DNA of 64,000 nt from an uncultured Bacteroidota bacterium (lineage in GTDB: Bacteria; Bacteroidota; Bacteroidia; Bacteroidales; GCA-2748055). This document shows, in pieces, positions 1 to 64,000 of this stretch. The position numbers and the translations under genes are program-made. Below the pieces are notes generated by a model, which did no database searches, was not told where the DNA came from, and worked only from the letters and a program-made list of their open reading frames with translations. The DNA lies in NCBI GenBank assembly GCA_963735755.1, contig CAVTME010000005.1:49585-113584 (forward strand), given 5' to 3'. The stretch's first letter is position 1; the number at the start of each line of letters is the position of its first letter.

Positions 1-1087
1 AATCAGGATGGCCAGGAATATTCCGCAGTGTGTCTGCAAATTTGCTGCCTTCCCAGCTGTCTACTTCAGACGGTGCAGGCAGTGTAGCCGGATCAATATC
101 AATGACCGTGGCATAGGGTCCGCACAATTCCTCCTGCCGTTCATAGGCATTGGAGTAGATCTGCTTTGCCATGGCCAGGGCATCCCCGCCAGCCATGGCC
201 AGACCGATCACCTCTTCCAGCCAGGTGGTCCCTGCCGTTTTCACATGAATGCCTTTGTCATGTTTCCGGATCAGTTCGCCCATGATGGGGTAGATGGTGA
301 ATTTGTCACTTCCTGAATGTACACTCAGTTTCAGATTTTCCGGCAGACCGAATTTGTGAATGGCATAATCAATGACCAGCAGGTCCTGTTCGAATTCTTT
401 CCTGAACTGATCCACATCTCCCACATAGTCCACGCCCTTGTTAAACCTTCCGGTGAATTTGGGAGCAATGGTCTGGGCAGGGATCTGGTAATGGCTGATC
501 ATCTGAAGGATGAAAAAGAGGTCCACCGGTGTCTGAGGATTTTCCACTTCGTCCATGGAAACTTCTGCAACGAAAGTCCCGGTACCCTTTTTAGCAACAA
601 TATGCTCATAGATGGCGGCGGCTTCCCTGACAGCCCCGAGAAAGGCTTTGGCAATCCCCACAAGATTTTCCCTAGTGATTTGAAAGGGCTCTTCAATACC
701 AGGAATCTCCAGGGTGCCCATATAGGGAGCGCTGATCTCCAGGAAGAGCTCAATCTCCTCATCAGAAACCTCCCCGCCAATATAATCAGCCACATCCAGG
801 GTGAAAAAATCTGAATGCTCCATGAATGCGTCCACCGTATTGAGGTTGATGTGATCGGCATCTACATAGTAGGAATCCGTCCATTGAAGGGCCCTGGTTG
901 CCTGGTCGGCTTCAGCCTTTGTGTTTTCCGGAGAGGAGTGGATGATCTGGTGCTCCCGGTTGGATTTATTCCAAACCGGAACAATGGATACCCCGTTTTC
1001 CCTGGCCTTTAAAATGGCCTTTAGTTGTGCTTCACCCTGCTGTGCAAATCTGTCTCCAATACCGAAAGAATATTTTTCTAGTATCAT
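1..1087 (-). CDS. uxaE: Tagaturonate/fructuronate epimerase-like protein (UxaE family); 3' end runs off the window
   Basis: Own minus-strand translation from ATG 1087..1085: MILEKYSFGIGDRFAQQGEAQLKAILKARENGVSIVPVWNKSNREHQII...SVHSGSDKFTIYPIMGELIRKHDKGIHVKTAGTTWLEEV. It is open to position 1, so it is missing from the supplied ORF track. Plus-strand ORFs 8..316 and 317..814 are its antisense shadow. Family call is from remembered similarity, not a search. Confidence 0.6.
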   Translation of the reverse strand, partial: MILEKYSFGIGDRFAQQGEAQLKAILKARENGVSIVPVWNKSNREHQIIHSSPENTKAEADQATRALQWTDSYYVDADHINLNTVDAFMEHSDFFTLDVADYIGGEVSDEEIELFLEISAPYMGTLEIPGIEEPFQITRENLVGIAKAFLGAVREAAAIYEHIVAKKGTGTFVAEVSMDEVENPQTPVDLFFILQMISHYQIPAQTIAPKFTGRFNKGVDYVGDVDQFRKEFEQDLLVIDYAIHKFGLPENLKLSVHSGSDKFTIYPIMGELIRKHDKGIHVKTAGTTWLEEVIGLAMAGGDALAMAKQIYSNAYERQEELCGPYATVIDIDPATLPAPSEVDSWEGSKFADTLRNIPGHPD

Positions 1088-1155
1088 GTTTGGTTGGTTT
1101 TCCGTGTACGGACACGAAATTAGGATATTTTCTGCGAAATACCAATATATTTTTA

Positions 1156-1163
1156 TAGTTTTG
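1156..1163 (+). promoter_or_regulatory. Candidate Bacteroidota -7 promoter box TAGTTTTG (fits TAnnTTTG)
   Basis: Motif read directly in the divergent intergenic region between the uxaE-like ATG (1087) and the lacI-like ATG (1226). Single motif match only. Confidence 0.3.
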
Positions 1164-1203
1164 CTGGAGTTCCTCAGGGATTCCATATGGGAGCTCTATT
1201 GTA

Positions 1204-1213
1204 AACAATTGTT
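1204..1213. promoter_or_regulatory. Perfect 10-bp palindrome AACAATTGTT; candidate LacI-family operator
   Basis: Self-complementary sequence read at 1204-1213, 13 nt upstream of the LacI-family start codon. A second short inverted repeat CGTGT-acgg-ACACG lies at about 1105-1118. Operator role is inference. Confidence 0.3.
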
Positions 1214-1225
1214 GTGCAGAATCAT

Positions 1226-2274
1226 ATGGGAAAAATAAGGATCAAGGATATTGCTGAGATCGCCAATGTTTCCATTGGCACGGTCGACAGGGTGATCCAT
1301 AAGCGGGGGGAGGTCTCTCCTGCCACCCGGGAGCGGATCGAGAACTGCTGGATGGAGCACAACTATAAACCCGATATTATCGCCAGTTCACTGGCCTTAA
1401 AACGTGAGGTCCATCTGGCTGTGGTGATGCCCGGTATCGTTAACGATCACGCTTTCTGGAATCTTCCCCAGTCAGGCATAGCGAAAGCACTGGAAGAACT
1501 TTCCAACTATAAGATCTCCATCGAACCCATATACTTCAACCAGTTTAAAAAGGTGATTTTATACGGAAGGTCAAAAATTTTCCCTACAGCAGGGTCCACG
1601 GGGTCCTGTTTGCCCCTGTTTTTCATGACGAATCAAGTGAATTCATCAAAAGCTGCTTTCTAGCGAAATTGCCCGTTGTTTTGATCAATTCACTTCTGGA
1701 AGTCGAGGGGGTCAGCAGTTTTGTGGGACAGGATGCATTTCACAGTGGCTACGTGGCAGCCAAACTCATCAACTTGGGATTGGAACACCGGAAGGATGTG
1801 GCCATCATCAACATGTCGGCCCGAAAGGATCATTACGCCCACATTAACAGCAGGGAGAAGGGATTTCGAAGTTATTTTGAGGAGCACAGCGACCGTCTGA
1901 ACCACCTGGTCACTGTAAACCTGAACGGAGTGGACGATGCTGCATTGAAGAAAGGACTGGATGAGGTGTTTGACCGCTATGAGATCGGGGGATTATTTGT
2001 GACCAACTCCAGGGTATACAAGGTGGCTGAATACCTGTCAGAGATAGGATCCATGAGCATTCGGCTGGTGGGATACGATCTCCTGCCCAAAAGCATCGAG
2101 TATCTGAAAAGGGACTATATCGATTTTCTGATCTCTCAGAAGCCAGAAGAGCAGGCCTTTAAGGGCATGATATCCCTGTTTAACCTGGTGGCTTTTAACC
2201 GGGATCCGGAAGAGAAACAATTGATGCCCATCGATATCATTACCAGGGAAAACCTGGGTTATTATAAGCAATAA
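1226..2274 (+). pseudogene. LacI-family transcriptional regulator, one frameshift in an A5 run (1547-1551)
   Basis: HTH N-terminus MGKIRIKDIAEIANVSIGTVDRVIHKRG. ORFs 1214..1663 and 1669..2274 are two halves. Re-reading 1550-1680 in the second frame gives KGDFIRKVKNFPYSRVHGVLFAPVFHDESSEFIKSCFLAKLPVVLINS, which joins seamlessly to the periplasmic-binding-fold half. Confidence 0.85.
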
Positions 2275-2327
2275 ACTTTATAATTAAATACATATTTCTA
2301 TGATGAACGGACTATCCTTTAAGGATC

Positions 2328-3155
2328 TTGAAAGACAAAGTATGTGTCATTACCGGCGGTGGGGGCGTACTCGGAAATTCCATGGCCAGGGGACTGGCTT
2401 CTGCAGGTGTGATCCCTGTGATCCTTGACATCAATGAAGAAGCTGCAAAAAATGCTGCAGCTTCAATCTCCCGCGAATTCGGAGTAAAAAGTGTTGGATA
2501 CAAAGCCAACGTGCTCGACAGGGCATCTCTGGAGGAAGTGAAGAAGCGGATTATTTCTGAAGTGGGCGAGATTGAGATTCTGATCAATGGTGCAGGAGGA
2601 AATTCACCCAAGGCAACCACCAAGCTGGAAGAGATTACCGAAAATGATCTGGACAAGCTGGATGATGGTTTTTTCGGCCTCGAGCTGGAGGGTTTTCAGA
2701 AGGTATTTGACCTCAATTTCACAGGAACCCTTCTGCCTACCCTGGTTTTCACACGGGAAATGGTGTTCAGGCAGAGGGGCGTGGTACTCAATATCTCGTC
2801 CATGAACTCCTACAAGCCGCTGACCAAGATCCCGGCCTATTCTGCTGCCAAATCATCCGTCAACAATTTTACCGAATGGCTGGCAGTTCATTTTGCCAAG
2901 GTAGGCGTCCGGGTCAATGCCATAGCACCTGGTTTTTTCCTGACCAACCAGAACCGTTTCCTGCTGACCGATGAAAAAACCGGCGCACTCACACCAAGGG
3001 GGAACAAGATTATTGCCAATACCCCCATGGGGATTTTTGGTGAGCCCGATGACTTGAATGGTACTGTATTGTACCTGATGTCGGACCTGAGCCGGTTTAT
3101 AACAGGAATCTGTATCCCGGTGGATGGCGGATACAGCGCATTTGGAGGAGTATAA
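2328..3155 (+). CDS. SDR-family oxidoreductase, UxuB/mannonate-oxidoreductase-like
   Basis: TGGGGVLG Rossmann motif and a 275-aa SDR layout. TTG start at 2328. ATGATG at 2300 encodes MMNGLSFKDL in another frame, so a 5' single-base indel near 2328-2330 is possible (expected MMNGLSFKDLKDKVCVITGGGG). Confidence 0.75.
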   Translation: MKDKVCVITGGGGVLGNSMARGLASAGVIPVILDINEEAAKNAAASISREFGVKSVGYKANVLDRASLEEVKKRIISEVGEIEILINGAGGNSPKATTKLEEITENDLDKLDDGFFGLELEGFQKVFDLNFTGTLLPTLVFTREMVFRQRGVVLNISSMNSYKPLTKIPAYSAAKSSVNNFTEWLAVHFAKVGVRVNAIAPGFFLTNQNRFLLTDEKTGALTPRGNKIIANTPMGIFGEPDDLNGTVLYLMSDLSRFITGICIPVDGGYSAFGGV

Positions 3156-3156
3156 G

Positions 3157-4440
3157 ATGATATATTACGAAAAGGGAGATCCGAAAACTGAGCTGACCCA
3201 GGCAGATTTGAGGAAGGGGCTTACGCAGGCGCTGGATCGCATGGGTTTACGTGAAAAGGTGCTGGCGCTTCCGCCGGATATTACCCGCTATTACAGTCAG
3301 GCCGGAATGCTGACAGAAATGGCATGGGAATATTACGGAGAAAAAATGACCGATGTGCTCCCTGCCCTGGGAACCCATGCACCCATGACTTCACCGGAGA
3401 TAAAGAGGATGTTCGGTGCGGTTCCCGAGTCACTCTTCAGGGTGCACGACTGGAGAAACGATGTGGTGACACTGGGTGAGGTTCCCGGCGAATACCTGGA
3501 GTCGGTCTCCGAAGGCAGGGTATCCTATGCATGGCCTGCGCAGGTAAACCGGCTGCTGTTGAACGGGGGTTATGACCTGATCCTTTCCATCGGGCAGGTT
3601 GTACCCCATGAGGTAATCGGGATGGCCAATTATAACAAGAATGTATTTGTAGGGACAGGCGGACCGGAAGGGATCAACAAGAGCCATTTTCTGGGCGCAG
3701 CCTACGGAATGGAACGCATCATGGGCCGGGCCGATACCCCCGTGAGAAAGGTGCTGAACTATGCTTCTGATCATTTTGCCACAGAACTGCCCATTGTATA
3801 CGTGCAGACTGTGATTGGGAGGAATGAGGATGGAAAGCTTGTGGTTCGGGGTCTCTTTGTCGGGGATGACGAGGCATGTTTCCTGAAAGCCTCAGAGCTT
3901 TCCCTCCGAGTGAATTTTCAGATGCTGGAGAAGCCCCTGGACAAGGTGGTGGTCTACCTTGAACCGGAAGAGTTTAAAAGTACCTGGCTGGGGAACAAGA
4001 GCATCTACCGTACCCGCATGGCCATCGCCGACGGGGGCGAGTTGATCGTGCTGGCTCCCGGATTGAAAGAGTTCGGCGAGGATGAGGAGATCGACAGGCT
4101 GATCAGGAAATATGGCTACCGGACCACTCCTGAGATTCTGCAGGCTGTCAGGGAAAACAAGGACCTGGAAAACAACCTGAGTGCAGCTGCTCACCTGATC
4201 CACGGTTCCACCGAAGGGAGGTTTACAGTGACCTATTGTCCGGGGAATATTCCTGCAGGGGTAATCGAATCGGTGAATTACAAGCATGCGGACCTGGATG
4301 AGATGATGAAAAGATACAATCCGGAAATCCTGGTGGACGGATTCAATACCCTGCCTGACGGGGAAGAGATTTACTACATCTCCAATCCTGCCCTGGGGCT
4401 CTGGTCCTGGAAGGAGAAATTTTCTACAGATGAATGCATG
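3157..4440 (+). CDS. LarA-like (lactate racemase N-terminal domain / DUF2088 family) putative 2-hydroxyacid racemase/epimerase
   Basis: ATG at 3157, 1 nt after the SDR stop. Translation MIYYEKGDPKTELTQADL...GQVVPHEVIGMANYNKNVFVGTGG resembles the LarA family from memory. ORF 3124..4545 runs without a stop into pdxB, so the 3' end is uncertain: a TGA at 4439-4441 in another frame overlaps the pdxB ATG. Confidence 0.6.
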
Positions 4441-5579
4441 ATTCGCATTGTAGCTGACCATAAGATCCCTTTTCTGAAGGGGCCCTGGAGGGCGTTGCCA
4501 GGGTGGATTATTTGCCAGGAGGAGAGATTACCCGCAGCGATGTGATGGATGCGGATGCGATCATTACCCGGACGCGGACCCGATGTGACCGGTCATTCCT
4601 GGAGGGTAGCGAGTGAAGTTCATCGCCTCGGCCACCATCGGGTATGACCATATAGATACCGATTATTGCCGGGAGGCCGGGATTGGGTGGACCAATGCAC
4701 CGGGATGCAATTCCTCCTCGGTCAGACAATATTTGGTCTCCACGCTGCTTTACCTGGCCGGACTGCGGGAGACTGGATCTTTCCGGACTGACCCTGGGTG
4801 TGGTGGGGGTGGGCAATGTGGGAAGCAAGGTGGCCCATGCAGCGGAGGCTCTGGGAATGAAGGTGCTGCTAAATGATCCCCCCAGGGCCAGAGCGGAAGG
4901 AGAGAAGGGCTTCGTTGGATTGGATGAGATTCTTGAAAAATCCGATGTAGTGACTTTGCATGTTCCCTTGAACCGCGGAGGGGAGGACAATACCTTCCAG
5001 CTGGTGGACGACCGTTTCATTGAACGCTTAAAGCAGGGTGCTGTTCTGGTCAATACCTCCCGCGGGAGGTGTGGTTGATGAAGCAGCGCTGATCAGGGGA
5101 ATCAAAAGCGGAAGGATCTCCGATGTCGTACTGGATGTGTTCCAGGATGAACCGGAGGTAAACAGGGAATTGCTGGACCTGCTTACACTGGCCACCCCGC
5201 ATATTGCAGGCTATTCCCTGGACGGTAAGGCCAATGGTACCGGCATGGCGGTCAGGGCAGTCAGCCGCTATTTTAATCTGGGAATGGACCACTGGGAAGC
5301 GGATGGGATTACCCCACCCGGTCAGGCCCTTCTGCTGGGAGATGCTGCTTCGGAGGATCAGATTGGAGTTGCTCTGTGGAATATACCGGCAGACCTATGA
5401 TGTATCCCTGGATGACAGAGGCTCCGGGACAATCCCGGTGCATTTGAGCCCTGCGAGGAGATTATCCCCTTCGCAGGGAACCATCAGCCTATTCGGTGAG
5501 GCTTTTCCAGGGATATCCTGAAATTGTTAAGACACTGGAGAAACTGGGTTTTTCTGTGCTTGCAGACCATTGTGCATAG
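4438..5579 (+). pseudogene. pdxB: Erythronate-4-phosphate dehydrogenase PdxB, at least 7 frame changes
   Basis: Pieces in different frames: MIRIVADHKIPFLKG / LEGVARVDYLPGGEITRSDVMDADAIITRTRTRCDRSFLEGSE / KFIASATIGYDHIDTDYCREAGIGWTNAPGCNSSSV / LSGLTLGVVGVGNVGSKVAHAAEALGMKVLLNDPP...LVNTSRG / VVDEAALIRGIKSGRISDVVLDVFQDEP...HIAGYSLDGKANG / RREPSAYSVRLFQGYPEIVKTLEKLGFSVLADHCA, stop at 5577-5579. Confidence 0.85.
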
Positions 5580-5641
5580 AATGGTAGTAAAGGTAAAATG
5601 TATAAAGTAAAAAACCATACTAATTAGTAATACAGACAAAA

Positions 5642-7096
5642 ATGAAAACAAAAGCTGACATTGGGCTCATAGGCCTGGCAGTCATGGGTGAAAACCTGGT
5701 ACTGAACATGGAACGGAATGGATTTACTGTGGCAGTCTATAACCGCACCGTGGAAAAAGTGGAAAGTTCATCAATGGCAGGGGAAAAGGAAAAAATTTCA
5801 TCGGAGCCCATTCCATTGAGGAGTTTATTGCTTCCCTGGAACGACCCAGGAAAGTGATGATGCTTGTGAAGGCGGGAAAGCCGGTGGATGATTTTATTGA
5901 ATTGCTGCTCCCCCACCTGGAAGAGGGTGATATTATCATTGACGGGGGAAATTCCCATTTTCCCGATTCCATCAGAAGAACCAGGTATGTGGAAAGCAAG
6001 GGAATGCTATTTATCGGAACCGGTGTTTCAGGAGGTGAAGAAGGAGCATTGCTGGGTCCTTCCATCATGCCCGGTGGATCGGCCGGAGCATGGCCCCATG
6101 TGAAAGAGATCTTCCAGGCCATATCTGCCAAGGTGGAAGATGGAACACCCTGTTGCGACTGGGTGGGGGATGACGGTGCAGGCCATTTTGTGAAGATGGT
6201 CCACAACGGCATCGAATATGGTGATATGCAGCTGATCAGCGAAGCCTACAACCTGATGAAGAATCTGCTGGGAATGAATGCAGATGAGATGCACGAGGTA
6301 TTTGCAGAATGGAACAAAGGTGATCTGGACAGCTACCTGATGGAGATTACCAGGGATATCCTTGGCTATAAGGATGAGGACGGAGGAGCGCTGGTGGAAA
6401 AGATCCTGGATACGGCCGGACAGAAAGGAACCGGGAAATGGACCGGGATTGAGGCCCTGGACCTGGGCATTCCGCTGACACTGATCGGGGAATCGGTATT
6501 TGCCCGCTGCCTTTCCGCCCTTAAGGAGGAGAGGGTGGAGGCTTCAAAAGTTCTTTCCGGTCCTGTATCCTTCTTACAATGGTGACGGAAGGCCATTCCT
6601 GGAGGATATCAAGAGTGCCCTGTATGCTTCAAAAATTGTCTCCTATGCCCAGGGATACACCCTGATGAAGGAGGCTGCCAAAGAATATAAATGGGACCTG
6701 AATTATGGTGGCATTGCCCTGCTGTGGAGGGGCGGATGCATTATCCGTTCGGTTTTCCTTGGCAAGATCAAAGATGCCTTTGACAACAATCCGGCTTTGC
6801 CCAACCTGTTGCTGGATCCTTTCTTCAAGGAGAAGGTGGAAGCTGCACAGGAGGGATGGAGAAAGGTAGTGGCCACTGCCCTGGTAAACGGAATCCCGGT
6901 ACCGGCATTCACCACAGCCCTGAATTACTTTGACGGATACCGCTCCGAACGGCTGCCTGCCAATATGCTCCAGGCCCAGCGGGACTATTTCGGAGCCCAT
7001 ACCTATGAAAGGGTCGACAAACCCAGGGGTGAGTTTTTCCATACCAACTGGACCGGAAGGGGTGGGGATACCAGCTCCTCCACTTACAACGTATAG
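5642..7096 (+). pseudogene. gnd: 6-phosphogluconate dehydrogenase (decarboxylating), 2 frame changes (about 5765 and 6565)
   Basis: [40 protein letters not shown], then [38 protein letters not shown] in the next frame, then ...[15 protein letters not shown]...; C-terminal part [20 protein letters not shown]...[13 protein letters not shown]. ORFs 5642..5857, 5854..6585 and 6500..7096 are fragments. Confidence 0.9.
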
Positions 7097-7097
7097 G

Positions 7098-7118
7098 ACT
7101 CAGTACTCAGTACTCAGT
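7098..7118. repeat. Tandem heptamer (ACTCAGT)x3
   Basis: Read directly, immediately after the gnd stop codon (7094-7096). Confidence 0.9.
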
Positions 7119-7134
7119 GCCCGGTAAGGAGTGC

Positions 7135-7170
7135 AAAAAAAACGGGAGCCTAAATGGCATCCCGTTTTCT
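7135..7170. terminator. Rho-independent-type terminator hairpin with A-tract upstream and T-tract downstream (potentially bidirectional)
   Basis: AAAAAAAACGGGAGCC-taaat-GGCATCCCGTTTTCT: stem AACGGGA(GCC)/(GGC)aTCCCGTT, followed by TTTT. Lies between convergent gnd (+) and the small minus-strand gene. Confidence 0.75.
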
Positions 7171-7181
7171 TAATGCTTTCC

Positions 7182-7242
7182 TAAGCACTAAGCACTAAGC
7201 ACTAAGCTTACTAAGCACTGTGCAACTGAGCACTGTGCACTG
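7182..7242. repeat. Degenerate tandem heptamer array (TAAGCAC x3, TAAGCTTAC, TAAGCAC, TGTGCAAC, TGAGCAC, TGTGCAC)
   Basis: Read directly; 7-nt periodicity with consensus T(A/G)(A/T)GCAC. Confidence 0.9.
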
Positions 7243-7276
7243 TTTTAATGGAAACGCAAAGCGTTATCCATTAAAA
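7243..7276. other. Near-perfect stem-loop TTTTAATGGAAACGC-aaa-GCGTTaTCCATTAAAA overlapping the stop codon of the minus-strand gene
   Basis: Inverted repeat read directly (7243-7257 vs 7261-7276). No U-tract after the stem on either strand, so terminator function is uncertain. Confidence 0.5.
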
Positions 7277-7580
7277 CCACCCACCCGGTTGTAACTCTCC
7301 TGTGCATTGATGTAGAAGGCTTTGTACTTGATGTAGTGGTTTCCCTTCTTAAATTCCCAGTGCACATTCTTGGCTTTGAAGATCTTTCCTATACAGGCTT
7401 CAAAGATCAGTGTATAGTTAATCCCGGTAATCTGTTCAGCTTCAATAATGTTCTTAAACTCAACACTTCTGTCAGCAAAATGACCGATCACGGGAAGTGT
7501 ATATTTCTTCTGATCCTTTTTTTCCTTGCTCCCTCGTTCATGATGGGAAGTCTTCTCGGTTCTGCTGGTTTATTTGACAT
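7264..7580 (-). pseudogene. Small basic protein with C-terminal NUMOD1-like/HTH-like region, one frameshift in an A7 run (T7 on the plus strand, 7517-7523)
   Basis: ATG at 7580 gives MSNKPAEPRRLPIMNEGARKEK. The next frame continues KKDQKKYTLPVIGHFADRSVEFKNIIEAEQITGINYTLIFEACIGKIFKAKNVHWEFKKG... (ORF 7264..7491). The F-x-s-i-x-e-A-x-x-x-g-I...W-x-F pattern resembles NUMOD1; weak call. Confidence 0.4.
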
Positions 7581-7700
7581 GTGAACTGTTTTACTGTAAT
7601 ACGTAAATGTATATCAAATTGTTATGTTACCGGTAAATTTAAGAAAAAAAATAGAAAACAATATTCATTGGATTTATAAACAGAAGTGTATTTTTGACCT

Positions 7701-8181
7701 GTGCCAACAACACTGATTGCATATTCCACCACACTTGGGTGCACCGAACAGTGTGCTTCAAAACTGAAGGATGATCTTGGTAACGGAGTGGAGATGGTCC
7801 GGATCTCCCGCAGGCGGCGATATAACCTGCAGGAACTATGATACAATCATCGTGGGTGGATCCATCCATGAAGGGATGATTCAGCGTTCTGTTTATAAAT
7901 TCTGTGAAACCAACCTGGATGTGCTTCTGCAGAAGCAGGTGGGATTATTTGTTTGTTGTATGGATCCGGATGCCAATGAGCAGGAACTTATAGAAAGGAC
8001 ATTTCCTGAAAAGCTTGTGAAGCATGCACTGGCCAGCGGTTTTTTTGGAGGAGAGTTGAATATTAAGAAAATGAACCTGCTGCAGAAAATCATGACCAGG
8101 AAAGCGGCCCGGCTGCAGAAGGAACCTGATATTGATTTCCAGAAGATCCTTGAATTTGCACGAAAACTCCAGGAGCTCTGA
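7701..8181 (+). pseudogene. Flavodoxin-domain protein (HemG-like), one frameshift near 7835
   Basis: GTG at 7701 gives (M)PTTLIAYSTTLGCTEQCASKLKDDLGNGVEMVRISRRR..NLQE, then the ORF 7771..8181 frame gives YDTIIVGGSIHEGMIQRSVYKFCETN... Typical short flavodoxin-like layout. Confidence 0.6.
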
Positions 8182-8974
8182 TCAGCGGCTGATTTCAATG
8201 GACCCTTCGTACACCATGAGGCAGGCCCGGTCAGATAAACATCTGTAAAATGGGTATGGTGCTGAACCTTGAAGGAAACATTCAGATTTCCTCCCCTGGT
8301 ATTAATATGGTATGAAAAAATGTCAGTTTTGAAATGAAAGTATGAACAAATGGCAGCTGCAGTCACTCCTGTCCCACAGGAAAAGGTTTCGGCTTCCACG
8401 CCCCTTTCAAAGGTTCTTACAGAGATCTTGTTTGAACCTCCTGTTGTTTCAACAAAATTCACATTGACCCCCTTTTTCCAAATCTGGCCTGGTTCCTGAT
8501 CTCTCTTCCTGCCTCTTCCACATTTAATTCATCCAGCTGGGTAACAAACTTCACGAAATGAGGTGAACCGGTATCCATCAGGTAGCCATCCTCTACCCAC
8601 CTGATCCCTTCCACATCCTTCAGCTTCAGCCTGATCTCCCCATTGGGAAGATGGTAGGCTGCGTGGTCCCGTCAATGCCTTCGAAACTGGTATCCATCCT
8701 GATGATCCCCAGTTGCCGTGCAAAGGCAGTAATACACCTGCCCCCGTTCCCGCACATGGTCCCTTCATAACCATCAGAATTGAAATAGCGCATTCTGAAA
8801 TCCAATTTGCACTTTCGTCGAAGTATGATCAGTCCATCTCCCCCGATTCCGAACCTGCCGGTCACAAATCTTTTGAATGAGATGATGTTCAAAACCGGAG
8901 GTATCCTGTTTTCGTCCGTCAATCATCACAAAATCATTTCCAGTACCATGATATTTGGAAAAATGAACAATCAT
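8182..8974 (-). pseudogene. dapF: Diaminopimelate epimerase DapF, 4 frame changes
   Basis: My minus-strand reconstruction: MIVHFSKYHGTGNDFVMIDGR... / FGIGGDGLIILRRKCKLDFRMRYFNSDGYEGTMCGNGGRCITAFA / AAYHLPNGEIRLKLKDVEGIRWVEDGYLMDTGSPHFVKFV / VNVNFVETTGGSNKISVRTFERGVEAETFSCGTGVTAAAI...VYLTGPAS / MVYEGSIEISR, stop at 8182-8184. Both catalytic Cys motifs are present. ORF 7893..8462 overshoots the true stop because of the last shift. Confidence 0.9.
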
Positions 8975-9128
8975 GAAGGTGAGCTTGGTTAAAAAAGGTT
9001 AAAACCTGGTTGATGCATCAATATTTTTTCCATTCAGTTGTTATGATAGTAAATTGCAGTATAAAAGGCACGGAATTTGACAGTATGATTAGCATGGTAA
9101 CAAAGGTATTAATTAAAATAAAACAGAT

Positions 9129-10572
9129 ATGAAAGCGAGGAGGATCTTCGGATTATTTGCAGTGGCAATGTTAGGTGCACTTGTTGCAGTAATCATTTAT
9201 GCAAGGTTGTTTCAAGCCGAACCGGCAGTGGTTGAAGTTCCGGTGGAAAGCAAGGTGAGATATGTGAATCTGCCCGGTGACTGAATCCGGATCGGCCCTT
9301 GATTTTACCCAGGCTGTGGCACAGTCCATCGATGCAGTGGTTCATGTGAAAACCAAGGTATTCAGGGAATACCGGTAAATCCGCTCTATGAATTCTTTTT
9401 TGGTGAACCCCAGAGTACAGAGCCGCCACCCATCCTGGGTTTTGGAAGCGGGGTGATTATTTCAAACGAGGGTTATATTGTAACCAATAACCATGTGATT
9501 GAAGGATCGGATGAGATCGTGGTGGTCCTCAATGACAAAAGAGAATTTGATGCCGAACTGATCGGAGCAGATCCCACCACCGATATTGCCCTGCTGAAAG
9601 TAGACCAGGAAGGACTCTGCCTCATTCAGTTTTGGTGATTCGGATGCCTTGCAGCTGGGCGAATGGGTACTGGCCATAGGAAATCCTTATAACCTGACCA
9701 GTACGGTAACTGCAGGGATTGTAAGTGCAAAGGCCACGAAATATTAATATTCTGAGGACCCAGGAATTCAGCATCGAATCATTTATTCAGACCGATGCAG
9801 CAGTGAATCCGGGAAACAGCGGGGGGGCACTGATCAATACCCGGGGAGAACTGGTGGGGATCAATACGGCCATTGCTTCCAGGACAGGTGCATTTACAGG
9901 TTATTCATTTGCAGTTCCTGTAAGCATTGTGGAGAAGGTGGTCAAAGACCTGATGGAATATGGTGCAGTGCAGCGGGCCATACTGGGTGTGACCATTCAG
10001 GATGTGACTGCAGAACTGGCCAGAGAACATGAGATTGATGAGATTGAAGGGGTTTATGTAAATGGTGTACGAGCTGACGGAGCGGCCAAAGAGGCAGGGA
10101 TAAAAGAGGGTGATGTGGTCCTTTCCATGAAGGAGTCAGGGTGAACAGTGGTGCAGAACTTGCAGGAGCAGGTTTCCAAATACAGACCGGGTGAGAAAGT
10201 GAAGGTGATGCTGAGAAGAGACGGTACAATGAAACAATTTGAGGTGGTTTTACGTAATCTGGAGGGCAACACGGAAATTGTGAAGCGGACAGATGTCCTG
10301 GAAGTTCTGGGAGCAAGTTTTGAACCTGTTATCAGACAAGGAGAAAGCGTTCATTGGGAATTCGAACGGATTGAAAGTAACGTCCGTGACCAGGAAAATT
10401 TACGAAAGTGGGTATAAAAGAAGGATTTGTACTCACTTCGGTAAACAAAAGGCCGGTGAACAGTGTTAAGGATATTGCAGAGATTCTGGAAGATACTGAA
10501 GGAGGAGTAATCATTGAAGGTGTGGACGAGACAGGATCCCGGTCTTATTATGCTTTTGGATATGTAAAATAA
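9129..10572 (+). pseudogene. htrA: Do/HtrA-family periplasmic serine protease with PDZ domains, about 8 frame changes
   Basis: MKARRIFGLFAVAMLGALVAVIIYA signal. Triad contexts TNNHV, DIALLKV and GNSGGALIN. The PDZ-like C-terminus ends GVIIEGVDETGSRSYYAFGYVK, stop at 10570-10572. Fragments are spread over all three plus frames (ORFs 9453.., 9725.., 10148.. plus unlisted pieces). Confidence 0.85.
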
Positions 10573-10598
10573 CCTTCATACCGATTCCGTTATTTTAC

Positions 10599-10630
10599 AA
10601 AGAAGACTCTGAAAGGTCTTCTTTATTATA
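10599..10630 (+). terminator. Terminator hairpin after htrA
   Basis: AAAGAAGAC-tctgaaag-GTCTTCTTT followed by ATTATATT; read directly. Confidence 0.65.
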
Positions 10631-10677
10631 TTATACAAATAACGCTTATTTAAATTGATTAAAGATAAATAAGCAGG

Positions 10678-10685
10678 TAAATTTG
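10678..10685 (+). promoter_or_regulatory. Candidate -7 box TAAATTTG (TAnnTTTG) upstream of rpoD
   Basis: Motif 42 nt upstream of the rpoD ATG; single motif match. Confidence 0.35.
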
Positions 10686-10726
10686 CAGGGATTTTTTAAT
10701 AGTAATTTGATATTGAGGAGAAGTAA

Positions 10727-11587
10727 ATGAGACAGTTAAAGATCACGAAATCCATTACCAACAGGGAAAGTGCTTCATTAGACAAGTATTTACAGGAGAT
10801 TGGTAAGGAAGAGTTGATCACTGTTGAGGAAGAGGTAGAATTGGCTCAACGGATCAAAAAGGGCGACCGAGCTGCCCTTGAGAAACTCACACGAGCAAAT
10901 CTGAGGTTTGTCGTTTCTGTGGCAAAACAGTACCAGAACCAGGGATTAAGCCTTCCCGACCTAATCAATGAAGGCAACCTGGGACTGATCAAAGCAGCAG
11001 AGAAATTTGACGAAACAAGGGGTTTTAAATTCATCTCCTACGCCGTTTGGTGGATCAGGCAATCGATCCTTCAGGCACTGGCAGAACAATCGAGGATCGT
11101 ACGCCTTCCATTGAACCAGGTTGGTTCACTAAACAAGATTAACAAGGCGTTTTCCAAGTTTGAGCAGGAGTATGAACGGACACCCACACCAGAGGAGCTT
11201 GCTGAGGCACTAGACCTTCCCAAGGAGAAAGTATCGGACACATTGCGTGTTTCGGGAAGGCATGTATCCGTTGATGCACCCTTTGTCGATGGTGAAGACA
11301 ACAGTCTGCTGGATGTGCTGGTGAATAATGATTCACCCAATGCAGACAACACACTTATTAATGAATCACTCTCCAGGGAAGTGGACCGTGCACTGGCCAC
11401 ACTCACCGAACGGGAAAGGGATATCATTAAGCTTTTCTTCGGAATAAGCACCCAGGAAATGACACTGGAAGAGATTGGCGAAAAATTCGGACTGACACGC
11501 GAACGCGTTCGTCAGATCAAGGAAAAGGCCATACGCAGGCTCCGCCACACTTCCAGGAGTAAATTACTTAAAACCTACCTGGGATAA
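10727..11587 (+). CDS. rpoD: Primary sigma-70 factor, Bacteroidota short type (286 aa)
   Basis: Regions 2-4 are recognisable: [58 protein letters not shown]... and [28 protein letters not shown]. Intact. Confidence 0.95.
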
Positions 11588-11612
11588 GAAAACATAGTCT
11601 AAAATCGTAAAT

Positions 11613-11647
11613 AAAGGGGCGCTCTGAAAAAAGGGTGCCCCTTTTTT
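11613..11647 (+). terminator. Terminator hairpin after rpoD
   Basis: AAAGGGGC-(16-nt loop)-GCCCCTTTTTT read directly. Confidence 0.65.
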
Positions 11648-11662
11648 AGGTTAAAGGGGAAA

Positions 11663-13020
11663 GGTAAAAGTGTTTATTAATCTCATCTATCTCCAAATTT
11701 AATAATAAACTGATTTATAATGATCCCCCAGGACCGGATTGGCATTGTCCATTTCTGCTGGATGTTGTTAATCGCCAGATAGACAGCCTTCATAGCTGAC
11801 TGGTCATCTGGGAATACGGTCTTGGTTTTAGTGTATTTTCTGATGCTGCTATTCAGACTTTCGATGGCATTAGTGGTGTAAATGATTTTCCGGATTTCCA
11901 TCGGATAATCAAAGTAAGCCGTCAGCTCTTCCCAGTTGTCCTTCCACGATTTAATAGCATAGCCGTATTTTGAGCCCCATTTCTTTTCAAATTCCTGCAG
12001 AGCATCATAGGCCACTTCTTTATTAATGGCGCCATATACAAGCTTGAGATCAGCTACAAACTGCTTCCTTTCTTTCCAGACCACATATCGTGAGCTGTTA
12101 CGGATCTGGTGTACCACACAGAGTTGGGTCACTGCTTCAGGGAATACAGCATTAATAGCCTGGCGGATCCCGGCAAGGTTATCAGTACAAGCGATCAGTA
12201 TATCTCCAACTCCACGTGCCTTAAGATCTGTCAGAACGTTCATCCAGAACGAAGCGCTCTCAGTCTCAGAGATCCACATACCCAGGACTTCTTTCAGACC
12301 ATCTTTTCTGAGACCGATAATCAAATAGATGGTCTTACCCTGGACCTTGCCGTTATGTCGGATCTTGATTACAATACCATCCATCCAGACTACAAAATAG
12401 ACCTCCTCGAGAGGGCGATGTTGCCATTCCTTGATGTTCTCAACGATGGTATTGGTAATATTAGATACTGATCCTTCACTCAACTCTATTCCGTAGATTT
12501 CCTTGACTGTTGCTTCGATATCCCGTGTACTCATCCCTCGTGAGTAAAGGGTAATAATTGCCTGTTCGATGCGGGCTGACATGCGCTGATGCTTGGGAAC
12601 AATGATCGGATCAAAGCTCGATTCACGGTCACGGGGCACATCCAGGGGGATATCTCCAATGTTGGTCTTCAGAGTTTTCTTACTAAAGCCGTTCCGGCTA
12701 TTATCGCCGAGTTTATCCTTGTCTGATGCTTCTCATATCCAAGGTGCTCATCCAGCTCGGCTTTTAGCATACCTTCAACGGCTTGCTTGTAGAGATCAGA
12801 GAAAAAATCATCAAGCTCTGATTGGGATTTGATTTTCTGAAGAGCTTCTTCAGGGATCTGAAAATCGCCCTTCTTCTCTTTTTCTTTCATTTGCTGCGTG
12901 TTAAATGTAAAATTAAACGTTTTTCAATCCAGGCTAATCACTCTCTGAGTTTTTTTGACTCCAGAGCGCTTAGCCCTTAACGCAGCTACCTAACGTTTAC
13001 ACAAAATTCTTTACACTACC
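11663..13020 (-). mobile_element. IS256-family insertion sequence (boundaries approximate, left end uncertain 11663-11682)
   Basis: Contains the IS256-type transposase. The right end is placed where FG-GAP coding homology begins (13022) and where the terminal ...GTTTACACAAAATTCTTTACACTACC resembles, from memory, IS256-type terminal repeats (GGTAGTGTAAAGAATTTTGTGTAAAC on the other strand). The left end starting GGTAAAAGTG is a weak match. No target-site duplication seen. Confidence 0.7.
11683..12890 (-). pseudogene. IS256-family transposase, one frameshift near 12715
   Basis: MKEKEKKGDFQIPEEALQKIKSQSELDDFFSDLYKQAVEGMLKAELDEHLGYEKHQT, then in the next frame KDKLGDNSRNGFSKKTLKTNIGDIPLDVPRDRESSFDPIIVPKHQRM...MSTRDIEATVKEIYG... 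Typical IS256/mutator-type sequence. ORFs 12669..12890 and 11683..12639 are the two parts. Confidence 0.9.
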
Positions 13021-13021
13021 C

Positions 13022-14420
13022 ACTACCGATGGGGCAAGCGATGTATTAACCAGCGATCTGAATGGTGATGGGCTGCTTGAAATCATTGCAGTGTGTGATT
13101 ACGACAATAAGATAACCTGGTATAAAAACCTGGGCAATGGATCATTTGGATACGAAAATATAATAGCCATCGATGATGATGCCGCGTACTTTTCAGACCT
13201 GGACGGGGATCAAGATCCCGATCTGATTTCAGCTTCATGGATAGATGATAGAATTACCTGGTACAAGAATCTAGGGAATGACACTTTTGGAATACAGAAT
13301 GTCATTTCTTTGGAGGTCGATGGCCCCAGATCTGTTTATACTGACGACCTTGATGGAGATGGTGATCAGGATGTACTTTCTGCAAGTGATGATGATCATA
13401 AAATTGCATGGTATGAAAACCTGGGAAATGATTCCTTAGGAACCCAACAGGTTATCACTATTGATGCAAAGGGCGCAATGTCTGTTTATTCTGCAGATTT
13501 GGATAATGATGGCGATCAGGATGTAATGTCCGCGTCCAGGGAAGATGATAAAATTGCCTGGTATGAGAATTTGGGGAATGGATCATTTGAAATGCAAAAT
13601 ATCATATCCGATGGGGCAAGAGGAGCAAGAGAAGTGTATGCGGCAGACCTTAATGGGGATGGGTATTTGGATGTAATGTCTGCTTCAAATGATGATGATA
13701 AGATCGCGTGGTATGAAAATACGGGTAGTGGAGGTTTTACAAAGGAACAAATTGTATCTAAGAATGTGGAAGGCGCAAAATCGGTTTTTTCATCGGACCT
13801 TGATGGGGACTGGGGACCTGGATCTCTTGGCGGCTTCCTCCACAGATGATCAAATAATATGGTTTGAGAACAAACTGGCATTAAAAGCTTCCTTTGATTC
13901 AGATAAGATTGAGGGTAGGGCTCCTCTCAATGTTGGCTTCTACCTCGTCCACTATGGATATCCTACTAGCTGGTACTGGGATTTTGGAGATGGGAATTCG
14001 AGCAATGAACAGAATCCGGATTTTGTGTATACTTCACCTGGAACGTATTCTGTCTCATTAATTGTAGCAGATTCATCCGGAGCGGATACGCTGGTTAAAT
14101 CAGATTATATTTCCGTTTTGGAACCCTTGTCAGTGTCTGAGGCAGATAAGAGCAAAATAAAAGAAGATATGCTTAAAATTTTCCCGAATCCTGCTTCTTC
14201 TTCCCTTACTGTAGAATTTTTCATGGAAGAATCGGTTTTAATGGAGCTGGTAATTATTAATCTTCTCGGACAGATGGTGAAGAGAACACAAATGGGTTAT
14301 CAAACTCCCGGGGTTAATGAATTTAATATGGATATATCAGAGCTTCCGGAAGGCATGTATTTTATTTCAGTATTCTCAGAATCCTTCATATCCAGCCAAA
14401 AACTAATAATCTCTAGATAA
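13022..14420 (+). pseudogene. FG-GAP/VCBS-repeat protein with PKD-like domain and T9SS C-terminal sorting domain; 5' end removed at the IS junction, one frameshift near 13808
   Basis: About five 50-aa repeats D(D)KIAWYENLGNGSF...DLDGDGDQDVMSAS, then WYWDFGDGNSSNEQNPDFVYTSPGTYSVSLIV (PKD-like), then LKIFPNPASSSLTVEF...GMYFISV (T9SS CTD). No start codon or signal peptide; homology starts at the IS end. Confidence 0.8.
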
Positions 14421-14426
14421 ATAAAA

Positions 14427-14484
14427 GGTGCTAGAAGGTGAAAGGTGCTAGAAGGTGAAAGGGGAAAGGTGAAAGGTAAAAGTG
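14427..14484. repeat. Tandem repeat: 17-mer GGTGCTAGAAGGTGAAA x2, then heptads GGGGAAA GGTGAAA GGTAAAA GTG
   Basis: Read directly in the convergent intergenic space between the T9SS protein stop (14420) and the uvrB stop (14541). The string GGGGAAAGGTAAAAGTG recurs at 11656-11672. Confidence 0.9.
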
Positions 14485-14540
14485 ACATCTTATTCTTGTT
14501 CTGTTCTTCGGCTTACGCCTCAGTTCCTTTGGTGTTCCTT

Positions 14541-16565
14541 TCAACTTTCTCCTTTCTCCTTATCCAGGAGGGACTGGTAGGCGTACATTTCATCCCTGAA
14601 TTTGGCTGCTTCAATAAAATCCAGTTCGCGGGCGGCCTTCTCCATCTGTTTTTTGGCCTTGTCAATGGCTTTTTCGAGACCTTCTTTGCCCATGTACTGG
14701 ACCACCGGATCGGCGGCAATATCTGCTTTTGCCTGGTCCGCATAGATTCCACTTCGGTTGAGATCTTTCTTGTCCTGGTCGAAAAGAGAAACTGTTGTTT
14801 TGAAAATTTGCTTCGGAGTTATGGAGTGTTCTTCGTTATAGCTGAGTTGCTTTTTTCGCCGCCTGGTAGTTTCATCAATGGTTCGTTGCATGGAACCGGT
14901 CATGCGGTCTGCATACATGATTACCTTTCCGTTCAGGTTTCGGGCAGCCCTTCCGGAAGTCTGGGTCAGGGCCCTTTCCGAGCGCAGGAAACCCTCCTTA
15001 TCCGCATCCAGGATGGCCACAAGTGAAACTTCTGGAAGATCCAGCCCTTCCCTCAGGAGGTTGATGCCCACCAGTACATCAAATACACCTTTTCGCAGAC
15101 CTTCAAGAATCTCAACCCGCTCCAGTGTATCCACATCAGAATGGATATACCTTGTCTTTACATTCAGCTTGAGCAGGTAATTCGAAAGCTCCTCTGCCAT
15201 CCTCTTGGTCAGGGTAGTGACCAGTACTCTTTCCTTGCTTGCCACCCGTTTGTTAATCTCTCCGATGAGGTGATCGATCTGGTTCAGGCTTGGCAGGACC
15301 TCGATCACCGGATCTACCAGCCCGGTGGGCCTGATGACCTGCTCTACGATAACACCACCACACCGCCCCAGTTCATAGTCGGCAGGCGTGGCGCTTACAT
15401 AAAGCGTTTGTCCTACGATCTCCTCGAATTCATTAAATTTCAGAGGCCGGTTGTCCACGGCAGCCGGCAGTCTGAATCCATACTCCACCAGGTTTTTCTT
15501 CCTTGAGTAATCTCCTCCGTACATGGCATGGATCTGGGGAATGGTTACATGACTCTCATCAATCACCGTGATAAAATCGTCCGGGAAGTAGTCAAGCAGG
15601 CAAAATGGCCTGGTTCCGGGAGGTCTGCCGTCAAAATACCTGGAGTAGTTCTCAATTCCGGGGCAGAATCCCAGTTCCCTGATCATCTCCATATCATAGG
15701 TAACCCGTTCCTCAATGCGCTGGGCTTCAATTAGTTTTTGTTCTCCTTTGAAGAACTCGACCTGCTTCATCATGTCATCTGAGATCTCCACCAGGGCTGA
15801 CTTCATCCTCTTTTTAGAGGTGATGAAAATGTTAGCTGGAAAGATAACGATCTCTTCAAAGCTCTCGATGGTATGGCCTGCAACCGGGTGAATCGATTGA
15901 ACCGAATCGATCTCATCGCCCCAGAATTCAACCCTGTAGGCCTGGTCTGCATAGGCAAGATGAATATCCACTGTGTCTCCCCTGACCCTGAATGTACCTG
16001 GCTTAAAGTCCACTTCATTCCTGGCATAGAGTGCATCCACCAGCTTCCTGAGGAACACATTTCGGGTAATCATCTCACCCTTCTTTATCCGGATGGTGGA
16101 GCTGTGAAAATCTTCCGGATTTCCAATGCCGTACAGACAGGAAACCGAGGAGACAACGATCACATCCCGCCTGCCGGACAGGAGCGAGGAGGTAGCACTG
16201 AGCCTCAGTTTTTCAATTTCATCATTGATGGAGAGGTCTTTTTCAATGTAGGTGTCAGTTACCGGCAGATAAGCCTCGGGTTGGTAGTAGTCATAGTAGC
16301 TGACAAAGTATTCCACCGCGTTTTCCGGGAAGAATTGCTTGAACTCACTGTAGAGCTGCGCTGCCAGGGTTTTGTTGTGGCTGAGAACCAGTGTGGGTCT
16401 TCCCAACTCCCTGATCACATTGGCAACCGTGAAAGTTTTTCCCGAACCGGTTACTCCGAGCAGGGTCTGGAAGGGATCCCCTGCATTAAAACCTTCAATG
16501 AGCTGACGGATGGCCTCTGGCTGATCCCCGGTGGGACTGAATTCAGATGTTAGTTTAAATTCCAT
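14541..16565 (-). CDS. uvrB: Excinuclease ABC subunit B
   Basis: MEFKLTSEFSPTGDQPEAIRQLIEGFNAGDPFQTLLGVTGSGKTF..., helicase motifs, C-terminal UVR domain (AAKFRDEM). I place the start at the internal ATG 16565 because the ORF-track start (16676) would overlap the upstream gene. Confidence 0.95.
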   Translation of the reverse strand: MEFKLTSEFSPTGDQPEAIRQLIEGFNAGDPFQTLLGVTGSGKTFTVANVIRELGRPTLVLSHNKTLAAQLYSEFKQFFPENAVEYFVSYYDYYQPEAYLPVTDTYIEKDLSINDEIEKLRLSATSSLLSGRRDVIVVSSVSCLYGIGNPEDFHSSTIRIKKGEMITRNVFLRKLVDALYARNEVDFKPGTFRVRGDTVDIHLAYADQAYRVEFWGDEIDSVQSIHPVAGHTIESFEEIVIFPANIFITSKKRMKSALVEISDDMMKQVEFFKGEQKLIEAQRIEERVTYDMEMIRELGFCPGIENYSRYFDGRPPGTRPFCLLDYFPDDFITVIDESHVTIPQIHAMYGGDYSRKKNLVEYGFRLPAAVDNRPLKFNEFEEIVGQTLYVSATPADYELGRCGGVIVEQVIRPTGLVDPVIEVLPSLNQIDHLIGEINKRVASKERVLVTTLTKRMAEELSNYLLKLNVKTRYIHSDVDTLERVEILEGLRKGVFDVLVGINLLREGLDLPEVSLVAILDADKEGFLRSERALTQTSGRAARNLNGKVIMYADRMTGSMQRTIDETTRRRKKQLSYNEEHSITPKQIFKTTVSLFDQDKKDLNRSGIYADQAKADIAADPVVQYMGKEGLEKAIDKAKKQMEKAARELDFIEAAKFRDEMYAYQSLLDKEKGES

Positions 16566-16566
16566 C

Positions 16567-17595
16567 TCAATAAGTGAATACCACGTAAACAGGCAGGTGA
16601 TCACTGGGTCCTCCAAAATATTCGGGTCCGCCGTACGTGGCAGAGGGAAACTTATCTCCGTATTTCTCGCTTTCATAGAGCATCCACTCCTCTTTCAGGA
16701 TGAAGCCACCCTGGTAGGTTGTGGTGAGTCCCTTTTTCTGGTTGAGCAGGTTATAGGATACAATGATCTGATCCAGCATGTTCCATTGACCCTTGAAACT
16801 GTAGGTGCCTTTTCCGTGCAGGTTGTGTAGATCATAAAAAAGGTTGTAATGGTCTCCGAGATGGATATTTTTTCGCTTTCCCGAAGCGGAAAGACCGTTG
16901 GTGATGCTTCTGTTGGTCGGTTCGTCATTGAAGTCACCCATGATGATCACCTTGAAATCCGACTCCTTTGAAAGTAGCAAATCCAGTTGTTTTCTCAGGG
17001 TGATGGCGGCGAACATCCGCTGTTTTTCGGTCTCCCGGGTTCCACCGCTTCTGGATTTCCAGTGATTCATGAAGACATGGAGGGAAGTTCCATCGGGTCC
17101 ATTTCCCTTCACGTGAAGTATCTCCCGGTAGGGGGTTTCAGGATCAACAGGGTCTTCCACCGGAATGTATTCATGTGATTTGTACTTGAACAGGTCGGGG
17201 CGATACAGCATGGCACACTCAATTCCCCTGGGATCGGAGCCCTCCTCATGAATGATACCGTACTTTGACTTTCTGATACCCCTGTTATCTGCCAGGGCCT
17301 CGAGCACGCTTCTGTTCTCCACCTCGGCCAGACCGATGATGGCTGGCATCTCCTTTTCCGGGATGGAGAGGATCACCCTGCTTATGTCATCCAGTTTCTT
17401 ATCATACCGTTCATAAGTCCAGTTCTTTGTGCCTCCGGGAGTGAATTCTTCATCAGCGAACGATGGATTATTCACCGTGTCAAAAAGGTTTTCAACGTTA
17501 TAGGAAACCACCAGGAAAGTGTTCATATCTTTCTGGGCCAGCCCCGGAACAGACGACAGATACAGCAATAGAACGAACGGTAGTAATTTTTTCAT
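16567..17595 (-). CDS. Secreted endonuclease/exonuclease/phosphatase (EEP) family protein
   Basis: Signal peptide MKKLLPFVLLLYLSSVPGLAQ. Motifs SYNVENLFD, GLAEVEN, GDFNDEP, SDHLPVY are typical of the EEP fold. The stop (16567-16569) lies 1 nt from the uvrB ATG. Confidence 0.75.
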   Translation of the reverse strand: MKKLLPFVLLLYLSSVPGLAQKDMNTFLVVSYNVENLFDTVNNPSFADEEFTPGGTKNWTYERYDKKLDDISRVILSIPEKEMPAIIGLAEVENRSVLEALADNRGIRKSKYGIIHEEGSDPRGIECAMLYRPDLFKYKSHEYIPVEDPVDPETPYREILHVKGNGPDGTSLHVFMNHWKSRSGGTRETEKQRMFAAITLRKQLDLLLSKESDFKVIIMGDFNDEPTNRSITNGLSASGKRKNIHLGDHYNLFYDLHNLHGKGTYSFKGQWNMLDQIIVSYNLLNQKKGLTTTYQGGFILKEEWMLYESEKYGDKFPSATYGGPEYFGGPSDHLPVYVVFTY

Positions 17596-17677
17596 GTGTC
17601 CTGTATTTAGATCAAAGCAAAGATATCAAAACAAAAAAAATTGAAATCCTCGTCAAAAGGAATTAAATTTAGTTGAT

Positions 17678-19066
17678 ATGGGACAAAAACAGGACGAGCT
17701 TCTCAAAAGAATTCAGAAACTGGTGAAACAAAACCAGGATTTGATAGATATGAATGAAAAGCTCCAGAAGGCGGTGAACGAGCTTTCTGAGCAGAATGAG
17801 ATGATGAAGCAGCGGCTGAAAGAGTCAAAGGTGGAGTTGAAAGACGGTGTATTCCAGGAGGGTGAGGACCGGGTAAGAAAATACAACATGGCCACTGTGC
17901 TCTTTGCCTACATCAGTGGTTTTAAACATCTCACAGATGCCATTGCGTCGGAGGTCATCATGGACCAGCTGGATGAAGTATTAATCGAGTTTGACCGGAT
18001 CCTGAAAAAATACAAGATACATAAGATCAAAACCATTGGGGATACCTATATGGCGGCCGGGGGTATTCCGGAGAAGAACATCACCAACCCCATTGATGTG
18101 ATCATGGCTGCGCTGGAGATGAATTTTTTCCTGAACCAGCTGAGACGGATTGATGGAAAAAGATACTGGAACCTGAGTCTGGGGATTCATACAGGCCCGG
18201 TTACGGCCAATGTATCAGGAAAGAAAAAGATCACATACGATATCAAGGGAGATACGGTGAATATTGCCCACCGCATGCAGGGTGTGGGTGACAGCGGAAA
18301 AATCCTGATCTCGGTGATGACCTATGAACTGATCAAAGAATTTTTCATATGTGAATACTATGGAAAAATGCCGGTCAAGTACAAGGGCGACCTGGAGATG
18401 TTTGTGGTCAATGGCATTCGGCCGGAGTTTTCGATGAAAGGAAGGGGATTGTTCCCCAATAAGCTGTTTGATACGAAATTTAAGCTGATCCAGTTTATGG
18501 ATATACAGGAGTTCATTCTGGATAAACTGGAGAACGAGTTGCCCGGGTACCTCTATTACCACAATGTCAAGCACACTGTGGATGTGGTTACCGAGGTTGA
18601 ATTGATAGGGTGGGCAGAAGGTCTTGATGATGACGGGATTCTCTTGCTGAAGACCGCTGCCTTGTTTCACGATGCAGGGCATACCATTGCCTATGATGAC
18701 CATGAATACCATGGAACCCTGATGGCCAAAGAACTTCTTCCTACCTATGGATACACCCAGGAGCAGATAGCGAAAATCTGTGATATCATCATGGCCACCA
18801 AACTTCCACCCAAACCAGAGGATATCTACCAGGAAATCATTTGCGATGCCGATCTGGATTACCTGGGGAGAAGCGATATGATCCCGGTTTCAAACACCCT
18901 CTATAAAGAGCTGAAGGAGCAGGAGAAGATTGGAACCCTCAATGATTGGAACAAACTACAGATCAAGTTTATTTCTGGCCATTCATACTTCACCAAGACG
19001 GCTCAGAGCCTCCGCGAGGTTAACAAGCAGAAGCAGATTGAACGCATCAGGAAGCTGATTACCTAA
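17678..19066 (+). CDS. Coiled-coil / class III nucleotidyl cyclase homology domain / HD-domain fusion protein
   Basis: N-terminal heptad-rich 60 aa. Cyclase motifs KIKTIGDTYMAAGG and YDIKGDTVNIAHRM. HD motifs HNVKHTVDV...LFHDAGH...CDADLDYLGR. Confidence 0.8.
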   Translation: MGQKQDELLKRIQKLVKQNQDLIDMNEKLQKAVNELSEQNEMMKQRLKESKVELKDGVFQEGEDRVRKYNMATVLFAYISGFKHLTDAIASEVIMDQLDEVLIEFDRILKKYKIHKIKTIGDTYMAAGGIPEKNITNPIDVIMAALEMNFFLNQLRRIDGKRYWNLSLGIHTGPVTANVSGKKKITYDIKGDTVNIAHRMQGVGDSGKILISVMTYELIKEFFICEYYGKMPVKYKGDLEMFVVNGIRPEFSMKGRGLFPNKLFDTKFKLIQFMDIQEFILDKLENELPGYLYYHNVKHTVDVVTEVELIGWAEGLDDDGILLLKTAALFHDAGHTIAYDDHEYHGTLMAKELLPTYGYTQEQIAKICDIIMATKLPPKPEDIYQEIICDADLDYLGRSDMIPVSNTLYKELKEQEKIGTLNDWNKLQIKFISGHSYFTKTAQSLREVNKQKQIERIRKLIT

Positions 19067-19848
19067 TAATCTGAATAAGAAGTGGGATAGAGCATGTATT
19101 TGGCTATGTTAGATACCGTGTTTTTATAGCGTTCTATTTCCTTCATTTCCTGCCATTCCGGAGAAGAACCAAAAGCCTTCCAGTTCTCCTTTTGGACAGT
19201 GGTGTCAGCATGTGTGGTCATGTACATCAGATGGGGCATCTTTGAACTTGAGATCACCTCCCCAAAAAAAACAGGGTTGAATCCCAGTTTCTTGAATAGT
19301 TCTGCTTCCCCTGAATTGAACATCTCCACTTTTCGCTCATAAAGAAGTTCTGTAGAGGCCTGGTAGCTCCTTAATTCATATACCCTGTCGGTCCTGGGTG
19401 ATTCCAGTTGGGGAAGCATCAAATGGGGTGTTTCACTGAAGGCCCTTAGTAACATGGTCTCAATTCTGGAGTATGGTGGATTATCATGGGAGGCATGAAT
19501 ATAATCGCTCCCGGCTTCCAGATAGGCTTTATCGGATTTCAACGCTGTCTGGATTTCCATATATTGTCCAAGAGAACTGAAAGGTGCCAGCATAAGTATG
19601 GCATTCTCGGTTTCATTACCCTCTTCCCTGAGTTTGAACACACCCACCTGTTCTATCCCGGTTCTGTGAAGAGCCGGCAGGTATGCAGCCTCGAGATATT
19701 GGTCAAGTCTTGTTTCCTGGGCTTCTGTTTCAAACTGGTAGATTTTAAGTTCGAAATAGTCTCTTTCTTCGGTTTCGGTACACGAAGGGGTCAATGTGCT
19801 GATGAATAACACCAACAGGATGGCCAGGGGGGTAATTTGTTTTTTCAT
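19063..19848 (-). CDS. NIPSNAP-family lipoprotein (two NIPSNAP-like halves)
   Basis: Start chosen at MKKQITPLAILLVLFISTLTPSC (lipobox). Repeated YELKIYQF / VYELRSYQAS beta-alpha motifs. Family call from memory. Confidence 0.55.
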   Translation of the reverse strand: MKKQITPLAILLVLFISTLTPSCTETEERDYFELKIYQFETEAQETRLDQYLEAAYLPALHRTGIEQVGVFKLREEGNETENAILMLAPFSSLGQYMEIQTALKSDKAYLEAGSDYIHASHDNPPYSRIETMLLRAFSETPHLMLPQLESPRTDRVYELRSYQASTELLYERKVEMFNSGEAELFKKLGFNPVFFGEVISSSKMPHLMYMTTHADTTVQKENWKAFGSSPEWQEMKEIERYKNTVSNIAKYMLYPTSYSDY

Positions 19849-19957
19849 ATCTATCATATTTGGATTCATGAATATAGGATAAAATTCAGTTAAAAGTCTC
19901 TGGCACCATGTCATATGGGTAAATATTGCTTAGTTTTGCTACAAATTTATGCTAAGT

Positions 19958-20762
19958 ATGAAGCGTCTGGTGTATTTGACCATATTTTTTCTGGCTGATC
20001 CCACTCCTGCCCGGGATTTCACAGGGTATTGGGAATGGAGAAGATGCTGGAGGTGACTGGGACCGGACACGGGTGATACTTGATTGTGCTCCCAGGCTGG
20101 TTGACAGGAGGGACCTGGTGGAAGATAACTTCGATCACCGTTATGTGACCAACAATCCCAGGGATATTGAAATGGGTTACTTTGCCGTAGAGCCCATGAC
20201 ATATTTGGAAAAGGGTAGAAGGTTTTGTGAAGCACTCTTGCCTGCATCAGGGGTGAGCCACTCCTATTTCCGGGGTTGCTATATGACCTCCTACTATCTT
20301 CCCGGAGATGGATTGTATGATGTAACCTTCATCTCCAACGCATTGATTTTTAACAATGAGCTGAAGATGATCAATTCACAGAATACAATTGCTGAGATTG
20401 ATGCTTCGCACCGGATGGAGATTGAGATTGACACCACGCTGAATACCCCTTCACCTGAAGATGTTACTTTCAAATCAAATGCAGCTTATGAATGGGACAT
20501 TGAGATTGACCAGTCAGGCGCCTGGCACGGAGAACTGCTTCCGGGTGACATTGTCCTGTATGATTCAGAACTGCCGGCTGGTTTTTCGCGGCTTGAAATA
20601 AAGAAAAGGGTACGGGGGCCAGGATTGATTACCATCAGGGAATCTGTCATATTCCGGGTGAATTCTGTCTCCTCATACAAGTATGACCCCATCTTCCAGG
20701 CAGTTTGTCTGTTCAGCCTTGAGCCGCTCAGTGTCTCCACAAGAGTGCTTCCATGTAAATAG
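19958..20762 (+). pseudogene. Hypothetical secreted protein, one frameshift near 20035
   Basis: ATG 19958 gives MKRLVYLTIFFLADPTPARDFTGYWEW. The next frame continues GEDAGGDWDRTRVILDCAPRLVDRRD... (ORF 20073..20762). No family recognised. Confidence 0.45.
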
Positions 20763-20779
20763 AAGCCATGTGATCCAGA

Positions 20780-22318
20780 TTACCTGTCTGCTTTGTACAT
20801 TCCTTCGGGCTCTTCCCTTTGCAGAGAGGTTGCTCCTGTGGTTATCGTCACACTGTTTGCCTCATCAAATCCTACCTTCAGCGCATCCTTTCTTGCTACC
20901 TTCCATATTTTTCTGGGATTCAGTTTGATCCTGGCTGACGCAAATTCCGGTCGGTTAAAATTCAACAGGTAGTTTTCATAGAAATTCGGATCACGCTGGG
21001 GAGCAACAAATGCCTTGCTGGTCTTCCCCTCTTCATCCACATGACAAAAATAGATTTTCGATAAGAAGCTATCCTCCCTTTTACTCACAAACATAAGCCA
21101 TCTTCCGTTTTGCGACCAACTTGGATAGCTATCCACATCGTCGGAATTGCCTGCGATCTGTTCCAGCCTTCCTGAATCGAGCCGGTAGGTATAGATATCC
21201 GATTCCTTGTTGTAAATGGAGAAATAGCCATAATCAAGCAGGCAAAAGCTCAAGGTATTGTTATCTGCAGCAACACGCGGAAAGGAGATGCTTTTGTTTA
21301 TTTTCTCAGCATCCAGAATCGTATCCAATTTCCCGAAGGATTTGGTCTCTGCATCAAATTCTATACAGCACAAACTGTATTTCAAATCTTGATAAAAGCT
21401 GTTGTCCGTCGCTTTTGGAGCGCAAATGAAATAAAGCCGTTTACCATCCGGCGACCATGTGGGTAGATTCTCCCTTGCCCCGGTGGCAAGTTCTTCCGGA
21501 CGGGTAATGATGTTGTTTTCCACATCGTACAGGACAATGTCTGAATATTTATCTCCCACATAGGCCACTTTATCCTTGCTTGAGTGGAAATCCTGGTTGA
21601 TCCGGTTTACCGAAAAGGCTATAAATTTCCCGGACGGATGCCATGAAGGGTATGCACCTGCACTACCCATATGATCACTTTTGGTATCAATGATTTTCAG
21701 TTCATCGTCGTATTTGATCACAGTCCCTCCATATTTGGCCCGCATATGCAACAGGAAGCGATCAGGATTGAAAGCGCTGAAGCTGTGGCAGTTCATGCAA
21801 TTATAGTCGGTGAAGCTATTGACAGAAATGGGATCTGTATCCAGGGTTTCGAGAGAGTGTTGAAAGATGCCCATTTCATTCCACAGCACATTGGCTGGAG
21901 GTATTTTCCGGTATACGACCATCTCATCGATTGGATCACCGCTGATGGCGTTGGCAATGGTTTGATATTTATGCCAGATATTCTGCTCATCCTTCCTGAA
22001 CAGGTCAATAAATAAGGTGTCACCTCTATTTTCAGCAATCAGTTGTTCCCATTTGCGATGGGGTATAATGATTTGCTTCTTATTGGATTGGAGCCAGATC
22101 GATTTGTTTCTGGTGTAGACATGTGATTTAAATGCTTTTCCCTCATCCCGGATGACAAAATGCATGGGCCCGATATTATAAGGTATGGTAATGTTTGCAT
22201 AATCGGGGTAAATGCTGGCTACTTCTTCTGTAGTCCGGAATTCTTTCACCTCTTTTTGACAGGAGGAAAGCATCCCTACAATGAGGCCCAGGGAAATGTA
22301 GATATGTCGCTTACTCAT
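20780..22318 (-). CDS. Lipoprotein with CXXCH motif and TolB/PD40-like beta-propeller
   Basis: Start at MSKRHIYISLGLIVGMLSSC (lipobox). CMNCH at nt 21785-21799. PD40-like strands YPSWHPSGKFIAFS, LPTWSPDGKRLYFI, YPSWSQNGRWLMFVS. The ORF-track N-terminal extension to 22486 overlaps the upstream gene. Confidence 0.7.
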   Translation of the reverse strand: MSKRHIYISLGLIVGMLSSCQKEVKEFRTTEEVASIYPDYANITIPYNIGPMHFVIRDEGKAFKSHVYTRNKSIWLQSNKKQIIIPHRKWEQLIAENRGDTLFIDLFRKDEQNIWHKYQTIANAISGDPIDEMVVYRKIPPANVLWNEMGIFQHSLETLDTDPISVNSFTDYNCMNCHSFSAFNPDRFLLHMRAKYGGTVIKYDDELKIIDTKSDHMGSAGAYPSWHPSGKFIAFSVNRINQDFHSSKDKVAYVGDKYSDIVLYDVENNIITRPEELATGARENLPTWSPDGKRLYFICAPKATDNSFYQDLKYSLCCIEFDAETKSFGKLDTILDAEKINKSISFPRVAADNNTLSFCLLDYGYFSIYNKESDIYTYRLDSGRLEQIAGNSDDVDSYPSWSQNGRWLMFVSKREDSFLSKIYFCHVDEEGKTSKAFVAPQRDPNFYENYLLNFNRPEFASARIKLNPRKIWKVARKDALKVGFDEANSVTITTGATSLQREEPEGMYKADR

Positions 22319-22322
22319 CAGG

Positions 22323-24149
22323 CTATTGCTTTGCTGCATTTGATATTTTACTGGAATACATGACGTAATACCAGTAGGTGTGACTGTAGTGTTGCACGGC
22401 ATTTCTTGCCTGGGGGATACCCCCCGCTTTCTGCACAGTGATGGAGAAGTCCCGAAAGTCCTGCTGCGCTTCTTTGCTGATCTCAAAGCCTGCTAAGTCT
22501 AAATCCTGTTCACTGGAAAGTCCCAGATAAAGAAGTACCGCCTCTTCTACCAACCTCGGCAACCGGGTATAGCCCAACTGCCTGAATGTCTTGATCTCAT
22601 GTGCGATATTCCCCACTTTATGAGTGATCAGGTAATTGGCAATCAGGTACTCAAATGCCATTTTGTTTTGGGGATTATTCAGGTAGAAGCGTTTCAGCTT
22701 ATTTTCGGGCCGTGCCAGACCGGTAAAGAAATCCCTCTCGGGAAAGTTATTTCGAATCCACTGAACCTCCTCATTTGTCTCTCCATGCAACAGGCCTGCA
22801 TGATCTTTGACCCATTGCCTGTGCGCTATGGATTGATTGAGCACATTCAGGTATCTTGCGGCGATCACCGGCTGATCTGCAGCAGCGTAGTTGATGATCA
22901 GGCATTTCAGTGTGTTTGGTTTGTTGCCCCTGGCAATAAGTGCCTCATTGGCAAAATGTCGCGATTCATTTCCATATCCCATTTTGAGGTAGAAATCGGC
23001 TTTCGGTTGCGCAATGGTTCCATCAGTGGAACCATCCAGAAAGAGCCCTTCAATGCCTGATGTTTGGGGATACTGGAGGAGTTTGTCAAGCAAGACCCCC
23101 TGGTGGTAAAGGGCCCGGTTGATTTGAAAGTGCAGCAATTTGGAGTTAAAGTTCTGAAAGTGCAAAGCATTCTTAAGCACCCCCTGCCAGTTCTCCGCAT
23201 GGGCGAAAACCTCAATTTGATAGATCTCTTTTTTCTTCTCATCAAAGGAGAAAGAAAAAACTGCTGCTGATAGCAAAAGTGGAAGTCCAAATTGCAGCAA
23301 GCCATGTACTACCTTTTTTCCAGTTGTTTTGCTTTGCCGGTCCATGCTGTTTTCTGTCCTTCGAAGCAGCATGATGAGCAACGGAATACCAACATAGATG
23401 GCATAGGCTGCAGGTTTCACCTTTTGGTAAAGCGTAGGAACAAATGCATCGCAATAGGCCTGCTGAAAGGTAAAATTCAAACCAAAGATCATGCTGAGTG
23501 CCGGTATGGTCGGAACCAGCAATAAATAGAACAGTTTCTGTTGTTTGGGTAAGGAAGGATGGATGATCAATATTAGAGAGGAAAGATAGAATCCGGGTGT
23601 TCCGAACAGGTAGTAAATCAGTAAAAGGAAAGCTGCTATGGGTACCCATCTGGCACTCCTGAAATACCTGGATACAAAAGTGGCGAATGCGAGCAGGTAA
23701 GTACTGAAAAGAATGCTGCTTGTGAGTTTGAACGAAAAGGCATATTCAAAAAGGGGAAGCAGAAGAAAGAGTGAAATTGTAAAAATGGCTGCCGGAAAAT
23801 AAGGGTGGCGCTGAAGTTTGCTGAACAAGTATTGCAGCGAGAGGAAGAACAGTCCGGCCATCATCGATAGAACCAGGATTCCGGCTGTTTTGAAATTGAA
23901 TAAGGAGATGATATGCATGGCCAGCACATCGTTGATTCCACCAATGCGCTGAAAACCTTCACCGAATGTTTCCGGAACGATCTCCTGCATATAGCAGATA
24001 ATGCCGGGGTCCAGGCTCCGCAACAGAAAAACGGCAAAACCCAACAAGATGATCAGGGCATAGATTGGCTGGACTTTTATTTCAGGTTTTAATCTCATGG
24101 CATGGGGTAAATCCGGAGATAAAAGTAGAAAATATTGCCTTATCGGCAA
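22323..24149 (-). CDS. Polytopic inner-membrane protein with large C-terminal soluble domain (DUF6057-like, from memory)
   Basis: About 10 hydrophobic segments in the first 300 aa, then a roughly 300-aa helical soluble domain. Alternative start ATG 24098 (MRLKPEIK). The stop lies 4 nt before the next gene's start. Confidence 0.6.
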   Translation of the reverse strand: MPIRQYFLLLSPDLPHAMRLKPEIKVQPIYALIILLGFAVFLLRSLDPGIICYMQEIVPETFGEGFQRIGGINDVLAMHIISLFNFKTAGILVLSMMAGLFFLSLQYLFSKLQRHPYFPAAIFTISLFLLLPLFEYAFSFKLTSSILFSTYLLAFATFVSRYFRSARWVPIAAFLLLIYYLFGTPGFYLSSLILIIHPSLPKQQKLFYLLLVPTIPALSMIFGLNFTFQQAYCDAFVPTLYQKVKPAAYAIYVGIPLLIMLLRRTENSMDRQSKTTGKKVVHGLLQFGLPLLLSAAVFSFSFDEKKKEIYQIEVFAHAENWQGVLKNALHFQNFNSKLLHFQINRALYHQGVLLDKLLQYPQTSGIEGLFLDGSTDGTIAQPKADFYLKMGYGNESRHFANEALIARGNKPNTLKCLIINYAAADQPVIAARYLNVLNQSIAHRQWVKDHAGLLHGETNEEVQWIRNNFPERDFFTGLARPENKLKRFYLNNPQNKMAFEYLIANYLITHKVGNIAHEIKTFRQLGYTRLPRLVEEAVLLYLGLSSEQDLDLAGFEISKEAQQDFRDFSITVQKAGGIPQARNAVQHYSHTYWYYVMYSSKISNAAKQ

Positions 24150-24173
24150 ATCAGCAGAAAAGGCTGCTGAGAT

Positions 24174-25004
24174 TTAGAAGGTATAGGAGAATTGCATGGC
24201 AGCCCCTCCGGGAATGTATCCCAGGTGGAAATCAGATCCTTTGGTGGTTGCATTCAGGAACTTGACATTGTTGCTTCCCTTGGCCAGCACCCAGATGATA
24301 TCGGCAGCCCAGATGGCAGCTCCCAGGGACATGAAGACCTCCTTGTCTCCCTTAAAGAGGAAGTACTGGGTTTCTCCCTCCACGTATTTTTCATAAAAAG
24401 TCTCTTCATAATGGTTACCGGGCCCGATATCATTCGGGACCCTGGTGAGTCTGACAAAGGTCTGGTATTCACCTTCTCCGGGGTAGCGCTGCTCCCCGAG
24501 CCAGTAGCCAAAACCAATAAAACCCAGGGAAGTGATGGTCCTCATATAGGGTTTGAAAGTCATCATCCTCCTGTCGGCAACAAAGTAGTCGCCCAGTCCT
24601 GGCAGAAGCAAAGAAAGAAGTGCATTGCGTGGCCCTCCCGTGTTACTAAACTGTTTGCTGGTCCCATCTACAAAAAGGACAGGGGTGATATTGGATCCCA
24701 ACAGTTGGACATCATTGGTGATGTCCCACTCGATGGTCCTGTTCTTTTCAGCTGAAATATTGGGTCCGATATCCCCGATGAGAAGGGTAGGGCTAACCAG
24801 GTGGTAATCCTCATCCAGGAATTTCAGGTCCACCCGGTGGAAGGTACCCTGTTTCCTGGTTTTTATGTCATAGTGGATAATGGCCTTGTTCTGGTCGATG
24901 GTAATATCCAGATTTTTTGCAAGCGGCAAACGCTGTGCATGCAGATTTGCAGAAAACAGGAACACCATCCCCGCCAAGCACACCATATGTTTCAGACCCT
25001 TCAT
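24174..25004 (-). CDS. Hypothetical secreted/envelope protein
   Basis: Signal peptide MKGLKHMVCLAGMVFLFSANLHAQ, a beta-rich N-terminal domain, a hydrophobic LLSLLLPGLGDYF segment, and a C-terminus ending QFSYTF (aromatic terminal residue as in OMPs). Confidence 0.5.
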   Translation of the reverse strand: MKGLKHMVCLAGMVFLFSANLHAQRLPLAKNLDITIDQNKAIIHYDIKTRKQGTFHRVDLKFLDEDYHLVSPTLLIGDIGPNISAEKNRTIEWDITNDVQLLGSNITPVLFVDGTSKQFSNTGGPRNALLSLLLPGLGDYFVADRRMMTFKPYMRTITSLGFIGFGYWLGEQRYPGEGEYQTFVRLTRVPNDIGPGNHYEETFYEKYVEGETQYFLFKGDKEVFMSLGAAIWAADIIWVLAKGSNNVKFLNATTKGSDFHLGYIPGGAAMQFSYTF

Positions 25005-25012
25005 GCTCCCTG

Positions 25013-26010
25013 TTATGAATCCAGACTGTTGTAATAGTTAAATACCCTTATCAATCCGGCATCATCATTGATCTTGATCTTTTCCGACCTGATGAACCTT
25101 TCAATCTCCTCCGCATGGTCAGCGAATAGCTTACGGATGCTCTTTTTCCGCTTTTTCAGAAGGACCACCTCGGCGCCCTCCGATTGCTGGTAATAGAGCT
25201 GCCGGTACTGAACAAAGGCATCAGCCCCTCCCGCCCAGTTGTAGGTAACTGGTCCGCTGCCAGCCTTGATCTTTACATCATGACGCATCAATAATTTGCA
25301 TCCGCCTTCATTGAGGACCTGGAAGTATGCTGATCCCAGATAAGGCCGGCGGCTGCTTCTTTTCACATACAAACCATGCAGGAATTTCATGTTGCTGATG
25401 GAGATACGCTTCACATTGAAGGGGGCCGAAATGGCAAAAGTATCATTGTTGTAGACCATCTCAAATTCCTGGGCATAAAGGTTGTATCTGAAAAGTCCGT
25501 TGATGTTGAAGAATTCATTGATCTCTGCCTCATATTCTCCCTTCAGTTTCTCGAGATAGTCACGCAGGTTATTTTCCAGCATTTCAGTGATTCCTGGAAT
25601 GCCTTCAAAATCACTGTTGGAAATCCGCAGGTCATAGTCCGGATTTTTTGTCCGGATCAATTCCTTCCATCTCAAGTGCAAGGCCTGCAGCCTCAAAATC
25701 AGGATCAGAAAGTTTCTTGATGAGGGCATCGATCTTGCTTATTTTTGCCTGGTACTCGCGCACTTTTGCCTTTTCCTTCTTTTCCTGTGCGATCTGATTG
25801 GCGATTTCACTTTTCATTTCCAGGGTCCCGTACATCCAGGTTTCAGACAGATAGGGAGAACCTGCTATCTCATAGTTGGCTTCGGCCCCTCCGCTGAGCA
25901 AAAATGAACCGCTGAAAGATCCACCAATATTGACGTTCTGCACCTGGGAGTTGGTGTAGTGACAACAGGCCCAGACCAAGTAACAACCATGAAAACTGCT
26001 GCTTACGCAT
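25013..26010 (-). pseudogene. Hypothetical secreted protein, 2 frame changes (T6 run on the plus strand at 25644-25649, and about 25975)
   Basis: ATG 26010 gives MRKQQFSWLLLGLGLL (signal). Then ...NVNIGGSFSGSFLLSGGAEANYEIAGSPYLSETWMYGTLEMK...(coiled-coil)...DPDK, then NPDYDLRISNSDFEGIPG...FRYNLYAQEFEMVY.... ORFs 25632..25979 and 25013..25729 are fragments. Confidence 0.5.
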
Positions 26011-26110
26011 ACATCGGACTTATTAGCTGTAAGAGTTTTCAGGCTGCAAATTTAATAATTGTTATTCCAGATATCCAGAGGGATGGAAAAAATGCAATAT
26101 ATTAGTAGAG

Positions 26111-27646
26111 ATGAACATTTTAACGCTATTGATCAGGGATTGTCATTTTCTGAAGGTGATTGTAGTAAGCATCGCTGCTTTTTCTGCTTATCTCCCTCCG
26201 GCATAAAGGGCCAGAATCTGGATGGAAAGATTGTTATACCCGAGAGCTTTCCGGTGGCCTACATCCATATCACACAGATTGAAATTACAGGGAACGCCAG
26301 AACAAAGGAGAAGATCATCACCAGAGAGTTGGATTTCAGCCTGGGAGACAGCCTGGCACTTTGACGATGCCCTGGCAAAAACAGCCATGTTCAGCCAGAA
26401 GCGTATTAGCCGGAACGATTCCAGTGAGGTGGTCAAGACGAATGAAATACAGCCGGGAGAATATCATCAACACCCAGCTTTTCCTGTCGGTTGACCTGCG
26501 TCTTGAGCAGGCAGAGGGTGATGACTATACATTGAAGATTGATGTGAAGGAACGTTGGTACTTCTGGGTGTTTCCTGTGGTGAAGCTGGATCATCCCAAC
26601 TTCAACGACTGGCTCCAGGATCCGGATCTGGACCAGGTGAATATGGGACTGTTTACAAGCCATAACAACCTGTGGGGATTGAGCCACCAGGCATCAGCGG
26701 TGGCATATTGGGGAAGTTCACAAAGTTTGGTCTGGGTTACAAAATACCCTGGATTGGTAGTGGCCAGAAGATCGGGATGGTCATTGGGGGCGCTTATAGG
26801 AATTCGGCAGTGGTGGAGTATGCATCCGTGGACAATGAGAGGCAAATGATCTATGACAAGGGCAGTGTAAAGGAGATTTTTTCGACACAACACCTTTACC
26901 TTCAGGCCCGGGCTTTACAATTATGGAAAAATAAGGATGGATCGCCGGAAATGTCAGCCTTTCAGATTCCTTATTCAGCCTGACCCAGGAGTATTTGCCG
27001 GACAATAAGAGTACAGTTAGTTTCGTCAACTTCTATGCGGAATATGCCTATGATTCCCGTAACAACCGGGCTTATCCGCTCAATGGGAATTACTTAAAGG
27101 GTTTTGTGGACAAGCGCGGGTATGGGGATTATTTCCCACGATGTGGACTATTTCTATTATGGTGCTGATCTTCACTTCTACCAGCAAATCAGTGACAGAT
27201 GGTATGCGGCTGAGATGACAAAACTGGTGAGTTCATCCAGTGAGAATATACCTTATTATTTCCAGCAGAGCCTTACCTCAAGCGACGATTTCATCCGTGG
27301 ATTTGACTATTATGCCCTCAGTGGCGACGCAGATGTATTATTTCAGGAGCAACCTGAAATACAATGTGATCAAGCCAGGGATTATGGAGGCCACGGAAGG
27401 AGAAGAACAAGGATAGCAAATTCAGGAATGTGCCCTATGCCTTCTATATGAACCTGCTTGCAGATGTGGCCTATGTGGTGGATGAATTTCCATGGAGATA
27501 TGAATCCATACAACAACAAAATGCTTTATTCCTGGGGGCTCGGCGTGGATTTCATCAGCTACTATGACCTGGTCCTGAGGTTTGAATATGCCTTTACCAA
27601 CATCGGCACCCACGGTTTCTTTTTTGGATTCGGGATGCCTATTTAA
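26111..27646 (+). pseudogene. BamA/Omp85-family outer-membrane protein (POTRA + surface-antigen barrel), about 10 frame changes
   Basis: MNILTLLIRDCHFLKVIVVSIAAFSAYLPPA (signal). POTRA ITQIEITGNARTKEKIITRELDFSLGDSLA. ...RENIINTQLFLSVDLRLEQAEGDDYTLKIDVKERWYF. Barrel strands in several frames (FYAEYAYDSRNNRAYPLNGNYLKGF; YYFRSNLKYNVIKPG). Ends WGLGVDFISYYDLVLRFEYAFTNIGTHGFFFGFGMPI. Confidence 0.7.
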
Positions 27647-27770
27647 GCAAAGGGAATACCGATCCTGATCTCCTGTTTGTATTGTTTCTAAAAAAGGATT
27701 GGTTTCTGTACAGACAACCTTTATCTCTTATCTTTGGTCCCTAATAAATTCCGGAACTGAAAACAGATAT

Positions 27771-30314
27771 ATGATGAAGCTTCCCGCCAAGAAAGCCAGT
27801 CTGCTCTGGCTCTTTTCTCTTACATCAGCATGGCTCCTTTCCCAGGTACCCGAGGGAGGTACCATGCTCAACTCCGAAACAGGGACCACCTACCAGAAGG
27901 TTGGTTCTTGTACGGTCACACAGGTGGATGTTGAAGGCCAGGATTTTACAAAGGCCATCAGGGTCCAGGTGCGCGACAATGTTTCCAATGCCTGGGATGC
28001 CCAGCTGAAATTCCCTGCTGTAGCGGGAGTGTCGGAAACAGATGTGGTACTTGTGGCCTTTTTTGCCCGGACCATCGAGTCGGAAGAGGAGACAGGGGAA
28101 GGATTTCTAACAGTAGTAATTGAGCACAATGTGTCTTACGCAAAGGAGATATCTCATAAAATATCCATTGGTAGTGAGTGGAGGGAGTACTACGCCCCGG
28201 CTGAAGTTGCACATGATCTGGCAACATCCGAGGTGAGCTACCTGTTCCATATGGGCTACCCCAACCAGGTGGTGGAGGTGGCCGATGTCCGTTTCCTCAA
28301 TTATTTTTCTACCCTTGATCTGGAAGATCTGCCCGAGACGGAAATCACCTATGTGGGCCGTGCCCCGGATGCCCCCTGGCGCGCTCCTGCAGAAGAGCGC
28401 ATCGCTCAGTACAGGAAAGGATTGGCAGAAATTACCATTTACGATGCAGAGGGAATGCCGGTGAACGCAGCAGATGTGAAAATTCAGATGCAGCGTCACC
28501 AGTTTGGATTCGGAACAGCTGTTACGGCAAGCAACATTGTCAACAATAAAGTCTACAGGGATACCCTGTTCGATATTTTCAATGAGGTGGTATTTGAGAA
28601 CGATTTGAAGTGGCCACCCTTTGAAAACAGTTCAACCCACGGTCGCATTCTTAGCGCCCTGGATACCCTGGATGCCCATAAGGTTCCTGTCAGGGGGCAC
28701 AACATCATCTGGCCGGCATACAAATATATGCCTGATTTTATGGAGGATCTTTCCGGCGACCCTGAGCAAATGAGATTGGAGATTGATAAACGCTTCGATG
28801 AAGTGACAGCATTCACCAAAGGCCGTTTAAACGATTGGGATGTGATGAATGAACCCTATACGGAGCATGATGTTCAGGACATACTTGGAGATGAGGTGAT
28901 GGCCGACTGGTTCCGACGAACCCGGCGCAATGATCCTGGAGTGAAGCTTTACATCAATGACTATTATATCCTCAGCGGAGGCGGCATTAATAAGACAAAG
29001 CAGGATTATTACTACGACCTGATTGAGTATATTGATGAACGGGGTGGCCGGATTGACGGCATCGGAATGCAGGGTCATTTCAGCACAGACCTGACCTCCA
29101 TTACCAGGGTCTATGATATTCTGGACAGGTTTGCGGAGCTGGGCAAGGATATTAAAATCACGGAACATGATATTGCCATCACCCAGCGGGATGTGCAGGC
29201 TGACTATACCCGTGATTTTATGACCATTGTATTCAGCCACCCTTCGGTAAAGTCCATTCTCGCGTGGGGATTCTGGGCTGGTGCCCACTGGAAACCCGAT
29301 GCTGCGTATTTTGATAAAGATTGGAATATCCTGCCACACGGGGAAGTTTGGCGGGATCTGATCAAGAAGCAGTGGTGGACCCCGGCCATGGATACGGTTT
29401 CAGATGAAAACGGAAAGTACAGTTTTGAGGGATTTCTGGGAAGCTATTCCTACACCGTTCAGGTTGGCGATACCCTGAGGAAAGGTTTCTTTACCCTGGA
29501 GCATTCCAGGCAGAGTGGTGTAACAAATTCCATCATCATCTCCCTGGATGGTTCCATTCCTGAATCTGTTCAGGTCACCCCGGATCAGGAGGGCTTTATT
29601 TGTGAAGGTGAAGAGATGACCCTTCGTGCACCGGAGGAAGAGGGATTTGCCTATGCCTGGACCCTGGAGGGGCTGCCCCTTCCGGATACAACAGCTTCCA
29701 TCGTAGCAGTGGATTCAGGATCTTACCGGGTGACGGTGTCAAAACTTGGCGTCTCACTCACATCTGAGCCTTACTTCCTGGAGGTAATCGCCATTCCTTC
29801 CACACCGGTCTTAGTGGCTGATGGAGAACTGGAAGTTTGTGCCGGTGAAGCTGTCACCATCTCCCTGGATGGAATTCCGGATATTCAATCCGATTATGAA
29901 TGGTATCTTGACGGTGAGCGGGTACAATGGGGCGGTTCTTCCTATGATGCTGGTAAAACCGGGGAATACACCCTGAAAACTACCGACATCGGATGCGCCT
30001 CGATCTCGGAACCTGTATCTGTAAGCATTCTTCCCGAATCAGATTCCCGCTGCACCCTTGGAATGGAGGTGGATGAATCCAGCTCACGCATCTTTCCCAA
30101 CCCATGTAAGGGTTTAGTGCAGGTCGAACTGACAGGAGGGACAGGTACCGGACATGAGGTGGCCTTATACGATGTTATGGGACGACGGAGACAATCCGTA
30201 CTGACTGAACCGGGTACGAAACAGTTGACACTTTCTGTACCCGATCCTGGAATCTATATGGTGAAGATCATCCAGGGAACACATGTACAGACCCATAAAC
30301 TGGTTTCGGAGTAG
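27771..30314 (+). CDS. GH10 endo-beta-1,4-xylanase-type enzyme with N-terminal CBM-like domain, Ig-like repeats and T9SS C-terminal domain
   Basis: Start at MMKLPAKKASLLWLFSLTSAWLLSQ. GH10 hallmarks WDVMNEP (acid/base) and ITEHDI (nucleophile). C-terminal RIFPNPCKGLVQVEL...GIYMVKI sorting domain. Confidence 0.8.
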   Translation: MMKLPAKKASLLWLFSLTSAWLLSQVPEGGTMLNSETGTTYQKVGSCTVTQVDVEGQDFTKAIRVQVRDNVSNAWDAQLKFPAVAGVSETDVVLVAFFARTIESEEETGEGFLTVVIEHNVSYAKEISHKISIGSEWREYYAPAEVAHDLATSEVSYLFHMGYPNQVVEVADVRFLNYFSTLDLEDLPETEITYVGRAPDAPWRAPAEERIAQYRKGLAEITIYDAEGMPVNAADVKIQMQRHQFGFGTAVTASNIVNNKVYRDTLFDIFNEVVFENDLKWPPFENSSTHGRILSALDTLDAHKVPVRGHNIIWPAYKYMPDFMEDLSGDPEQMRLEIDKRFDEVTAFTKGRLNDWDVMNEPYTEHDVQDILGDEVMADWFRRTRRNDPGVKLYINDYYILSGGGINKTKQDYYYDLIEYIDERGGRIDGIGMQGHFSTDLTSITRVYDILDRFAELGKDIKITEHDIAITQRDVQADYTRDFMTIVFSHPSVKSILAWGFWAGAHWKPDAAYFDKDWNILPHGEVWRDLIKKQWWTPAMDTVSDENGKYSFEGFLGSYSYTVQVGDTLRKGFFTLEHSRQSGVTNSIIISLDGSIPESVQVTPDQEGFICEGEEMTLRAPEEEGFAYAWTLEGLPLPDTTASIVAVDSGSYRVTVSKLGVSLTSEPYFLEVIAIPSTPVLVADGELEVCAGEAVTISLDGIPDIQSDYEWYLDGERVQWGGSSYDAGKTGEYTLKTTDIGCASISEPVSVSILPESDSRCTLGMEVDESSSRIFPNPCKGLVQVELTGGTGTGHEVALYDVMGRRRQSVLTEPGTKQLTLSVPDPGIYMVKIIQGTHVQTHKLVSE

Positions 30315-30316
30315 TC

Positions 30317-31018
30317 CTATTTTAGCGGCAGCAGCCTGATATTTTTCCAGCGTACCTGGTAGGGTGTGGCATCTTCACCCACATCGTGTACCTGGAGACC
30401 GATGATCCCGCTAAGGGATAGCGCATCCCTGAAATCGGAAACCACCACTCCGTTTACAATGGTTTTGATGGCATCACCTTTGCATTCAATCCGGTAGGTA
30501 TTCCACTGCTTGGGTTTGAACGCTTTTCCCACTTTGGAATCTCTCTCCGGCCACCAGGGTGTCATGGCCCTGCGGGCTTCGTCATACACACCTCCTGCGC
30601 CACCACCGGCTGCGATCTCCACCTGGTAACCGTAAACCCTGTCTGCAGGAATGGTATTGGATTGGTACTCTCCCTCATTATTTTTGAACCAGAACATCAG
30701 TTCATGGGGTGCGATCTGGCTTCTGAACTGCACACCTGAGTTCAGCTCGTTGTCCTCCAGAAGAACTTCAAATTCAAGAATAAAATCAGCATACTCCTTC
30801 TCAGTGCAAAGAAAGGAGTTGGGACTGTTGGGGACAGCCTGTCCCACGATACAGCCATCTTCCACGCGGTATTTGGCATGGCCGCTGTGGATGGACCATC
30901 CTTCAAGGGTCTCTCCGTCAAATAGATTGATCCATCCTTCTTCCTGTACAGGAGAAGTGCAATACACCGGAAGTAAGATGATGGCCAGGGCCAGCGAAGC
31001 AAAATAATGGGCTTTCAT
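30317..31018 (-). CDS. DUF1080 (3-keto-disaccharide hydrolase-like) domain protein, secreted
   Basis: GWINLFDGETLEGWS..., LQVHDVG..., ending VRWKNIRLLPL. Classic DUF1080 pattern with a signal peptide. Confidence 0.75.
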   Translation of the reverse strand: MKAHYFASLALAIILLPVYCTSPVQEEGWINLFDGETLEGWSIHSGHAKYRVEDGCIVGQAVPNSPNSFLCTEKEYADFILEFEVLLEDNELNSGVQFRSQIAPHELMFWFKNNEGEYQSNTIPADRVYGYQVEIAAGGGAGGVYDEARRAMTPWWPERDSKVGKAFKPKQWNTYRIECKGDAIKTIVNGVVVSDFRDALSLSGIIGLQVHDVGEDATPYQVRWKNIRLLPLK

Positions 31019-31099
31019 AATATGAATGTTGTAGTTGGTAAGAGCTCTAAATTAAATAATATTATGGAATACTCTCTCACTTTTGTATATTGAAATCCC

Positions 31100-32232
31100 A
31101 TGAACCTGGCTGCGATTATTTTCTTTTCAAGTCTTGGTATCCTCTTCAATCCGGAGGGATACAAGGATCGGACCGAGTATCTGTTTGAAAGTGGAACAGA
31201 AGGCTATGCCTGTTTCCGGATTCCGGCCATTGTGACTACAAACAAAGGGACCTTGCTTGCTTTTGCCGAAGGGCGGAAGAGGCGGTTGTTCTGATACCGG
31301 GAGATATCGATCTGGTCTTGAAACGCTCCGGGGACCAGGGAAAAACATGGAGCGAACTGATGGTGATCCTTGATGATGGGGAGAATGTTTGCGGGAATCC
31401 CGCTCCCGTGGTGGATGAAAACACCGGGGCCATCCACCTGCTATCCACCTGGAATATGGGTGAGGACCATGAAAGCGAAATTATCAATGGAAGCAGCAGC
31501 GACACACGCCGGGTTTTTTTGATGAGCTCTCTGGATGATGGAAAAAGTTGGTCCGAGCCTGTGGATCTTACCGGGTCGGTGAAGAAGGACAACTGGACCT
31601 GGTATGCCACCGGACCCTGCCACGGGATCCAGCTCAAGGAAGGACCACACAAGGGCAGACTTCTTATTCCCTGTGACCATATTGAATCCCAAAGCAGGAA
31701 ATACTTTTCTCATGTCATTTTTTCGGATGACCATGGTGTAAGCTGGAAACTGGGAGGCATTGCCCCCGAAGACCAGGTGAATGAATGCACCGTGGCTGAG
31801 CTAAGCGACGGAAGGATCATGTTGAACATGAGGAACTATGACCGGACACAGAAGAGCCGGAAGGTGACCTACAGTGAAGATGGAGGAGAGAGCTGGAGCT
31901 CACTGGTTTCTGACAGCACCCTGATAGAACCCATTTGTCAGGCCAGCCTTCTCAGCGTCTCAGCCGGTAATGAAGGGAAACAATTCCTGCTTTTTCTGAA
32001 TCCTGCGGATGAGAATGAAAGGCAAATGATGACCCTCAGGATCAGTAAGAATGACGGTGTGGACTGGACAGGGGAGATGGTGCTTTACCCGGGTCCTGCA
32101 GCCTATTCGGACCTGACACGATTGCCTGGAGGGGATGTGGGCTGTCTTTTTGAAGCTGGTGCAGCGCATCCTTACCAGGGGATTGTATACCGTGTGGTCC
32201 CGTGGACTCAGATTTTAGACACGCAACTATAG
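31100..32232 (+). pseudogene. GH33 exo-alpha-sialidase (BNR/Asp-box), 2 closely spaced frame changes near 31280-31300
   Basis: FRIP motif (CFRIPAIV). Asp boxes SGDQGKTW, SLDDGKSW, SDDHGVSW, SEDGGESW. AFAEGRK / GGCSDTG / DIDLVLKRS lie in three different frames. Confidence 0.85.
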
Positions 32233-32260
32233 ATTAGATATAAAACTAAAACCAACAAAG

Positions 32261-33731
32261 ATGAATCGACGTGATTTTTACAAGAAAAGCAGCTTACTGG
32301 GTCTCGGACTGGTGGCAGGCTCTTCAGTCCTGGGCAGGGAGCCCTCCATTTCCTCAGATCCTGCCTTTTATAAGGAGGCTGCCAAAAATCTGCCAGTCAG
32401 GCAATTTGATGTGGTTGTAGCCGGCGCAGGAACAGCCGGAGTGATTGCAGCCATTGCCTCTGCCAGGCAGGGGGCCAGGACCATTCTTGTGGAAGCCAAG
32501 GGATATCCGGGAGGTGTTGCTGTGGAAGGCGGGACGGCGCTGCACAGTTTTTTTAACCTGTGGAAGGCCTTCCCCGGGGTTGAAAAAAGGCAGCTGGTAC
32601 GGGGAATTCCTGCAGAGATGATCGACCGTCTCACAGCCAGGGGAGGAGCCACCGGTTATGCCGAGATGATGAAGCACTATGAGTACGATTCGGTATGTAC
32701 GGCCATTGATACAGAAAAATATAAACTGAATGCCTTTGAGATGCTGGACGAAGCGGGGGTGTAATATATGTGTAAACACCTTCTGGCGGGGGTGATCAAG
32801 GAGAAAAAGGAAGTGAAGGGTGTGATTCTGGAAAGCCGCTCTGGACGCGAGGCAATCTTTGCCAAATCTTTTGTGGACTGCACGGGATATGGCGACCTGG
32901 CAGCTCATGCAGGTGCGGAATTTACACGAGCCCAATGATTATGCAGTGGTGAACAGCATGGGCCTGGCCAATGTGGATATCGAGCGCTACTTTCATTTCC
33001 TGAATTCCTCCGATTCGGTGGGACAACTGGCTTATGGTCCCCGTGACGGGGTACCCGGACAAATCGTCCGCCTGGGATCGGAAGGTTCCAATGGATACCC
33101 GGATGGATTTGTGGAAGGTGCGCATGCCATCGGAATGTCATCCATTTCCACTACGGTGCACGACGATTACCTGATGTTCATCAAGTTGAACCTGAAGCTT
33201 TCCCAGAGTCCGACCGACAGGGATACAGTAGCCAAAGCGGAGCTGGAGCTGCGGAAGCGGATGCAAACCGGGGTGGAACTGTTTAATAAATATATTCCTG
33301 GTTTTGAAAGGGCATTTATCTCACGCACCAGTCCCAACCTGGTGATCCGGAGGGGCAGACTGATTACCTGCGATTATGACATTAGCCATGAGGATGTGAT
33401 CAACGGGGAACATTTTGAGGACGATGTTTTTGTATACGGTTTCATGACATGGCTCCCGCGCTTGCAGATTAAGGATGGCGGCAGTTACGGGATACCCTAC
33501 AGGGCCTTGCGTGTAAAGGGCATCAGCAACCTTTTTGTTTCGGGGATGATGATCACCTCCGATCACCGGGCCCACATGTCTACCCGCAACACGGTCAGCT
33601 GCATGGGTCAGGGACAGGCCAGCGGCACAGCTGCAGCCCTCTGCGCCCTGAATGATTATGACAGCAGGGGATTGCCCTACCAGAATTTAAGGGATGAGCT
33701 GGAGAAGAACGGAGTCTATTTCGAATCATAA
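32261..33731 (+). pseudogene. Tat-signal FAD-dependent oxidoreductase (FAD_oxidored-type), in-frame TAA at 32762-32764 plus one frameshift near 32918
   Basis: MNRRDFYKKSSLLGLGLVAGSSVLG (twin-arginine). DVVVAGAGTAGVIAAIASARQG dinucleotide fold. Homology continues after the TAA in the same frame (LLAGVIKEKKEVKGVILESRSGREAIFAKSFVDCTGYGDLAA), then shifts to ORF 32859..33731. Confidence 0.75.
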
Positions 33732-33752
33732 ATATTTATTTAAGATAAGCCC

Positions 33753-36221
33753 ATGAACAATTATAGCAATGTATTGCTGGTGGCCGTGCTCCTTCAAATT
33801 GGTCTGATCTCATGTCAACAGGAAAAAACAGACCAGATAGCCTTGCTCCCTGAGGTGCTGAATAAACCTACGGAGAAGGAACTTATCTCTCTAAACTCAG
33901 GTGAACAATCCCAATGGACCCTTTACTACGGACTTCAGGATGAACAGGCTCCACGCTCTCCGGAGGAGTTGAAAAAATCAGCTTTCCCAGATATCCCGGC
34001 TTTTGTGCCCGGTAACGTTGAGATTGACCTGCAGGAAGCAGGGGTCATTGAAGATCCCATGATCGGCGACAATGTGTACGACCTTCGTCAGTACGAGACC
34101 TATCAGTGGTGGTACAACCGTACATTCTCCAAGCCCGAAAAGCCGGAGGGTCACCGCATTGAACTTTGCCTGGAGGGAATTGATTGTATTGCCGATGTAT
34201 GGTTGAATGATGAGAAAATTGCACGGGTGGAAAACATGTTCGTGGAACACCACTATGACATTACCGACCTGGTCCGGGAGAAGAACCAGCTCTATATTTG
34301 TATCCACTCCACGGTTTTAGAGGCCAGGAAATATATACGAAACAATTTTGGGGTCCGCTACGATGCCCTTGCCGAAAATGTCAATATTCGCAAGGCCCCG
34401 CATATGTTTGGCTGGGACATCATGCCCAGGCTGGTCAGTGCAGGTATCTGGCGTGATGTGAATCTGGAAATCATTCCACCCACCCATTGGGAAAGTGTTT
34501 ACTGGGTTACCAAAAATGTGGATGTGGAAAACAGAAGCGCCAGTATGTACGTGGACTGGGAGTTCGCCACTGAGCGTCTGGATATTGATGACCTGAGACT
34601 GGAGATCAGCCTGGAACGTCAAGGCAAGGTGGCCTTTGAGAAAACAATAAAAGTGTATACCACCATATCCAGGGAGCGAATTGAAGGATTACAGGAGATC
34701 GATTTTTGGTGGCCCAGGGGCTTTGGGGGTGCGGCCCTCTACGATGCAAGTGTGAAACTTCTGGACAGCAATGGAATGGTGTTGTGCGAAAACCTGCAGC
34801 AGATTGGCATCCGTACTGTGGAGCTGGACCGGACAGAAGTGAATACTCCTGAAAATCCGGGGGAGTTTGTCTTTGTGGTAAACGGGGAGAAAGTTTTTGT
34901 AAAAGGGACCAACTGGGTGCCCCTGGATGCCTTGCACAGCAGGGACCTGCAGCATGTTGAACAGGCTGTGGGCATGCTGGCTGATCTGAACTGCAACATG
35001 ATCAGGCTGTGGGGTGGCAATGTGTATGAAAGTGAAACATTCTATGAGCTTTGTGACAGCAATGGAATCATGGTCTGGCAGGATTTTACCATGGGCTGCA
35101 CCACCTATCCCCAGAGCAGGGAGTTTGCTGAAAAGATCAGGGTGGAAGCCGAAAAAGCAATCCGGCGTCTGAGGCAGCACCCATCCCTTGTCCTGTGGGC
35201 GGGAAACAATGAAAATGATGTCTCTCTGGACTGGTCCGGAGACCAGTCCCACATTGATCCCAACACAGATATCATCAGCAGGCAGGTATTGCCTCTGGCA
35301 GTTCGTGAATACGATCCCAAAACACCCTATCTGCCCAGTTCACCCTTCATCAGTTCAGAGGTATTCCAACTGAATAACAGGATCAATCCAGAAGCCTCAC
35401 CCGAGATGCATCTTTGGGGCCCTCGGGGCTACTACAAGGCGCCGTTTTACACTGCCAACCGGGCCAAATTCGTTAGTGAGATAGGTTATCATGGTTGTCC
35501 CTCACGCGAAAGCCTGGAAAAAATGATGGAGCCCGGTTTTGTCTACCCCTGGACGGATGGATTTCAATGGAATAAACAGTGGCAGGCCAAGGCTACCATG
35601 TCTCATCCCAATGCAGAAACCAGCCGCGAACGAAACAATTTGATGATCAACCAGGTGGACATTTTATTTGGAGAAGTCCCCACGGACCTGGATACGTTTA
35701 TTGCAGCATCTCAGGTTGTTCAGGCCGAGGCCATGAAATATTTCGTGGAGTTCTGGCGCATGAATAAGTTTGATCGCAACGGAATCCTCTGGTGGAATCT
35801 GCGGGACGGATGGCCCGTTGTTTCAGATGCCATCGTGGATTATTACGTGAACAAGAAGCTGGCCTACCACTATATCAAAAAGGTGCAGAAGGATGTTTGT
35901 GTGATGATTGGGGATGAAGGCCTGGTGGAAGATGCCCGGGGTGCGGGGCACCCCATTGTGGTGGTCAACGATACACGTGAACCGGTGTCTGGAAGCCTGA
36001 GTATTACAGATGCCCAGACAGGCAGGGTGGTATACAGGGGGACATTTCAGGTGGATAAAAATGGTAAATCCATCAAGGGTTATCTTCCCGATCCGGGTAA
36101 AACCACATTGTGGCTCATTGAATGGGAGCTTGACGGTGAGGTTCTCACCAATCATTACCTGGCTTTTAAACCCCCGATTGAACTGGGACAATATTTACAA
36201 TGGAAAGCTTTGCTACATTAA
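33753..36221 (+). CDS. GH2 family glycosidase, beta-mannosidase-like, lipoprotein
   Basis: Lipobox LISC. VNGEKVFVKGTNWVPLD, NMIRLWGGNVYESETFYELCDSNGIMVWQDF, LWAGNNEN (acid/base region). Intact, 822 aa. Confidence 0.75.
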   Translation: MNNYSNVLLVAVLLQIGLISCQQEKTDQIALLPEVLNKPTEKELISLNSGEQSQWTLYYGLQDEQAPRSPEELKKSAFPDIPAFVPGNVEIDLQEAGVIEDPMIGDNVYDLRQYETYQWWYNRTFSKPEKPEGHRIELCLEGIDCIADVWLNDEKIARVENMFVEHHYDITDLVREKNQLYICIHSTVLEARKYIRNNFGVRYDALAENVNIRKAPHMFGWDIMPRLVSAGIWRDVNLEIIPPTHWESVYWVTKNVDVENRSASMYVDWEFATERLDIDDLRLEISLERQGKVAFEKTIKVYTTISRERIEGLQEIDFWWPRGFGGAALYDASVKLLDSNGMVLCENLQQIGIRTVELDRTEVNTPENPGEFVFVVNGEKVFVKGTNWVPLDALHSRDLQHVEQAVGMLADLNCNMIRLWGGNVYESETFYELCDSNGIMVWQDFTMGCTTYPQSREFAEKIRVEAEKAIRRLRQHPSLVLWAGNNENDVSLDWSGDQSHIDPNTDIISRQVLPLAVREYDPKTPYLPSSPFISSEVFQLNNRINPEASPEMHLWGPRGYYKAPFYTANRAKFVSEIGYHGCPSRESLEKMMEPGFVYPWTDGFQWNKQWQAKATMSHPNAETSRERNNLMINQVDILFGEVPTDLDTFIAASQVVQAEAMKYFVEFWRMNKFDRNGILWWNLRDGWPVVSDAIVDYYVNKKLAYHYIKKVQKDVCVMIGDEGLVEDARGAGHPIVVVNDTREPVSGSLSITDAQTGRVVYRGTFQVDKNGKSIKGYLPDPGKTTLWLIEWELDGEVLTNHYLAFKPPIELGQYLQWKALLH

Positions 36222-39200
36222 ATGAGGCCCTTTTACTATAGCGTTTGCATCCTTATCTTTTTTCTGTTTGTGTTTGGGGCCCATGCTCAGGTTTTAAGCC
36301 TGGAGCATGAAGCCAACCAAATTGATGGTTTTACCAGGCTCTCCTTTGAAAAGGGGATTCTCAAATGTAAGGCCGGGAAAAAGGCTGAAGGATTCCTGGT
36401 CATCAAATCTGATGTGCCACTTCGTTTGGAAACTACACACAATGTGGAGGCTGTGCTTAAACCGGGGTGGGATGGAACATTGGGCTACAAGTGCTACGGA
36501 CTCTCTCTGAAAATGAAGAAAGCAGGACGGGCAGAAGTAAGGTTTCACAGGGATGAAGCTCCTGGTAAACCCAAACCAAGCAGCAGTGATGAACTGGAAA
36601 AATACAGACATACACTGGAGCGCAGGCCCTCCCGTTTCCAGGGTGATGCAGCAGATTTGGCCGGGTGGCAGAACCGCTACCGGGACTCGCTGATCCAAAC
36701 CCTGATGGGGGGTGCCATCCCCGAAAGGGTCCCCGGGAAAGTGAATATTGAATATGAGAAAGCTTTTGAGAACTTCCGTCTGATCTCTTTTACTTACCAG
36801 TCCAGGGAGGATCGCAGGAATGAGGCCCTTCTGAGTATTCCAAACGATGTTCAGAAAGCTCCCCTGCTTGTGGCTCTTCACGGTCATGAGACCACATGGG
36901 GTAAGGCCGACTCGGCAGCTTTCAGAGAAGGGCATATTGATGATTTCTGTGCCTTTTTTGCCAACAGGGGATGGGCGGTCCTGCAGCCTGCCACCATGGA
37001 TCATCACCTTCAATATCCGGACTGGACCCTGCAGGGAGAGTGGACATGGGATGCCATCACCGCCATCGATGTTTGCAACACTTACCCTTCCATCGCGATG
37101 GATCGGATAGCGGTATGCGGCCTGTCCACCGGGGCCCACCTGGCCATGAACCTGCTGGCTCTTGATGACCGGGTTCAATGCGGGGTGGTAGCCTGTATTT
37201 TGAGTACCTGGAATCACTATGAGAAAAGAATGAGGATCCCCCCACATTGCGATTGTGGTATCAGTCATCAGCTTTCATCGGTGATGGAGCAGTGTGACTG
37301 GGCAGCCCTGGCTGCACCCAAACCGGTTCAGTTTCAACACGGCCTGCAGGATGCATCCTTTTGTCCCGGAGCAGATGCATCTCTGCTCGACCTGGAATGG
37401 AACACGGGCATTCTACCCCCCGGGGAATATGGCGCCATGTTTGCTGAAATTGAAAAGGCTTATGAGCTGTATGAGAAAGATGGGAATGTAAGCACCCTTT
37501 TTCACCATGGCCCGCACAGTGTAAACAACGAGAAAGCCTTTGATTGGATCACCTCTGCCCTTGGACAAGCCAGGTCCGATCTGATCACTACTGGCCACAT
37601 TCAGTTCATGGATCTGGACCGCGATGGGGACCCCGATGTCCTGCAAACAAGGTCTGTCGGTGGAATTCCTGTTCAATGGATTGATGACGATGATGATATG
37701 CATCCGGATGACCTGCAGGGGGACAGGGACAGTGATTGTTTGATGGTGGACAGGAACAATGATGGGACATATGGTGCTTTTGGTGATCTGATGGTAGACT
37801 GGGTTGATGAGGATAAGGATGGAAAGGCAGATATACAGCTTATTGCAGATAATCGGGACCTGGAAAATGGTGCCGGGGATCCCGGGCATTTTATGATTTC
37901 CATTGATACGGACCAGGATGGGGTCTTTAACTATGTAGATTGGACCACTTTTAAACTGGAAGCATGGGAACATGCGGGAAAATGCGCTTTCTTTTCGGAC
38001 TACAGCGGACAAAGTATGTTTCTGAAGATTCACGCTTCCACTTTTGATATTGAAGATTTGCGCTTCAACTGGGAGAATCCTTTTTTGTTTTACGATTGGG
38101 ATGACGATCAGTTTACGGAGATGACCATACGCCTGGTGGATTCCCCCTTAAAAAATGCTTCAGGACGAAAGCTTTCATTGTCAAAGGAAATTACTTCCGC
38201 ATATCTCTCCTTTGATATGGACAACGACAGCAGGCAGCACAACGATTTCGACTATGATATGAGCCTGCGTTTCAAGGGCAGCGGATTCGGATATGATACT
38301 TACAGCCATCCCTTTCATAGTTTAAGTGGTCTCCGGGAGGCCGATACCTTTTTTCTCGATCCCAGATGGAGACAACTGAGCGAGTTGATTTATGTGGGCC
38401 ATGAAGAGGCGTACAGCGAAGTCTTTGAAGAGGGGATATGGGATGAGTGCTGGTTTGTTTTTGATGAGGATGATGATTGCCACCGCTGGGAACGTGTGGA
38501 ATTTTATGAACCCGAAAATCTTTTCTCCGCAGGAGCCCGGAAAGGTGGTTTGGATAACAATCCCCAGGCAGATGTCAGTGGCGATCGCGGTGAATGGGAC
38601 AGGGATAATTCGGGCAAAGGGAAGATGTATATCTCTGGTTTTGATGGGAAACTGCATCTTTTCGGTGCTGAAACGGGCGCCTGGCGGATCGATCGGCATG
38701 CAACATATTACCAGGGCTGGCAGGGCTGGCGTGGAGGGGGAGATCATACGCCAAATGATCCCTCACTGGCTACACCAGAAAATTTTCCCACCATCAGGTA
38801 TTCAGATTCAGATCTGAATGGCTTTCTCGATGTGATTGAATACGATATGGATGGAGATACCTTGTTTGAACAACAGGATTCGATCCTGAAGCTAGGTGTA
38901 TCAGACACACAACTTGTTTATAATACTGCCGGGTTTAGCTATGGTGATTACCGGGAGCTTTACAGAAAGATGAGTGAAAACATGTGGGAGAGAGCGCTGG
39001 ATGCGCTCAGGCTTGCTGAGGTATTTGGTTTAGAAACAGATGGATACGCAGACATGCTCCATCCGGCAACAGAGCGTGAAAAGTATCATTACGGTTTTTG
39101 GCTGAACTACCTTATCTACCAGGAAATGATGAAACTGGGTGAAAGATTGGAAAGCAAAGATTTATGGCAAGAAATTAAAGTCGCCTACTATTCCGGAAAG

Positions 39201-39227
39201 TGGGACATCCTTCAAAACAATCAATAA
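36222..39227 (+). CDS. Secreted 1001-aa fusion: alpha/beta-hydrolase (esterase) domain plus roughly 550-aa acidic domain with DxDxDG calcium-loop-like motifs
   Basis: Signal peptide. LLVALHGHE..., nucleophile elbow GLSTGA (Ser codon 37125-37127), ...FHHGPHS. The C-terminal half contains DLDRDGDPD, DRNNDGTYG, DEDKDGKAD, DTDQDGVFN, DSDLNGFLD, DMDGDTLFE. Confidence 0.65.
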   Translation: MRPFYYSVCILIFFLFVFGAHAQVLSLEHEANQIDGFTRLSFEKGILKCKAGKKAEGFLVIKSDVPLRLETTHNVEAVLKPGWDGTLGYKCYGLSLKMKKAGRAEVRFHRDEAPGKPKPSSSDELEKYRHTLERRPSRFQGDAADLAGWQNRYRDSLIQTLMGGAIPERVPGKVNIEYEKAFENFRLISFTYQSREDRRNEALLSIPNDVQKAPLLVALHGHETTWGKADSAAFREGHIDDFCAFFANRGWAVLQPATMDHHLQYPDWTLQGEWTWDAITAIDVCNTYPSIAMDRIAVCGLSTGAHLAMNLLALDDRVQCGVVACILSTWNHYEKRMRIPPHCDCGISHQLSSVMEQCDWAALAAPKPVQFQHGLQDASFCPGADASLLDLEWNTGILPPGEYGAMFAEIEKAYELYEKDGNVSTLFHHGPHSVNNEKAFDWITSALGQARSDLITTGHIQFMDLDRDGDPDVLQTRSVGGIPVQWIDDDDDMHPDDLQGDRDSDCLMVDRNNDGTYGAFGDLMVDWVDEDKDGKADIQLIADNRDLENGAGDPGHFMISIDTDQDGVFNYVDWTTFKLEAWEHAGKCAFFSDYSGQSMFLKIHASTFDIEDLRFNWENPFLFYDWDDDQFTEMTIRLVDSPLKNASGRKLSLSKEITSAYLSFDMDNDSRQHNDFDYDMSLRFKGSGFGYDTYSHPFHSLSGLREADTFFLDPRWRQLSELIYVGHEEAYSEVFEEGIWDECWFVFDEDDDCHRWERVEFYEPENLFSAGARKGGLDNNPQADVSGDRGEWDRDNSGKGKMYISGFDGKLHLFGAETGAWRIDRHATYYQGWQGWRGGGDHTPNDPSLATPENFPTIRYSDSDLNGFLDVIEYDMDGDTLFEQQDSILKLGVSDTQLVYNTAGFSYGDYRELYRKMSENMWERALDALRLAEVFGLETDGYADMLHPATEREKYHYGFWLNYLIYQEMMKLGERLESKDLWQEIKVAYYSGKWDILQNNQ

Positions 39228-39236
39228 CTGTAAATC

Positions 39237-41172
39237 ATGTATAAATTCTTGATGATTGGATTTTTTTCATTTCTATTGATTTCATGCGGTTCTGAGACCA
39301 TGCAGCTTGCGTCTCCGGATGGGGGGATTCTGGTGGAATTTGAGCACAGAGCAGAAAAAAGCAAGGGTGAGGCTGGTCAGCTTTTTTTCAGGAGTGGAGA
39401 TCCGGATGGATGGGGCCTTAAAGGAAATTTTGCCTTTCTCTCCCCTGGGATTATCAGGAAAGGATCAAACATTCTCAGACAATCTGCTTCTTACAGGAAT
39501 GTCAGATATCCTACCTGTTCATGAGCAGTACGAAATGATCCGGGGGAAACGGCGCTTATGTGAAAATTTCGGCCATGAGAGAACACTGTTTTTTAAAAAT
39601 ACCGAAGGAAGGAACATGAACATGATCTTCCGGGTTTACGATGATGGTTTGGCTTTCAGGTATGTCTTCCCCGACGATCAAACAGATACCCTGCAGATCA
39701 CAGAAGAGTATACAAGCTATTTTCTTCCTGAGGGAACAAAACGGTGGGTAACTCCTTACAGTAAAGCATATGAGAAGTTTTATCCCCTGAGCAGGGACGG
39801 TGCTGGAGAGAAACAGGAGTGGGGATACCCGGCATTGTTCAACCTGGATAAGGACCTTTATTTGCTTTTATCCGAAGCAGATGTGAGCAGGCAAAATTGT
39901 GGCAGCTGGCTCAACAATGGATCAGACCCTGAACGATACCAGGTACAGCTGGCGCGGGAACGTTCCGATTATAAAAGAGCAGGTTTTACCATCACCACAG
40001 TGTGGGAATCTCCCTGGCGGGTTCTTATGGTGGGACAGCTGGCGGATATTGTTGAATCCACACTGATTACAGATTTGAGTGCTTCAAGCAAAGTCGAAGA
40101 TACCGGGTGGATCAAACCCGGTCCTGTTTCCTGGATCTACTGGGCTCACAACCATGGGTCAAAGGATTATGAGCTGGTGACCCGTTATGTGGATATGGCG
40201 GTGGACATGGGCTGGCCCTATGTGCTTATTGACTGGGAGTGGGATGTCATGAGCAATGGAGGGGACATCCTGGATGCAGTGAACTACGCCAACAGCCATG
40301 GAATTAAGCCCCTGATGTGGTACAATTCGGGTGTTTCCTGGAACGGAGAGAACGCTCCCACACCCGTGGACAGGCTCGTCACCGCAGAAGACAGGGAAAA
40401 GGAGTTCAGCTGGTTGAACAGCATCGGAGTATATGGCATTAAGGTGGACTTTTTTGCCGGTGACCAGCAGGATATGATGGCGTATTACATCGATCTGATG
40501 GAAGATGCTGCCAGGCACAAACTCCTGATCAACTTTCATGGTGCCACTACTCCCCGCGGTTGGTCACGGACCTATCCCAACCTGTTGACAGTGGAAGCGG
40601 TATATGGCGCGGAGTGGTACAACAATGCCCCGGTGCTAACCAACAGGGCTGCATCACACAACACCACGCTGCCCTTTACCCGCAATGTGACAGGTCCCAT
40701 GGATTATACGCCTGTCACTTTCTCAAATTCCCAGCACCCGCATATTACCTCCTTTGCGCATGAACTGGCCCTGTCTGTGGTATTTGAGTCCGGACTCCAG
40801 CATTTTGCTGACCGGCCATCTGCCTATTTGGGATTACCAGATGCTGCCAAAAATTTTCTGAAGCATGTACCGGTTACCTGGGAAAATACCAGGTTGGTGG
40901 ATGGATATCCGGGTGAAAAAGTAATCATGGCCAGAAAAAAAGAAAACCAGTGGTACCTGGGCGGATTGAATGGCCTGGACACATCTGTTTCCCTGAACGT
41001 AGATTTTGGTTTTCTGGATGAGGGGAACTATGTTTTGCACATTTTGCAAGATGGCGCCGATGATACAACCTTTGCCGCTGATTCGATACCCATTGTACCT
41101 GGAGATATCATCACCATCCCATGTTTGCCACGTGGAGGCTTTGTTGGAAGTATTGTGACGCTGCAGAATTAA
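39237..41172 (+). pseudogene. GH97 glycoside hydrolase lipoprotein, one frameshift in a T-run near 39372-39380
   Basis: MYKFLMIGFFSFLLISCGS...GILVEFEHRAEKSKGEAGQL, then the ORF 39307..41172 frame. GH97 hallmarks GIKVDFF, INFHGATTPRGWSRTYPN, TLPFTRNVTGPMDYTP. Confidence 0.85.
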
Positions 41173-41181
41173 AACCTTATT

Positions 41182-41705
41182 ATGACCATGACCAGATCCA
41201 TTCATCTTTTTGTTTGCATCATCATTCTCTTCCTGAGTGGGTGTAAGAACCAGGAGGCGACGGTCATCTATGTTTCCCCAAAGGGCAGTGATATCAACAC
41301 GGGAAGCCTGGATCAACCTTTGCTTACCATTGAAAAGGCTTTGTCACAGGTAAAAGTTATCAGGGAAAAAAGCACATCCGCAGGTATATCCATTCGTCTC
41401 AGGGAGGGAAGCTATTACCTGGATCAGGCCCTTCTTTTTACCCCGGAGCTCTGTGGGAACAAGGATGCGCATCTTACTATTGAAGCATATGCTTCTGAAC
41501 TTCCGGTATTGAGTGGCGGGAGGCTGCTTGATTTGAAATGGGAGCCTTTTCAACATGGTATGTATAAAGCAGTTTTGAAAACTTCCCCATGGATCAGTTC
41601 GGGGTGATCGGGGAGGAACTGAAAAAGGAAGCCATGGTCCCACTATTCCCCGAAGGACCCCTCAAGGCAGGCATAATGACCATGTATGGTGTGGGTAGAA
41701 AGTAG
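41182..41705 (+). pseudogene. N-terminal remnant of a right-handed beta-helix lipoprotein (truncated, one frameshift near 41590)
   Basis: MTMTRSIHLFVCIIILFLSGC..VIYVSPKGSDINTGSLDQPLLTIEKAL..IRLREGSYYL is the usual start of large beta-helix PUL proteins. Only about 175 codons before the stop at 41703-41705. Confidence 0.5.
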
Positions 41706-41720
41706 CTAAAATAAATTATC

Positions 41721-42998
41721 TTGTGCATCCATCTAAACATTAACAAATTGAAATTCCCATTCAAATATTTTCTAAACAGCTGTCTCCTGCTTCTTTTGGT
41801 TTGTTCCGTATCAGAGGTCGGGGCCCAGGAGTGGACCCGGTTCAGGGGAAGCGGGGGACAGGGAATAGATTCCCTGCGAAGTGCTCCGGTATCATGGGAT
41901 TCAACGAGCTTTTTATGGGACATCACATTGCCAGGAAGCTCAAATGCATCACCGGTGGTCTGGGGCAGCACAATCTTTGTTACCGCTTCGGATGATGAGA
42001 AAGACCTGGGTTACCTGATGGCAGTGGACGCGCAGGATGGGAATATACTCTGGCGACTCCAATTCGATGTGGAAGATCTGGCCATGCACAATGACAACAA
42101 TCTAGCATCCCACTCTCCCGCTGTTGATGAATCGCAGGTCTACGTGATCTGGTATTCCAGTGAGAAGAGCATTGTTATGGCACTGACACATGATGGGAGC
42201 GTTCTGTGGCGGGTCGAATTGGGAGGGATAGAAGCCAGGCATGGAGGAGGCAGCTCTCTGATGCTTACTGAAACAAAGGTGGTTTTCACCCTTGAGCAGG
42301 AGGAGGGAAGTTCATTTAAAAGTTCATGGCTTGCTTTGAACAAAAAGACAGGTGAAATATCCTGGGAACTGGAGCGTGAATCCTGCACCCGGAATTCATT
42401 TTCCACCCCCATTCTGGTGAAAGATGACAATCAGAAGGTCCAGTTGTTGTTTACAAGCGAAGCGCACGGATATACAGGTGTTGATCCGGAAAGCGGAAAG
42501 GTGCTTTGGGAACGCAAAGATTTGCTGACCCACAGGGTAGTGTCATCTCCTGTGTATTCAGACGGAAAAATCATCGCTTGCCGTAAAGGCCAGGGTATGG
42601 TCCTGGATGTGGATCTGAATAAAAACCAGGCCGGGGATACGGCGCTTTATACCCTGCCTCCCAATCTATCCCCCTATGTGCCTACCCCCATTGTGGTGGG
42701 AGAAAACCTCTTCCTGTTTACCGATAACGGAACGGTGGCCTGTGTAAAATTTGATACAGGTGATTTGTTGTGGAAGGAGCGGCCCGCAGGTCCCATCTAC
42801 GGCTCTCCCGTATGTGTGGATGGAAACCTCTACTGCATGACCAAGGAAGGGGATGTGATTGTGCTTCGAGCCGATACGAGCTATCAGCTGCACGGGGTCT
42901 TTCCGCTTGGAGATGGAAGTTTTTCCACTCCCGCAATGTGCGAGTCCGGTATGGTGTTGCGAACTTTTACAAGGCTCATCCTGCTGGGTAATAAATAA
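41721..42998 (+). CDS. PQQ-like (BamB-type) beta-propeller repeat protein, secreted
   Basis: Signal-like N-terminus (possible TTG start at 41748, MKFPFKYFLNSCLLLLLV). Repeated ...G..lW...... propeller strands, e.g. AVDAQDGNILWRLQF, DPESGKVLWERKD, DTGDLLWKERP. Confidence 0.6.
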   Translation: MCIHLNINKLKFPFKYFLNSCLLLLLVCSVSEVGAQEWTRFRGSGGQGIDSLRSAPVSWDSTSFLWDITLPGSSNASPVVWGSTIFVTASDDEKDLGYLMAVDAQDGNILWRLQFDVEDLAMHNDNNLASHSPAVDESQVYVIWYSSEKSIVMALTHDGSVLWRVELGGIEARHGGGSSLMLTETKVVFTLEQEEGSSFKSSWLALNKKTGEISWELERESCTRNSFSTPILVKDDNQKVQLLFTSEAHGYTGVDPESGKVLWERKDLLTHRVVSSPVYSDGKIIACRKGQGMVLDVDLNKNQAGDTALYTLPPNLSPYVPTPIVVGENLFLFTDNGTVACVKFDTGDLLWKERPAGPIYGSPVCVDGNLYCMTKEGDVIVLRADTSYQLHGVFPLGDGSFSTPAMCESGMVLRTFTRLILLGNK

Positions 42999-43019
42999 AC
43001 CAAACCAACCATAATACCA

Positions 43020-44997
43020 ATGAAAAAGACAGTGCAAAAAACCAGGACAATTTTTCTATCCATCATGCTGGCAGCAATCTCCCTGAACCTCCCTGCAGAG
43101 GTTCGTCTGCCCAAGGTGATTGGCAGCAACATGGTGCTTCAGCGGAGCCAGCCGGTTCAGATATGGGGCTGGGCCGATAAAGGTGAAAAGGTAAGCGTTT
43201 TATTTAATGGACAGAAAGAAACCACCAAAACCTCCAAAGAGGGAAAATGGATGGTGACACTGGATTCCATGCAGGCCGGAGGTCCCTTTGAGATGGAGAT
43301 CCATGGAAAAAACAGCATAACCCTTGACAATATTCTGATCGGAGATGTGTGGATCTGCTCAGGACAATCAAACATGGAATGGACCCTTTCCAATTCCAAC
43401 AATGCAGAAGAGGAGATCCTCGCAGCCAACTATCCCGAAATAAGATTGTTCGATGTTCCAAATAACATCCAGCTGGCTCCGGTGGAGGATCTACCCTCCG
43501 GGAAGTGGACAGCGTGCTCCGGAGAGACAGCAAGAAATTTTTCTGCGGTGGGCTACTTTTTCGGCAGGGGCATTCATCAAGCACTTGATGTGCCCATTGG
43601 ACTGATCAGTACCAACTGGGGCGGTACCAATGTGGAGACCTGGACCAGCAGGGAAATGGCTGCCACTGATCCGGAAATGAAAGAGGCCATTGAAGGAATT
43701 GACCAGATGAATGTGGAAGAACTCAAGGAGAAGATGGAGAAGGAGAAGAAAGCCCTTCTGGCATCATTGGGTGATCTGGAACCCGGGATCGTGGATGGTG
43801 ATCCTGTATGGGCCCGAGAAAAGACCGACCTTTCTGCCTGGAAAACAATGAAAGTGCCAGGTCTCTGGGAGGCCCAGGGATTGAATGGTGTGGACGGTGT
43901 GGTATGGTTTCGGAAAACCTTTATGCTTACTGAAAAGCAGGCTGATGGTGGAGCCGCCCTCCATCTGGGTCCCATCGATGATGGTGACCGTACCTGGATC
44001 AATGGCGTAGAAGTTGGTAAAACTGAGAATGCTTACAATGAAACCCGGGTGTACAATGTTGCTCCGGGAGTATTGAAAGCCGGGGAAAATACCCTCGCTG
44101 TGAGGATTGAAGATACAGGCGGTGGCGGAGGCTTCTGGGGTGCACCTGAAGTAATGAAAATTCAGACCGGTGATGGCCAGTTGCCATTGGCGGGTGACTG
44201 GAATTACCGTGTATCATCGGAAGAGCTCCAGGTGAATATCCAGATGGCCATTGGTCCCAATTCAAAGCCCACATTGCTTTATAATGGCATGATCAATCCA
44301 CTGATCAATTTCTCGGTGCTGGGGGCGATCTGGTACCAGGGCGAAGCCAATGCAGGAAGGGCCTATACCTATCGGACCCGCTTTCCCAATATGATCAAAG
44401 ACTGGAGAAACAAATGGAACAATCCAAACTTGGGATTTTATTTTGTCCAGCTGGCCAATTTCATGGAAACAGTGGATGTCCCCACGGGAAGTGAATGGGC
44501 CGAATTGCGTGAAGCGCAAACCATGACCCTTGCCTTACCCAAAACCGGAATGGCAGTAATCATCGATATCGGTGAGGCGGATGACATTCATCCCAGGAAC
44601 AAGCAGGATGTGGGAAAGAGGCTGGCCCTGGCCGCACTTGCATGGTACCTATGGCAAAGATGTGGTCTATTCGGGTCCGGTCCTGAAGGAGATGATCATT
44701 GAGGAAAAATCCGTTCTCCTTGAATTTGACCCCATGGGCAGCGAACTGGTTGTGCATGATAAATATGGATATGTGAGGGGATTCGCAGTGGCGGGGGAAG
44801 ATCGTGTGTTTCACTGGGCCAGGGGAGTAAAGCAGGGAAATACTGTCAAATTAAGCAGTGAAAAGGTAGCCGCTCCCGTGGCAGTAAGGTATGCCTGGGC
44901 CAATAATCCCGATGATGCGAATTTGTATAACGCAGAAGGTCTGCCGGCAGGTCCCTTCCGGACCGATGACTGGCCCGGACTTACTTTTGGGAAATAG
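43020..44997 (+). pseudogene. Sialate O-acetylesterase (SASA/SGNH-type) family protein, one frameshift near 44640
   Basis: LPKVIGSNMVLQRSQPVQIWGWA..., GDVWICSGQSNMEW, GAIWYQGEAN. The C-terminal part continues in the ORF 44572..44997 frame (HGTYGKDVVYSGPVLKEM...). Confidence 0.8.
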
Positions 44998-46273
44998 AGA
45001 TACAGACCAGTTTCTCCAGGTCCCGGACCAGGAGTTTACCCTGACTGTAGGCCAGGGGCGCCCAGGCCTGTGATTTTTTCGCATCAAAAAATGATGCTTT
45101 TCCCAGCTCCCTGTATCCTTCAGGGGAGGGTTCGATCATATGGATATCACCATTTTTGCCATTCTGGTTGAAGATCATTCCATCCACAAGGATCAGGGCT
45201 CCAAGCTCAAAATTCGGTGCTGAATCCGTATCCCAGACTTCTTCTCCATCAAGGGTGATACAGGTCATTCGGGAAGGATGGCCTGTACTATTCAGATACA
45301 GGTGGTCCTCGTACAATACGGGGGGATGCATCTTGCTCCCCACTTCGGTGGTTTTAAAAAGCTCCTGTACTTTAAATTCATCTCCTTCCCGGTTAATCTC
45401 AAGCATGATTGATACTGGATCATAGCGTCCGTCATAGGAACAGTCCGTCAGGAAAAGTCTGGATTGATCGATGACTGTTGCCGGGCTGATGGTGAGGAAA
45501 GACCTCAATCCATCATATTTCCAAAGCTCCTCCCCGGTGCTGGCCTCAAAGGATACAACTTCATGGATTTGGGTGGAATCCTGCCTGTGGTAGGGGCTGA
45601 TCACAATGACCTGGTCCGTCCCTCCAAAACTAGCAAGCGTCGGTGATACATAGGCATTCATTCCGGTCAGGGGACGGCTCTTCCAAACCAACTTTCCCGA
45701 TATCTTATTGAAGGCGGCAACACCTGCCTTCTCACCCTGGGGAGCTACAATGACCAGGTCCCGGTATACAAGCGGAGATTGGGAGAATCCCCAGTAGGGC
45801 AACTCGCTGTCAAACGTTTCCTGCAGATTGAGGTGCCAGAGAGACTGATGGGTTTTTTTATCAAAACAGTAGAAATCTCCATGTGAACCCACGCTCCATA
45901 CGTGATGCTTATCAACCGTAGGAACTGCGCGTGATCCGGGGTAGGGCAATTCTCCATTGGCTTCATAGGAGTAATACCAAAGCTCTTTCCCCGATTCCAG
46001 GTCGATGCACCTCAGGATATCTGATTCACCCTTCACCCGATCCAGGATGAATACTTCATCATCAAAGATACTTGCTCCTCCGTATCCTTCACCAAGGGGA
46101 AATGACCACAATGCATCCGGCCCTTGCTTTTCCCATGATCTCATTATTACCTCATCTGAAACCGCAGCATTTCTGTCGGGACCCAGGTACTGATTCCAGT
46201 GGCCGGGTTGTGAGCAGCTCACCGAGCCCAGCAGGGCAATAATAAAAAGAGAAGTGTTGTAGATACGTCGCAT
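44981..46273 (-). CDS. PQQ-like beta-propeller repeat lipoprotein
   Basis: Lipobox LLGSVSC. Repeats such as DLESGKELWYYSY, KKTHQSLWHLNL, KISGKLVWKSRP, ASTGEELWKYDG. Intact, 430 aa. Confidence 0.6.
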   Translation of the reverse strand: MRRIYNTSLFIIALLGSVSCSQPGHWNQYLGPDRNAAVSDEVIMRSWEKQGPDALWSFPLGEGYGGASIFDDEVFILDRVKGESDILRCIDLESGKELWYYSYEANGELPYPGSRAVPTVDKHHVWSVGSHGDFYCFDKKTHQSLWHLNLQETFDSELPYWGFSQSPLVYRDLVIVAPQGEKAGVAAFNKISGKLVWKSRPLTGMNAYVSPTLASFGGTDQVIVISPYHRQDSTQIHEVVSFEASTGEELWKYDGLRSFLTISPATVIDQSRLFLTDCSYDGRYDPVSIMLEINREGDEFKVQELFKTTEVGSKMHPPVLYEDHLYLNSTGHPSRMTCITLDGEEVWDTDSAPNFELGALILVDGMIFNQNGKNGDIHMIEPSPEGYRELGKASFFDAKKSQAWAPLAYSQGKLLVRDLEKLVCISISQK

Positions 46274-46393
46274 GTTTGTTTGATTTTAATGTGCACGAAA
46301 ATAGAAAAAAACTGATTATGGATCTATTTTTTTTATATTTACGCATCATCTGTTTTTCAGAAGATGAGGCTACTTTGCCTAAAACCTTTGAAC

Positions 46394-47902
46394 ATGAAAC
46401 AACGATCTACATACGCATTAATTATCAAAGCCAAATTTGTTCTTCTTATAACAACCTTTGTGGTTTTGAATTCCTGCAAGGAAGAACCCATTCTCTGGAA
46501 GGTGGACTCGGCAAAACAGGTGATTGCAGATTATGTGGCCAGCAACCCGGAACAGTATTCGGAGTTTAACGAACTGATTCAAATGACAGGCATGGAGGCT
46601 TTGCTGAAGGTCAGAGGTCCCTTTACGGTATTCCTCCCTACGGATGAAGCCATGTTGGACTATTATGCATTCAAGAATGTGAACGCGCTGGAAGATTTTA
46701 GTGCAGACTTCCTGGAAGAGTTAATCCTTTACCATACGGTGGGTGCAGAGATTGGAGCGAACGACATCGGATTGGGAGCGCTCAGAGAGAAGAACGCGGT
46801 GGGTGATTACCTGACTTCTGAATTTATAGATTCAGATATCATGATTCATAAATTTTCAAAAATTATCGACAGGGACATCCCTGCTGCCAATGGATATATT
46901 CAGGTCATAGACAGGGTTATAGATCCTGTTGTCGCAGATATTTACAGCGTGGTAGCTGCCGATCCTTCCTATTCCATTTTCTCCGAAGGGCTTTCCATAA
47001 CCGGTCTGAAAGACACCCTTCAGATCATTAGTTTTCCTTTTGGAAGCAGTGAAGCCCGTACCCGGTTTACAATTCTGGCTGTTGCAGATACCATTTATCA
47101 CCGCTATGGGATTAACAGTGTGGGTGATTTAATTGAATGGTGCGGTGCAAACCCGGATAGCGTCACCTATCTGAACAATGCGTTTTACCGTTATATGGAA
47201 TACCATTGCCTGAACAACAGCTATTATCTTTCAGACCTGGAAAGCGGGGTTTATCCCATATTGTCCAGGGATAACAATGTGGCTTTCACCGTAGATACGG
47301 ATTATAAAATTAATTTCGATAATACCAGCAAAGCGTATACCGGTTTTATCATACCAGCATCCAACACACCTGCAAAAAACGGTGCTTTGCATGCCATCAA
47401 TGATATCCTGCCAGACGTTGAACCTGCCCCTGCTTCCGTCAGTTTTGAGGCCACTGACTTTTTCGATATGACAGTGAGGGATTATTATCAAAACTATTAT
47501 GAACGGTTTTTTGACGGGGAGAATTCTTTTGAAAAAATCAAATTTCGTGGTGATTATCTCCTGTACTATTACCAGGAAAACAATTCAGCAATCAGGAATG
47601 GTGATTGTCTGAGTATGCAGGGCTGGTGGGAAATCGCCATTACTTTTCCGAAAGTGATGAAGGGTAAATACGAGGTCTCTCTGTTTCAACCAGCCTGGGG
47701 TGATATCACCGACTGTGCGGTCTACCTGGATGGAGAAAGGACAAACTACACCTACACAGGGCCATTTGGTACCGGAGCTGGAGGGTTGCAGAAAGTGGCT
47801 GACGCTGAATTCGAAACCACTGAAGAGCATACAATTACCCTCAGGAACGTAAGTGCCGGCATGGTTTTCTGGGATTATATTCAGTTTGATCCGGTTAAAT
47901 AG
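46394..47902 (+). CDS. Fasciclin (FAS1) domain lipoprotein with extra C-terminal domain
   Basis: Start at MKQRSTYALIIKAKFVLLITTFVVLNSC. FAS1 motifs GPFTVFLPTDEAM and ANGYIQVIDRVIDPV, a second FAS1-like copy (FTILAVADT...NGALHAINDIL), then a roughly 150-aa tail. Confidence 0.75.
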   Translation: MKQRSTYALIIKAKFVLLITTFVVLNSCKEEPILWKVDSAKQVIADYVASNPEQYSEFNELIQMTGMEALLKVRGPFTVFLPTDEAMLDYYAFKNVNALEDFSADFLEELILYHTVGAEIGANDIGLGALREKNAVGDYLTSEFIDSDIMIHKFSKIIDRDIPAANGYIQVIDRVIDPVVADIYSVVAADPSYSIFSEGLSITGLKDTLQIISFPFGSSEARTRFTILAVADTIYHRYGINSVGDLIEWCGANPDSVTYLNNAFYRYMEYHCLNNSYYLSDLESGVYPILSRDNNVAFTVDTDYKINFDNTSKAYTGFIIPASNTPAKNGALHAINDILPDVEPAPASVSFEATDFFDMTVRDYYQNYYERFFDGENSFEKIKFRGDYLLYYYQENNSAIRNGDCLSMQGWWEIAITFPKVMKGKYEVSLFQPAWGDITDCAVYLDGERTNYTYTGPFGTGAGGLQKVADAEFETTEEHTITLRNVSAGMVFWDYIQFDPVK

Positions 47903-48021
47903 CGAAGCCTATCCCTTTCTGTTTTTTTTTGGCTTGGTCCTGGCCAGTGAAATCTGAACACAGGAGAGGGCATCGAATGGCGCTATTTCCTGATTGATAC
48001 ATAGCTTAATTAGAAACAGAG

Positions 48022-48723
48022 ATGATTGAATTGAAAGGCAGAAATGCCCTGATTACCGGATCCAGCCGGGGTATAGGCCAGCAACTTGCGCAGGGACTGG
48101 CAGAACTTGGATGCAATATTATTGTTCATGGACGAAGCAGCGAAAGCTGTACCAATACATTAGCGCTGCTTGAGGAATATCCGATACATACCTATGGCGT
48201 GTATGGTGAACTATCCCATGAGGATCAGGTAAATCAGTTGATCAGGCAGGTACAGGACCTGCATATCAATGTGGATATTTTGTATAATAATGCAGCGCTC
48301 ATGACCCCTTTTTATGACGACTACTGGAAGCACAGTTGGGAGGAGTGGATGCTCACATTCAAGGTAAATGTGTTTGCCATGTACAGCCTGTGTGGTGCGT
48401 TTATTCCAGCCATGATTGAAAATGGTTTCGGAAGGGTCATCAATCTTACTTCAGGTATTAAAGATATGCCCGAGCTCGCCCCCTATGGTGCATCCAAATG
48501 GGCGGTGGATAAACTGACTGATGATGTGGCTGTTAAACTCAAAAACACAGGGGTGAGAATCAACACCCTCGACCCGGGCTGGCTGCGAACCGACCTGGGT
48601 GGCGAAAATGCCGAGCACCCTGTGGAAGCTGTTCTGCCGGGCGCCCTGGCTCCTGCACTCATAGAGGATGACGGGCCCAACGGGGAGTTTTTCTCAGCCA
48701 TCGATCACAAGCTGGATTTGTAA
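48022..48723 (+). CDS. SDR-family oxidoreductase (no signal peptide)
   Basis: ALITGSSRGIGQ, NNAA, YGASKWAV (YxxxK). Intact, 233 aa. Confidence 0.8.
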   Translation: MIELKGRNALITGSSRGIGQQLAQGLAELGCNIIVHGRSSESCTNTLALLEEYPIHTYGVYGELSHEDQVNQLIRQVQDLHINVDILYNNAALMTPFYDDYWKHSWEEWMLTFKVNVFAMYSLCGAFIPAMIENGFGRVINLTSGIKDMPELAPYGASKWAVDKLTDDVAVKLKNTGVRINTLDPGWLRTDLGGENAEHPVEAVLPGALAPALIEDDGPNGEFFSAIDHKLDL

Positions 48724-48738
48724 TGGTGTAAGCATTCA

Positions 48739-49782
48739 ATGAAAAGAAGAAATTTTATTCAGCAATCCGCCGTTGCCGGGGCACTCCTAACACCCGGATC
48801 AGCTACATTGTTGGCAAACAGCAAGGCCAGTGACAATTCTGACGTGCCAGGTAAAGTGAAAAATGCCATGCTCAGCATGCAAAGGGCCTCCTGGGAACAG
48901 GGGATTGCTGCGCAGGCAATCCTGGAGATGGGTGATGCCGATATGGCCTATCTGATGGCCAAAGAAGCAGCCCTGCGGCAAACAAAGGAGGGGCGGCTCT
49001 CTGTTTTATACACTGACAATGGCGTGACCGATCCTGCTGCTTCAGGCGAAGTTGTGTTTCGAATGGCAGAAAAGAGCGGAGATCCGGAACTTGCAGAAGC
49101 ACATCAGAAGATGGTAGCTTACCTGCTCAAGGAAGCCCCCAGGACAGACGATGGTACACTTCACCACACCCTGAATTCTCCCGAGATTTGGATTGACTCC
49201 ATCTATATGGCACCTCCCTATTTATGCGTGGCGGGGCATCCGAAGGAGTGCATCCGGCAGATTGAAGGTATTCGGAAGCTTCTATATGATCCGGATAAGA
49301 ATCTGTATTCTCATCAATGGCACGATGGAAATAAAGCATTGATCAGGAAGGACTATTGGGGTGTGGGGAATGGCTGGGCAATGGCCAGCATGGCGCGTGT
49401 GATTGATGATCTACCTGCTGAAATGAAAGCTGAGAAAAATCTTCTGGAGGATTATGCAAGGAAAAACATCGATGGGTGTTTGCCCTTTCTGCGTACAGAC
49501 GGACTGTTTCACGATGTGATTGATGATGGTGATTCCTTTATAGAAACCAACCTGTCACAAATGATGGCCTATGCCATATTCAGGGGTATTAAATCAGGAT
49601 GGTTGTCAGATGATTACCTTACTGTTGCCCTCAGGATGAGACAGGCAGCACATTCCATGGTGGATGAGCATGGATTTGTCCAGGGGGTATGCGGGGCACC
49701 CTTTTTTAACAGCCCGGGCAGGGCCACCGAAGGTCAGGCCTTCTTCCTGTTGATGGAAGCGGCCCATGCAAGGCTTTCTTAA
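48739..49782 (+). CDS. Tat-signal glycosyl hydrolase family 88/105 (unsaturated glucuronyl/rhamnogalacturonyl hydrolase-like)
   Basis: MKRRNFIQQSAVAGALLTPGSATLLA (twin-arginine). WIDSIYMAPPYL and YWGVGNGWAM motifs typical of GH88/GH105. Confidence 0.7.
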   Translation: MKRRNFIQQSAVAGALLTPGSATLLANSKASDNSDVPGKVKNAMLSMQRASWEQGIAAQAILEMGDADMAYLMAKEAALRQTKEGRLSVLYTDNGVTDPAASGEVVFRMAEKSGDPELAEAHQKMVAYLLKEAPRTDDGTLHHTLNSPEIWIDSIYMAPPYLCVAGHPKECIRQIEGIRKLLYDPDKNLYSHQWHDGNKALIRKDYWGVGNGWAMASMARVIDDLPAEMKAEKNLLEDYARKNIDGCLPFLRTDGLFHDVIDDGDSFIETNLSQMMAYAIFRGIKSGWLSDDYLTVALRMRQAAHSMVDEHGFVQGVCGAPFFNSPGRATEGQAFFLLMEAAHARLS

Positions 49783-49837
49783 TCTTCAGAGGATTTTTGT
49801 ATCTTCCTAAAGGAAAAAACATAAATCTCCCGAAGTC

Positions 49838-51205
49838 ATGAACAACAGAAGAGATTTATTAAAAGCATTGGCCCTGCTTCCTCTTGCGGCCTGTACCCGG
49901 ACTGTCGAATAACAGTGCCATTCCGGATCCCAGTCAAACCAGTCCCTCTCCCGTGGGCTGGCAACCGGACGGCAAGGAGCTCAACCTGCAGAAGGTTAAA
50001 ATAAAAAAGGTAAAGGCCATTGCTACTGCTCCCTATGGGATTGAACTGGTGATCGTCAAAGTGGAAACAGACCAGCCCGGACTTTATGGCATCGGATGTG
50101 CGACCTTCAGGCAAAGGGCCCATGCAGTTGCATCTGCCATAGATGATTACCTGGATGATTTTTGCAGGGACAAGGATGTGAGCAATATTGAGGATATCTG
50201 GCAGACGGCCTACGTAAGTTCCTACTGGCGGAACGGACCGGTTCTGAACAATGCCCTCAGCGGATTGGACCAGGCCCTTTGGGATATTAAAGGCAAGATG
50301 GCCGGTATGCCGGTTTACCAGTTGCTGGGAGGAAAGACACGTTTTGCAGTGGATACCTATACCCATGCTTCCGGTCCCACTCCGGAGGCAGTCATGGATG
50401 CAGTGCGAAAGGTACAGGGAGCAGGGATTCAGGCATATCCGTATCCAGCTGGGGGGATATGGTTCCACCCATTTGACAGATGAACCGGATTACAAGCAAT
50501 ATGGCTTCGGGCATCCCGATGATAATACCCTGGATCCGCAGGCATATAAAAGAGGGGTGGTCAGGATGTTCAAGATGGCCCGGAAAAAGTTTGGGGATGA
50601 AATTGAATTCCTCCATGATATGCATGAGCGCATCGAGCCCATGGATGCCATCGATTTGATTAAAAAGCTGGAAGAGTACAGGCCTTTCTTCATTGAAGAT
50701 CCCTTTTCACCGGAGAATATGGGCTGGTTTAAGATGTTGCGCCAGCAAACTGCTGTCCCCATTGCCATGGGTGAATTGTTTAACAATCCCCATGAATGGG
50801 TTGAGCCCATGAGCCAGAGAATGTATGATTTTATTCGCATCCATATTTCCCAGATAGGGGGGATCACGCCTGCCATGAAGGTGGCCAGGCTGGGAGAGTG
50901 GTTCAATGTAAGAACAGCCTGGCATGGTCCGGGAGATACTTCCCCTGTGGGTCATGCGGCCAATGCACATATCGATCTGGCTGTCTGGAATTTTGGAATT
51001 CAGGAAGGGAAGCATTTCAATGAACTCACCCATGAAATATTCCCGGGAACACCCACCATTGAGAATGGCTATATGTTTGTGAATGAAGCACCCGGACTGG
51101 GAATAGACATTGACGAGGAGAAGGCAAAAAAATATCCCCTGCCTCAGGTTTAATTACAACTGGACCCAGGTCAGAAAGGCCGATGGTACGCCGGTCAGAC
51201 CCTGA
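49838..51205 (+). pseudogene. Tat-signal enolase-superfamily enzyme of the D-mannonate dehydratase (ManD/RspA) subgroup, 3 frame changes
   Basis: MNNRRDLLKALALLPLAA (twin-arginine). Then KIKKVKAIATAPYGIELVIVKVETDQPGLYGIGCATF...ALWDIKGKMAGMPVYQLLGG, ...EQGFRHIRIQLGG..., LHDMHERI..., FIEDP..., the metal/acid-base region, and ends FNYNWTQVRKADGTPVRP in a third frame (stop 51203-51205). Confidence 0.75.
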
Positions 51206-51244
51206 TGTTAGAACATAAGTAGATCAAATTAAAATAATAGGAAC

Positions 51245-52268
51245 ATGAAAAACAGAAGAGATTTTATTAAAACATCTGCAGTTCTGGGGGTTTTCGGCAT
51301 GTTGCATCAATGGGCCTCTGCCATTCCGTTGACGGATACACACGGAAGCATTCTGCCTCAGCGCCGGCTGATCAGGAATGGCGAGAAGGTCACCGCATTC
51401 GGCCTGGGAGGCTGGCATGTGGGGGATGCCGGTAGTCCGGCTAAATCAGAAAAAATGGTTGAGATGTCCATGGACATGGGCGTAAGGTTTTATGATACAG
51501 CGCGGGTCTACCAGAATGGTGGATCGGAGGAGTTACTGGGAAGTATTTGGTACCCAAATACCGGGACAAGGTATTCCTGATGACCAAGAGCCATGCAAGG
51601 ACCGGAGAGGATGCAAAAAAGCACCTGGAGCTTTCACTGAAGGCACTGAAAACGGAGCAGGTTGACCTGTGGCAGATACATACCATCTATACCCCGGAAG
51701 ATGTGGATCAGCGCATCAAAGACGGGGTACTGGATGTATTCCTGGAGGCAAAAGAGAAAGGAAGACCCGCTACATTGGTTTTACAGGTCACAGAAGTCCG
51801 GTTACCATGCTGTATTTTCTGAAACGACTGGATGAGCTTGGGCGTGGAACTGGATACCTGCCAGATGCCATTGAATGTGCTTGATCCCAGCTTTGAATCC
51901 TTCCAGAAAAATGTACTGCCGGTGCTTCTTGAGAAAGAGTACGGAGTCATTGCCATGAAAACCATGAGTGGTGGCAGCATGATGGGAGAACGCATCGATA
52001 CCACACCCAAAGAGATCACCACAGATATGATCCCCGATATGGTCAAGGAGACCGGGATCTCCCCGGCAGAACTGCATCAATATGTATATACATTGCCTGT
52101 TTCATACCCTGGTAAGTGGAAGCGACAACATGGAACAGCTGGAGCATAACATCGGGGTACTTCAGAACTTCAAGAAACTGAGCGAGTCAGACATGCAAAG
52201 GCTGGTGAAAACTTACCAAACCCTATGCCGGACTGATCGTTGAGAATTACAAGCGGGTTTTGAGCTGA
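51245..52268 (+). pseudogene. Tat-signal aldo/keto reductase, about 5 frame changes
   Basis: MKNRRDFIKTSAVLGVFGMLHQWASA (twin-arginine). AKR motifs GLGGWHVG, FYDTARVYQNGGSEELLG, DLWQIH, TRYIGFTGH, GVIAMKTMSGG. The C-terminus AGLIVENYKRVLS ends at 52268. Fragments are ORFs 51245.., 51547.., 51669.., 51832.. plus unlisted frames. Confidence 0.75.
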
Positions 52269-52313
52269 TACAAAGACCAGGCAGATATAACAGTTTCAAA
52301 TTTTAAAGAATAC

Positions 52314-53420
52314 ATGAAAAAAGGGATTTTTTCCTTGGTGTGGCTTTTTGCATTGATCGCATTAAACAGTGCACAGGATAAGCAGGCAGACGGTTCTGCC
52401 CTGATCGATCCAGGGCTTAACGAAATACAGAACCAATTTCTTAATAAACAGGCAGAGGCGCTGCTTACCCAGGCCAATGGGGTATTTGTCAATCACCCGC
52501 CCAACTGGCCTGAACCTCCTTCCAGGAAAAGTGCACTGTTATTGCTTGATGGAGTCTTGCACGATGTGTATGCTCCACAGAGGCCTCCTGTTCAGCATTT
52601 TTTTAAGACGCGAATCAAGGAGGCCATTGATGACATTGAACAGAGCGTAATCACTGATGGTGCCCGCATATGGAAACTGTATAACCATGGATTCCTGGTT
52701 CGGACCAGATCTGTTACCATAGGATTTGACCTGGTACGTGGAGAATCGGTGGGAGTTGAAGATTTTGCCATTGCACATGATGATATGAAAAGGCTTATTG
52801 ATCTCTGCGATGTGCTGTTTATCAGCCATTACCATGCTGACCATGCGGAAACATGGGTAGCACAGACTTTTATCGACCAGGGAAAGCCTGTCATCGCTCC
52901 GCCGGATGTCTGGAAGGATGAGCAAATCTATTCGTCCATCACGCATCTGGAAAGAAGGGCTCACAGCGAACAGACCCTTCCTGTCCAGGGTGGTGAGCGG
53001 CAATTGAAGGTGGTGGTGTATCCAGGGCACCAGAGCACCCAAATTGTAAACAACGTAACGCTGGTGATCACGCCTGAAGGGCTTTCATTTTCTCAAATGG
53101 GAGATCAGTCCAATGACGATGACTTTGAATGGATCGATGAGGTTGGCAAACACCACGAGGTGGATGTCCTTATGCCCAACTGCTGGACCACAGACATCGT
53201 CAGGGTGGCCAAAGGATTTAATCCGGCGGTGATTATCACCGGACATGAAAATGAGATGGGACATACCATCGATCATCGGGAACCCTACTGGCTCACTTAC
53301 CAGAGGCGAGAAGGATCAGACAGATTTGGCGGAAGCCGGGATGTTGGTTATACATATCCCCTGGTTCTGATGACCTGGGGGGAGTCATATCATTATAGCA
53401 GGGCGGAATATCGCAGATAA
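52314..53420 (+). CDS. Secreted MBL-fold metallo-hydrolase
   Basis: Signal peptide MKKGIFSLVWLFALIALNSAQ. HYHADH (HxHxDH) motif. Intact, 368 aa. Confidence 0.65.
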   Translation: MKKGIFSLVWLFALIALNSAQDKQADGSALIDPGLNEIQNQFLNKQAEALLTQANGVFVNHPPNWPEPPSRKSALLLLDGVLHDVYAPQRPPVQHFFKTRIKEAIDDIEQSVITDGARIWKLYNHGFLVRTRSVTIGFDLVRGESVGVEDFAIAHDDMKRLIDLCDVLFISHYHADHAETWVAQTFIDQGKPVIAPPDVWKDEQIYSSITHLERRAHSEQTLPVQGGERQLKVVVYPGHQSTQIVNNVTLVITPEGLSFSQMGDQSNDDDFEWIDEVGKHHEVDVLMPNCWTTDIVRVAKGFNPAVIITGHENEMGHTIDHREPYWLTYQRREGSDRFGGSRDVGYTYPLVLMTWGESYHYSRAEYRR

Positions 53421-53458
53421 GTTGTTCAATGTAGTCTATCGGGCAAAAATTCCCTTTT

Positions 53459-54523
53459 TTATCTGACTGCGTTAAAAACATCATTCATGATGATGGAAAG
53501 GGTATTCATCCATTGCTGACCCGGCTCATGATAGTCGTTGTTCAATTCACTCTGGGCAACGACCACCATACTCCATTCAGGGAAAATACAGATGAACTGG
53601 CCCCCAAAGCCATTCGCGAAATAATACTGAACGCCATGTTGTTCACCTATCCACCAGTAATAGCCATAATTACTGGCGTAATGCATCACATTATGGGTAT
53701 TTATTTGCGGAGCGCTTGAGTTCGCTACCCACGTTTCGGCTACAATCTGCTGACCATCATTGGCTCCCTTATTTAAATAGAGTTTTCCAATTTTCAGCAT
53801 GTCCACTGCTTTCAGTTTTAATGTTACCCCGCCATAGTTAAAGCCGTGCTGGTCTGATCCCCAGGGCCTGTCCCCTTCAATCCCCAGTGGTTCAAACAGG
53901 AACTCCTCGGCATATGCTTTCATGGAATACCCGGTAGCTGTGGTGAAAATTCCGGACATGATCTGGCATCCTGTGGTGCAATAGGTAAATTGAGTTCCCG
54001 GATCGTGTATAATGGGAACGTGCAAGGCATGCAGAAAGTGATCATCGGATCGTACCCATTCGTTCCAGTAGATCCAGTCCGGGTCTGTCAGTTCGTTCCA
54101 GTCAAAACCTCCGGACATGGTCAGTAATTCCCTGATGCTTACCTTGGCGACTACCGAATCTGCCGGGGTCAGGTATTCAGAGAGGTAATCCTCCACCGTC
54201 TCATCGATGCTCTGTATATAGCCTTGATCTATGGCCATCCCAACCAGGATACTTGTGACACTTTTGGTCACAGATTTCACTCTGTGGAGCGAGTCAGCAC
54301 CTCCGTTCCCGAAATAAGATTCCACAATGATGTTTTTGTTCCTGTAAATAATCAGGCTTAAAATACCCCTGTCCTGTTCAGCTTTTTGAACTGCTTCAAA
54401 AAGGAGTTGGTCATCAATGTTATTGATTTCTGCTTTGGGGTAGTGGACAACAGGGTCCTCTTTGTTGCATGAAATGTTCAAGCAAAAAAGCAGGACCAGG
54501 AGGAAAACAGGAAAGCCTTTCAT
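53459..54523 (-). CDS. Serine hydrolase / class C beta-lactamase-family lipoprotein
   Basis: Start at MKGFPVFLLVLLFCLNISC. SxxK motif SVTKS. Typical beta-lactamase-fold length. Confidence 0.7.
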   Translation of the reverse strand: MKGFPVFLLVLLFCLNISCNKEDPVVHYPKAEINNIDDQLLFEAVQKAEQDRGILSLIIYRNKNIIVESYFGNGGADSLHRVKSVTKSVTSILVGMAIDQGYIQSIDETVEDYLSEYLTPADSVVAKVSIRELLTMSGGFDWNELTDPDWIYWNEWVRSDDHFLHALHVPIIHDPGTQFTYCTTGCQIMSGIFTTATGYSMKAYAEEFLFEPLGIEGDRPWGSDQHGFNYGGVTLKLKAVDMLKIGKLYLNKGANDGQQIVAETWVANSSAPQINTHNVMHYASNYGYYWWIGEQHGVQYYFANGFGGQFICIFPEWSMVVVAQSELNNDYHEPGQQWMNTLSIIMNDVFNAVR

Positions 54524-54556
54524 TATACCATATAGATGCATTCCCGCAGCAATACC

Positions 54557-57500
54557 CTATTGTAGCTTGATTAAGGTTCCGGACTCCAGGATAGACTCTC
54601 CTTTTATCCTGTAAATTAGCACCTTATTGAGTCCGGAATGGATGTTGCCCAGATTGCATACGATCCTGTTGAAGCCCTGTTCGACCTGTCCCTCATACGC
54701 AGTCCCGAGCATTCGGCCGTAAAGATCATATATTTCGATTTGTATATGCTGTGCTTTGCCCGGTTGGATGCTGAAGTTGACCTCGCTTATGAAAGGGTTT
54801 GGATAAACCTGTACTTCATTTTCGGCAAAGGCATAGGTGGCCTCAGCGGTGGTCCATACATTTTCAGCCCCGGGGGTACCCCCGGCATGGACTGAGGAAC
54901 TCCAGGAGCCCGGTTCAGAATTGTCCAGGTCCGGGGAAATCAGTGAAAGGGAAGGACCTGAACCATCGGCCATGGTGGGCCATGGTGGCGTATTCTGATA
55001 AGAGACCTGATCCACCAGGTTTTTTTGTGGGTCAAACAGTCTGATGCTTTCTTCCATGTGATTAAAACCAAAGTTAAAATCACCAGCATAATCTGTTACC
55101 TGCGGAAAGAACTGAAGCAAATCGGAATTTTCCTGGCAAAGCACCAGGTAGCCATCCGGTTGAATGACAGTATTCTTGGGTATTTTAAATGAATTACCCT
55201 CCTGGGAGTCTTTGAGCACCCATGCGGACAGGTCCACTGGAAAATCAAAGCCATTGTATAATTCCACCCAGTCGCCTGTGTTTATGGATGGAGCAGGGTT
55301 GTAGCATACCTCGTTGATCACAATGTTGTTGATGGCCCCCGGGTCCTCAATAAGATTCATCCGTATGGTCAGGTCCCCGGTCAGGCTCACCTCGATGGTC
55401 GGTTTTGATCTGTCACCGTCCACGCCACTCCATCCTGCAAATTTGTAGCCTGGTAGGGGAAGAGCAGAAAGCCTGATGGGTACACCGGCCGGGTAGCTGC
55501 CTGTCCAGCCCGAATTTTCAATCTGCACCGAATTTAAGCCCACTTTACCAGCTCCTTCCCTATTAAAATTCACCGTGATTGTGTGCCAGGCGGAAAGACC
55601 AAAATAGTCCTTCAGCTGGATCTTCAGGTACTCGGGCCGGAGACTGGAAAAGGCAGATATCTCTGAAATATTGGATTCCCACTGGTCTATGCTGGTGAGC
55701 GAAGCGCCGTAAGAACCCCACAGGGAGATATGTTTCTCCATCTCGGAGCGCAACTGATCCTTGAATTGCAGAATTTCATTCTCCATGTTCGAAGGACGAA
55801 ACATCGTATTCATCAGGTCCGATATTTTATTTAGAAAGCGGTATTTGAACCCTTCATTTTCAAGCAGGTTTCTGAAGATGATGGTGGTATAATCCGGATT
55901 GGGCCAGCTTGTGCCACCCACCAGGGTAGATTGGGATATGGTGTTGTGGGATGTGCGAATCAGGCAATTATCCAGATCATACATGATCCACCGCCACTTG
56001 CTTTCGGGATTGTTGGACCTCCAGCACTTGTTATTGTTCCCTGGCCAGTCTTCATTGGCTGCAAACACGTTGATGGCATAATAGTCGATGATGTTCTGAA
56101 TGTCAATCATTGATTCGACTTGCGCATACGCATCTGCCTGGGAAAGGTCATACAAAGCGATGTAGTTTTCCATGTACAAATAATCGTCATCGTCTCCCTC
56201 AATAAGCAGGGGAAAGGATCTCCGCCAGTACCTGCTTATTATATCCACGCTGTCCTTATCCACCCAGGAATGACTGGAGAGGTAATCTTCGTTCAATTTT
56301 GAGCGGATGTTGTGTATTCCCCAGTATTCTCCATTCAGGTAGACAATGCAGTACCTGAAATGCTGTCTTTCCACATCCAGTTTTTTTGCCAGTTGAGAGA
56401 GGAGCGGATCCCTGATCAGGGTCTGCTGCCAATCCTGCCCGGCGTTTCGCAATACAAATGATTTATACTGATCAACCTGTGAGTCAGGAAAGAGCTGATA
56501 GTTCAACGCATCCACTCCATACTTGTCCCGGATCATCACCGCCAGGGACCTTCGCTGGTTGGCACGGCTTCCCCAACCAAAAATTTTTATACCGGCATCG
56601 ATGGAGAAGGCCTGGCTAAAATCGGTCTCATACATTTCGATGTGGGCCGGACGTTCCCAGTCGTTCCAGTAATTTGCAATTCTGTTTCCCTCGTCCGCGT
56701 TATTTCCCGGGGTGTAGATACCAGTTTCTCCATCCCATAGATTTGCAGGGGGCGTGGAAATACAAACCACAGGCAACTGGTGCTCACCCATGATGTAAGT
56801 CCCTGTAAAAACAGGACTTATAAATACTCCGTTTTTATAGGCGCGGGCTTTGATGACAAGGGATTCACTGATTAAAACCGGATCGTTGAACAGGAAAGAA
56901 CCTGGGGACGGGTCGTCTCCATCGAGGGTATAGCGGATCTCTGCCCCGGCAGTTTGAACGGAGAAGCTTAGAGCCATGGCGGAGCCATACAATCCCGGTG
57001 GGAGTGAAGGGGTCACCGCATCTGAAAATGTCGAAAACTGTTGCCCTGAATTCGAACTCAGTGGGGTTGGGGTAACAAAAGTGGTCCACGAATCTGCTCC
57101 ATCGGAGCGGCGTCCCAGGGAAAAATCAGCGATGATATTACTCACATCCCTGTGATCAATGATGCTTCCCCCGGGATTGCTTAAGAAAATACTTTCTCCG
57201 GATTGTTTCAGCTTAAAATTGCTGTGCAGCCAGGCCCCAGGCGGGGTATTTATCTTTCTGTCTTTGCCAGAAACAAAAACCAGTACATGGCCGCCCGAAG
57301 GGATCGATATATCGGGGAAGGTCCATTTCTGCAGGTTGAGTGAATCGTCCGAAAGACCATATCCGGAAAGGTTCATGTCCGAAGGGGTGGGATTATATAT
57401 TTCTACCCAACCCGGGTATTCCCCATCATACACGGATTTACCCAGATCGTTGTACCATTCAGTGCAGTTTTCAACGGGACAGTTGTAGGGGATGATGTCG

Positions 57501-57625
57501 TATTCATCCGGCAGGCCTGTGATATTGGAAGTCACCACTTCATTGATTACTGGTTCTGTTTGAGCAGCACCGCTCAAATGAGGGTACAAAGCCAGGATAA
57601 GAAGCAATGCCGGGATCCTGTTCAT
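54557..57625 (-). CDS. CotH-family protein with two lamin-tail (LTD) domains and T9SS C-terminal sorting domain
   Basis: LTD-like INEVVTSN...GWVEIYNPTPSDMNLSGYGLSDD and INEVCYNPAPSINTGDWVELYNGFDFPVDLSAWVLKD. CotH core ...SFVLRNAGQDW...YLNGEYWGIHNIRSKLNEDYL. C-terminal VQVYPNPFISEVNFSI... (T9SS). Intact, 1022 aa. Confidence 0.75.
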   Translation of the reverse strand: MNRIPALLLILALYPHLSGAAQTEPVINEVVTSNITGLPDEYDIIPYNCPVENCTEWYNDLGKSVYDGEYPGWVEIYNPTPSDMNLSGYGLSDDSLNLQKWTFPDISIPSGGHVLVFVSGKDRKINTPPGAWLHSNFKLKQSGESIFLSNPGGSIIDHRDVSNIIADFSLGRRSDGADSWTTFVTPTPLSSNSGQQFSTFSDAVTPSLPPGLYGSAMALSFSVQTAGAEIRYTLDGDDPSPGSFLFNDPVLISESLVIKARAYKNGVFISPVFTGTYIMGEHQLPVVCISTPPANLWDGETGIYTPGNNADEGNRIANYWNDWERPAHIEMYETDFSQAFSIDAGIKIFGWGSRANQRRSLAVMIRDKYGVDALNYQLFPDSQVDQYKSFVLRNAGQDWQQTLIRDPLLSQLAKKLDVERQHFRYCIVYLNGEYWGIHNIRSKLNEDYLSSHSWVDKDSVDIISRYWRRSFPLLIEGDDDDYLYMENYIALYDLSQADAYAQVESMIDIQNIIDYYAINVFAANEDWPGNNNKCWRSNNPESKWRWIMYDLDNCLIRTSHNTISQSTLVGGTSWPNPDYTTIIFRNLLENEGFKYRFLNKISDLMNTMFRPSNMENEILQFKDQLRSEMEKHISLWGSYGASLTSIDQWESNISEISAFSSLRPEYLKIQLKDYFGLSAWHTITVNFNREGAGKVGLNSVQIENSGWTGSYPAGVPIRLSALPLPGYKFAGWSGVDGDRSKPTIEVSLTGDLTIRMNLIEDPGAINNIVINEVCYNPAPSINTGDWVELYNGFDFPVDLSAWVLKDSQEGNSFKIPKNTVIQPDGYLVLCQENSDLLQFFPQVTDYAGDFNFGFNHMEESIRLFDPQKNLVDQVSYQNTPPWPTMADGSGPSLSLISPDLDNSEPGSWSSSVHAGGTPGAENVWTTAEATYAFAENEVQVYPNPFISEVNFSIQPGKAQHIQIEIYDLYGRMLGTAYEGQVEQGFNRIVCNLGNIHSGLNKVLIYRIKGESILESGTLIKLQ

Positions 57626-57664
57626 CTGGGATTCAGTTCGGTAATCAATGGGGGAATTGCTTTT

Positions 57665-58753
57665 CTAAAACCGGTATGCAGCTTTTTTCAATGCGGGGAC
57701 ATCCTTGATTGGGTTTGGAGGGTCCAGGCTTGCAGCCAGGAACTTGTATATCTTCACCCTTATTTCGTTGGCCTTCTTTGTATCCATCCGGTCAAAGGAG
57801 TGACCTCCGGGGATATCCTGGTAAATCTCATACTCGAACTTTTTGTTCTCGGCTTTGAGTGATTTAATAAGGTGTTCCACTTCCAGCACATTTACATCCG
57901 CATCGTTGGTATTGGTATGAATAAGCAGGGGTACATCCTTCATTTTATGAGCATTCCATGCAGGTGACCGGCGGCGGTACTCTTCCACATTTTCATATGC
58001 CGTCTGGCCGATATGATGCTCGGCTGAGTACAAATCCCTGTAGCCCTGGGTCTTATAGCCCATTCGGGCAATCAGATCGCTCACGGGTACACCGGCAAAT
58101 GCCACCTGGAAATCATCCGGATAATCGAATATGTTCATCAGGGCAATAAGCCCTCCATGACTCCAGCCCATGATTCCCACTCTTTTGGAATCCACCATAT
58201 GGAAATTCTCAATCATATAGTCCCTGCTGGCCTTTACGTCTTCAACCTCGAGTCCGCCATAATCAATTTTTTCATAATGGTCTTTCCCATACCCTGTGCT
58301 GCCGCGATACTCAGCAGCTACAATGATATAACCCTGCGCAACCAGTTCGCGGACGATGTGGGCATAGTAGGTTGAGAAATCCGAATGAACGCCTCCATGG
58401 GGCAATACGATCAGGGGATATTTCTTATCTGGATCGGTGTTCTTGGGAATGATTGTGTAGGTCCAGAACTTCACCGGATTTCCGGCACCCTGGGCCGTAG
58501 GATTCTCTTCCTTCCATAAAGGCGGACCATAGATATAGACCTTGTCCACCCAGGCCACATCTTCAAGTTTCTGGATCCAGAGGATGTCATCAATCTTTTT
58601 TTGGAGTGCATTAAAGGTGTGCTCCATGTTACCAATCTGGCGATTCATGGATTCAATCTGCTCCTGGAGCTCTTCCACCGATTGAGCATGGAGATTGATC
58701 GAAACGATGGCCAAAAGGAGCACCATGCCAGCGCTAAATATTTTCTTTTTCAT
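57665..58753 (-). CDS. S9 (prolyl oligopeptidase/dienelactone hydrolase-type) alpha/beta hydrolase with N-terminal coiled coil
   Basis: Signal peptide. GWSHGG nucleophile motif. PHGGVHSDF...AEYRGSTGYG. Its start overlaps the upstream stop (ATGA at 58750-58753). Confidence 0.7.
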   Translation of the reverse strand: MKKKIFSAGMVLLLAIVSINLHAQSVEELQEQIESMNRQIGNMEHTFNALQKKIDDILWIQKLEDVAWVDKVYIYGPPLWKEENPTAQGAGNPVKFWTYTIIPKNTDPDKKYPLIVLPHGGVHSDFSTYYAHIVRELVAQGYIIVAAEYRGSTGYGKDHYEKIDYGGLEVEDVKASRDYMIENFHMVDSKRVGIMGWSHGGLIALMNIFDYPDDFQVAFAGVPVSDLIARMGYKTQGYRDLYSAEHHIGQTAYENVEEYRRRSPAWNAHKMKDVPLLIHTNTNDADVNVLEVEHLIKSLKAENKKFEYEIYQDIPGGHSFDRMDTKKANEIRVKIYKFLAASLDPPNPIKDVPALKKAAYRF

Positions 58754-59751
58754 TGCACTTGGGTTTTATTAAACTTTAGTTTTGCAATACGAATTCCATC
58801 CAGTCCGGGATTCAGAGCAGCGATGAAATATTGATTGTTGTAGTAAATGATCTCAGGTGCTGCGACAGGCAGCTGTCCTGTTTCGTACGCATCATTGTCA
58901 ACCCCGAAATTGAGGGGATCGGGGGAACAGTACTGGGTATTTATTTGCTCTCCGATGTACCTCTGATTCCTGAACAGTACATATTTATTGTCCAGCTGAA
59001 CCACAAAAGGACACTCGGAATCACCTCCATACCAATAGTCCAGGTCTGCCACTCTGCCACCTGCTGAGACCATGTGTTCCTCGCCCCAGTTGAGAAGGTC
59101 GTCGGAGGTCCGGCAAAAGATGGCTGCTTTTAACCCGGACGTATCATTGTCCGGTTTATGTGCCACATAGTAGCAGTAATACTGATCATGGCTATGCAGG
59201 ATCATGGCATCGCGGGTATTGATCCAGCGATCGGATGCATTTCTGAACAGAATGGGCTTGTTATCCTGATTTTTATAGCGCTCAAATTTTTTCCCATCCC
59301 TGCTTGTTGCCAGGCAAATCTGGTCCCATCCTCCATAGAACATATGGTAAACGCCATCCTTTTTAATCACATGGGGAGCCTGTAGCCCTCCTGAAACCTC
59401 ACCCAGGCTGGTGTCTGCCATCATCTTGATGCCCATTGGAGTCCACATGGTATCGGTCAGGTTCTCCGCTTCCCATCCATGGAACAGCCTGGTATTTTTA
59501 CCGCAGCTGGTAAACCTGATGCAGGACCAGATCTGCCAGGTGCCATCCGCTGCCTGCCAGATGCCGAAATCAACAGGCTGCTGCCTGTCTGTGGTATATT
59601 CTCCCAGATCAGGGTTGCCGGCAACCTGCCACCATTCCCCAATAATCTCTGGTACATACACAGGATTGTTTTTATTTTTTACCCCCGATTGACAAGCCGA
59701 GAGGCAAAGCAAAGCTGCAAACAGGAAGGTTCCTTTTAAAACTGTTTTCAT
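58750..59751 (-). CDS. Five-bladed beta-propeller glycoside-hydrolase-like lipoprotein (GH43/GH32 clan-like)
   Basis: Start at MKTVLKGTFLFAALLCLSAC. LQAPHVIKKDGVYHMFYGGW and DSECPFVV strands are typical of that fold. Family not resolved by eye. Confidence 0.45.
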   Translation of the reverse strand: MKTVLKGTFLFAALLCLSACQSGVKNKNNPVYVPEIIGEWWQVAGNPDLGEYTTDRQQPVDFGIWQAADGTWQIWSCIRFTSCGKNTRLFHGWEAENLTDTMWTPMGIKMMADTSLGEVSGGLQAPHVIKKDGVYHMFYGGWDQICLATSRDGKKFERYKNQDNKPILFRNASDRWINTRDAMILHSHDQYYCYYVAHKPDNDTSGLKAAIFCRTSDDLLNWGEEHMVSAGGRVADLDYWYGGDSECPFVVQLDNKYVLFRNQRYIGEQINTQYCSPDPLNFGVDNDAYETGQLPVAAPEIIYYNNQYFIAALNPGLDGIRIAKLKFNKTQVQ

Positions 59752-59922
59752 CCGCTGGAAGTTTAAAACAAGCATTTCATTCTGCTTCAGAAAAGTAAAT
59801 ACCTGTTAAATGTACATGAATTCTATTATTTAACGAGTAGGAGTGCATTTACTCAGAAATACTTCAGAATTGATGCGTACCCTTGCTCCCTTGTACAGAT
59901 ATAAACTTAATAAATTCTTGTG

Positions 59923-60897
59923 ATGAAAAAGCTATTATACCTCCTGCTGGCAGGGTTTATTTTTGCTTCCTGTGAAGATACAATTGAGCCTGATCCACCC
60001 GTTGGTTCTGCTGATTCCATTAGTATGGGAGCCGGGTACGTCGATGAAGTGTATTACAGTTTAGAGAATGGGATTGTCAAAAGCTCTCCACGCGCAGCTT
60101 GGGATATTGCCTTTTCTACGAACCAAATGAGTTCAACGGTACTGATCAATGAGGGATATGGAGTGGAACTGTATGCCTATCCACATGGAGATTTGGATGC
60201 CTGGGATGCTCTTGATACCTCAGGGATGGCCAGCTGGCCCGCCTTGTACAATTCGGATACTACATGGATGAATGGCGCCTTTGACAGGAATGCAACAGGT
60301 CATCCTGATTATGGCTGGGGCGTATATAACTCACAAAATCATGATGTGTTGGGCGACTCTCTATTCATTATTAAACTGAGTGATGGAACACTTCAAAAAA
60401 TACTGATTGAGAAAAGGTCGGCCATGAGCAATTCTTACAGCATAAAATATGGTGCAATTGATGCCGCCGGTGAAGTAGTAGAAATTCCCTGTGGTCCGTC
60501 CGCCGGTAAGAATTTTATTTATTTCTCCCTGCTTTCAGGGGAAGTTGTGGATAATGAACCCGAATCGGAGTCCTGGGACCTGGTGTTTACCAAATACCAT
60601 GATGAGTCCATTCCCTATATCGTAACCGGGGTTTTGTCAAATATCAATGTTGAAACAGCTGAGCTAAGAAACACGGACCCCGGCTTGGCTGATCCTTCAA
60701 TGGCGGATTTTTCCGAACACACCTCAATCATCGGCTCTGATTGGAAAACATTCGATATGGGCAGTTTCACTTATATGGTGGAAGAGGATCTCTGTTATTT
60801 TGTAAAAAGAGATGAAAGCACGTATAAAATTGTATTTACAGGTACCGACGGCAGTACATCCGGTAAGATCGTTTTCAATATCGAGAAACAGGATTAG
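59923..60897 (+). CDS. HmuY-like lipoprotein
   Basis: MKKLLYLLLAGFIFASC lipobox. WDIAFSTN and WDLVFTKY repeats as in HmuY-family proteins. Immediately upstream of a TonB-dependent receptor. Confidence 0.55.
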   Translation: MKKLLYLLLAGFIFASCEDTIEPDPPVGSADSISMGAGYVDEVYYSLENGIVKSSPRAAWDIAFSTNQMSSTVLINEGYGVELYAYPHGDLDAWDALDTSGMASWPALYNSDTTWMNGAFDRNATGHPDYGWGVYNSQNHDVLGDSLFIIKLSDGTLQKILIEKRSAMSNSYSIKYGAIDAAGEVVEIPCGPSAGKNFIYFSLLSGEVVDNEPESESWDLVFTKYHDESIPYIVTGVLSNINVETAELRNTDPGLADPSMADFSEHTSIIGSDWKTFDMGSFTYMVEEDLCYFVKRDESTYKIVFTGTDGSTSGKIVFNIEKQD

Positions 60898-60898
60898 C

Positions 60899-63145
60899 TT
60901 GAGGAGGTTTCTCTTTGGCCTCTTTATGGCTGGGTTCTTGGCGAGCGTGAATGTGTTCTCCCAGTCTGAAATTGTAATCGTTGACAGGGAGACAGGGAGC
61001 ACGCTTCCCAATGCCCATGTTTGTATTGAAAGTTTGGACAAAGAGCGTAGCTCCTATATACTTTCGGATGAAAACGGAACGCTGGTTAATGGTATTGAGA
61101 AACGATCATTGATCTCTGTTTCTTTCATCGGATACCAGACCCTGATTGACACCATTGATCCTGGAACGTCCATCACCTTGAAGCTTTTGCCCTCCATGTA
61201 TGATATGGAGGAGGTGGTGGTAACTGCCCAGTTTTCTCCCAAAAGGGTAGACCAATCCATCTATAAAGTAAAGGTTATTGGCAACAGCATGGTGGAGAAA
61301 AAGGGGGCAAACAACCTGTCTGATTTAATCTCAAATGAGTTGAATTATAGCCCGGTAAGGGATGCAGCACTGGGTTCCTCAGTAAGAATTCAGGGACTTG
61401 GAGGAGAACATGTCAAGATCCTGGTAGACGGAGTACCCATGGTGGGAAGGCAGAACGGGATACTGGACCTGTCCCAGATCTCTGTCTCTTCCATTGATCA
61501 TATTGAGATCGTGGAAGGCCCCATGTCGGTGATTTATGGAAGCAATGCCATGGCCGGTGTGATCAACATCATCACCAAGGAAAACCACCGGGAAAGTCTG
61601 ACGGCCAGGGCTGAGGGCTACTATGAAACAGTAGGGGTTTATGATCTGGATGGAAATTTCTCTCTAAACCAGGGCAAAAATAGCCTTGGATTGTCTGCCG
61701 GGAGGTATTTTTTTGATGGATATTCAGAAGTGGATACCTCCAGGTCAAAAGAGTGGAACCCTAAACTCCAATACAATGTAGACGGATACTATGCGATGAA
61801 TCTCCGCACCTGGAAAGCTAAACTTTCCTCGAGCTATTTCAGCGAGGAACTAAGAGACAATGGAAATCTGAATCCGGATTTAAATTATGAAGGCGCATTT
61901 GATTATTATCATTTTACAAACAGGTGGGCCAACACACTGGATCTGAACAAGCAGTTTGGAGAGAAACAGAATCTCAAGCTGACAGCTGCGTATTCCTGGT
62001 ACCGAAAATCAAAAATATCCTATCTGAATGACCTTGTAAACCTGGAGAAGGTTATTATTCCCACAGAATCGGCCAATGATACCACCACTTTTTACAATTA
62101 TTTTAGCAGGGGGACTTACAGCAACGAGGAAGCAGATAAGATCAGCTTCCAGGGAGGATATGAATTGAACTATGAAAGGGCAGTCAGTCGCAGGCTGGAA
62201 GGTACGGAGAGCATCGGGGATATTTCCGGATTCCTGAGCTTGAATATGACCCCCTTTGACAAGCTTAATTTCCAACCCGGATTGAGGTATATCTACAACC
62301 TTAAATACAAGGCCCCCCTGGTCTATTCCTTCAATATGAAATGGGATCCATTCCAGTTTTTAGGATTGAGGGGATCCTATGCGAAAGGATTCAGGGCACC
62401 CTCCATTAAAGAACTTTACCTGGATTTCCAGGACATCAATCATAACATCCTGGGGAACCCTGATCTGGAAGCAGAAACCGGTCATAATTTCAATTTCTGG
62501 ATGGATCTATCCCTGGGTCAAAAAAGCCATAAATTTCTGTTGTCCAGCAATATATATTATAACAAAATCCTGAATAAGATCGAACTGTTGTACGATCAGA
62601 ATGATCCCACTGCAGCGGTCTATTTTAATGTGCCGGCTGGCGCCATGATATCCAGGGGCTTCTCATCAGATCTTACCTATAAGCTTCATCCCAGGCTCAT
62701 CCTGAATGCCGGTGTATTTCATAATGAATTATCAAATATTATCAATGCCAGTGAGTTCACGCGCAACACCGATTATGCCTCCAACCTCAAGTACAAGAAT
62801 GTAAAATACAGGTTTGAGCTATCTGTATTTTACAAATATACTGACAGGTACAGCAGGTATGTAGGTTCCATGGACATGGAAACAGGGGAGATTTATGATG
62901 TTTCATTAAACTATATGGATGCCTATCACAATATGGATGTTACCTTCAGTATTCCTGTATTTCTCGATGCTGTGAGAATCACCACTGGAGTGAAGAACAT
63001 TTTTGATAATACATCCATCACTTCCTCGGGTGGAGGTGCGGTTCATTCAGGGGGGGCAGGCGGCAATACATTGTTGAATTGGGGCCGAACCTGCTTCCTG
63101 AAAGCCAGTTACCAGTTTAATACATTTAAAAAACGGGGAGTATGA
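60899..63145 (+). CDS. TonB-dependent receptor with N-terminal carboxypeptidase-regulatory-like domain
   Basis: The ORF frame 60812.. overlaps the HmuY gene, so start is likely TTG 60899 or ATG 60926 (MAGFLASVNVFSQ). Plug motifs VRIQGLGGEHVKILVDGVPM, IEIVEGPMSVIYGSNAMAGVINIITK. A long beta-barrel follows. Confidence 0.85.
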   Translation: MRRFLFGLFMAGFLASVNVFSQSEIVIVDRETGSTLPNAHVCIESLDKERSSYILSDENGTLVNGIEKRSLISVSFIGYQTLIDTIDPGTSITLKLLPSMYDMEEVVVTAQFSPKRVDQSIYKVKVIGNSMVEKKGANNLSDLISNELNYSPVRDAALGSSVRIQGLGGEHVKILVDGVPMVGRQNGILDLSQISVSSIDHIEIVEGPMSVIYGSNAMAGVINIITKENHRESLTARAEGYYETVGVYDLDGNFSLNQGKNSLGLSAGRYFFDGYSEVDTSRSKEWNPKLQYNVDGYYAMNLRTWKAKLSSSYFSEELRDNGNLNPDLNYEGAFDYYHFTNRWANTLDLNKQFGEKQNLKLTAAYSWYRKSKISYLNDLVNLEKVIIPTESANDTTTFYNYFSRGTYSNEEADKISFQGGYELNYERAVSRRLEGTESIGDISGFLSLNMTPFDKLNFQPGLRYIYNLKYKAPLVYSFNMKWDPFQFLGLRGSYAKGFRAPSIKELYLDFQDINHNILGNPDLEAETGHNFNFWMDLSLGQKSHKFLLSSNIYYNKILNKIELLYDQNDPTAAVYFNVPAGAMISRGFSSDLTYKLHPRLILNAGVFHNELSNIINASEFTRNTDYASNLKYKNVKYRFELSVFYKYTDRYSRYVGSMDMETGEIYDVSLNYMDAYHNMDVTFSIPVFLDAVRITTGVKNIFDNTSITSSGGGAVHSGGAGGNTLLNWGRTCFLKASYQFNTFKKRGV

Positions 63146-64000
63146 AATTGAAGTCTTTCGGGATACTTTTGTTTTTGGCTGGATTCCTGGTCTCTTGTTT
63201 CGAGGAGGACGAAGCGGTGCCACCCTATGTTCCGCCCGATCATGTGGAGTCTGTATTTATTCAAAACTCCATATACACCCATCAAATCTACTTTGACTTC
63301 TCTTCGGGCAGTATTGTTGCAGAGAACAATAACAGCGAATGGGTTTTGGGATTTGAATGCCTTGATACAGGGTTTCGCATCAGAACCAACTCTTCTGATT
63401 TGTGGGGGATCGCCCATACCGGTTCCACCCATATGAGCCTGGATTTCAGTGATACGGGAGTTTATACCTGGATTTCGGACAAAGCAGACGGGAATCCTGA
63501 TTCCACTGCTGTGGGGGCTTGGGTCAGTGCCACGGGTGGGGCAGCTGAATATACCCGTGAAGTGATGCTCCTTGGACAATATGACGGGATATCCTATCAG
63601 GCAGTAAAGAAGGTACAATTTATCCATGTGGATGAGCTATCCTATACCTTCCTGGTGAGCGACCTGGAGGAAAGCTTGCCCGACACGGTGGAAGTGCTTA
63701 AGAATAAAGCATATAACCATGTTTATTACTCCAAAGAAAACGATGAACTGAAGTGCCTGGAGCCACCTAAGGACCAATGGGACATTCTCTTTACCCAGTA
63801 TTTCACTGTACTTTATACAGATGATGGGATTCCTGCCCCTTATTATGTAAGGGGAGTATGGATCAATCCCAACAGCACTGGATCTGCCCTCGATACCAGC
63901 AATCATTTTTTTGATGTAAATGTTTCAACCGCCCTTGCATATGATTTTTCTTCAAAGCAGGATGCCATCGGGCACGACTGGAAGTCGGTGGAGGTGAATG
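63142..64000 (+). CDS. Second HmuY-like lipoprotein; 3' end runs off the window
   Basis: ATG 63142 overlaps the receptor stop (ATGA). Own translation: MKLKSFGILLFLAGFLVSCFEEDEAVPPYVPPDHVESVFIQNSIYTHQIYFDFSSG...EWVLGFEC...DQWDILFTQY.... Not in the ORF track because no stop occurs before 64000. Confidence 0.6.
   Translation, partial: MKLKSFGILLFLAGFLVSCFEEDEAVPPYVPPDHVESVFIQNSIYTHQIYFDFSSGSIVAENNNSEWVLGFECLDTGFRIRTNSSDLWGIAHTGSTHMSLDFSDTGVYTWISDKADGNPDSTAVGAWVSATGGAAEYTREVMLLGQYDGISYQAVKKVQFIHVDELSYTFLVSDLEESLPDTVEVLKNKAYNHVYYSKENDELKCLEPPKDQWDILFTQYFTVLYTDDGIPAPYYVRGVWINPNSTGSALDTSNHFFDVNVSTALAYDFSSKQDAIGHDWKSVEVN

Follow-up and report, generated by a model that had tools for sequence, protein, structure and literature searches.

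Two adjacent genes in the window (by which we mean the whole 64,000-nucleotide stretch of DNA analyzed here) encode a polytopic membrane protein of the DUF6057 family and a TolB-like beta-propeller lipoprotein with an invariant CXXCH motif, and across the genomes and metagenomes scanned the two genes form a near-obligate, co-evolving pair. As we set out below, we tentatively favor a reading, held with slightly less than even confidence, in which the pair makes up a self-contained inner-membrane/periplasmic complex, with DUF6057 docking a propeller that carries a covalent heme c. The obligate partnership of DUF6057 with a heme-motif propeller offers a testable hypothesis for both families. Should the heme be confirmed, the lipoprotein would show covalent heme c in a structural setting not seen before, and the pair would add to the known envelope functions of anaerobic Bacteroidota and their neighbors; otherwise, the Cys/Cys/His/Arg cluster would still point to a site of activity or binding within the TolB-like scaffold.

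Layout of the locus

A sequence check confirmed both open reading frames on the minus strand where a preliminary description of this DNA, made from the letters alone, had placed them (all features given below are on that strand); the interpretation offered in that description is borne out in part. The DUF6057 gene occupies positions 22323..24098 and encodes 591 aa from an ATG at 24098. Its frame remains open back to a TTG at 24149, from which the 608-aa length in the preliminary description was counted; from the sequence the ATG appears the likelier start, and an independent gene call on an identical contig begins at the same ATG and likewise gives 591 aa. The gene ends in a TAG codon (22325-22323), after which a spacer of 4 nt, CCTG (22319..22322), leads to the ATG (22318) of the 512-aa CXXCH lipoprotein (20780..22318; identified by its PD40 repeats, an AlphaFold2 model with a pLDDT of 88, and Foldseek matches to TolB). 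The positions of the stop and start codons thus confirm the tight coupling, at a distance of 4 nt, that had been noticed at the outset. The intergenic region upstream of DUF6057 (24099..24173) contains a hairpin, TCAGCAG-N6-CTGCTGA (24170-24151), followed by TTTG (24150-24147) and TACTTTTA (24127-24120). These last two elements resemble the Bacteroides -33/-7 elements and are a candidate promoter, a reading drawn from the published Bacteroides consensus.

A near-obligate and widespread pair

Among genome loci anchored on the lipoprotein, a DUF6057 gene is adjacent and on the same strand in 74/79, and contig ends truncate four of the five remaining loci; in the reciprocal set of metagenome loci anchored on DUF6057, a CXXCH propeller is adjacent in 72 of 79, with six of the seven exceptions cut. 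The pair is close to obligate, and its co-occurrence elsewhere is tighter than the preliminary description had guessed. Gene order is also largely maintained, with DUF6057 preceding the propeller in 135 of 150 adjacent pairs, at an approximate gap whose median over those 135 pairs is about 18 nt. The two genes co-evolve: pairwise identities in one protein track those in the other, with a matrix correlation of r = 0.82, compared with a maximum of 0.09 in 500 permutations.

The pair is very common, and it lacks any annotation. At least 584 species-level genomes contain a relative of the lipoprotein; carriers of the pair number in the hundreds among Bacteroidota and extend to some other anaerobes, with Parabacteroides of the human gut among them. 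Some carriers, such as Parabacteroides distasonis, are culturable and genetically tractable. A Planctomycete-like locus also has the pair, with a transmembrane anchor replacing the lipobox. The DUF6057 family comprises about 6,000 clusters at 50% identity, and a repeat of the homologue search that started from the DUF6057 alignment added nothing to the 34 proteins obtained before. In the databases and literature searched, we found no curated name, characterized family or paper for either protein, and no record of an obligate pairing of Pfam DUF6057 with a CXXCH propeller. HMM, structure and literature searches gave no match to a characterized family for either protein, in line with the preliminary description, which had been able to assign a function to neither.

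A TolB-like lipoprotein

The lipoprotein begins with MSKRHIYISLGLIVGMLSSC, a predicted signal peptide ending in a lipobox whose Cys20 would be the lipidated residue (22259..22318). A cysteine ends the hydrophobic region in most homologues, while a few have an uncleaved anchor instead; an acidic cluster following the lipobox Cys is absent, the homologues having on average 0.39 D/E residues at positions +2 to +6. The signal peptide and lipobox, or the membrane anchor of some homologues, mark the protein as exported, as expected of a c-type cytochrome. A beta-rich N-terminal domain (residues 27-126, 21941..22240; alignments and AlphaFold2 secondary structure) contains a near-invariant PDY...IPxNIAPLNF motif, with NIGPMHF in the window protein, and is followed by a PD40 beta-propeller (residues about 130-480, 20879..21931) supported by Pfam, AlphaFold2, Foldseek and the alignment. 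At W226-H227-P228 in the propeller, a His conserved at 98% stands where the WSPDG turn of PD40 repeats usually has Ser. The C-terminal tail (20783..20878) is modeled at low confidence (pLDDT 32-40 in the last ~12 residues and about 70 before them); a [ST]G[AP][ST] motif is present in the tails of 123 of 204 homologues, and the window protein has TTGATS.

The best Foldseek matches of the lipoprotein are TolB chains (E 1e-13 to 2e-12 over ~390 columns, target-normalized TM-score 0.52-0.55), and together with the PD40 repeats they bear out the TolB-like fold proposed in the preliminary description. Weaker matches include PDB entry 1aom (E 3e-6), others are to acylaminoacyl peptidases and tricorn, and precomputed Tricorn_N and Tricorn_2nd matches also fall on the propeller. 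Sequence and profile searches returned no significant relative in the PDB, and the TolB equivalog models were missed (TIGR02800 at 38 bits versus a cut-off of 343.15; NF002183 at 26.6 versus 405). The resemblance to TolB (TIGR02800; PDB 2hqs, 1c5k, 7mx5) extends to a periplasmic location, a small N-terminal domain preceding a PD40 beta-propeller, and a partner in the inner membrane, TolA in the one case and DUF6057 in the other. Unlike TolB, however, the lipoprotein is lipid-anchored, has the invariant CXXCH and DUF6057 as its partner, and lacks tolQRA/pal nearby.

The CXXCH motif

CMNCH, a motif of the c-type heme attachment type, occurs exactly once in the lipoprotein, at residues 174-178 (21785..21799). 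In an alignment of 259 non-redundant full-length homologues (29-72% identity), C174, C177, H178 and R193 are invariant (100%) and N176 nearly so (97%); the consensus is C[MVILFYA][NH]CH, with C..CH in 259/259. The alignment thus argues that the motif, whose conservation among orthologues the preliminary description had proposed as a check, is more than the chance occurrence that a single protein might present. Its location was misjudged in that description: rather than in the N-terminal domain, CXXCH lies within a stretch that AlphaFold2 models as a propeller beta-hairpin. The paired strand of the model carries H191-M192-R193 (21740..21748). The idea of a distal His/Met ligand, raised in the preliminary description, is only partly borne out: H191, the candidate, is conserved at about 89%, but neither the Planctomycete-like branch nor a sister family retains it; hhalign comparison shows that the sister family has lost both H191 and H227.

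Residues 174-181 form a beta-strand in the model (pLDDT about 83, run without ligand). Heme c sites typically lie in a helical turn, and if the strand is regular, C174 and C177 would face opposite sides. No cytochrome c domain or family profile matches the lipoprotein (Pfam at E <= 0.1; NCBIfam), no cytochrome c maturation gene was noted in the examined parts of the 64-kb window, and the scanned loci show no enrichment of redox or cytochrome maturation genes near the pair. Parabacteroides, which carries the pair, has membrane NrfA complexes (PMC4257093) and can therefore mature cytochromes c. A CXXCH heme and a periplasmic propeller also occur together in cytochrome cd1 nitrite reductase and the quinohemoprotein dehydrogenases, a group represented among the weaker fold matches by 1aom. 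Their heme c, however, belongs to an alpha-helical cytochrome domain distinct from the propeller, which itself houses a second cofactor, whereas the lipoprotein lacks a cytochrome domain and has its motif in the modeled propeller hairpin. A further candidate, a Cys-His-Asn catalytic arrangement of C174, H191 and N176, is weakened because H191 is not universal.

The DUF6057 membrane protein

The membrane protein matches Pfam DUF6057 (PF19529) with E 3e-75 and 254.6 bits (gathering cut-off 29.8) over residues 60-598 of the 608-aa form, as do 31/31 aligned relatives, so that the family membership suggested in the preliminary description was correct. Pfam lists the family's function as unknown, and the family is absent from the literature searched. 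The AlphaFold2 model is all-helical (pLDDT 86), with a membrane domain at residues 1-285 (23244..24098) and a TPR-like domain at residues 286-591 (22326..23243). Hydropathy and the modeled helices place 8-9 membrane helices within residues 5-284 in place of the roughly 10 TM segments first counted, while the helical domain following them (~305 aa) stands as described.

In a 322-sequence alignment, the only membrane-domain positions conserved at >=85% are P52/G53/G54, a P-G-G motif in periplasmic loop 1, together with Q65, G73, Y162 and P239. In this alignment no His, Trp or Cys of the membrane part is conserved: within residues 1-290, no column reaches 50% His (the maximum is 48%, at position 36), and Trp exceeds 40% only at positions 25 (53%) and 71 (62%). 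Loop 1 has no invariant acidic residue among the 322 sequences, the best being D30 (59%) and D57 (67%); the alignment shows no conserved charged residue in the membrane core, and hhalign of residues 1-147 against 148-290 detects no internal repeat. Most of the family's conserved residues are found instead in the C-terminal domain (W304, A329-L330, Q345, E385, R449, N478, AFEYL at 481-485, P514, E519-A520, Y575 and Y578), where 7-10 of 31 members have weak TPR_19/16/14 matches. Foldseek finds no PDB fold at E <= 1e-3, the 50 matches listed being weak ones to TPR and other helical-repeat proteins, and a profile search against PDB sequences finds no significant solved relative. The loops rich in K/R, which favor the topology proposed below, are the N-terminus, 92-100, 144-150, 180-186 and 246-262. 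Against that topology, AlphaFold2 draws residues 151-179 as a single unbroken 29-residue helix, which would give 8 crossings and hence put the TPR-like domain on the cytoplasmic side.

A polytopic membrane protein with a TPR-type domain beside a CXXCH protein recalls CcmF/CcmI, NrfE/NrfG and CcsBA. DUF6057 differs from the CcmF/CcsA type in having no WWD-type Trp-rich loop, no conserved His in its membrane part and no Cytochrom_C_asm match; the lack of conserved His and Trp argues against a heme lyase, and we rejected a dedicated CcmF/CcmI-like lyase on these grounds.

Proposed complex and alternative readings

In the reading we favor, DUF6057 would sit in the inner membrane with a cytoplasmic N-terminus, and its TPR-like C-domain, most likely facing the periplasm, would serve as a docking platform. 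The lipoprotein would stay in the periplasm, held at the membrane by DUF6057, and its invariant CXXCH would carry one c-type heme, attached covalently by the cytochrome c maturation machinery (System II) of the host. H178 would then serve as proximal ligand, and a heme propionate is probably held by the invariant R193. On the propeller, the face bearing the heme would do the work, either acting on a redox-active substrate in the periplasm or sensing it. We infer the heme attachment, the contact between the proteins, the periplasmic side of the TPR-like domain and the redox role; docking by that domain is suggested by its concentration of conserved residues, its weak TPR matches and the TPR array of the sister family. 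No electron path from the heme to the quinone pool is visible, since DUF6057 lacks conserved His or Cys for cofactors. A broader proposal, which we consider unlikely, is that the pair defines a new class of membrane-tethered periplasmic hemoprotein, with heme c bound covalently inside a PD40 blade, no cytochrome domain, and a dedicated cofactor-less partner, DUF6057, without which it would not work. The two genes would then encode a hitherto unrecognized module for redox chemistry or redox sensing in the envelope of anaerobic Bacteroidota, which might be linked to quinol as NrfD-type subunits are.

Several other readings would account for parts of these data. It is somewhat unlikely that the lipoprotein is a TolB-like scaffold without heme, in which the Cys/Cys/His/Arg cluster binds another metal or is structural, and the pair tethers or organizes the envelope with no redox role (compare TolB with TolA and CpoB). 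Such a scaffold would fit the setting of the motif in an ordinary PD40 hairpin strand of the model, the missing cytochrome c HMM matches, the rank of TolB as top structural match, the want of cofactor-type residues in DUF6057, and candidate distal ligands that are not universal. However, the His that directly follows the second Cys in 259/259 homologues, as it does in the sister family, is what characterizes heme c sites rather than CXXC metal knuckles, and an invariant Arg two residues beyond position 191 fits propionate binding; moreover, tolQ, tolR, tolA and pal are unlinked to the pair across 158 loci, and TIGR02800 yields 38 bits against a cut-off of 343. A role in proteolysis or quality control, with the propeller filtering substrates and the TPR domain acting as an adaptor for an S41-type protease, appears improbable. 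Tricorn protease, NlpI-Prc and LbcA-CtpA share with the pair a TPR element, a propeller and, in one clade, an S41 gene, but in DUF6057 the TPR part is fused to a polytopic membrane domain, and the propeller has CXXCH, whose invariance this reading leaves unexplained. The Tricorn_N and Tricorn_2nd matches and the Foldseek matches to acylaminoacyl peptidases and tricorn that point toward it reflect generic propeller similarity, and the Peptidase_S41 gene that follows DUF6057 in Phycisphaerales-like loci is confined to that clade, with no homologue in the 158 scanned loci.

The remaining two readings concern the membrane domain, and we regard each as very improbable. The suggestion in the preliminary description of a GT-C-like or transporter-like module, which would make DUF6057 a glycosyl or lipid transferase or a transporter and the propeller its periplasmic substrate-handling partner, drew on the succession of a polytopic membrane domain and a soluble one, here TPR-like; this layout recalls TPR-bearing GT-C enzymes, and conservation is moderate at D30 and D57 of loop 1. 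Nevertheless, the suggestion found no backing: 31 members give no corresponding Pfam match even at E <= 5, no PDB fold is reached at E <= 1e-3, with TPR and other helical-repeat proteins making up the 50 matches listed, loop 1 has no invariant acidic residue and the membrane core no conserved charge, hhalign detects no internal repeat, and no glycan or lipid-carrier genes are conserved nearby in 158 loci. Alternatively, DUF6057 could act like a subunit of the NrfD/PsrC type, which is itself cofactor-less, and would be one that oxidizes menaquinol near the periplasmic surface and passes electrons to the lipoprotein heme, as the obligate pairing of a cofactor-less protein of 8-9 helices with a putative periplasmic hemoprotein, and the conserved polar residues Q65, Y119 and Y162 in its membrane part, might suggest. 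Against such a quinol-linked module are the absence of an NrfD-family Pfam match and of an NrfD-like structure among the 50 Foldseek matches listed, the limit of one electron set by a single heme, and the lack of a linked terminal reductase.

Neighboring genes and a sister family

No third conserved gene accompanies the pair in the 158 loci scanned. The two secreted hypothetical proteins encoded upstream (276 and 238 aa), which the preliminary description had counted as part of the same system, recur only in the closest relative (locus L001) and in 0/78 other genome loci, and we rejected them as members. SusC/SusD genes (about 20/79 loci) and an FkbO-like chorismatase/RidA gene (19/79) are also not universal, and were judged compatible with lineage synteny or with high density in Bacteroidota. 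The Peptidase_S41 gene (loci L081-L083; in L082 the order is CXXCH propeller, DUF6057, S41) has no homologue near the pair in the window and was rejected as a third component, being restricted to a single small clade. PADLOC matched neither protein, and anti-phage defense was set aside. Near the pair loci we observed one multi-heme cytochrome-like neighbor (L044) and one small di-CXXCH open reading frame (L116).

The sister family of the lipoprotein is homologous to it over the N-domain, CXXCH and propeller (hhalign probability 99.65%) and retains the CXXCH. The same chain contains a canonical TPR array, for which comparison with the C-domain of DUF6057 gave no specific homology (probability 7.5%), and members of this family adjoin DUF6057 pairs in 3 loci.

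A two-gene unit encoding a DUF6057 protein and a CXXCH lipoprotein

Both genes lie on the minus strand of the genome of an uncultured Bacteroidales member whose closest relative loci come from Bacteroidales MAGs, and the ORF list places them at 22323-24149 and 20780-22486. The product of the first is a membrane protein that matches the Pfam family DUF6057 (PF19529) with an E-value of 3e-75 (score 254.6 bits, cut-off 29.8), bearing out a resemblance suggested in the preliminary description. Only 4 nt (CCTG) separate its stop codon (TAG, 22325-22323) from the ATG of the second gene at 22318, from which a lipoprotein of 512 aa is read; the N-terminus, MSKRHIYISLGLIVGMLSSC, is a signal peptide with lipobox Cys20. 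The lipoprotein carries a single CMNCH motif at residues 174-178 (window 21785-21799, minus strand) and PD40 repeats recognized by Pfam, and it falls below every curated family cut-off (TolB model TIGR02800: 38 bits against 343). The gene pair and its motif stand as initially described, with three corrections. An independent gene call on an identical contig, which also gives a lipoprotein of 512 aa, starts the DUF6057 protein at ATG 24098, making it 591 rather than 608 aa; the protein has 8-9 membrane helices rather than about 10; and the CXXCH motif, previously assigned to the N-terminal domain, sits at the start of the propeller in the AlphaFold2 model.

Relatives of the lipoprotein occur in at least 584 species (profile scan, one genome per species), with carriers including Bacteroidales, Prolixibacteraceae, Parabacteroides distasonis, P. 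faecalis, Draconibacterium, Dysgonomonas, Odoribacter, KSB1 and Calditrichaeota; the DUF6057 family comprises about 6,000 clusters at 50% identity. The coupling first seen on one contig holds from both directions: DUF6057 is adjacent on the same strand in 74 of the 79 genome loci kept from the lipoprotein search, and a CXXCH propeller is adjacent in 72 of the 79 metagenome loci from the DUF6057 search. Four of the five genome loci lacking DUF6057 end at a contig edge and six of the seven metagenome loci lacking the propeller are cut by the contig, leaving one true exception in each set (L071 and L103, respectively). DUF6057 precedes the propeller in 135 of 150 adjacent pairs, with a median intergenic gap of about 18 nt, and the order is reversed in 15; some loci carry two or three pairs in tandem, and the closest relative genome has three copies. 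Matrices of pairwise identity computed for each protein are correlated (r = 0.82; 500 permutations reached at most 0.09), and mean identity is 25% for DUF6057 against 41% for the lipoprotein, showing that the membrane protein evolves faster. These comparisons show a unit of two genes, obligate and co-evolving.

Clustering of flanking ORFs over the loci revealed no other universal member. The 276-aa and 238-aa proteins encoded upstream, which the preliminary description had counted as part of the system, recur only in L001, the closest relative locus. The stretch separating the 276-aa gene from DUF6057 contains a hairpin and promoter-like elements of the Bacteroides type, an arrangement that would fit a separate two-gene transcript. 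SusC/SusD genes accompany the pair in about 20 loci, and an FkbO/Hyg5-like chorismatase-RidA fusion does so in 19 genome and 9 metagenome loci (e.g., L021:4872-6065); both are occasional neighbors.

An invariant CXXCH on a TolB-shaped lipoprotein

The AlphaFold2 model of the lipoprotein (pLDDT 88.3, pTM 0.87) comprises a beta-rich N-terminal domain at approximately residues 27-126, a propeller extending to about 480, and a low-confidence tail. Its best PDB matches in a Foldseek search are TolB chains (E-value 1e-13 over about 390 columns), followed by the propellers of acylaminoacyl peptidases and tricorn; no solved structure was found in the PDB among its sequence relatives. The CXXCH motif opens the strand 174-181, which pairs with a strand (184-193) bearing H191 and R193.

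To assess conservation we combined database hits with proteins translated from the 158 fetched loci, which after removal of redundancy left 259 full-length homologues sharing 29-72% identity with the window protein. C174, C177, H178 and R193 are 100% conserved in this set, H227 98%, N176 97%, and H191 about 89%, with the motif varying as C[MVILFYA][NH]CH; exactly one C..CH is present in 119 of the 120 best homologues, the exception being an N-terminally truncated fragment. The motif thus proved conserved, and the question of a distal ligand received a mixed answer: H191 is the obvious candidate, but it is replaced by Gly in one Planctomycete-like member and, as described below, is not kept in a sister family. 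H227 stands where the WSPDG turn of PD40 repeats usually has Ser. We note in passing that three changes at positions otherwise 97-98% conserved (A50G, N53H and R154H/Q) set the window protein apart from the consensus together with its two closest relatives; the three proteins seem to represent a divergent sub-clade.

A lipobox-type Cys is found in most homologues; in a few its place is taken by an uncleaved anchor. Acidic residues after this Cys are few, and in the light of published work on the export signal of Bacteroidota lipoproteins this suggests retention in the periplasm. The protein is exported, TolB-shaped, and marked by an invariant CXXCH and Arg. At the other end, 123 of 204 homologues (about 60%) have in the low-confidence tail (window 20783-20878) a short motif, [ST]G[AP][ST] (e.g., ALSGATKI), which could be a TPR-docking peptide.

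DUF6057 combines membrane helices with a TPR-like domain

The AlphaFold2 model of DUF6057 is all-helical (pLDDT 86.2, pTM 0.85), its hydrophobic helices falling within residues 5-284 and helical repeats making up the roughly 305 residues after them. Foldseek found nothing in the PDB at E <= 1e-3, the weak matches listed being TPR and other helical-repeat proteins, and sequence searches of the PDB, a profile search included, found no relative; weak TPR matches in Pfam are present in 7-10 of 31 DUF6057 relatives. In an alignment of 322 sequences, conservation is concentrated in the TPR-like domain (W304, A329-L330, Q345, G374, E385, R449, N478, AFEYL 481-485, P514, E519-A520, Y575 and Y578), and the membrane part retains P52-G53-G54, Q65, G73, Y162 and P239.

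The side of the membrane on which this domain lies depends on one segment. If all the loops that are K/R-rich across the family (the N-terminus, 92-100, 144-150, 180-186 and 246-262) are cytoplasmic, then the C-terminal domain is periplasmic, and segment 151-179, which has a Gly/Pro-rich center (GTPG in the window protein), must dip into the membrane and emerge again on the side from which it entered. In the AlphaFold2 model, by contrast, 151-179 is one 29-residue helix, which would give eight crossings and a cytoplasmic C-terminal domain. We consider the periplasmic placement probable. In one representative protein, P0221 (1279 aa), an FtsX/MacB-like permease half is fused to the DUF6057 N-terminus; this could be an artefact of gene calling or assembly, and if real would be consistent with a cytoplasmic N-terminus.

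A sister family fuses the propeller to TPRs

Three loci hold a longer protein beside the DUF6057 pair: 759 aa at L123:9458-11734, 945 aa at L065:6850-9684 (minus strand), and a truncated one at L132:5910-7319. The protein starts with an anchor and the N-terminal domain seen in the lipoprotein, continues with C[AG]NCHSF and a PD40 propeller, and ends in a canonical TPR array. The first 510 residues align to the lipoprotein family with an hhalign probability of 99.65% and the CXXCH in register; H191, R193 and H227 are not kept, and the TPR array has no specific homology to the DUF6057 C-terminal domain. The sister family shows a CXXCH propeller acting jointly with a TPR element on the exported side, which indirectly supports docking between the two proteins of the pair.

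Proposed function and alternatives

Although TolB-like in fold, the lipoprotein does not reach the cut-off of the TolB model and is encoded outside a Tol-Pal gene context, and it has the motif of cytochrome c without a cytochrome c domain. In databases the members of the pair appear as "PD40 domain-containing protein", "hypothetical protein" or "DUF6057 family protein", and full-text searches found no papers on DUF6057/PF19529 or on PD40/TolB-like CXXCH propellers. The pair matches no described kind of system. The finding itself holds up; it is undescribed and far more strongly conserved than could be known from the window, and any function given to the pair is hypothetical. We propose that the host maturation system would attach heme c covalently to the CXXCH, that the TPR-like domain would dock the lipoprotein in the periplasm, and that the heme face of the propeller may act on or sense a redox-active periplasmic substrate. 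Parabacteroides, a carrier of the pair, has NrfA complexes (PMC4257093). Taken by itself, heme attachment is slightly favored; the complete scheme is offered tentatively, as a plausible reading that falls somewhat short of an even chance.

Against the heme scheme stand the position of the CXXCH in a beta-strand, the lack of a cytochrome domain and of a universal distal ligand, and the ambiguous topology. A TolB-like scaffold with another metal or a structural site in place of heme is distinctly less probable, though a serious contender. A proteolysis module built on an S41 protease is improbable: a Peptidase_S41 gene follows DUF6057 in Phycisphaerales-like loci (L082:6426-11877, where a CLNCH propeller with a transmembrane anchor precedes DUF6057, and L081:4977-11177, where an MG2, alpha-2-macroglobulin-like, gene does), but the 158 scanned loci yielded no homologue of this S41 gene. 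Two readings centered on the membrane part are slightly more doubtful still, namely the GT-C enzyme or transporter of the preliminary description and a quinol-linked module in which DUF6057 would play the part of an NrfD-type subunit. Against the GT-C or transporter reading, the alignment has no invariant acidic residue in loop 1, and no internal repeat was found in the membrane part. We rejected a dedicated heme lyase because neither a conserved His nor a Trp-rich loop is present in the membrane part; a conserved Cys is absent as well. PADLOC returned no anti-phage defence match for the pair.

Other features of the surrounding region

At L001:2685-6143, the 238-like and 276-like upstream genes are tandemly duplicated, and the window has each once. 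The gene that precedes the one for the 276-aa protein (25016-25949, minus strand) is broken into two reading frames, 25949-25656 and 25639-25016; its intact counterpart is the 357-aa ORF at L001:4254-5324, and the split gene is either a frameshifted pseudogene or an assembly indel. Four short plus-strand ORFs in shifting frames (101, 162, 103 and 115 aa; 26059-27451), without Pfam matches, may be a disrupted Omp85/BamA-like gene, the first being POTRA-like (ITQIEITGNARTKEKIITRELDF). A convergent plus-strand gene at 19959-20762, without a Pfam match, abuts the lipoprotein stop; its start is uncertain (267 aa by an outside gene call, 229 aa from a GTG in the ORF list). Ordinary neighbors unrelated to the pair are a fusion of an adenylate/guanylate cyclase domain and an HD domain (17678-19066, plus strand) and a GH10 xylanase with a type IX secretion C-terminal sorting domain (27699-30314, plus strand).

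Follow-up and report, generated by a model that had tools for sequence, protein, structure and literature searches.

Predicted twin-arginine leaders on a ManD-subgroup dehydratase and an aldo/keto reductase encoded side by side in an uncultured Bacteroidota bacterium

The window (the whole stretch of DNA analysed here, 64,000 nucleotides from an uncultured Bacteroidota bacterium) contains three consecutive, co-directional genes that encode a GH88/GH105-like hydrolase (GH), a ManD-like dehydratase of the enolase superfamily (ManD) and an aldo/keto reductase (AKR), separated by gaps of 55 and 39 nt (Table 1). The N-termini MKRRNFIQQSAVAG, MNNRRDLLKALALLPLAAC and MKNRRDFIKTSAVLG are present at 48739, 49838 and 51245, respectively, and carry the twin-arginine (RR) motifs KRRNFIQ, NRRDLLK and NRRDFIK, which are similar to S/T-R-R-x-F-L-K. 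For the 368-aa protein encoded directly downstream, profile and PDB searches returned no above-threshold Pfam match and no PDB relative, the match to a metallo-beta-lactamase fold being weak (Lactamase_B_2 E=0.018). A 74% identical ortholog directly follows AKR in locus L083, the nearest relative of the window. Because it is conserved in L083 only, we did not include this protein in the module discussed below.

Table 1. Genes and leader features in and around the three-gene stretch, with positions counted from the first nucleotide of the window.
Feature	Coordinates	Strand	Basis
SDR oxidoreductase without signal peptide, 16 nt 5' of GH	48022..48723	+	Pfam adh_short 1.1e-41
GH88/GH105-like (alpha/alpha)6 hydrolase, 347 aa, intact	48739..49782	+	Pfam Glyco_hydro_88 2e-40
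GH leader, ~28 codons, Tat-type, MKRRNFIQQSAVAGALLTPGSATLLANS	48739..48822	+	TIGR01409 and homologs
ManD-subgroup enolase-superfamily dehydratase, 454 aa without 3 inserted bases	49838..51205	+	Pfam MR_MLE_N/C, NCBIfam ManD
ManD leader, twin-arginine motif then lipobox, MNNRRDLLKALALLPLAA-C	49838..49894	+	homolog conservation
Aldo/keto reductase (AKR), 340 aa after 5 indel corrections	51245..52268	+	Pfam Aldo_ket_red 7.7e-39
AKR leader MKNRRDFIKTSAVLGVFGMLHQWASA, A-x-A-type site at end	51245..51322	+	TIGR01409, homologs
368-aa protein, Sec-type signal, HxHxDH motif, directly 3' of AKR	52314..53420	+	Pfam Lactamase_B_2 E=0.018
FAD-dependent oxidoreductase (PF12831), interrupted frame, borderline Tat-like leader MNRRDFYKK	32261..33731	+	TIGR01409 16.6

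The closest solved structures to GH are 3K11 (Bacteroides) and YteR (GH105), and the similarity is distant (E 1e-13 with YteR, 1e-13 to 1e-17 across solved members). The catalytic Asp143 of YteR, equivalent to D149 of UGL, aligns with the D of the GH sequence WIDSIYM, and YteR Asp88 also aligns with an Asp. GH is a putative unsaturated glycuronyl hydrolase, which would cleave delta-4,5-unsaturated uronyl glycosides. It resembles YteR, UGL and 3K11 in its Glyco_hydro_88 domain, but it differs from them in a conserved Tat leader and a subfamily motif, AMLSMQRASWEQG. The best non-self homolog is only 65% identical, compared to 93% for ManD and 90% for AKR. GH appears to belong to its own Tat-leader subfamily, the members of which occur alone in varied genomic contexts.

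The capping and barrel domains of the ManD-like protein were identified by Pfam (MR_MLE_N 1.7e-18 and MR_MLE_C 2.9e-48). The best NCBIfam model is ManD, at 387 bits, below the equivalog cut-off of 550, and the model for the D-galactonate dehydratase family gives 372 bits (cut-off 430). The protein therefore seems to be a subgroup relative and not ManD itself, and its specificity may differ from mannonate/gluconate because of the sub-threshold ManD score. The closest PDB entries are those from Salmonella enterica (3TW9/3TWA/3TWB), Dickeya (4IHC) and Pantoea (3T6C); these, and 2QJJ from Novosphingobium, share its domain architecture. The alignment with 3TW9 scores ~465 bits over residues 49-454, with the metal-ligand motifs D-x-H, E-D-P and G-E-L and the R...Y motif conserved. 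Fourteen diverse members all have R201, Y207, D260, H262, E286 and E312 (P0001 numbering), and 3TW9 has identical residues at the aligned positions; by the roles assigned in the ManD literature, they comprise the three carboxylate Mg2+ ligands, the His of D-x-H and the Arg/Tyr base. The substrates of the closest characterised relatives are D-gluconate and D-mannonate. Homologs of AKR and ManD with the full corrected length (340 and 454 aa) are 90% and 93% identical, respectively.

In AKR, the Aldo_ket_red match spans residues 53-323 and profile positions 3-289 of 291, and the Asp-Tyr-Lys-His tetrad (D84, Y89, K115, H146) is invariant in 11 diverse homologs and in 106 homologs overall. The best PDB match scores 83 bits and L-galactose dehydrogenase ~52 bits, so that AKR is only distantly related to characterised AKRs. 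At the level of sequence the folds of the proteins are unambiguous, and the family assignments made in the original prediction hold: GH as GH105-like (Glyco_hydro_88 and the aligned catalytic Asp), ManD as a member of its subgroup (Pfam, NCBIfam and conserved catalytic residues), and AKR as an aldo/keto reductase (domain match and intact tetrad).

A relaxed search for Tat motifs, begun from each ATG codon on either strand of the window, returned only six matches, four of which are real gene starts: those of GH, ManD, AKR and the FAD oxidoreductase at 32261. When the N-termini alone were scored with TIGR01409 (cut-off 16.7), GH (23.9) and AKR (18.5) were above the cut-off, ManD was below it (14.8) and the FAD oxidoreductase was just under it (16.6). 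Scores with the Pfam TAT_signal model (PF10518, cut-off 22.7 bits) were all below the cut-off (GH 15.3, ManD 17.0, AKR 21.2), and the FAD oxidoreductase leader had no match to this model. For the latter protein, which had been predicted to carry the same type of leader, an RR motif at a real gene start is confirmed, but its identity as a Tat signal is borderline.

Conservation among homologs provides the strongest support for the leaders: for each of the three proteins, over 100 homologs retain the RR pair, whereas the remainder of the leader varies. The RR leader is present in 105 of 108 full-length GH homologs (the other three are truncated start calls), in 109 of 120 ManD homologs (the remaining 11 are truncated start calls or a fragment) and in 107 of 120 AKR homologs (the others have truncated starts). 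It was found in every readable ManD ortholog across 82 genome loci from Bacteroidota, Verrucomicrobiota, Planctomycetota and Latescibacterota, and R4 and R5 are invariant in the 14 diverse ManD members, in contrast to the following ~40 residues, which vary. The start codons of orthologs lie 5' of the RR motifs. The h-regions are uncharged. W-A-S-A forms the end of the AKR leader and L-A-A-C that of the ManD leader, and the lipobox Cys is present in 93 of 120 ManD homologs. The core of the GH leader is rich in Gly/Ala/Ser/Thr, and that of ManD is fairly hydrophobic. These patterns support the original prediction that GH, ManD and AKR carry RR leaders, and their interpretation as genuine, conserved Tat-type signals.

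Within the clade sharing at least 76% identity, 11 of the 12 informative loci have ManD and AKR next to each other, in either order; the two are also adjacent in L023 and L025. In a locus from Verrucomicrobiota (L017) they are convergent and 1.7 kb apart. Starting from AKR, we found ManD in 20 of 27 metagenome loci (those that extend 1.5 kb or more to either side), mostly in the same orientation and 13-76 nt apart, again in both orders. Sulfatases occur near the pair in 11 of 46 loci, and nothing else is conserved around it in this set. The pair has no conserved transporter, regulator or third enzyme beside it, which leaves its substrate unconstrained. The conserved functional unit is ManD and AKR alone, as a widespread two-gene operon.

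The search patterns were matched by more than 590 genome loci. In Cytophagales, SusC/D loci contain the Tat-leader ManD next to a PQQ-cytochrome c dehydrogenase of the periplasm; this dehydrogenase is present in 15 loci, directly beside ManD in most. Other genes found in the company of the wider clade encode additional enolase paralogs (109 of 113 with an RR leader), Tat-leader Gfo/Idh/MocA and xylose-isomerase-like proteins, and an RraA-like aldolase with a Sec signal. A 324-aa protein without a Pfam match or PDB relative accompanies ManD in 19 loci.

The frames of ManD and AKR are interrupted in this assembly. Where the original prediction gave three and about five frame changes, the exact counts are three and five: single-base insertions in ManD at 49910, 50406 and 51146, and in AKR deletions at 51542 and 51762 and insertions at 51840, 52105 and 52212. 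These eight indels fall within 2.4 kb, compared to none in ~8.7 kb of flanking genes, as might be expected if both genes were pseudogenes and the arrangement had no current function here. We consider this highly improbable, given that the corrected frames (454 and 340 aa) contain no internal stop and that dN/dS relative to L083 is 0.043 for ManD and 0.061 for AKR, below the 0.076 to 0.159 of the intact flanking genes. The corrected genes are under purifying selection. Homopolymer errors were rejected as the source of the indels, the contexts being mostly not long homopolymers. Assembly error is still favoured because other stretches of the window (1-14000, 26000-27500 and 32261-33731) are similarly fragmented, indicating uneven assembly quality. 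The frameshifts are probably assembly errors, and real inactivation in this strain is unlikely. It is also possible to read the leaders as something other than Tat signals, in which case the proteins would be cytoplasmic with mis-called starts, or would use Sec; ManD would then follow the Sec and lipoprotein pathway with RR only as a positively charged n-region. Internal starts are indeed called in ~10% of homologs, the scores of ManD (TIGR01409) and of all three proteins (TAT_signal) are below cut-off, and the h-region (ALALLPLAA) and lipobox of ManD are reminiscent of classical lipoprotein signals for Sec. However, sequence 5' of the internal Met is conserved at the protein level, with RR invariant, down to 60% identity and across four phyla, and RR is invariant with or without a lipobox. 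Conservation extends to the full motif S/N-R-R-x-[FL]-[LI]-K, beyond mere positive charge, and GH and distant ManD members have weakly hydrophobic h-regions rich in Gly/Ser/Ala, as Tat substrates do. A cytoplasmic location or a route other than Tat is thus unlikely; for ManD, the fairly hydrophobic core and the lipobox leave some probability of Sec/Lol routing.

The original prediction further suggested that the two following enzymes dehydrate and reduce the product of GH cleavage, so that an exported GH88/105 would free an unsaturated uronate in the periplasm for ManD and AKR. The close, co-directional spacing of the three genes and their shared RR leaders are compatible with this, GH retains the GH105 catalytic Asp, and the aldehyde of 4-deoxy-5-keto-uronate could in principle be reduced by an AKR. 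The genomic context argues otherwise. No GH88/105 homolog was found within 5-10 kb in any of 84 ManD-anchored or window-related loci or 80 AKR-anchored loci (0 of 164), and neither of the two GH-homolog contexts examined contains ManD or AKR. L083 has the same backbone (fasciclin ... ManD-AKR-unk36x) but, in place of the SDR and GH of the window, carries DUF362/CBM-like/URO-D-like genes between flanking genes that the two loci share. The SDR gene was not found at this position in L083 or in any ManD/AKR locus compared, and SDR and GH together are the variable cassette of the locus. The lower identity of the best GH homolog (65%) relative to those of ManD and AKR also sets GH apart. The chemistry is likewise unsuitable. 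A released unsaturated uronate rearranges to 4-deoxy-5-keto-uronate which, numbered from the carboxylate, is already a 2-keto-3-deoxy acid, the type of product that ManD makes. There is thus nothing for ManD to remove, as the 2-H/3-OH pair needed for dehydration is missing. We ruled out a single GH-ManD-AKR pathway on synteny and chemistry; it is largely refuted by the synteny and, overall, very unlikely. GH is best viewed as a chance neighbour of the ManD-AKR pair.

Enolase-superfamily sugar-acid dehydratases and AKRs are textbook cytoplasmic enzymes. The characterised ManD members are cytoplasmic and leaderless and are found with cytoplasmic uronate-pathway genes, whereas the window protein is extended at its N-terminus by 50 residues (twin-arginine motif, lipobox and linker) and its operon partner is a predicted exported AKR. 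AKRs are paired with enolase-superfamily dehydratases in bacterial oxidative routes for L-fucose/L-galactose, and in the fungal D-galacturonate route (GAAA reductase and L-galactonate dehydratase); in these sugar-acid routes, redox chemistry at the C1 carbonyl is followed by 2,3-dehydration of the aldonate. They involve the same two superfamilies as the window pair, but run in the cytoplasm with free NAD(P)(H). In the periplasm, which lacks a pool of NAD(P)H, an AKR reaction of the ordinary kind would stall. By analogy, we assume that AKR holds a bound, non-exchanging cofactor. A precedent is provided by sugar oxidoreductases of Bacteroides that are exported through Tat with NAD(P) loaded (PMC8121099; bioRxiv 10.1101/2024.03.25.586180). 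Tat-exported oxidoreductases with tightly bound NAD(P) include glucose-fructose oxidoreductase (GFOR) of Zymomonas mobilis, BT2158 of Bacteroides thetaiotaomicron and AL3 of Alistipes. Like these, AKR belongs to a nicotinamide-dependent family of sugar enzymes and has a Tat leader in a Gram-negative organism whose periplasm lacks a free cofactor pool, and enzymes of this type occur in Bacteroidota glycan-utilisation contexts, as here. They have the Gfo/Idh/MocA Rossmann fold, in contrast to the TIM-barrel AKR of the window and its enolase-superfamily partner. In the literature searched, we found neither a report of an AKR or enolase-superfamily fold as a Tat substrate nor a study characterising a ManD-type dehydratase or an AKR that is exported by Tat, in agreement with the initial view that the arrangement is uncharacterised.

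We think it fairly likely that the locus encodes three real enzymes with Tat leaders that do not form one pathway, and that ManD and AKR constitute a Tat-exported periplasmic module for sugar-acid dehydration and carbonyl redox chemistry. Actual export, lipidation, the substrate, the direction in which AKR operates and the retention of its cofactor are parts of the model that we infer, and the pair probably works outside the cytoplasm. The ManD-like dehydratase would fold in the cytoplasm as a Mg2+-dependent enolase-superfamily barrel, and AKR would fold there with its nicotinamide cofactor already bound. Both would cross the membrane via Tat in the folded state, after which the dehydratase of this clade may be lipid-anchored through the Cys of the LPLAAC lipobox. 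In the periplasm it would dehydrate a hexonate-type sugar acid to a 2-keto-3-deoxy acid. AKR would catalyse a linked carbonyl redox step, most likely conversion of an aldose/uronate to the aldonate, or would act on the keto-deoxy product, in either case with a bound, non-exchanging cofactor like that of GFOR in Zymomonas and BT2158 in Bacteroides.

A broader and rather doubtful possibility, offered tentatively, is that ManD-type dehydratases with Tat leaders point to an undescribed sugar-acid pathway in the periplasm, widespread among Bacteroidota and PVC bacteria. A sugar or oligosaccharide end imported via SusC/D would be oxidised to an aldonate in the periplasm, by the PQQ-cytochrome c dehydrogenase in aerobic Cytophagales and by the Tat-exported AKR with its non-exchanging cofactor in Bacteroidales. 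The aldonate would then be dehydrated by the exported enolase-superfamily enzyme, and in some loci the product could be cleaved by the Sec-exported RraA-like aldolase. In the AKR version, the bound cofactor would need to be recycled within the pathway through a GFOR-like, redox-neutral dismutation. Were the substrate of the dehydratase an aldonate that still carries a glycan at O-4, the keto-deoxy acid formed could eliminate this glycan, and this, if true, would be a non-hydrolytic route of glycan cleavage.

A large, conserved exported clade, putatively lipid-anchored in some members and embedded in SusC/D loci, would extend the non-hydrolytic, cofactor-carrying periplasmic carbohydrate chemistry that has recently been recognised in Bacteroidota beyond the Gfo/Idh/MocA enzymes. 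It raises the question of how an AKR turns over without a cofactor pool. Cultured, tractable carriers are available in Dyadobacter, Spirosoma, Larkinella, Runella and Pelagicoccus. For annotation, it means that ManD/RspA calls in PULs should not be placed automatically into cytoplasmic uronate catabolism.

The five genes between 48022 and 53420 lie on the plus strand, separated by gaps of 16, 55, 39 and 45 nt in order. Pfam searches bore out the three family names of the original prediction (GH88/105, ManD-like and aldo/keto reductase, hereafter GH, ManD and AKR). The top NCBIfam model for the enolase-superfamily protein is ManD (387 bits vs a cut-off of 550). Its closest solved relatives (3TW9/3TWA/3TWB, 4IHC and 3T6C; ~460 bits over residues 49-454) belong to the ManD subgroup and are low-efficiency D-gluconate dehydratases. 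Catalytic residues are in place: the D-x-H, E-D-P and G-E-L metal-ligand motifs and the R...Y-G motif of ManD are invariant in the alignment, and AKR, although far from any solved structure (top match 83 bits), keeps the D-Y-K-H tetrad. GH is a distant GH105 relative, in which the Asp of WIDSIYM aligns with Asp143 of YteR.

Features of the window, with TIGR01409 scores of leaders scanned by themselves (cut-off 16.7 bits)
Feature	Position	Strand	Signal	TIGR01409 (bits)	Family evidence
GH10 xylanase-family protein	27699-30314	+	T9SS C-terminal sorting domain		
DUF1080 3-keto-disaccharide hydrolase	30317-31018	-			2.7e-42
FAD oxidoreductase, frameshifted	32261-33731	+	borderline Tat leader	16.6	PF12831
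SDR (first of five)	starts 48022	+	no signal peptide		
GH (second), 347 aa	48739-49782	+	RR leader	23.9	Pfam Glyco_hydro_88
ManD (third)	49838-51205	+	RR leader	14.8	Pfam enolase superfamily; NCBIfam ManD
AKR (fourth)	51245-52268	+	RR leader	18.5	Pfam aldo/keto reductase
368-aa protein (fifth)	52314-53420	+	Sec-type signal		metallo-beta-lactamase fold, E=0.018 (weak)
CotH/lamin-tail-domain protein	54557-57625	-	T9SS C-terminal sorting domain		

The frame changes noted earlier in ManD (3) and AKR (about 5) number exactly three and five. Alignment to the locus of the nearest relative (L083, GCA_043797815.1, 83% nucleotide identity) identifies eight single-base indels, three insertions in ManD and two deletions plus three insertions in AKR, and their removal yields uninterrupted frames of 454 and 340 aa. 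Both genes are under purifying selection (dN/dS vs L083 of 0.043 for ManD and 0.061 for AKR, below the 0.076 and 0.159 of intact neighbours), which together with the uninterrupted corrected frames argues against gene decay. Because the frames are restored, dN/dS is low and the window is fragmented elsewhere too, the indels are probably assembly errors. They fall within 49910-52212, most of them outside long homopolymers, and intact genes flank them over ~8.7 kb. Further frameshift-dense stretches occur at 1-14000, 26000-27500 and 32261-33731; strain heterogeneity, uneven coverage and modified bases are possible causes of this patchiness.

The N-termini read MKRRNFIQQSAVAG at 48739 (GH), MNNRRDLLKALALLPLAAC at 49838 (ManD) and MKNRRDFIKTSAVLG at 51245 (AKR), exactly as first reported. 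When every ATG on either strand of the window was scanned with a relaxed Tat motif, six matches emerged, four of them at genuine gene starts, namely the three above and that of the FAD oxidoreductase (32261). For the latter, the predicted motif does sit at the gene start, but the TIGR01409 score is just under the cut-off. The Pfam TAT_signal scores of the GH, ManD and AKR leaders (15.3-21.2) are all under the 22.7 cut-off, and thus the model scores alone are suggestive of Tat leaders, not decisive.

At the level of sequence comparison, conservation settles that the leaders of GH, ManD and AKR are real. The twin-arginine (RR) leader is found in 109/120 of the best ManD homologs (73-93% identical, mostly 440-456 aa), the remaining 11 being start calls at an internal Met or a fragment; for example, homolog P0026 was called without a leader, and the DNA 5' of the called start (locus L002) reads MNNRRDLLKAMALLPLAAC. 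In 107 of 120 AKR homologs RRxF[IL]K precedes a hydrophobic stretch with W-A-S-A at its end, and 105 of 108 full-length GH homologs have the RR leader. A genome scan identified more than 590 loci encoding a ManD relative, and among the best 80 of these plus two loci obtained earlier, which span Bacteroidota, Verrucomicrobiota, Planctomycetota and Latescibacterota, every ManD locus with a readable 5' end encodes an RR leader. In a 14-sequence ManD alignment (72-86% identity) R4 and R5 are invariant and the next ~40 residues variable, as would be expected if a twin-arginine motif were under selection. The leader ends in a lipobox, LPLAAC, in 93/120 homologs of the close clade; distant members have A-x-A-type sites instead. 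After clustering at 50% identity, the 47 full-length representatives closest to the query include about 9 with Tat-type leaders, scattered among leaderless ones. Export of ManD and AKR is a prediction that the sequences support well.

ManD and AKR are operonically coupled. Within the clade of ≥76% identity, 11 of the 12 informative loci have the two genes side by side, AKR lying 3' of ManD in some and 5' in others. Two other loci (L023, L025) likewise have them adjacent, and in Pelagicoccus they are convergent and 1.7 kb apart. Searching from AKR, ManD was found in 20 of the 27 metagenome loci that extend 1.5 kb or more to each side, mostly on the same strand, in both gene orders and with gaps of 13-76 nt. 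The only recurrent neighbours of the pair are sulfatases (11/46 loci). One contig (CAWANQ010000019.1; L010 and L011) has two Tat-ManD copies ~41 kb apart, each beside sulfatases, and just one with AKR. In L002 a 388-aa GH5 (PF00150) gene (8678-9844, minus strand) is located upstream of the pair in divergent orientation, and a ~389-aa family, possibly the same one, with the RR leader RSGRRDFIKK recurs in five pair-containing loci (e.g., L091 2269-3438, minus strand). The 368-aa protein directly 3' of AKR has an HxHxDH motif and is kept at this position in the closest relative only (L083 6571-7665, 74% identity).

The original prediction had the GH88/105 product dehydrated and reduced by exported ManD and AKR. 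Periplasmic ManD and AKR are plausible, but the link to GH is not supported. Across 80 AKR-anchored metagenome loci and 84 loci that are ManD-anchored or related to the window, no GH88/105 homolog occurs within 5-10 kb, and neither ManD nor AKR occurs in the two GH-homolog contexts examined. The nearest non-self homolog of GH is 65% identical, vs 93% for ManD and 90% for AKR. L083 and the window share a backbone of fasciclin 5', then ManD, AKR and the 368-aa protein or its ortholog, and HmuY with a TonB-dependent receptor 3'. The slot between fasciclin and ManD is occupied by different cassettes, SDR and GH in the window (48022-49782) and DUF362, a 169-aa CBM-like protein and a URO-D-like protein in L083 (796-3942). 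The chemistry is also contrary: GH88/105 enzymes release an unsaturated uronate, and the 4-deoxy-5-keto-uronate to which it rearranges is, read from the carboxylate, already a 2-keto-3-deoxy acid, the type of compound that ManD produces rather than consumes.

In a more distant ManD clade (Cytophagales, Sphingobacteriales and Saprospiraceae) AKR is absent and Tat-ManD is encoded in SusC/SusD loci. Gene orders there include SusC-SusD-(U324)-PQQ-cytochrome c dehydrogenase-ManD, SusC-SusD-ManD-LacI-enolase-enolase, and SusC-SusD-sulfatase-ManD-RraA-enolase-RraA-enolase-enolase. The paralogous enolases have RR leaders in 109/113 cases, the RraA-like aldolase has a Sec signal, and other neighbours include Tat-leader Gfo/Idh/MocA proteins and xylose-isomerase-like TIM-barrel proteins. 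A 736-aa quinohemoprotein (PQQ beta-propeller, 3e-184, plus cytochrome c) occurs in 15 loci (L041, L043-L046, L048, L059, L070 and others), in most of which it follows SusC/SusD and adjoins Tat-ManD (at 8001). In L022, L026, L030 and L032, genes for RraA-like/HMG-aldolase-family proteins (1.2e-21) with Sec-type signals alternate with several RR-leader enolase paralogs 3' of SusC/SusD and a sulfatase; predicted export is in itself unusual for an aldolase of this family. U324, a 324-aa Sec-signal family (L049 11547-12521 and 18 other loci) without a match in Pfam or PDB, accompanies Tat-ManD, the PQQ-cytochrome c dehydrogenase or a xylose-isomerase-like TIM-barrel protein with a Tat leader.

Elsewhere in the window, the DUF1080 hydrolase and the nearby FAD oxidoreductase hint that the same glycan-degradation island encodes a 3-keto-glycoside route in the periplasm. 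The T9SS sorting domains of the GH10 and CotH/lamin-tail-domain proteins fit the Bacteroidota origin of the window.

The superfamilies of all three proteins are known, as is Tat export of cofactor-bearing sugar enzymes as a kind of system. NAD(P)-loaded sugar oxidoreductases exported by Tat include GFOR of Zymomonas and BT2158 and AL3 of gut Bacteroidota (PMC8121099; bioRxiv 10.1101/2024.03.25.586180), which AKR resembles as a putative nicotinamide-cofactor sugar oxidoreductase with (predicted) Tat export. A full-text literature search found no description of a Tat-exported, lipobox-bearing ManD-type dehydratase, of a Tat-exported AKR or of a ManD-AKR pairing, in keeping with the earlier suggestion that the arrangement is uncharacterised.

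We propose that ManD and AKR fold in the cytoplasm, AKR with its nicotinamide cofactor bound, and that both would be exported by Tat, ManD then becoming lipid-anchored. In the periplasm ManD would dehydrate a hexonate-like acid to a 2-keto-3-deoxy acid, and AKR would supply or consume a neighbouring carbonyl intermediate via a non-exchanging cofactor. Because a periplasmic PQQ-cytochrome c dehydrogenase accompanies ManD in aerobes, periplasmic sugar oxidation is suggested as the source of the dehydratase substrate, and in Bacteroidales AKR may be the counterpart of this oxidation step. If the 368-aa protein were a lactonase, it would complete the series from aldose to lactone, aldonate and keto-deoxy-acid.
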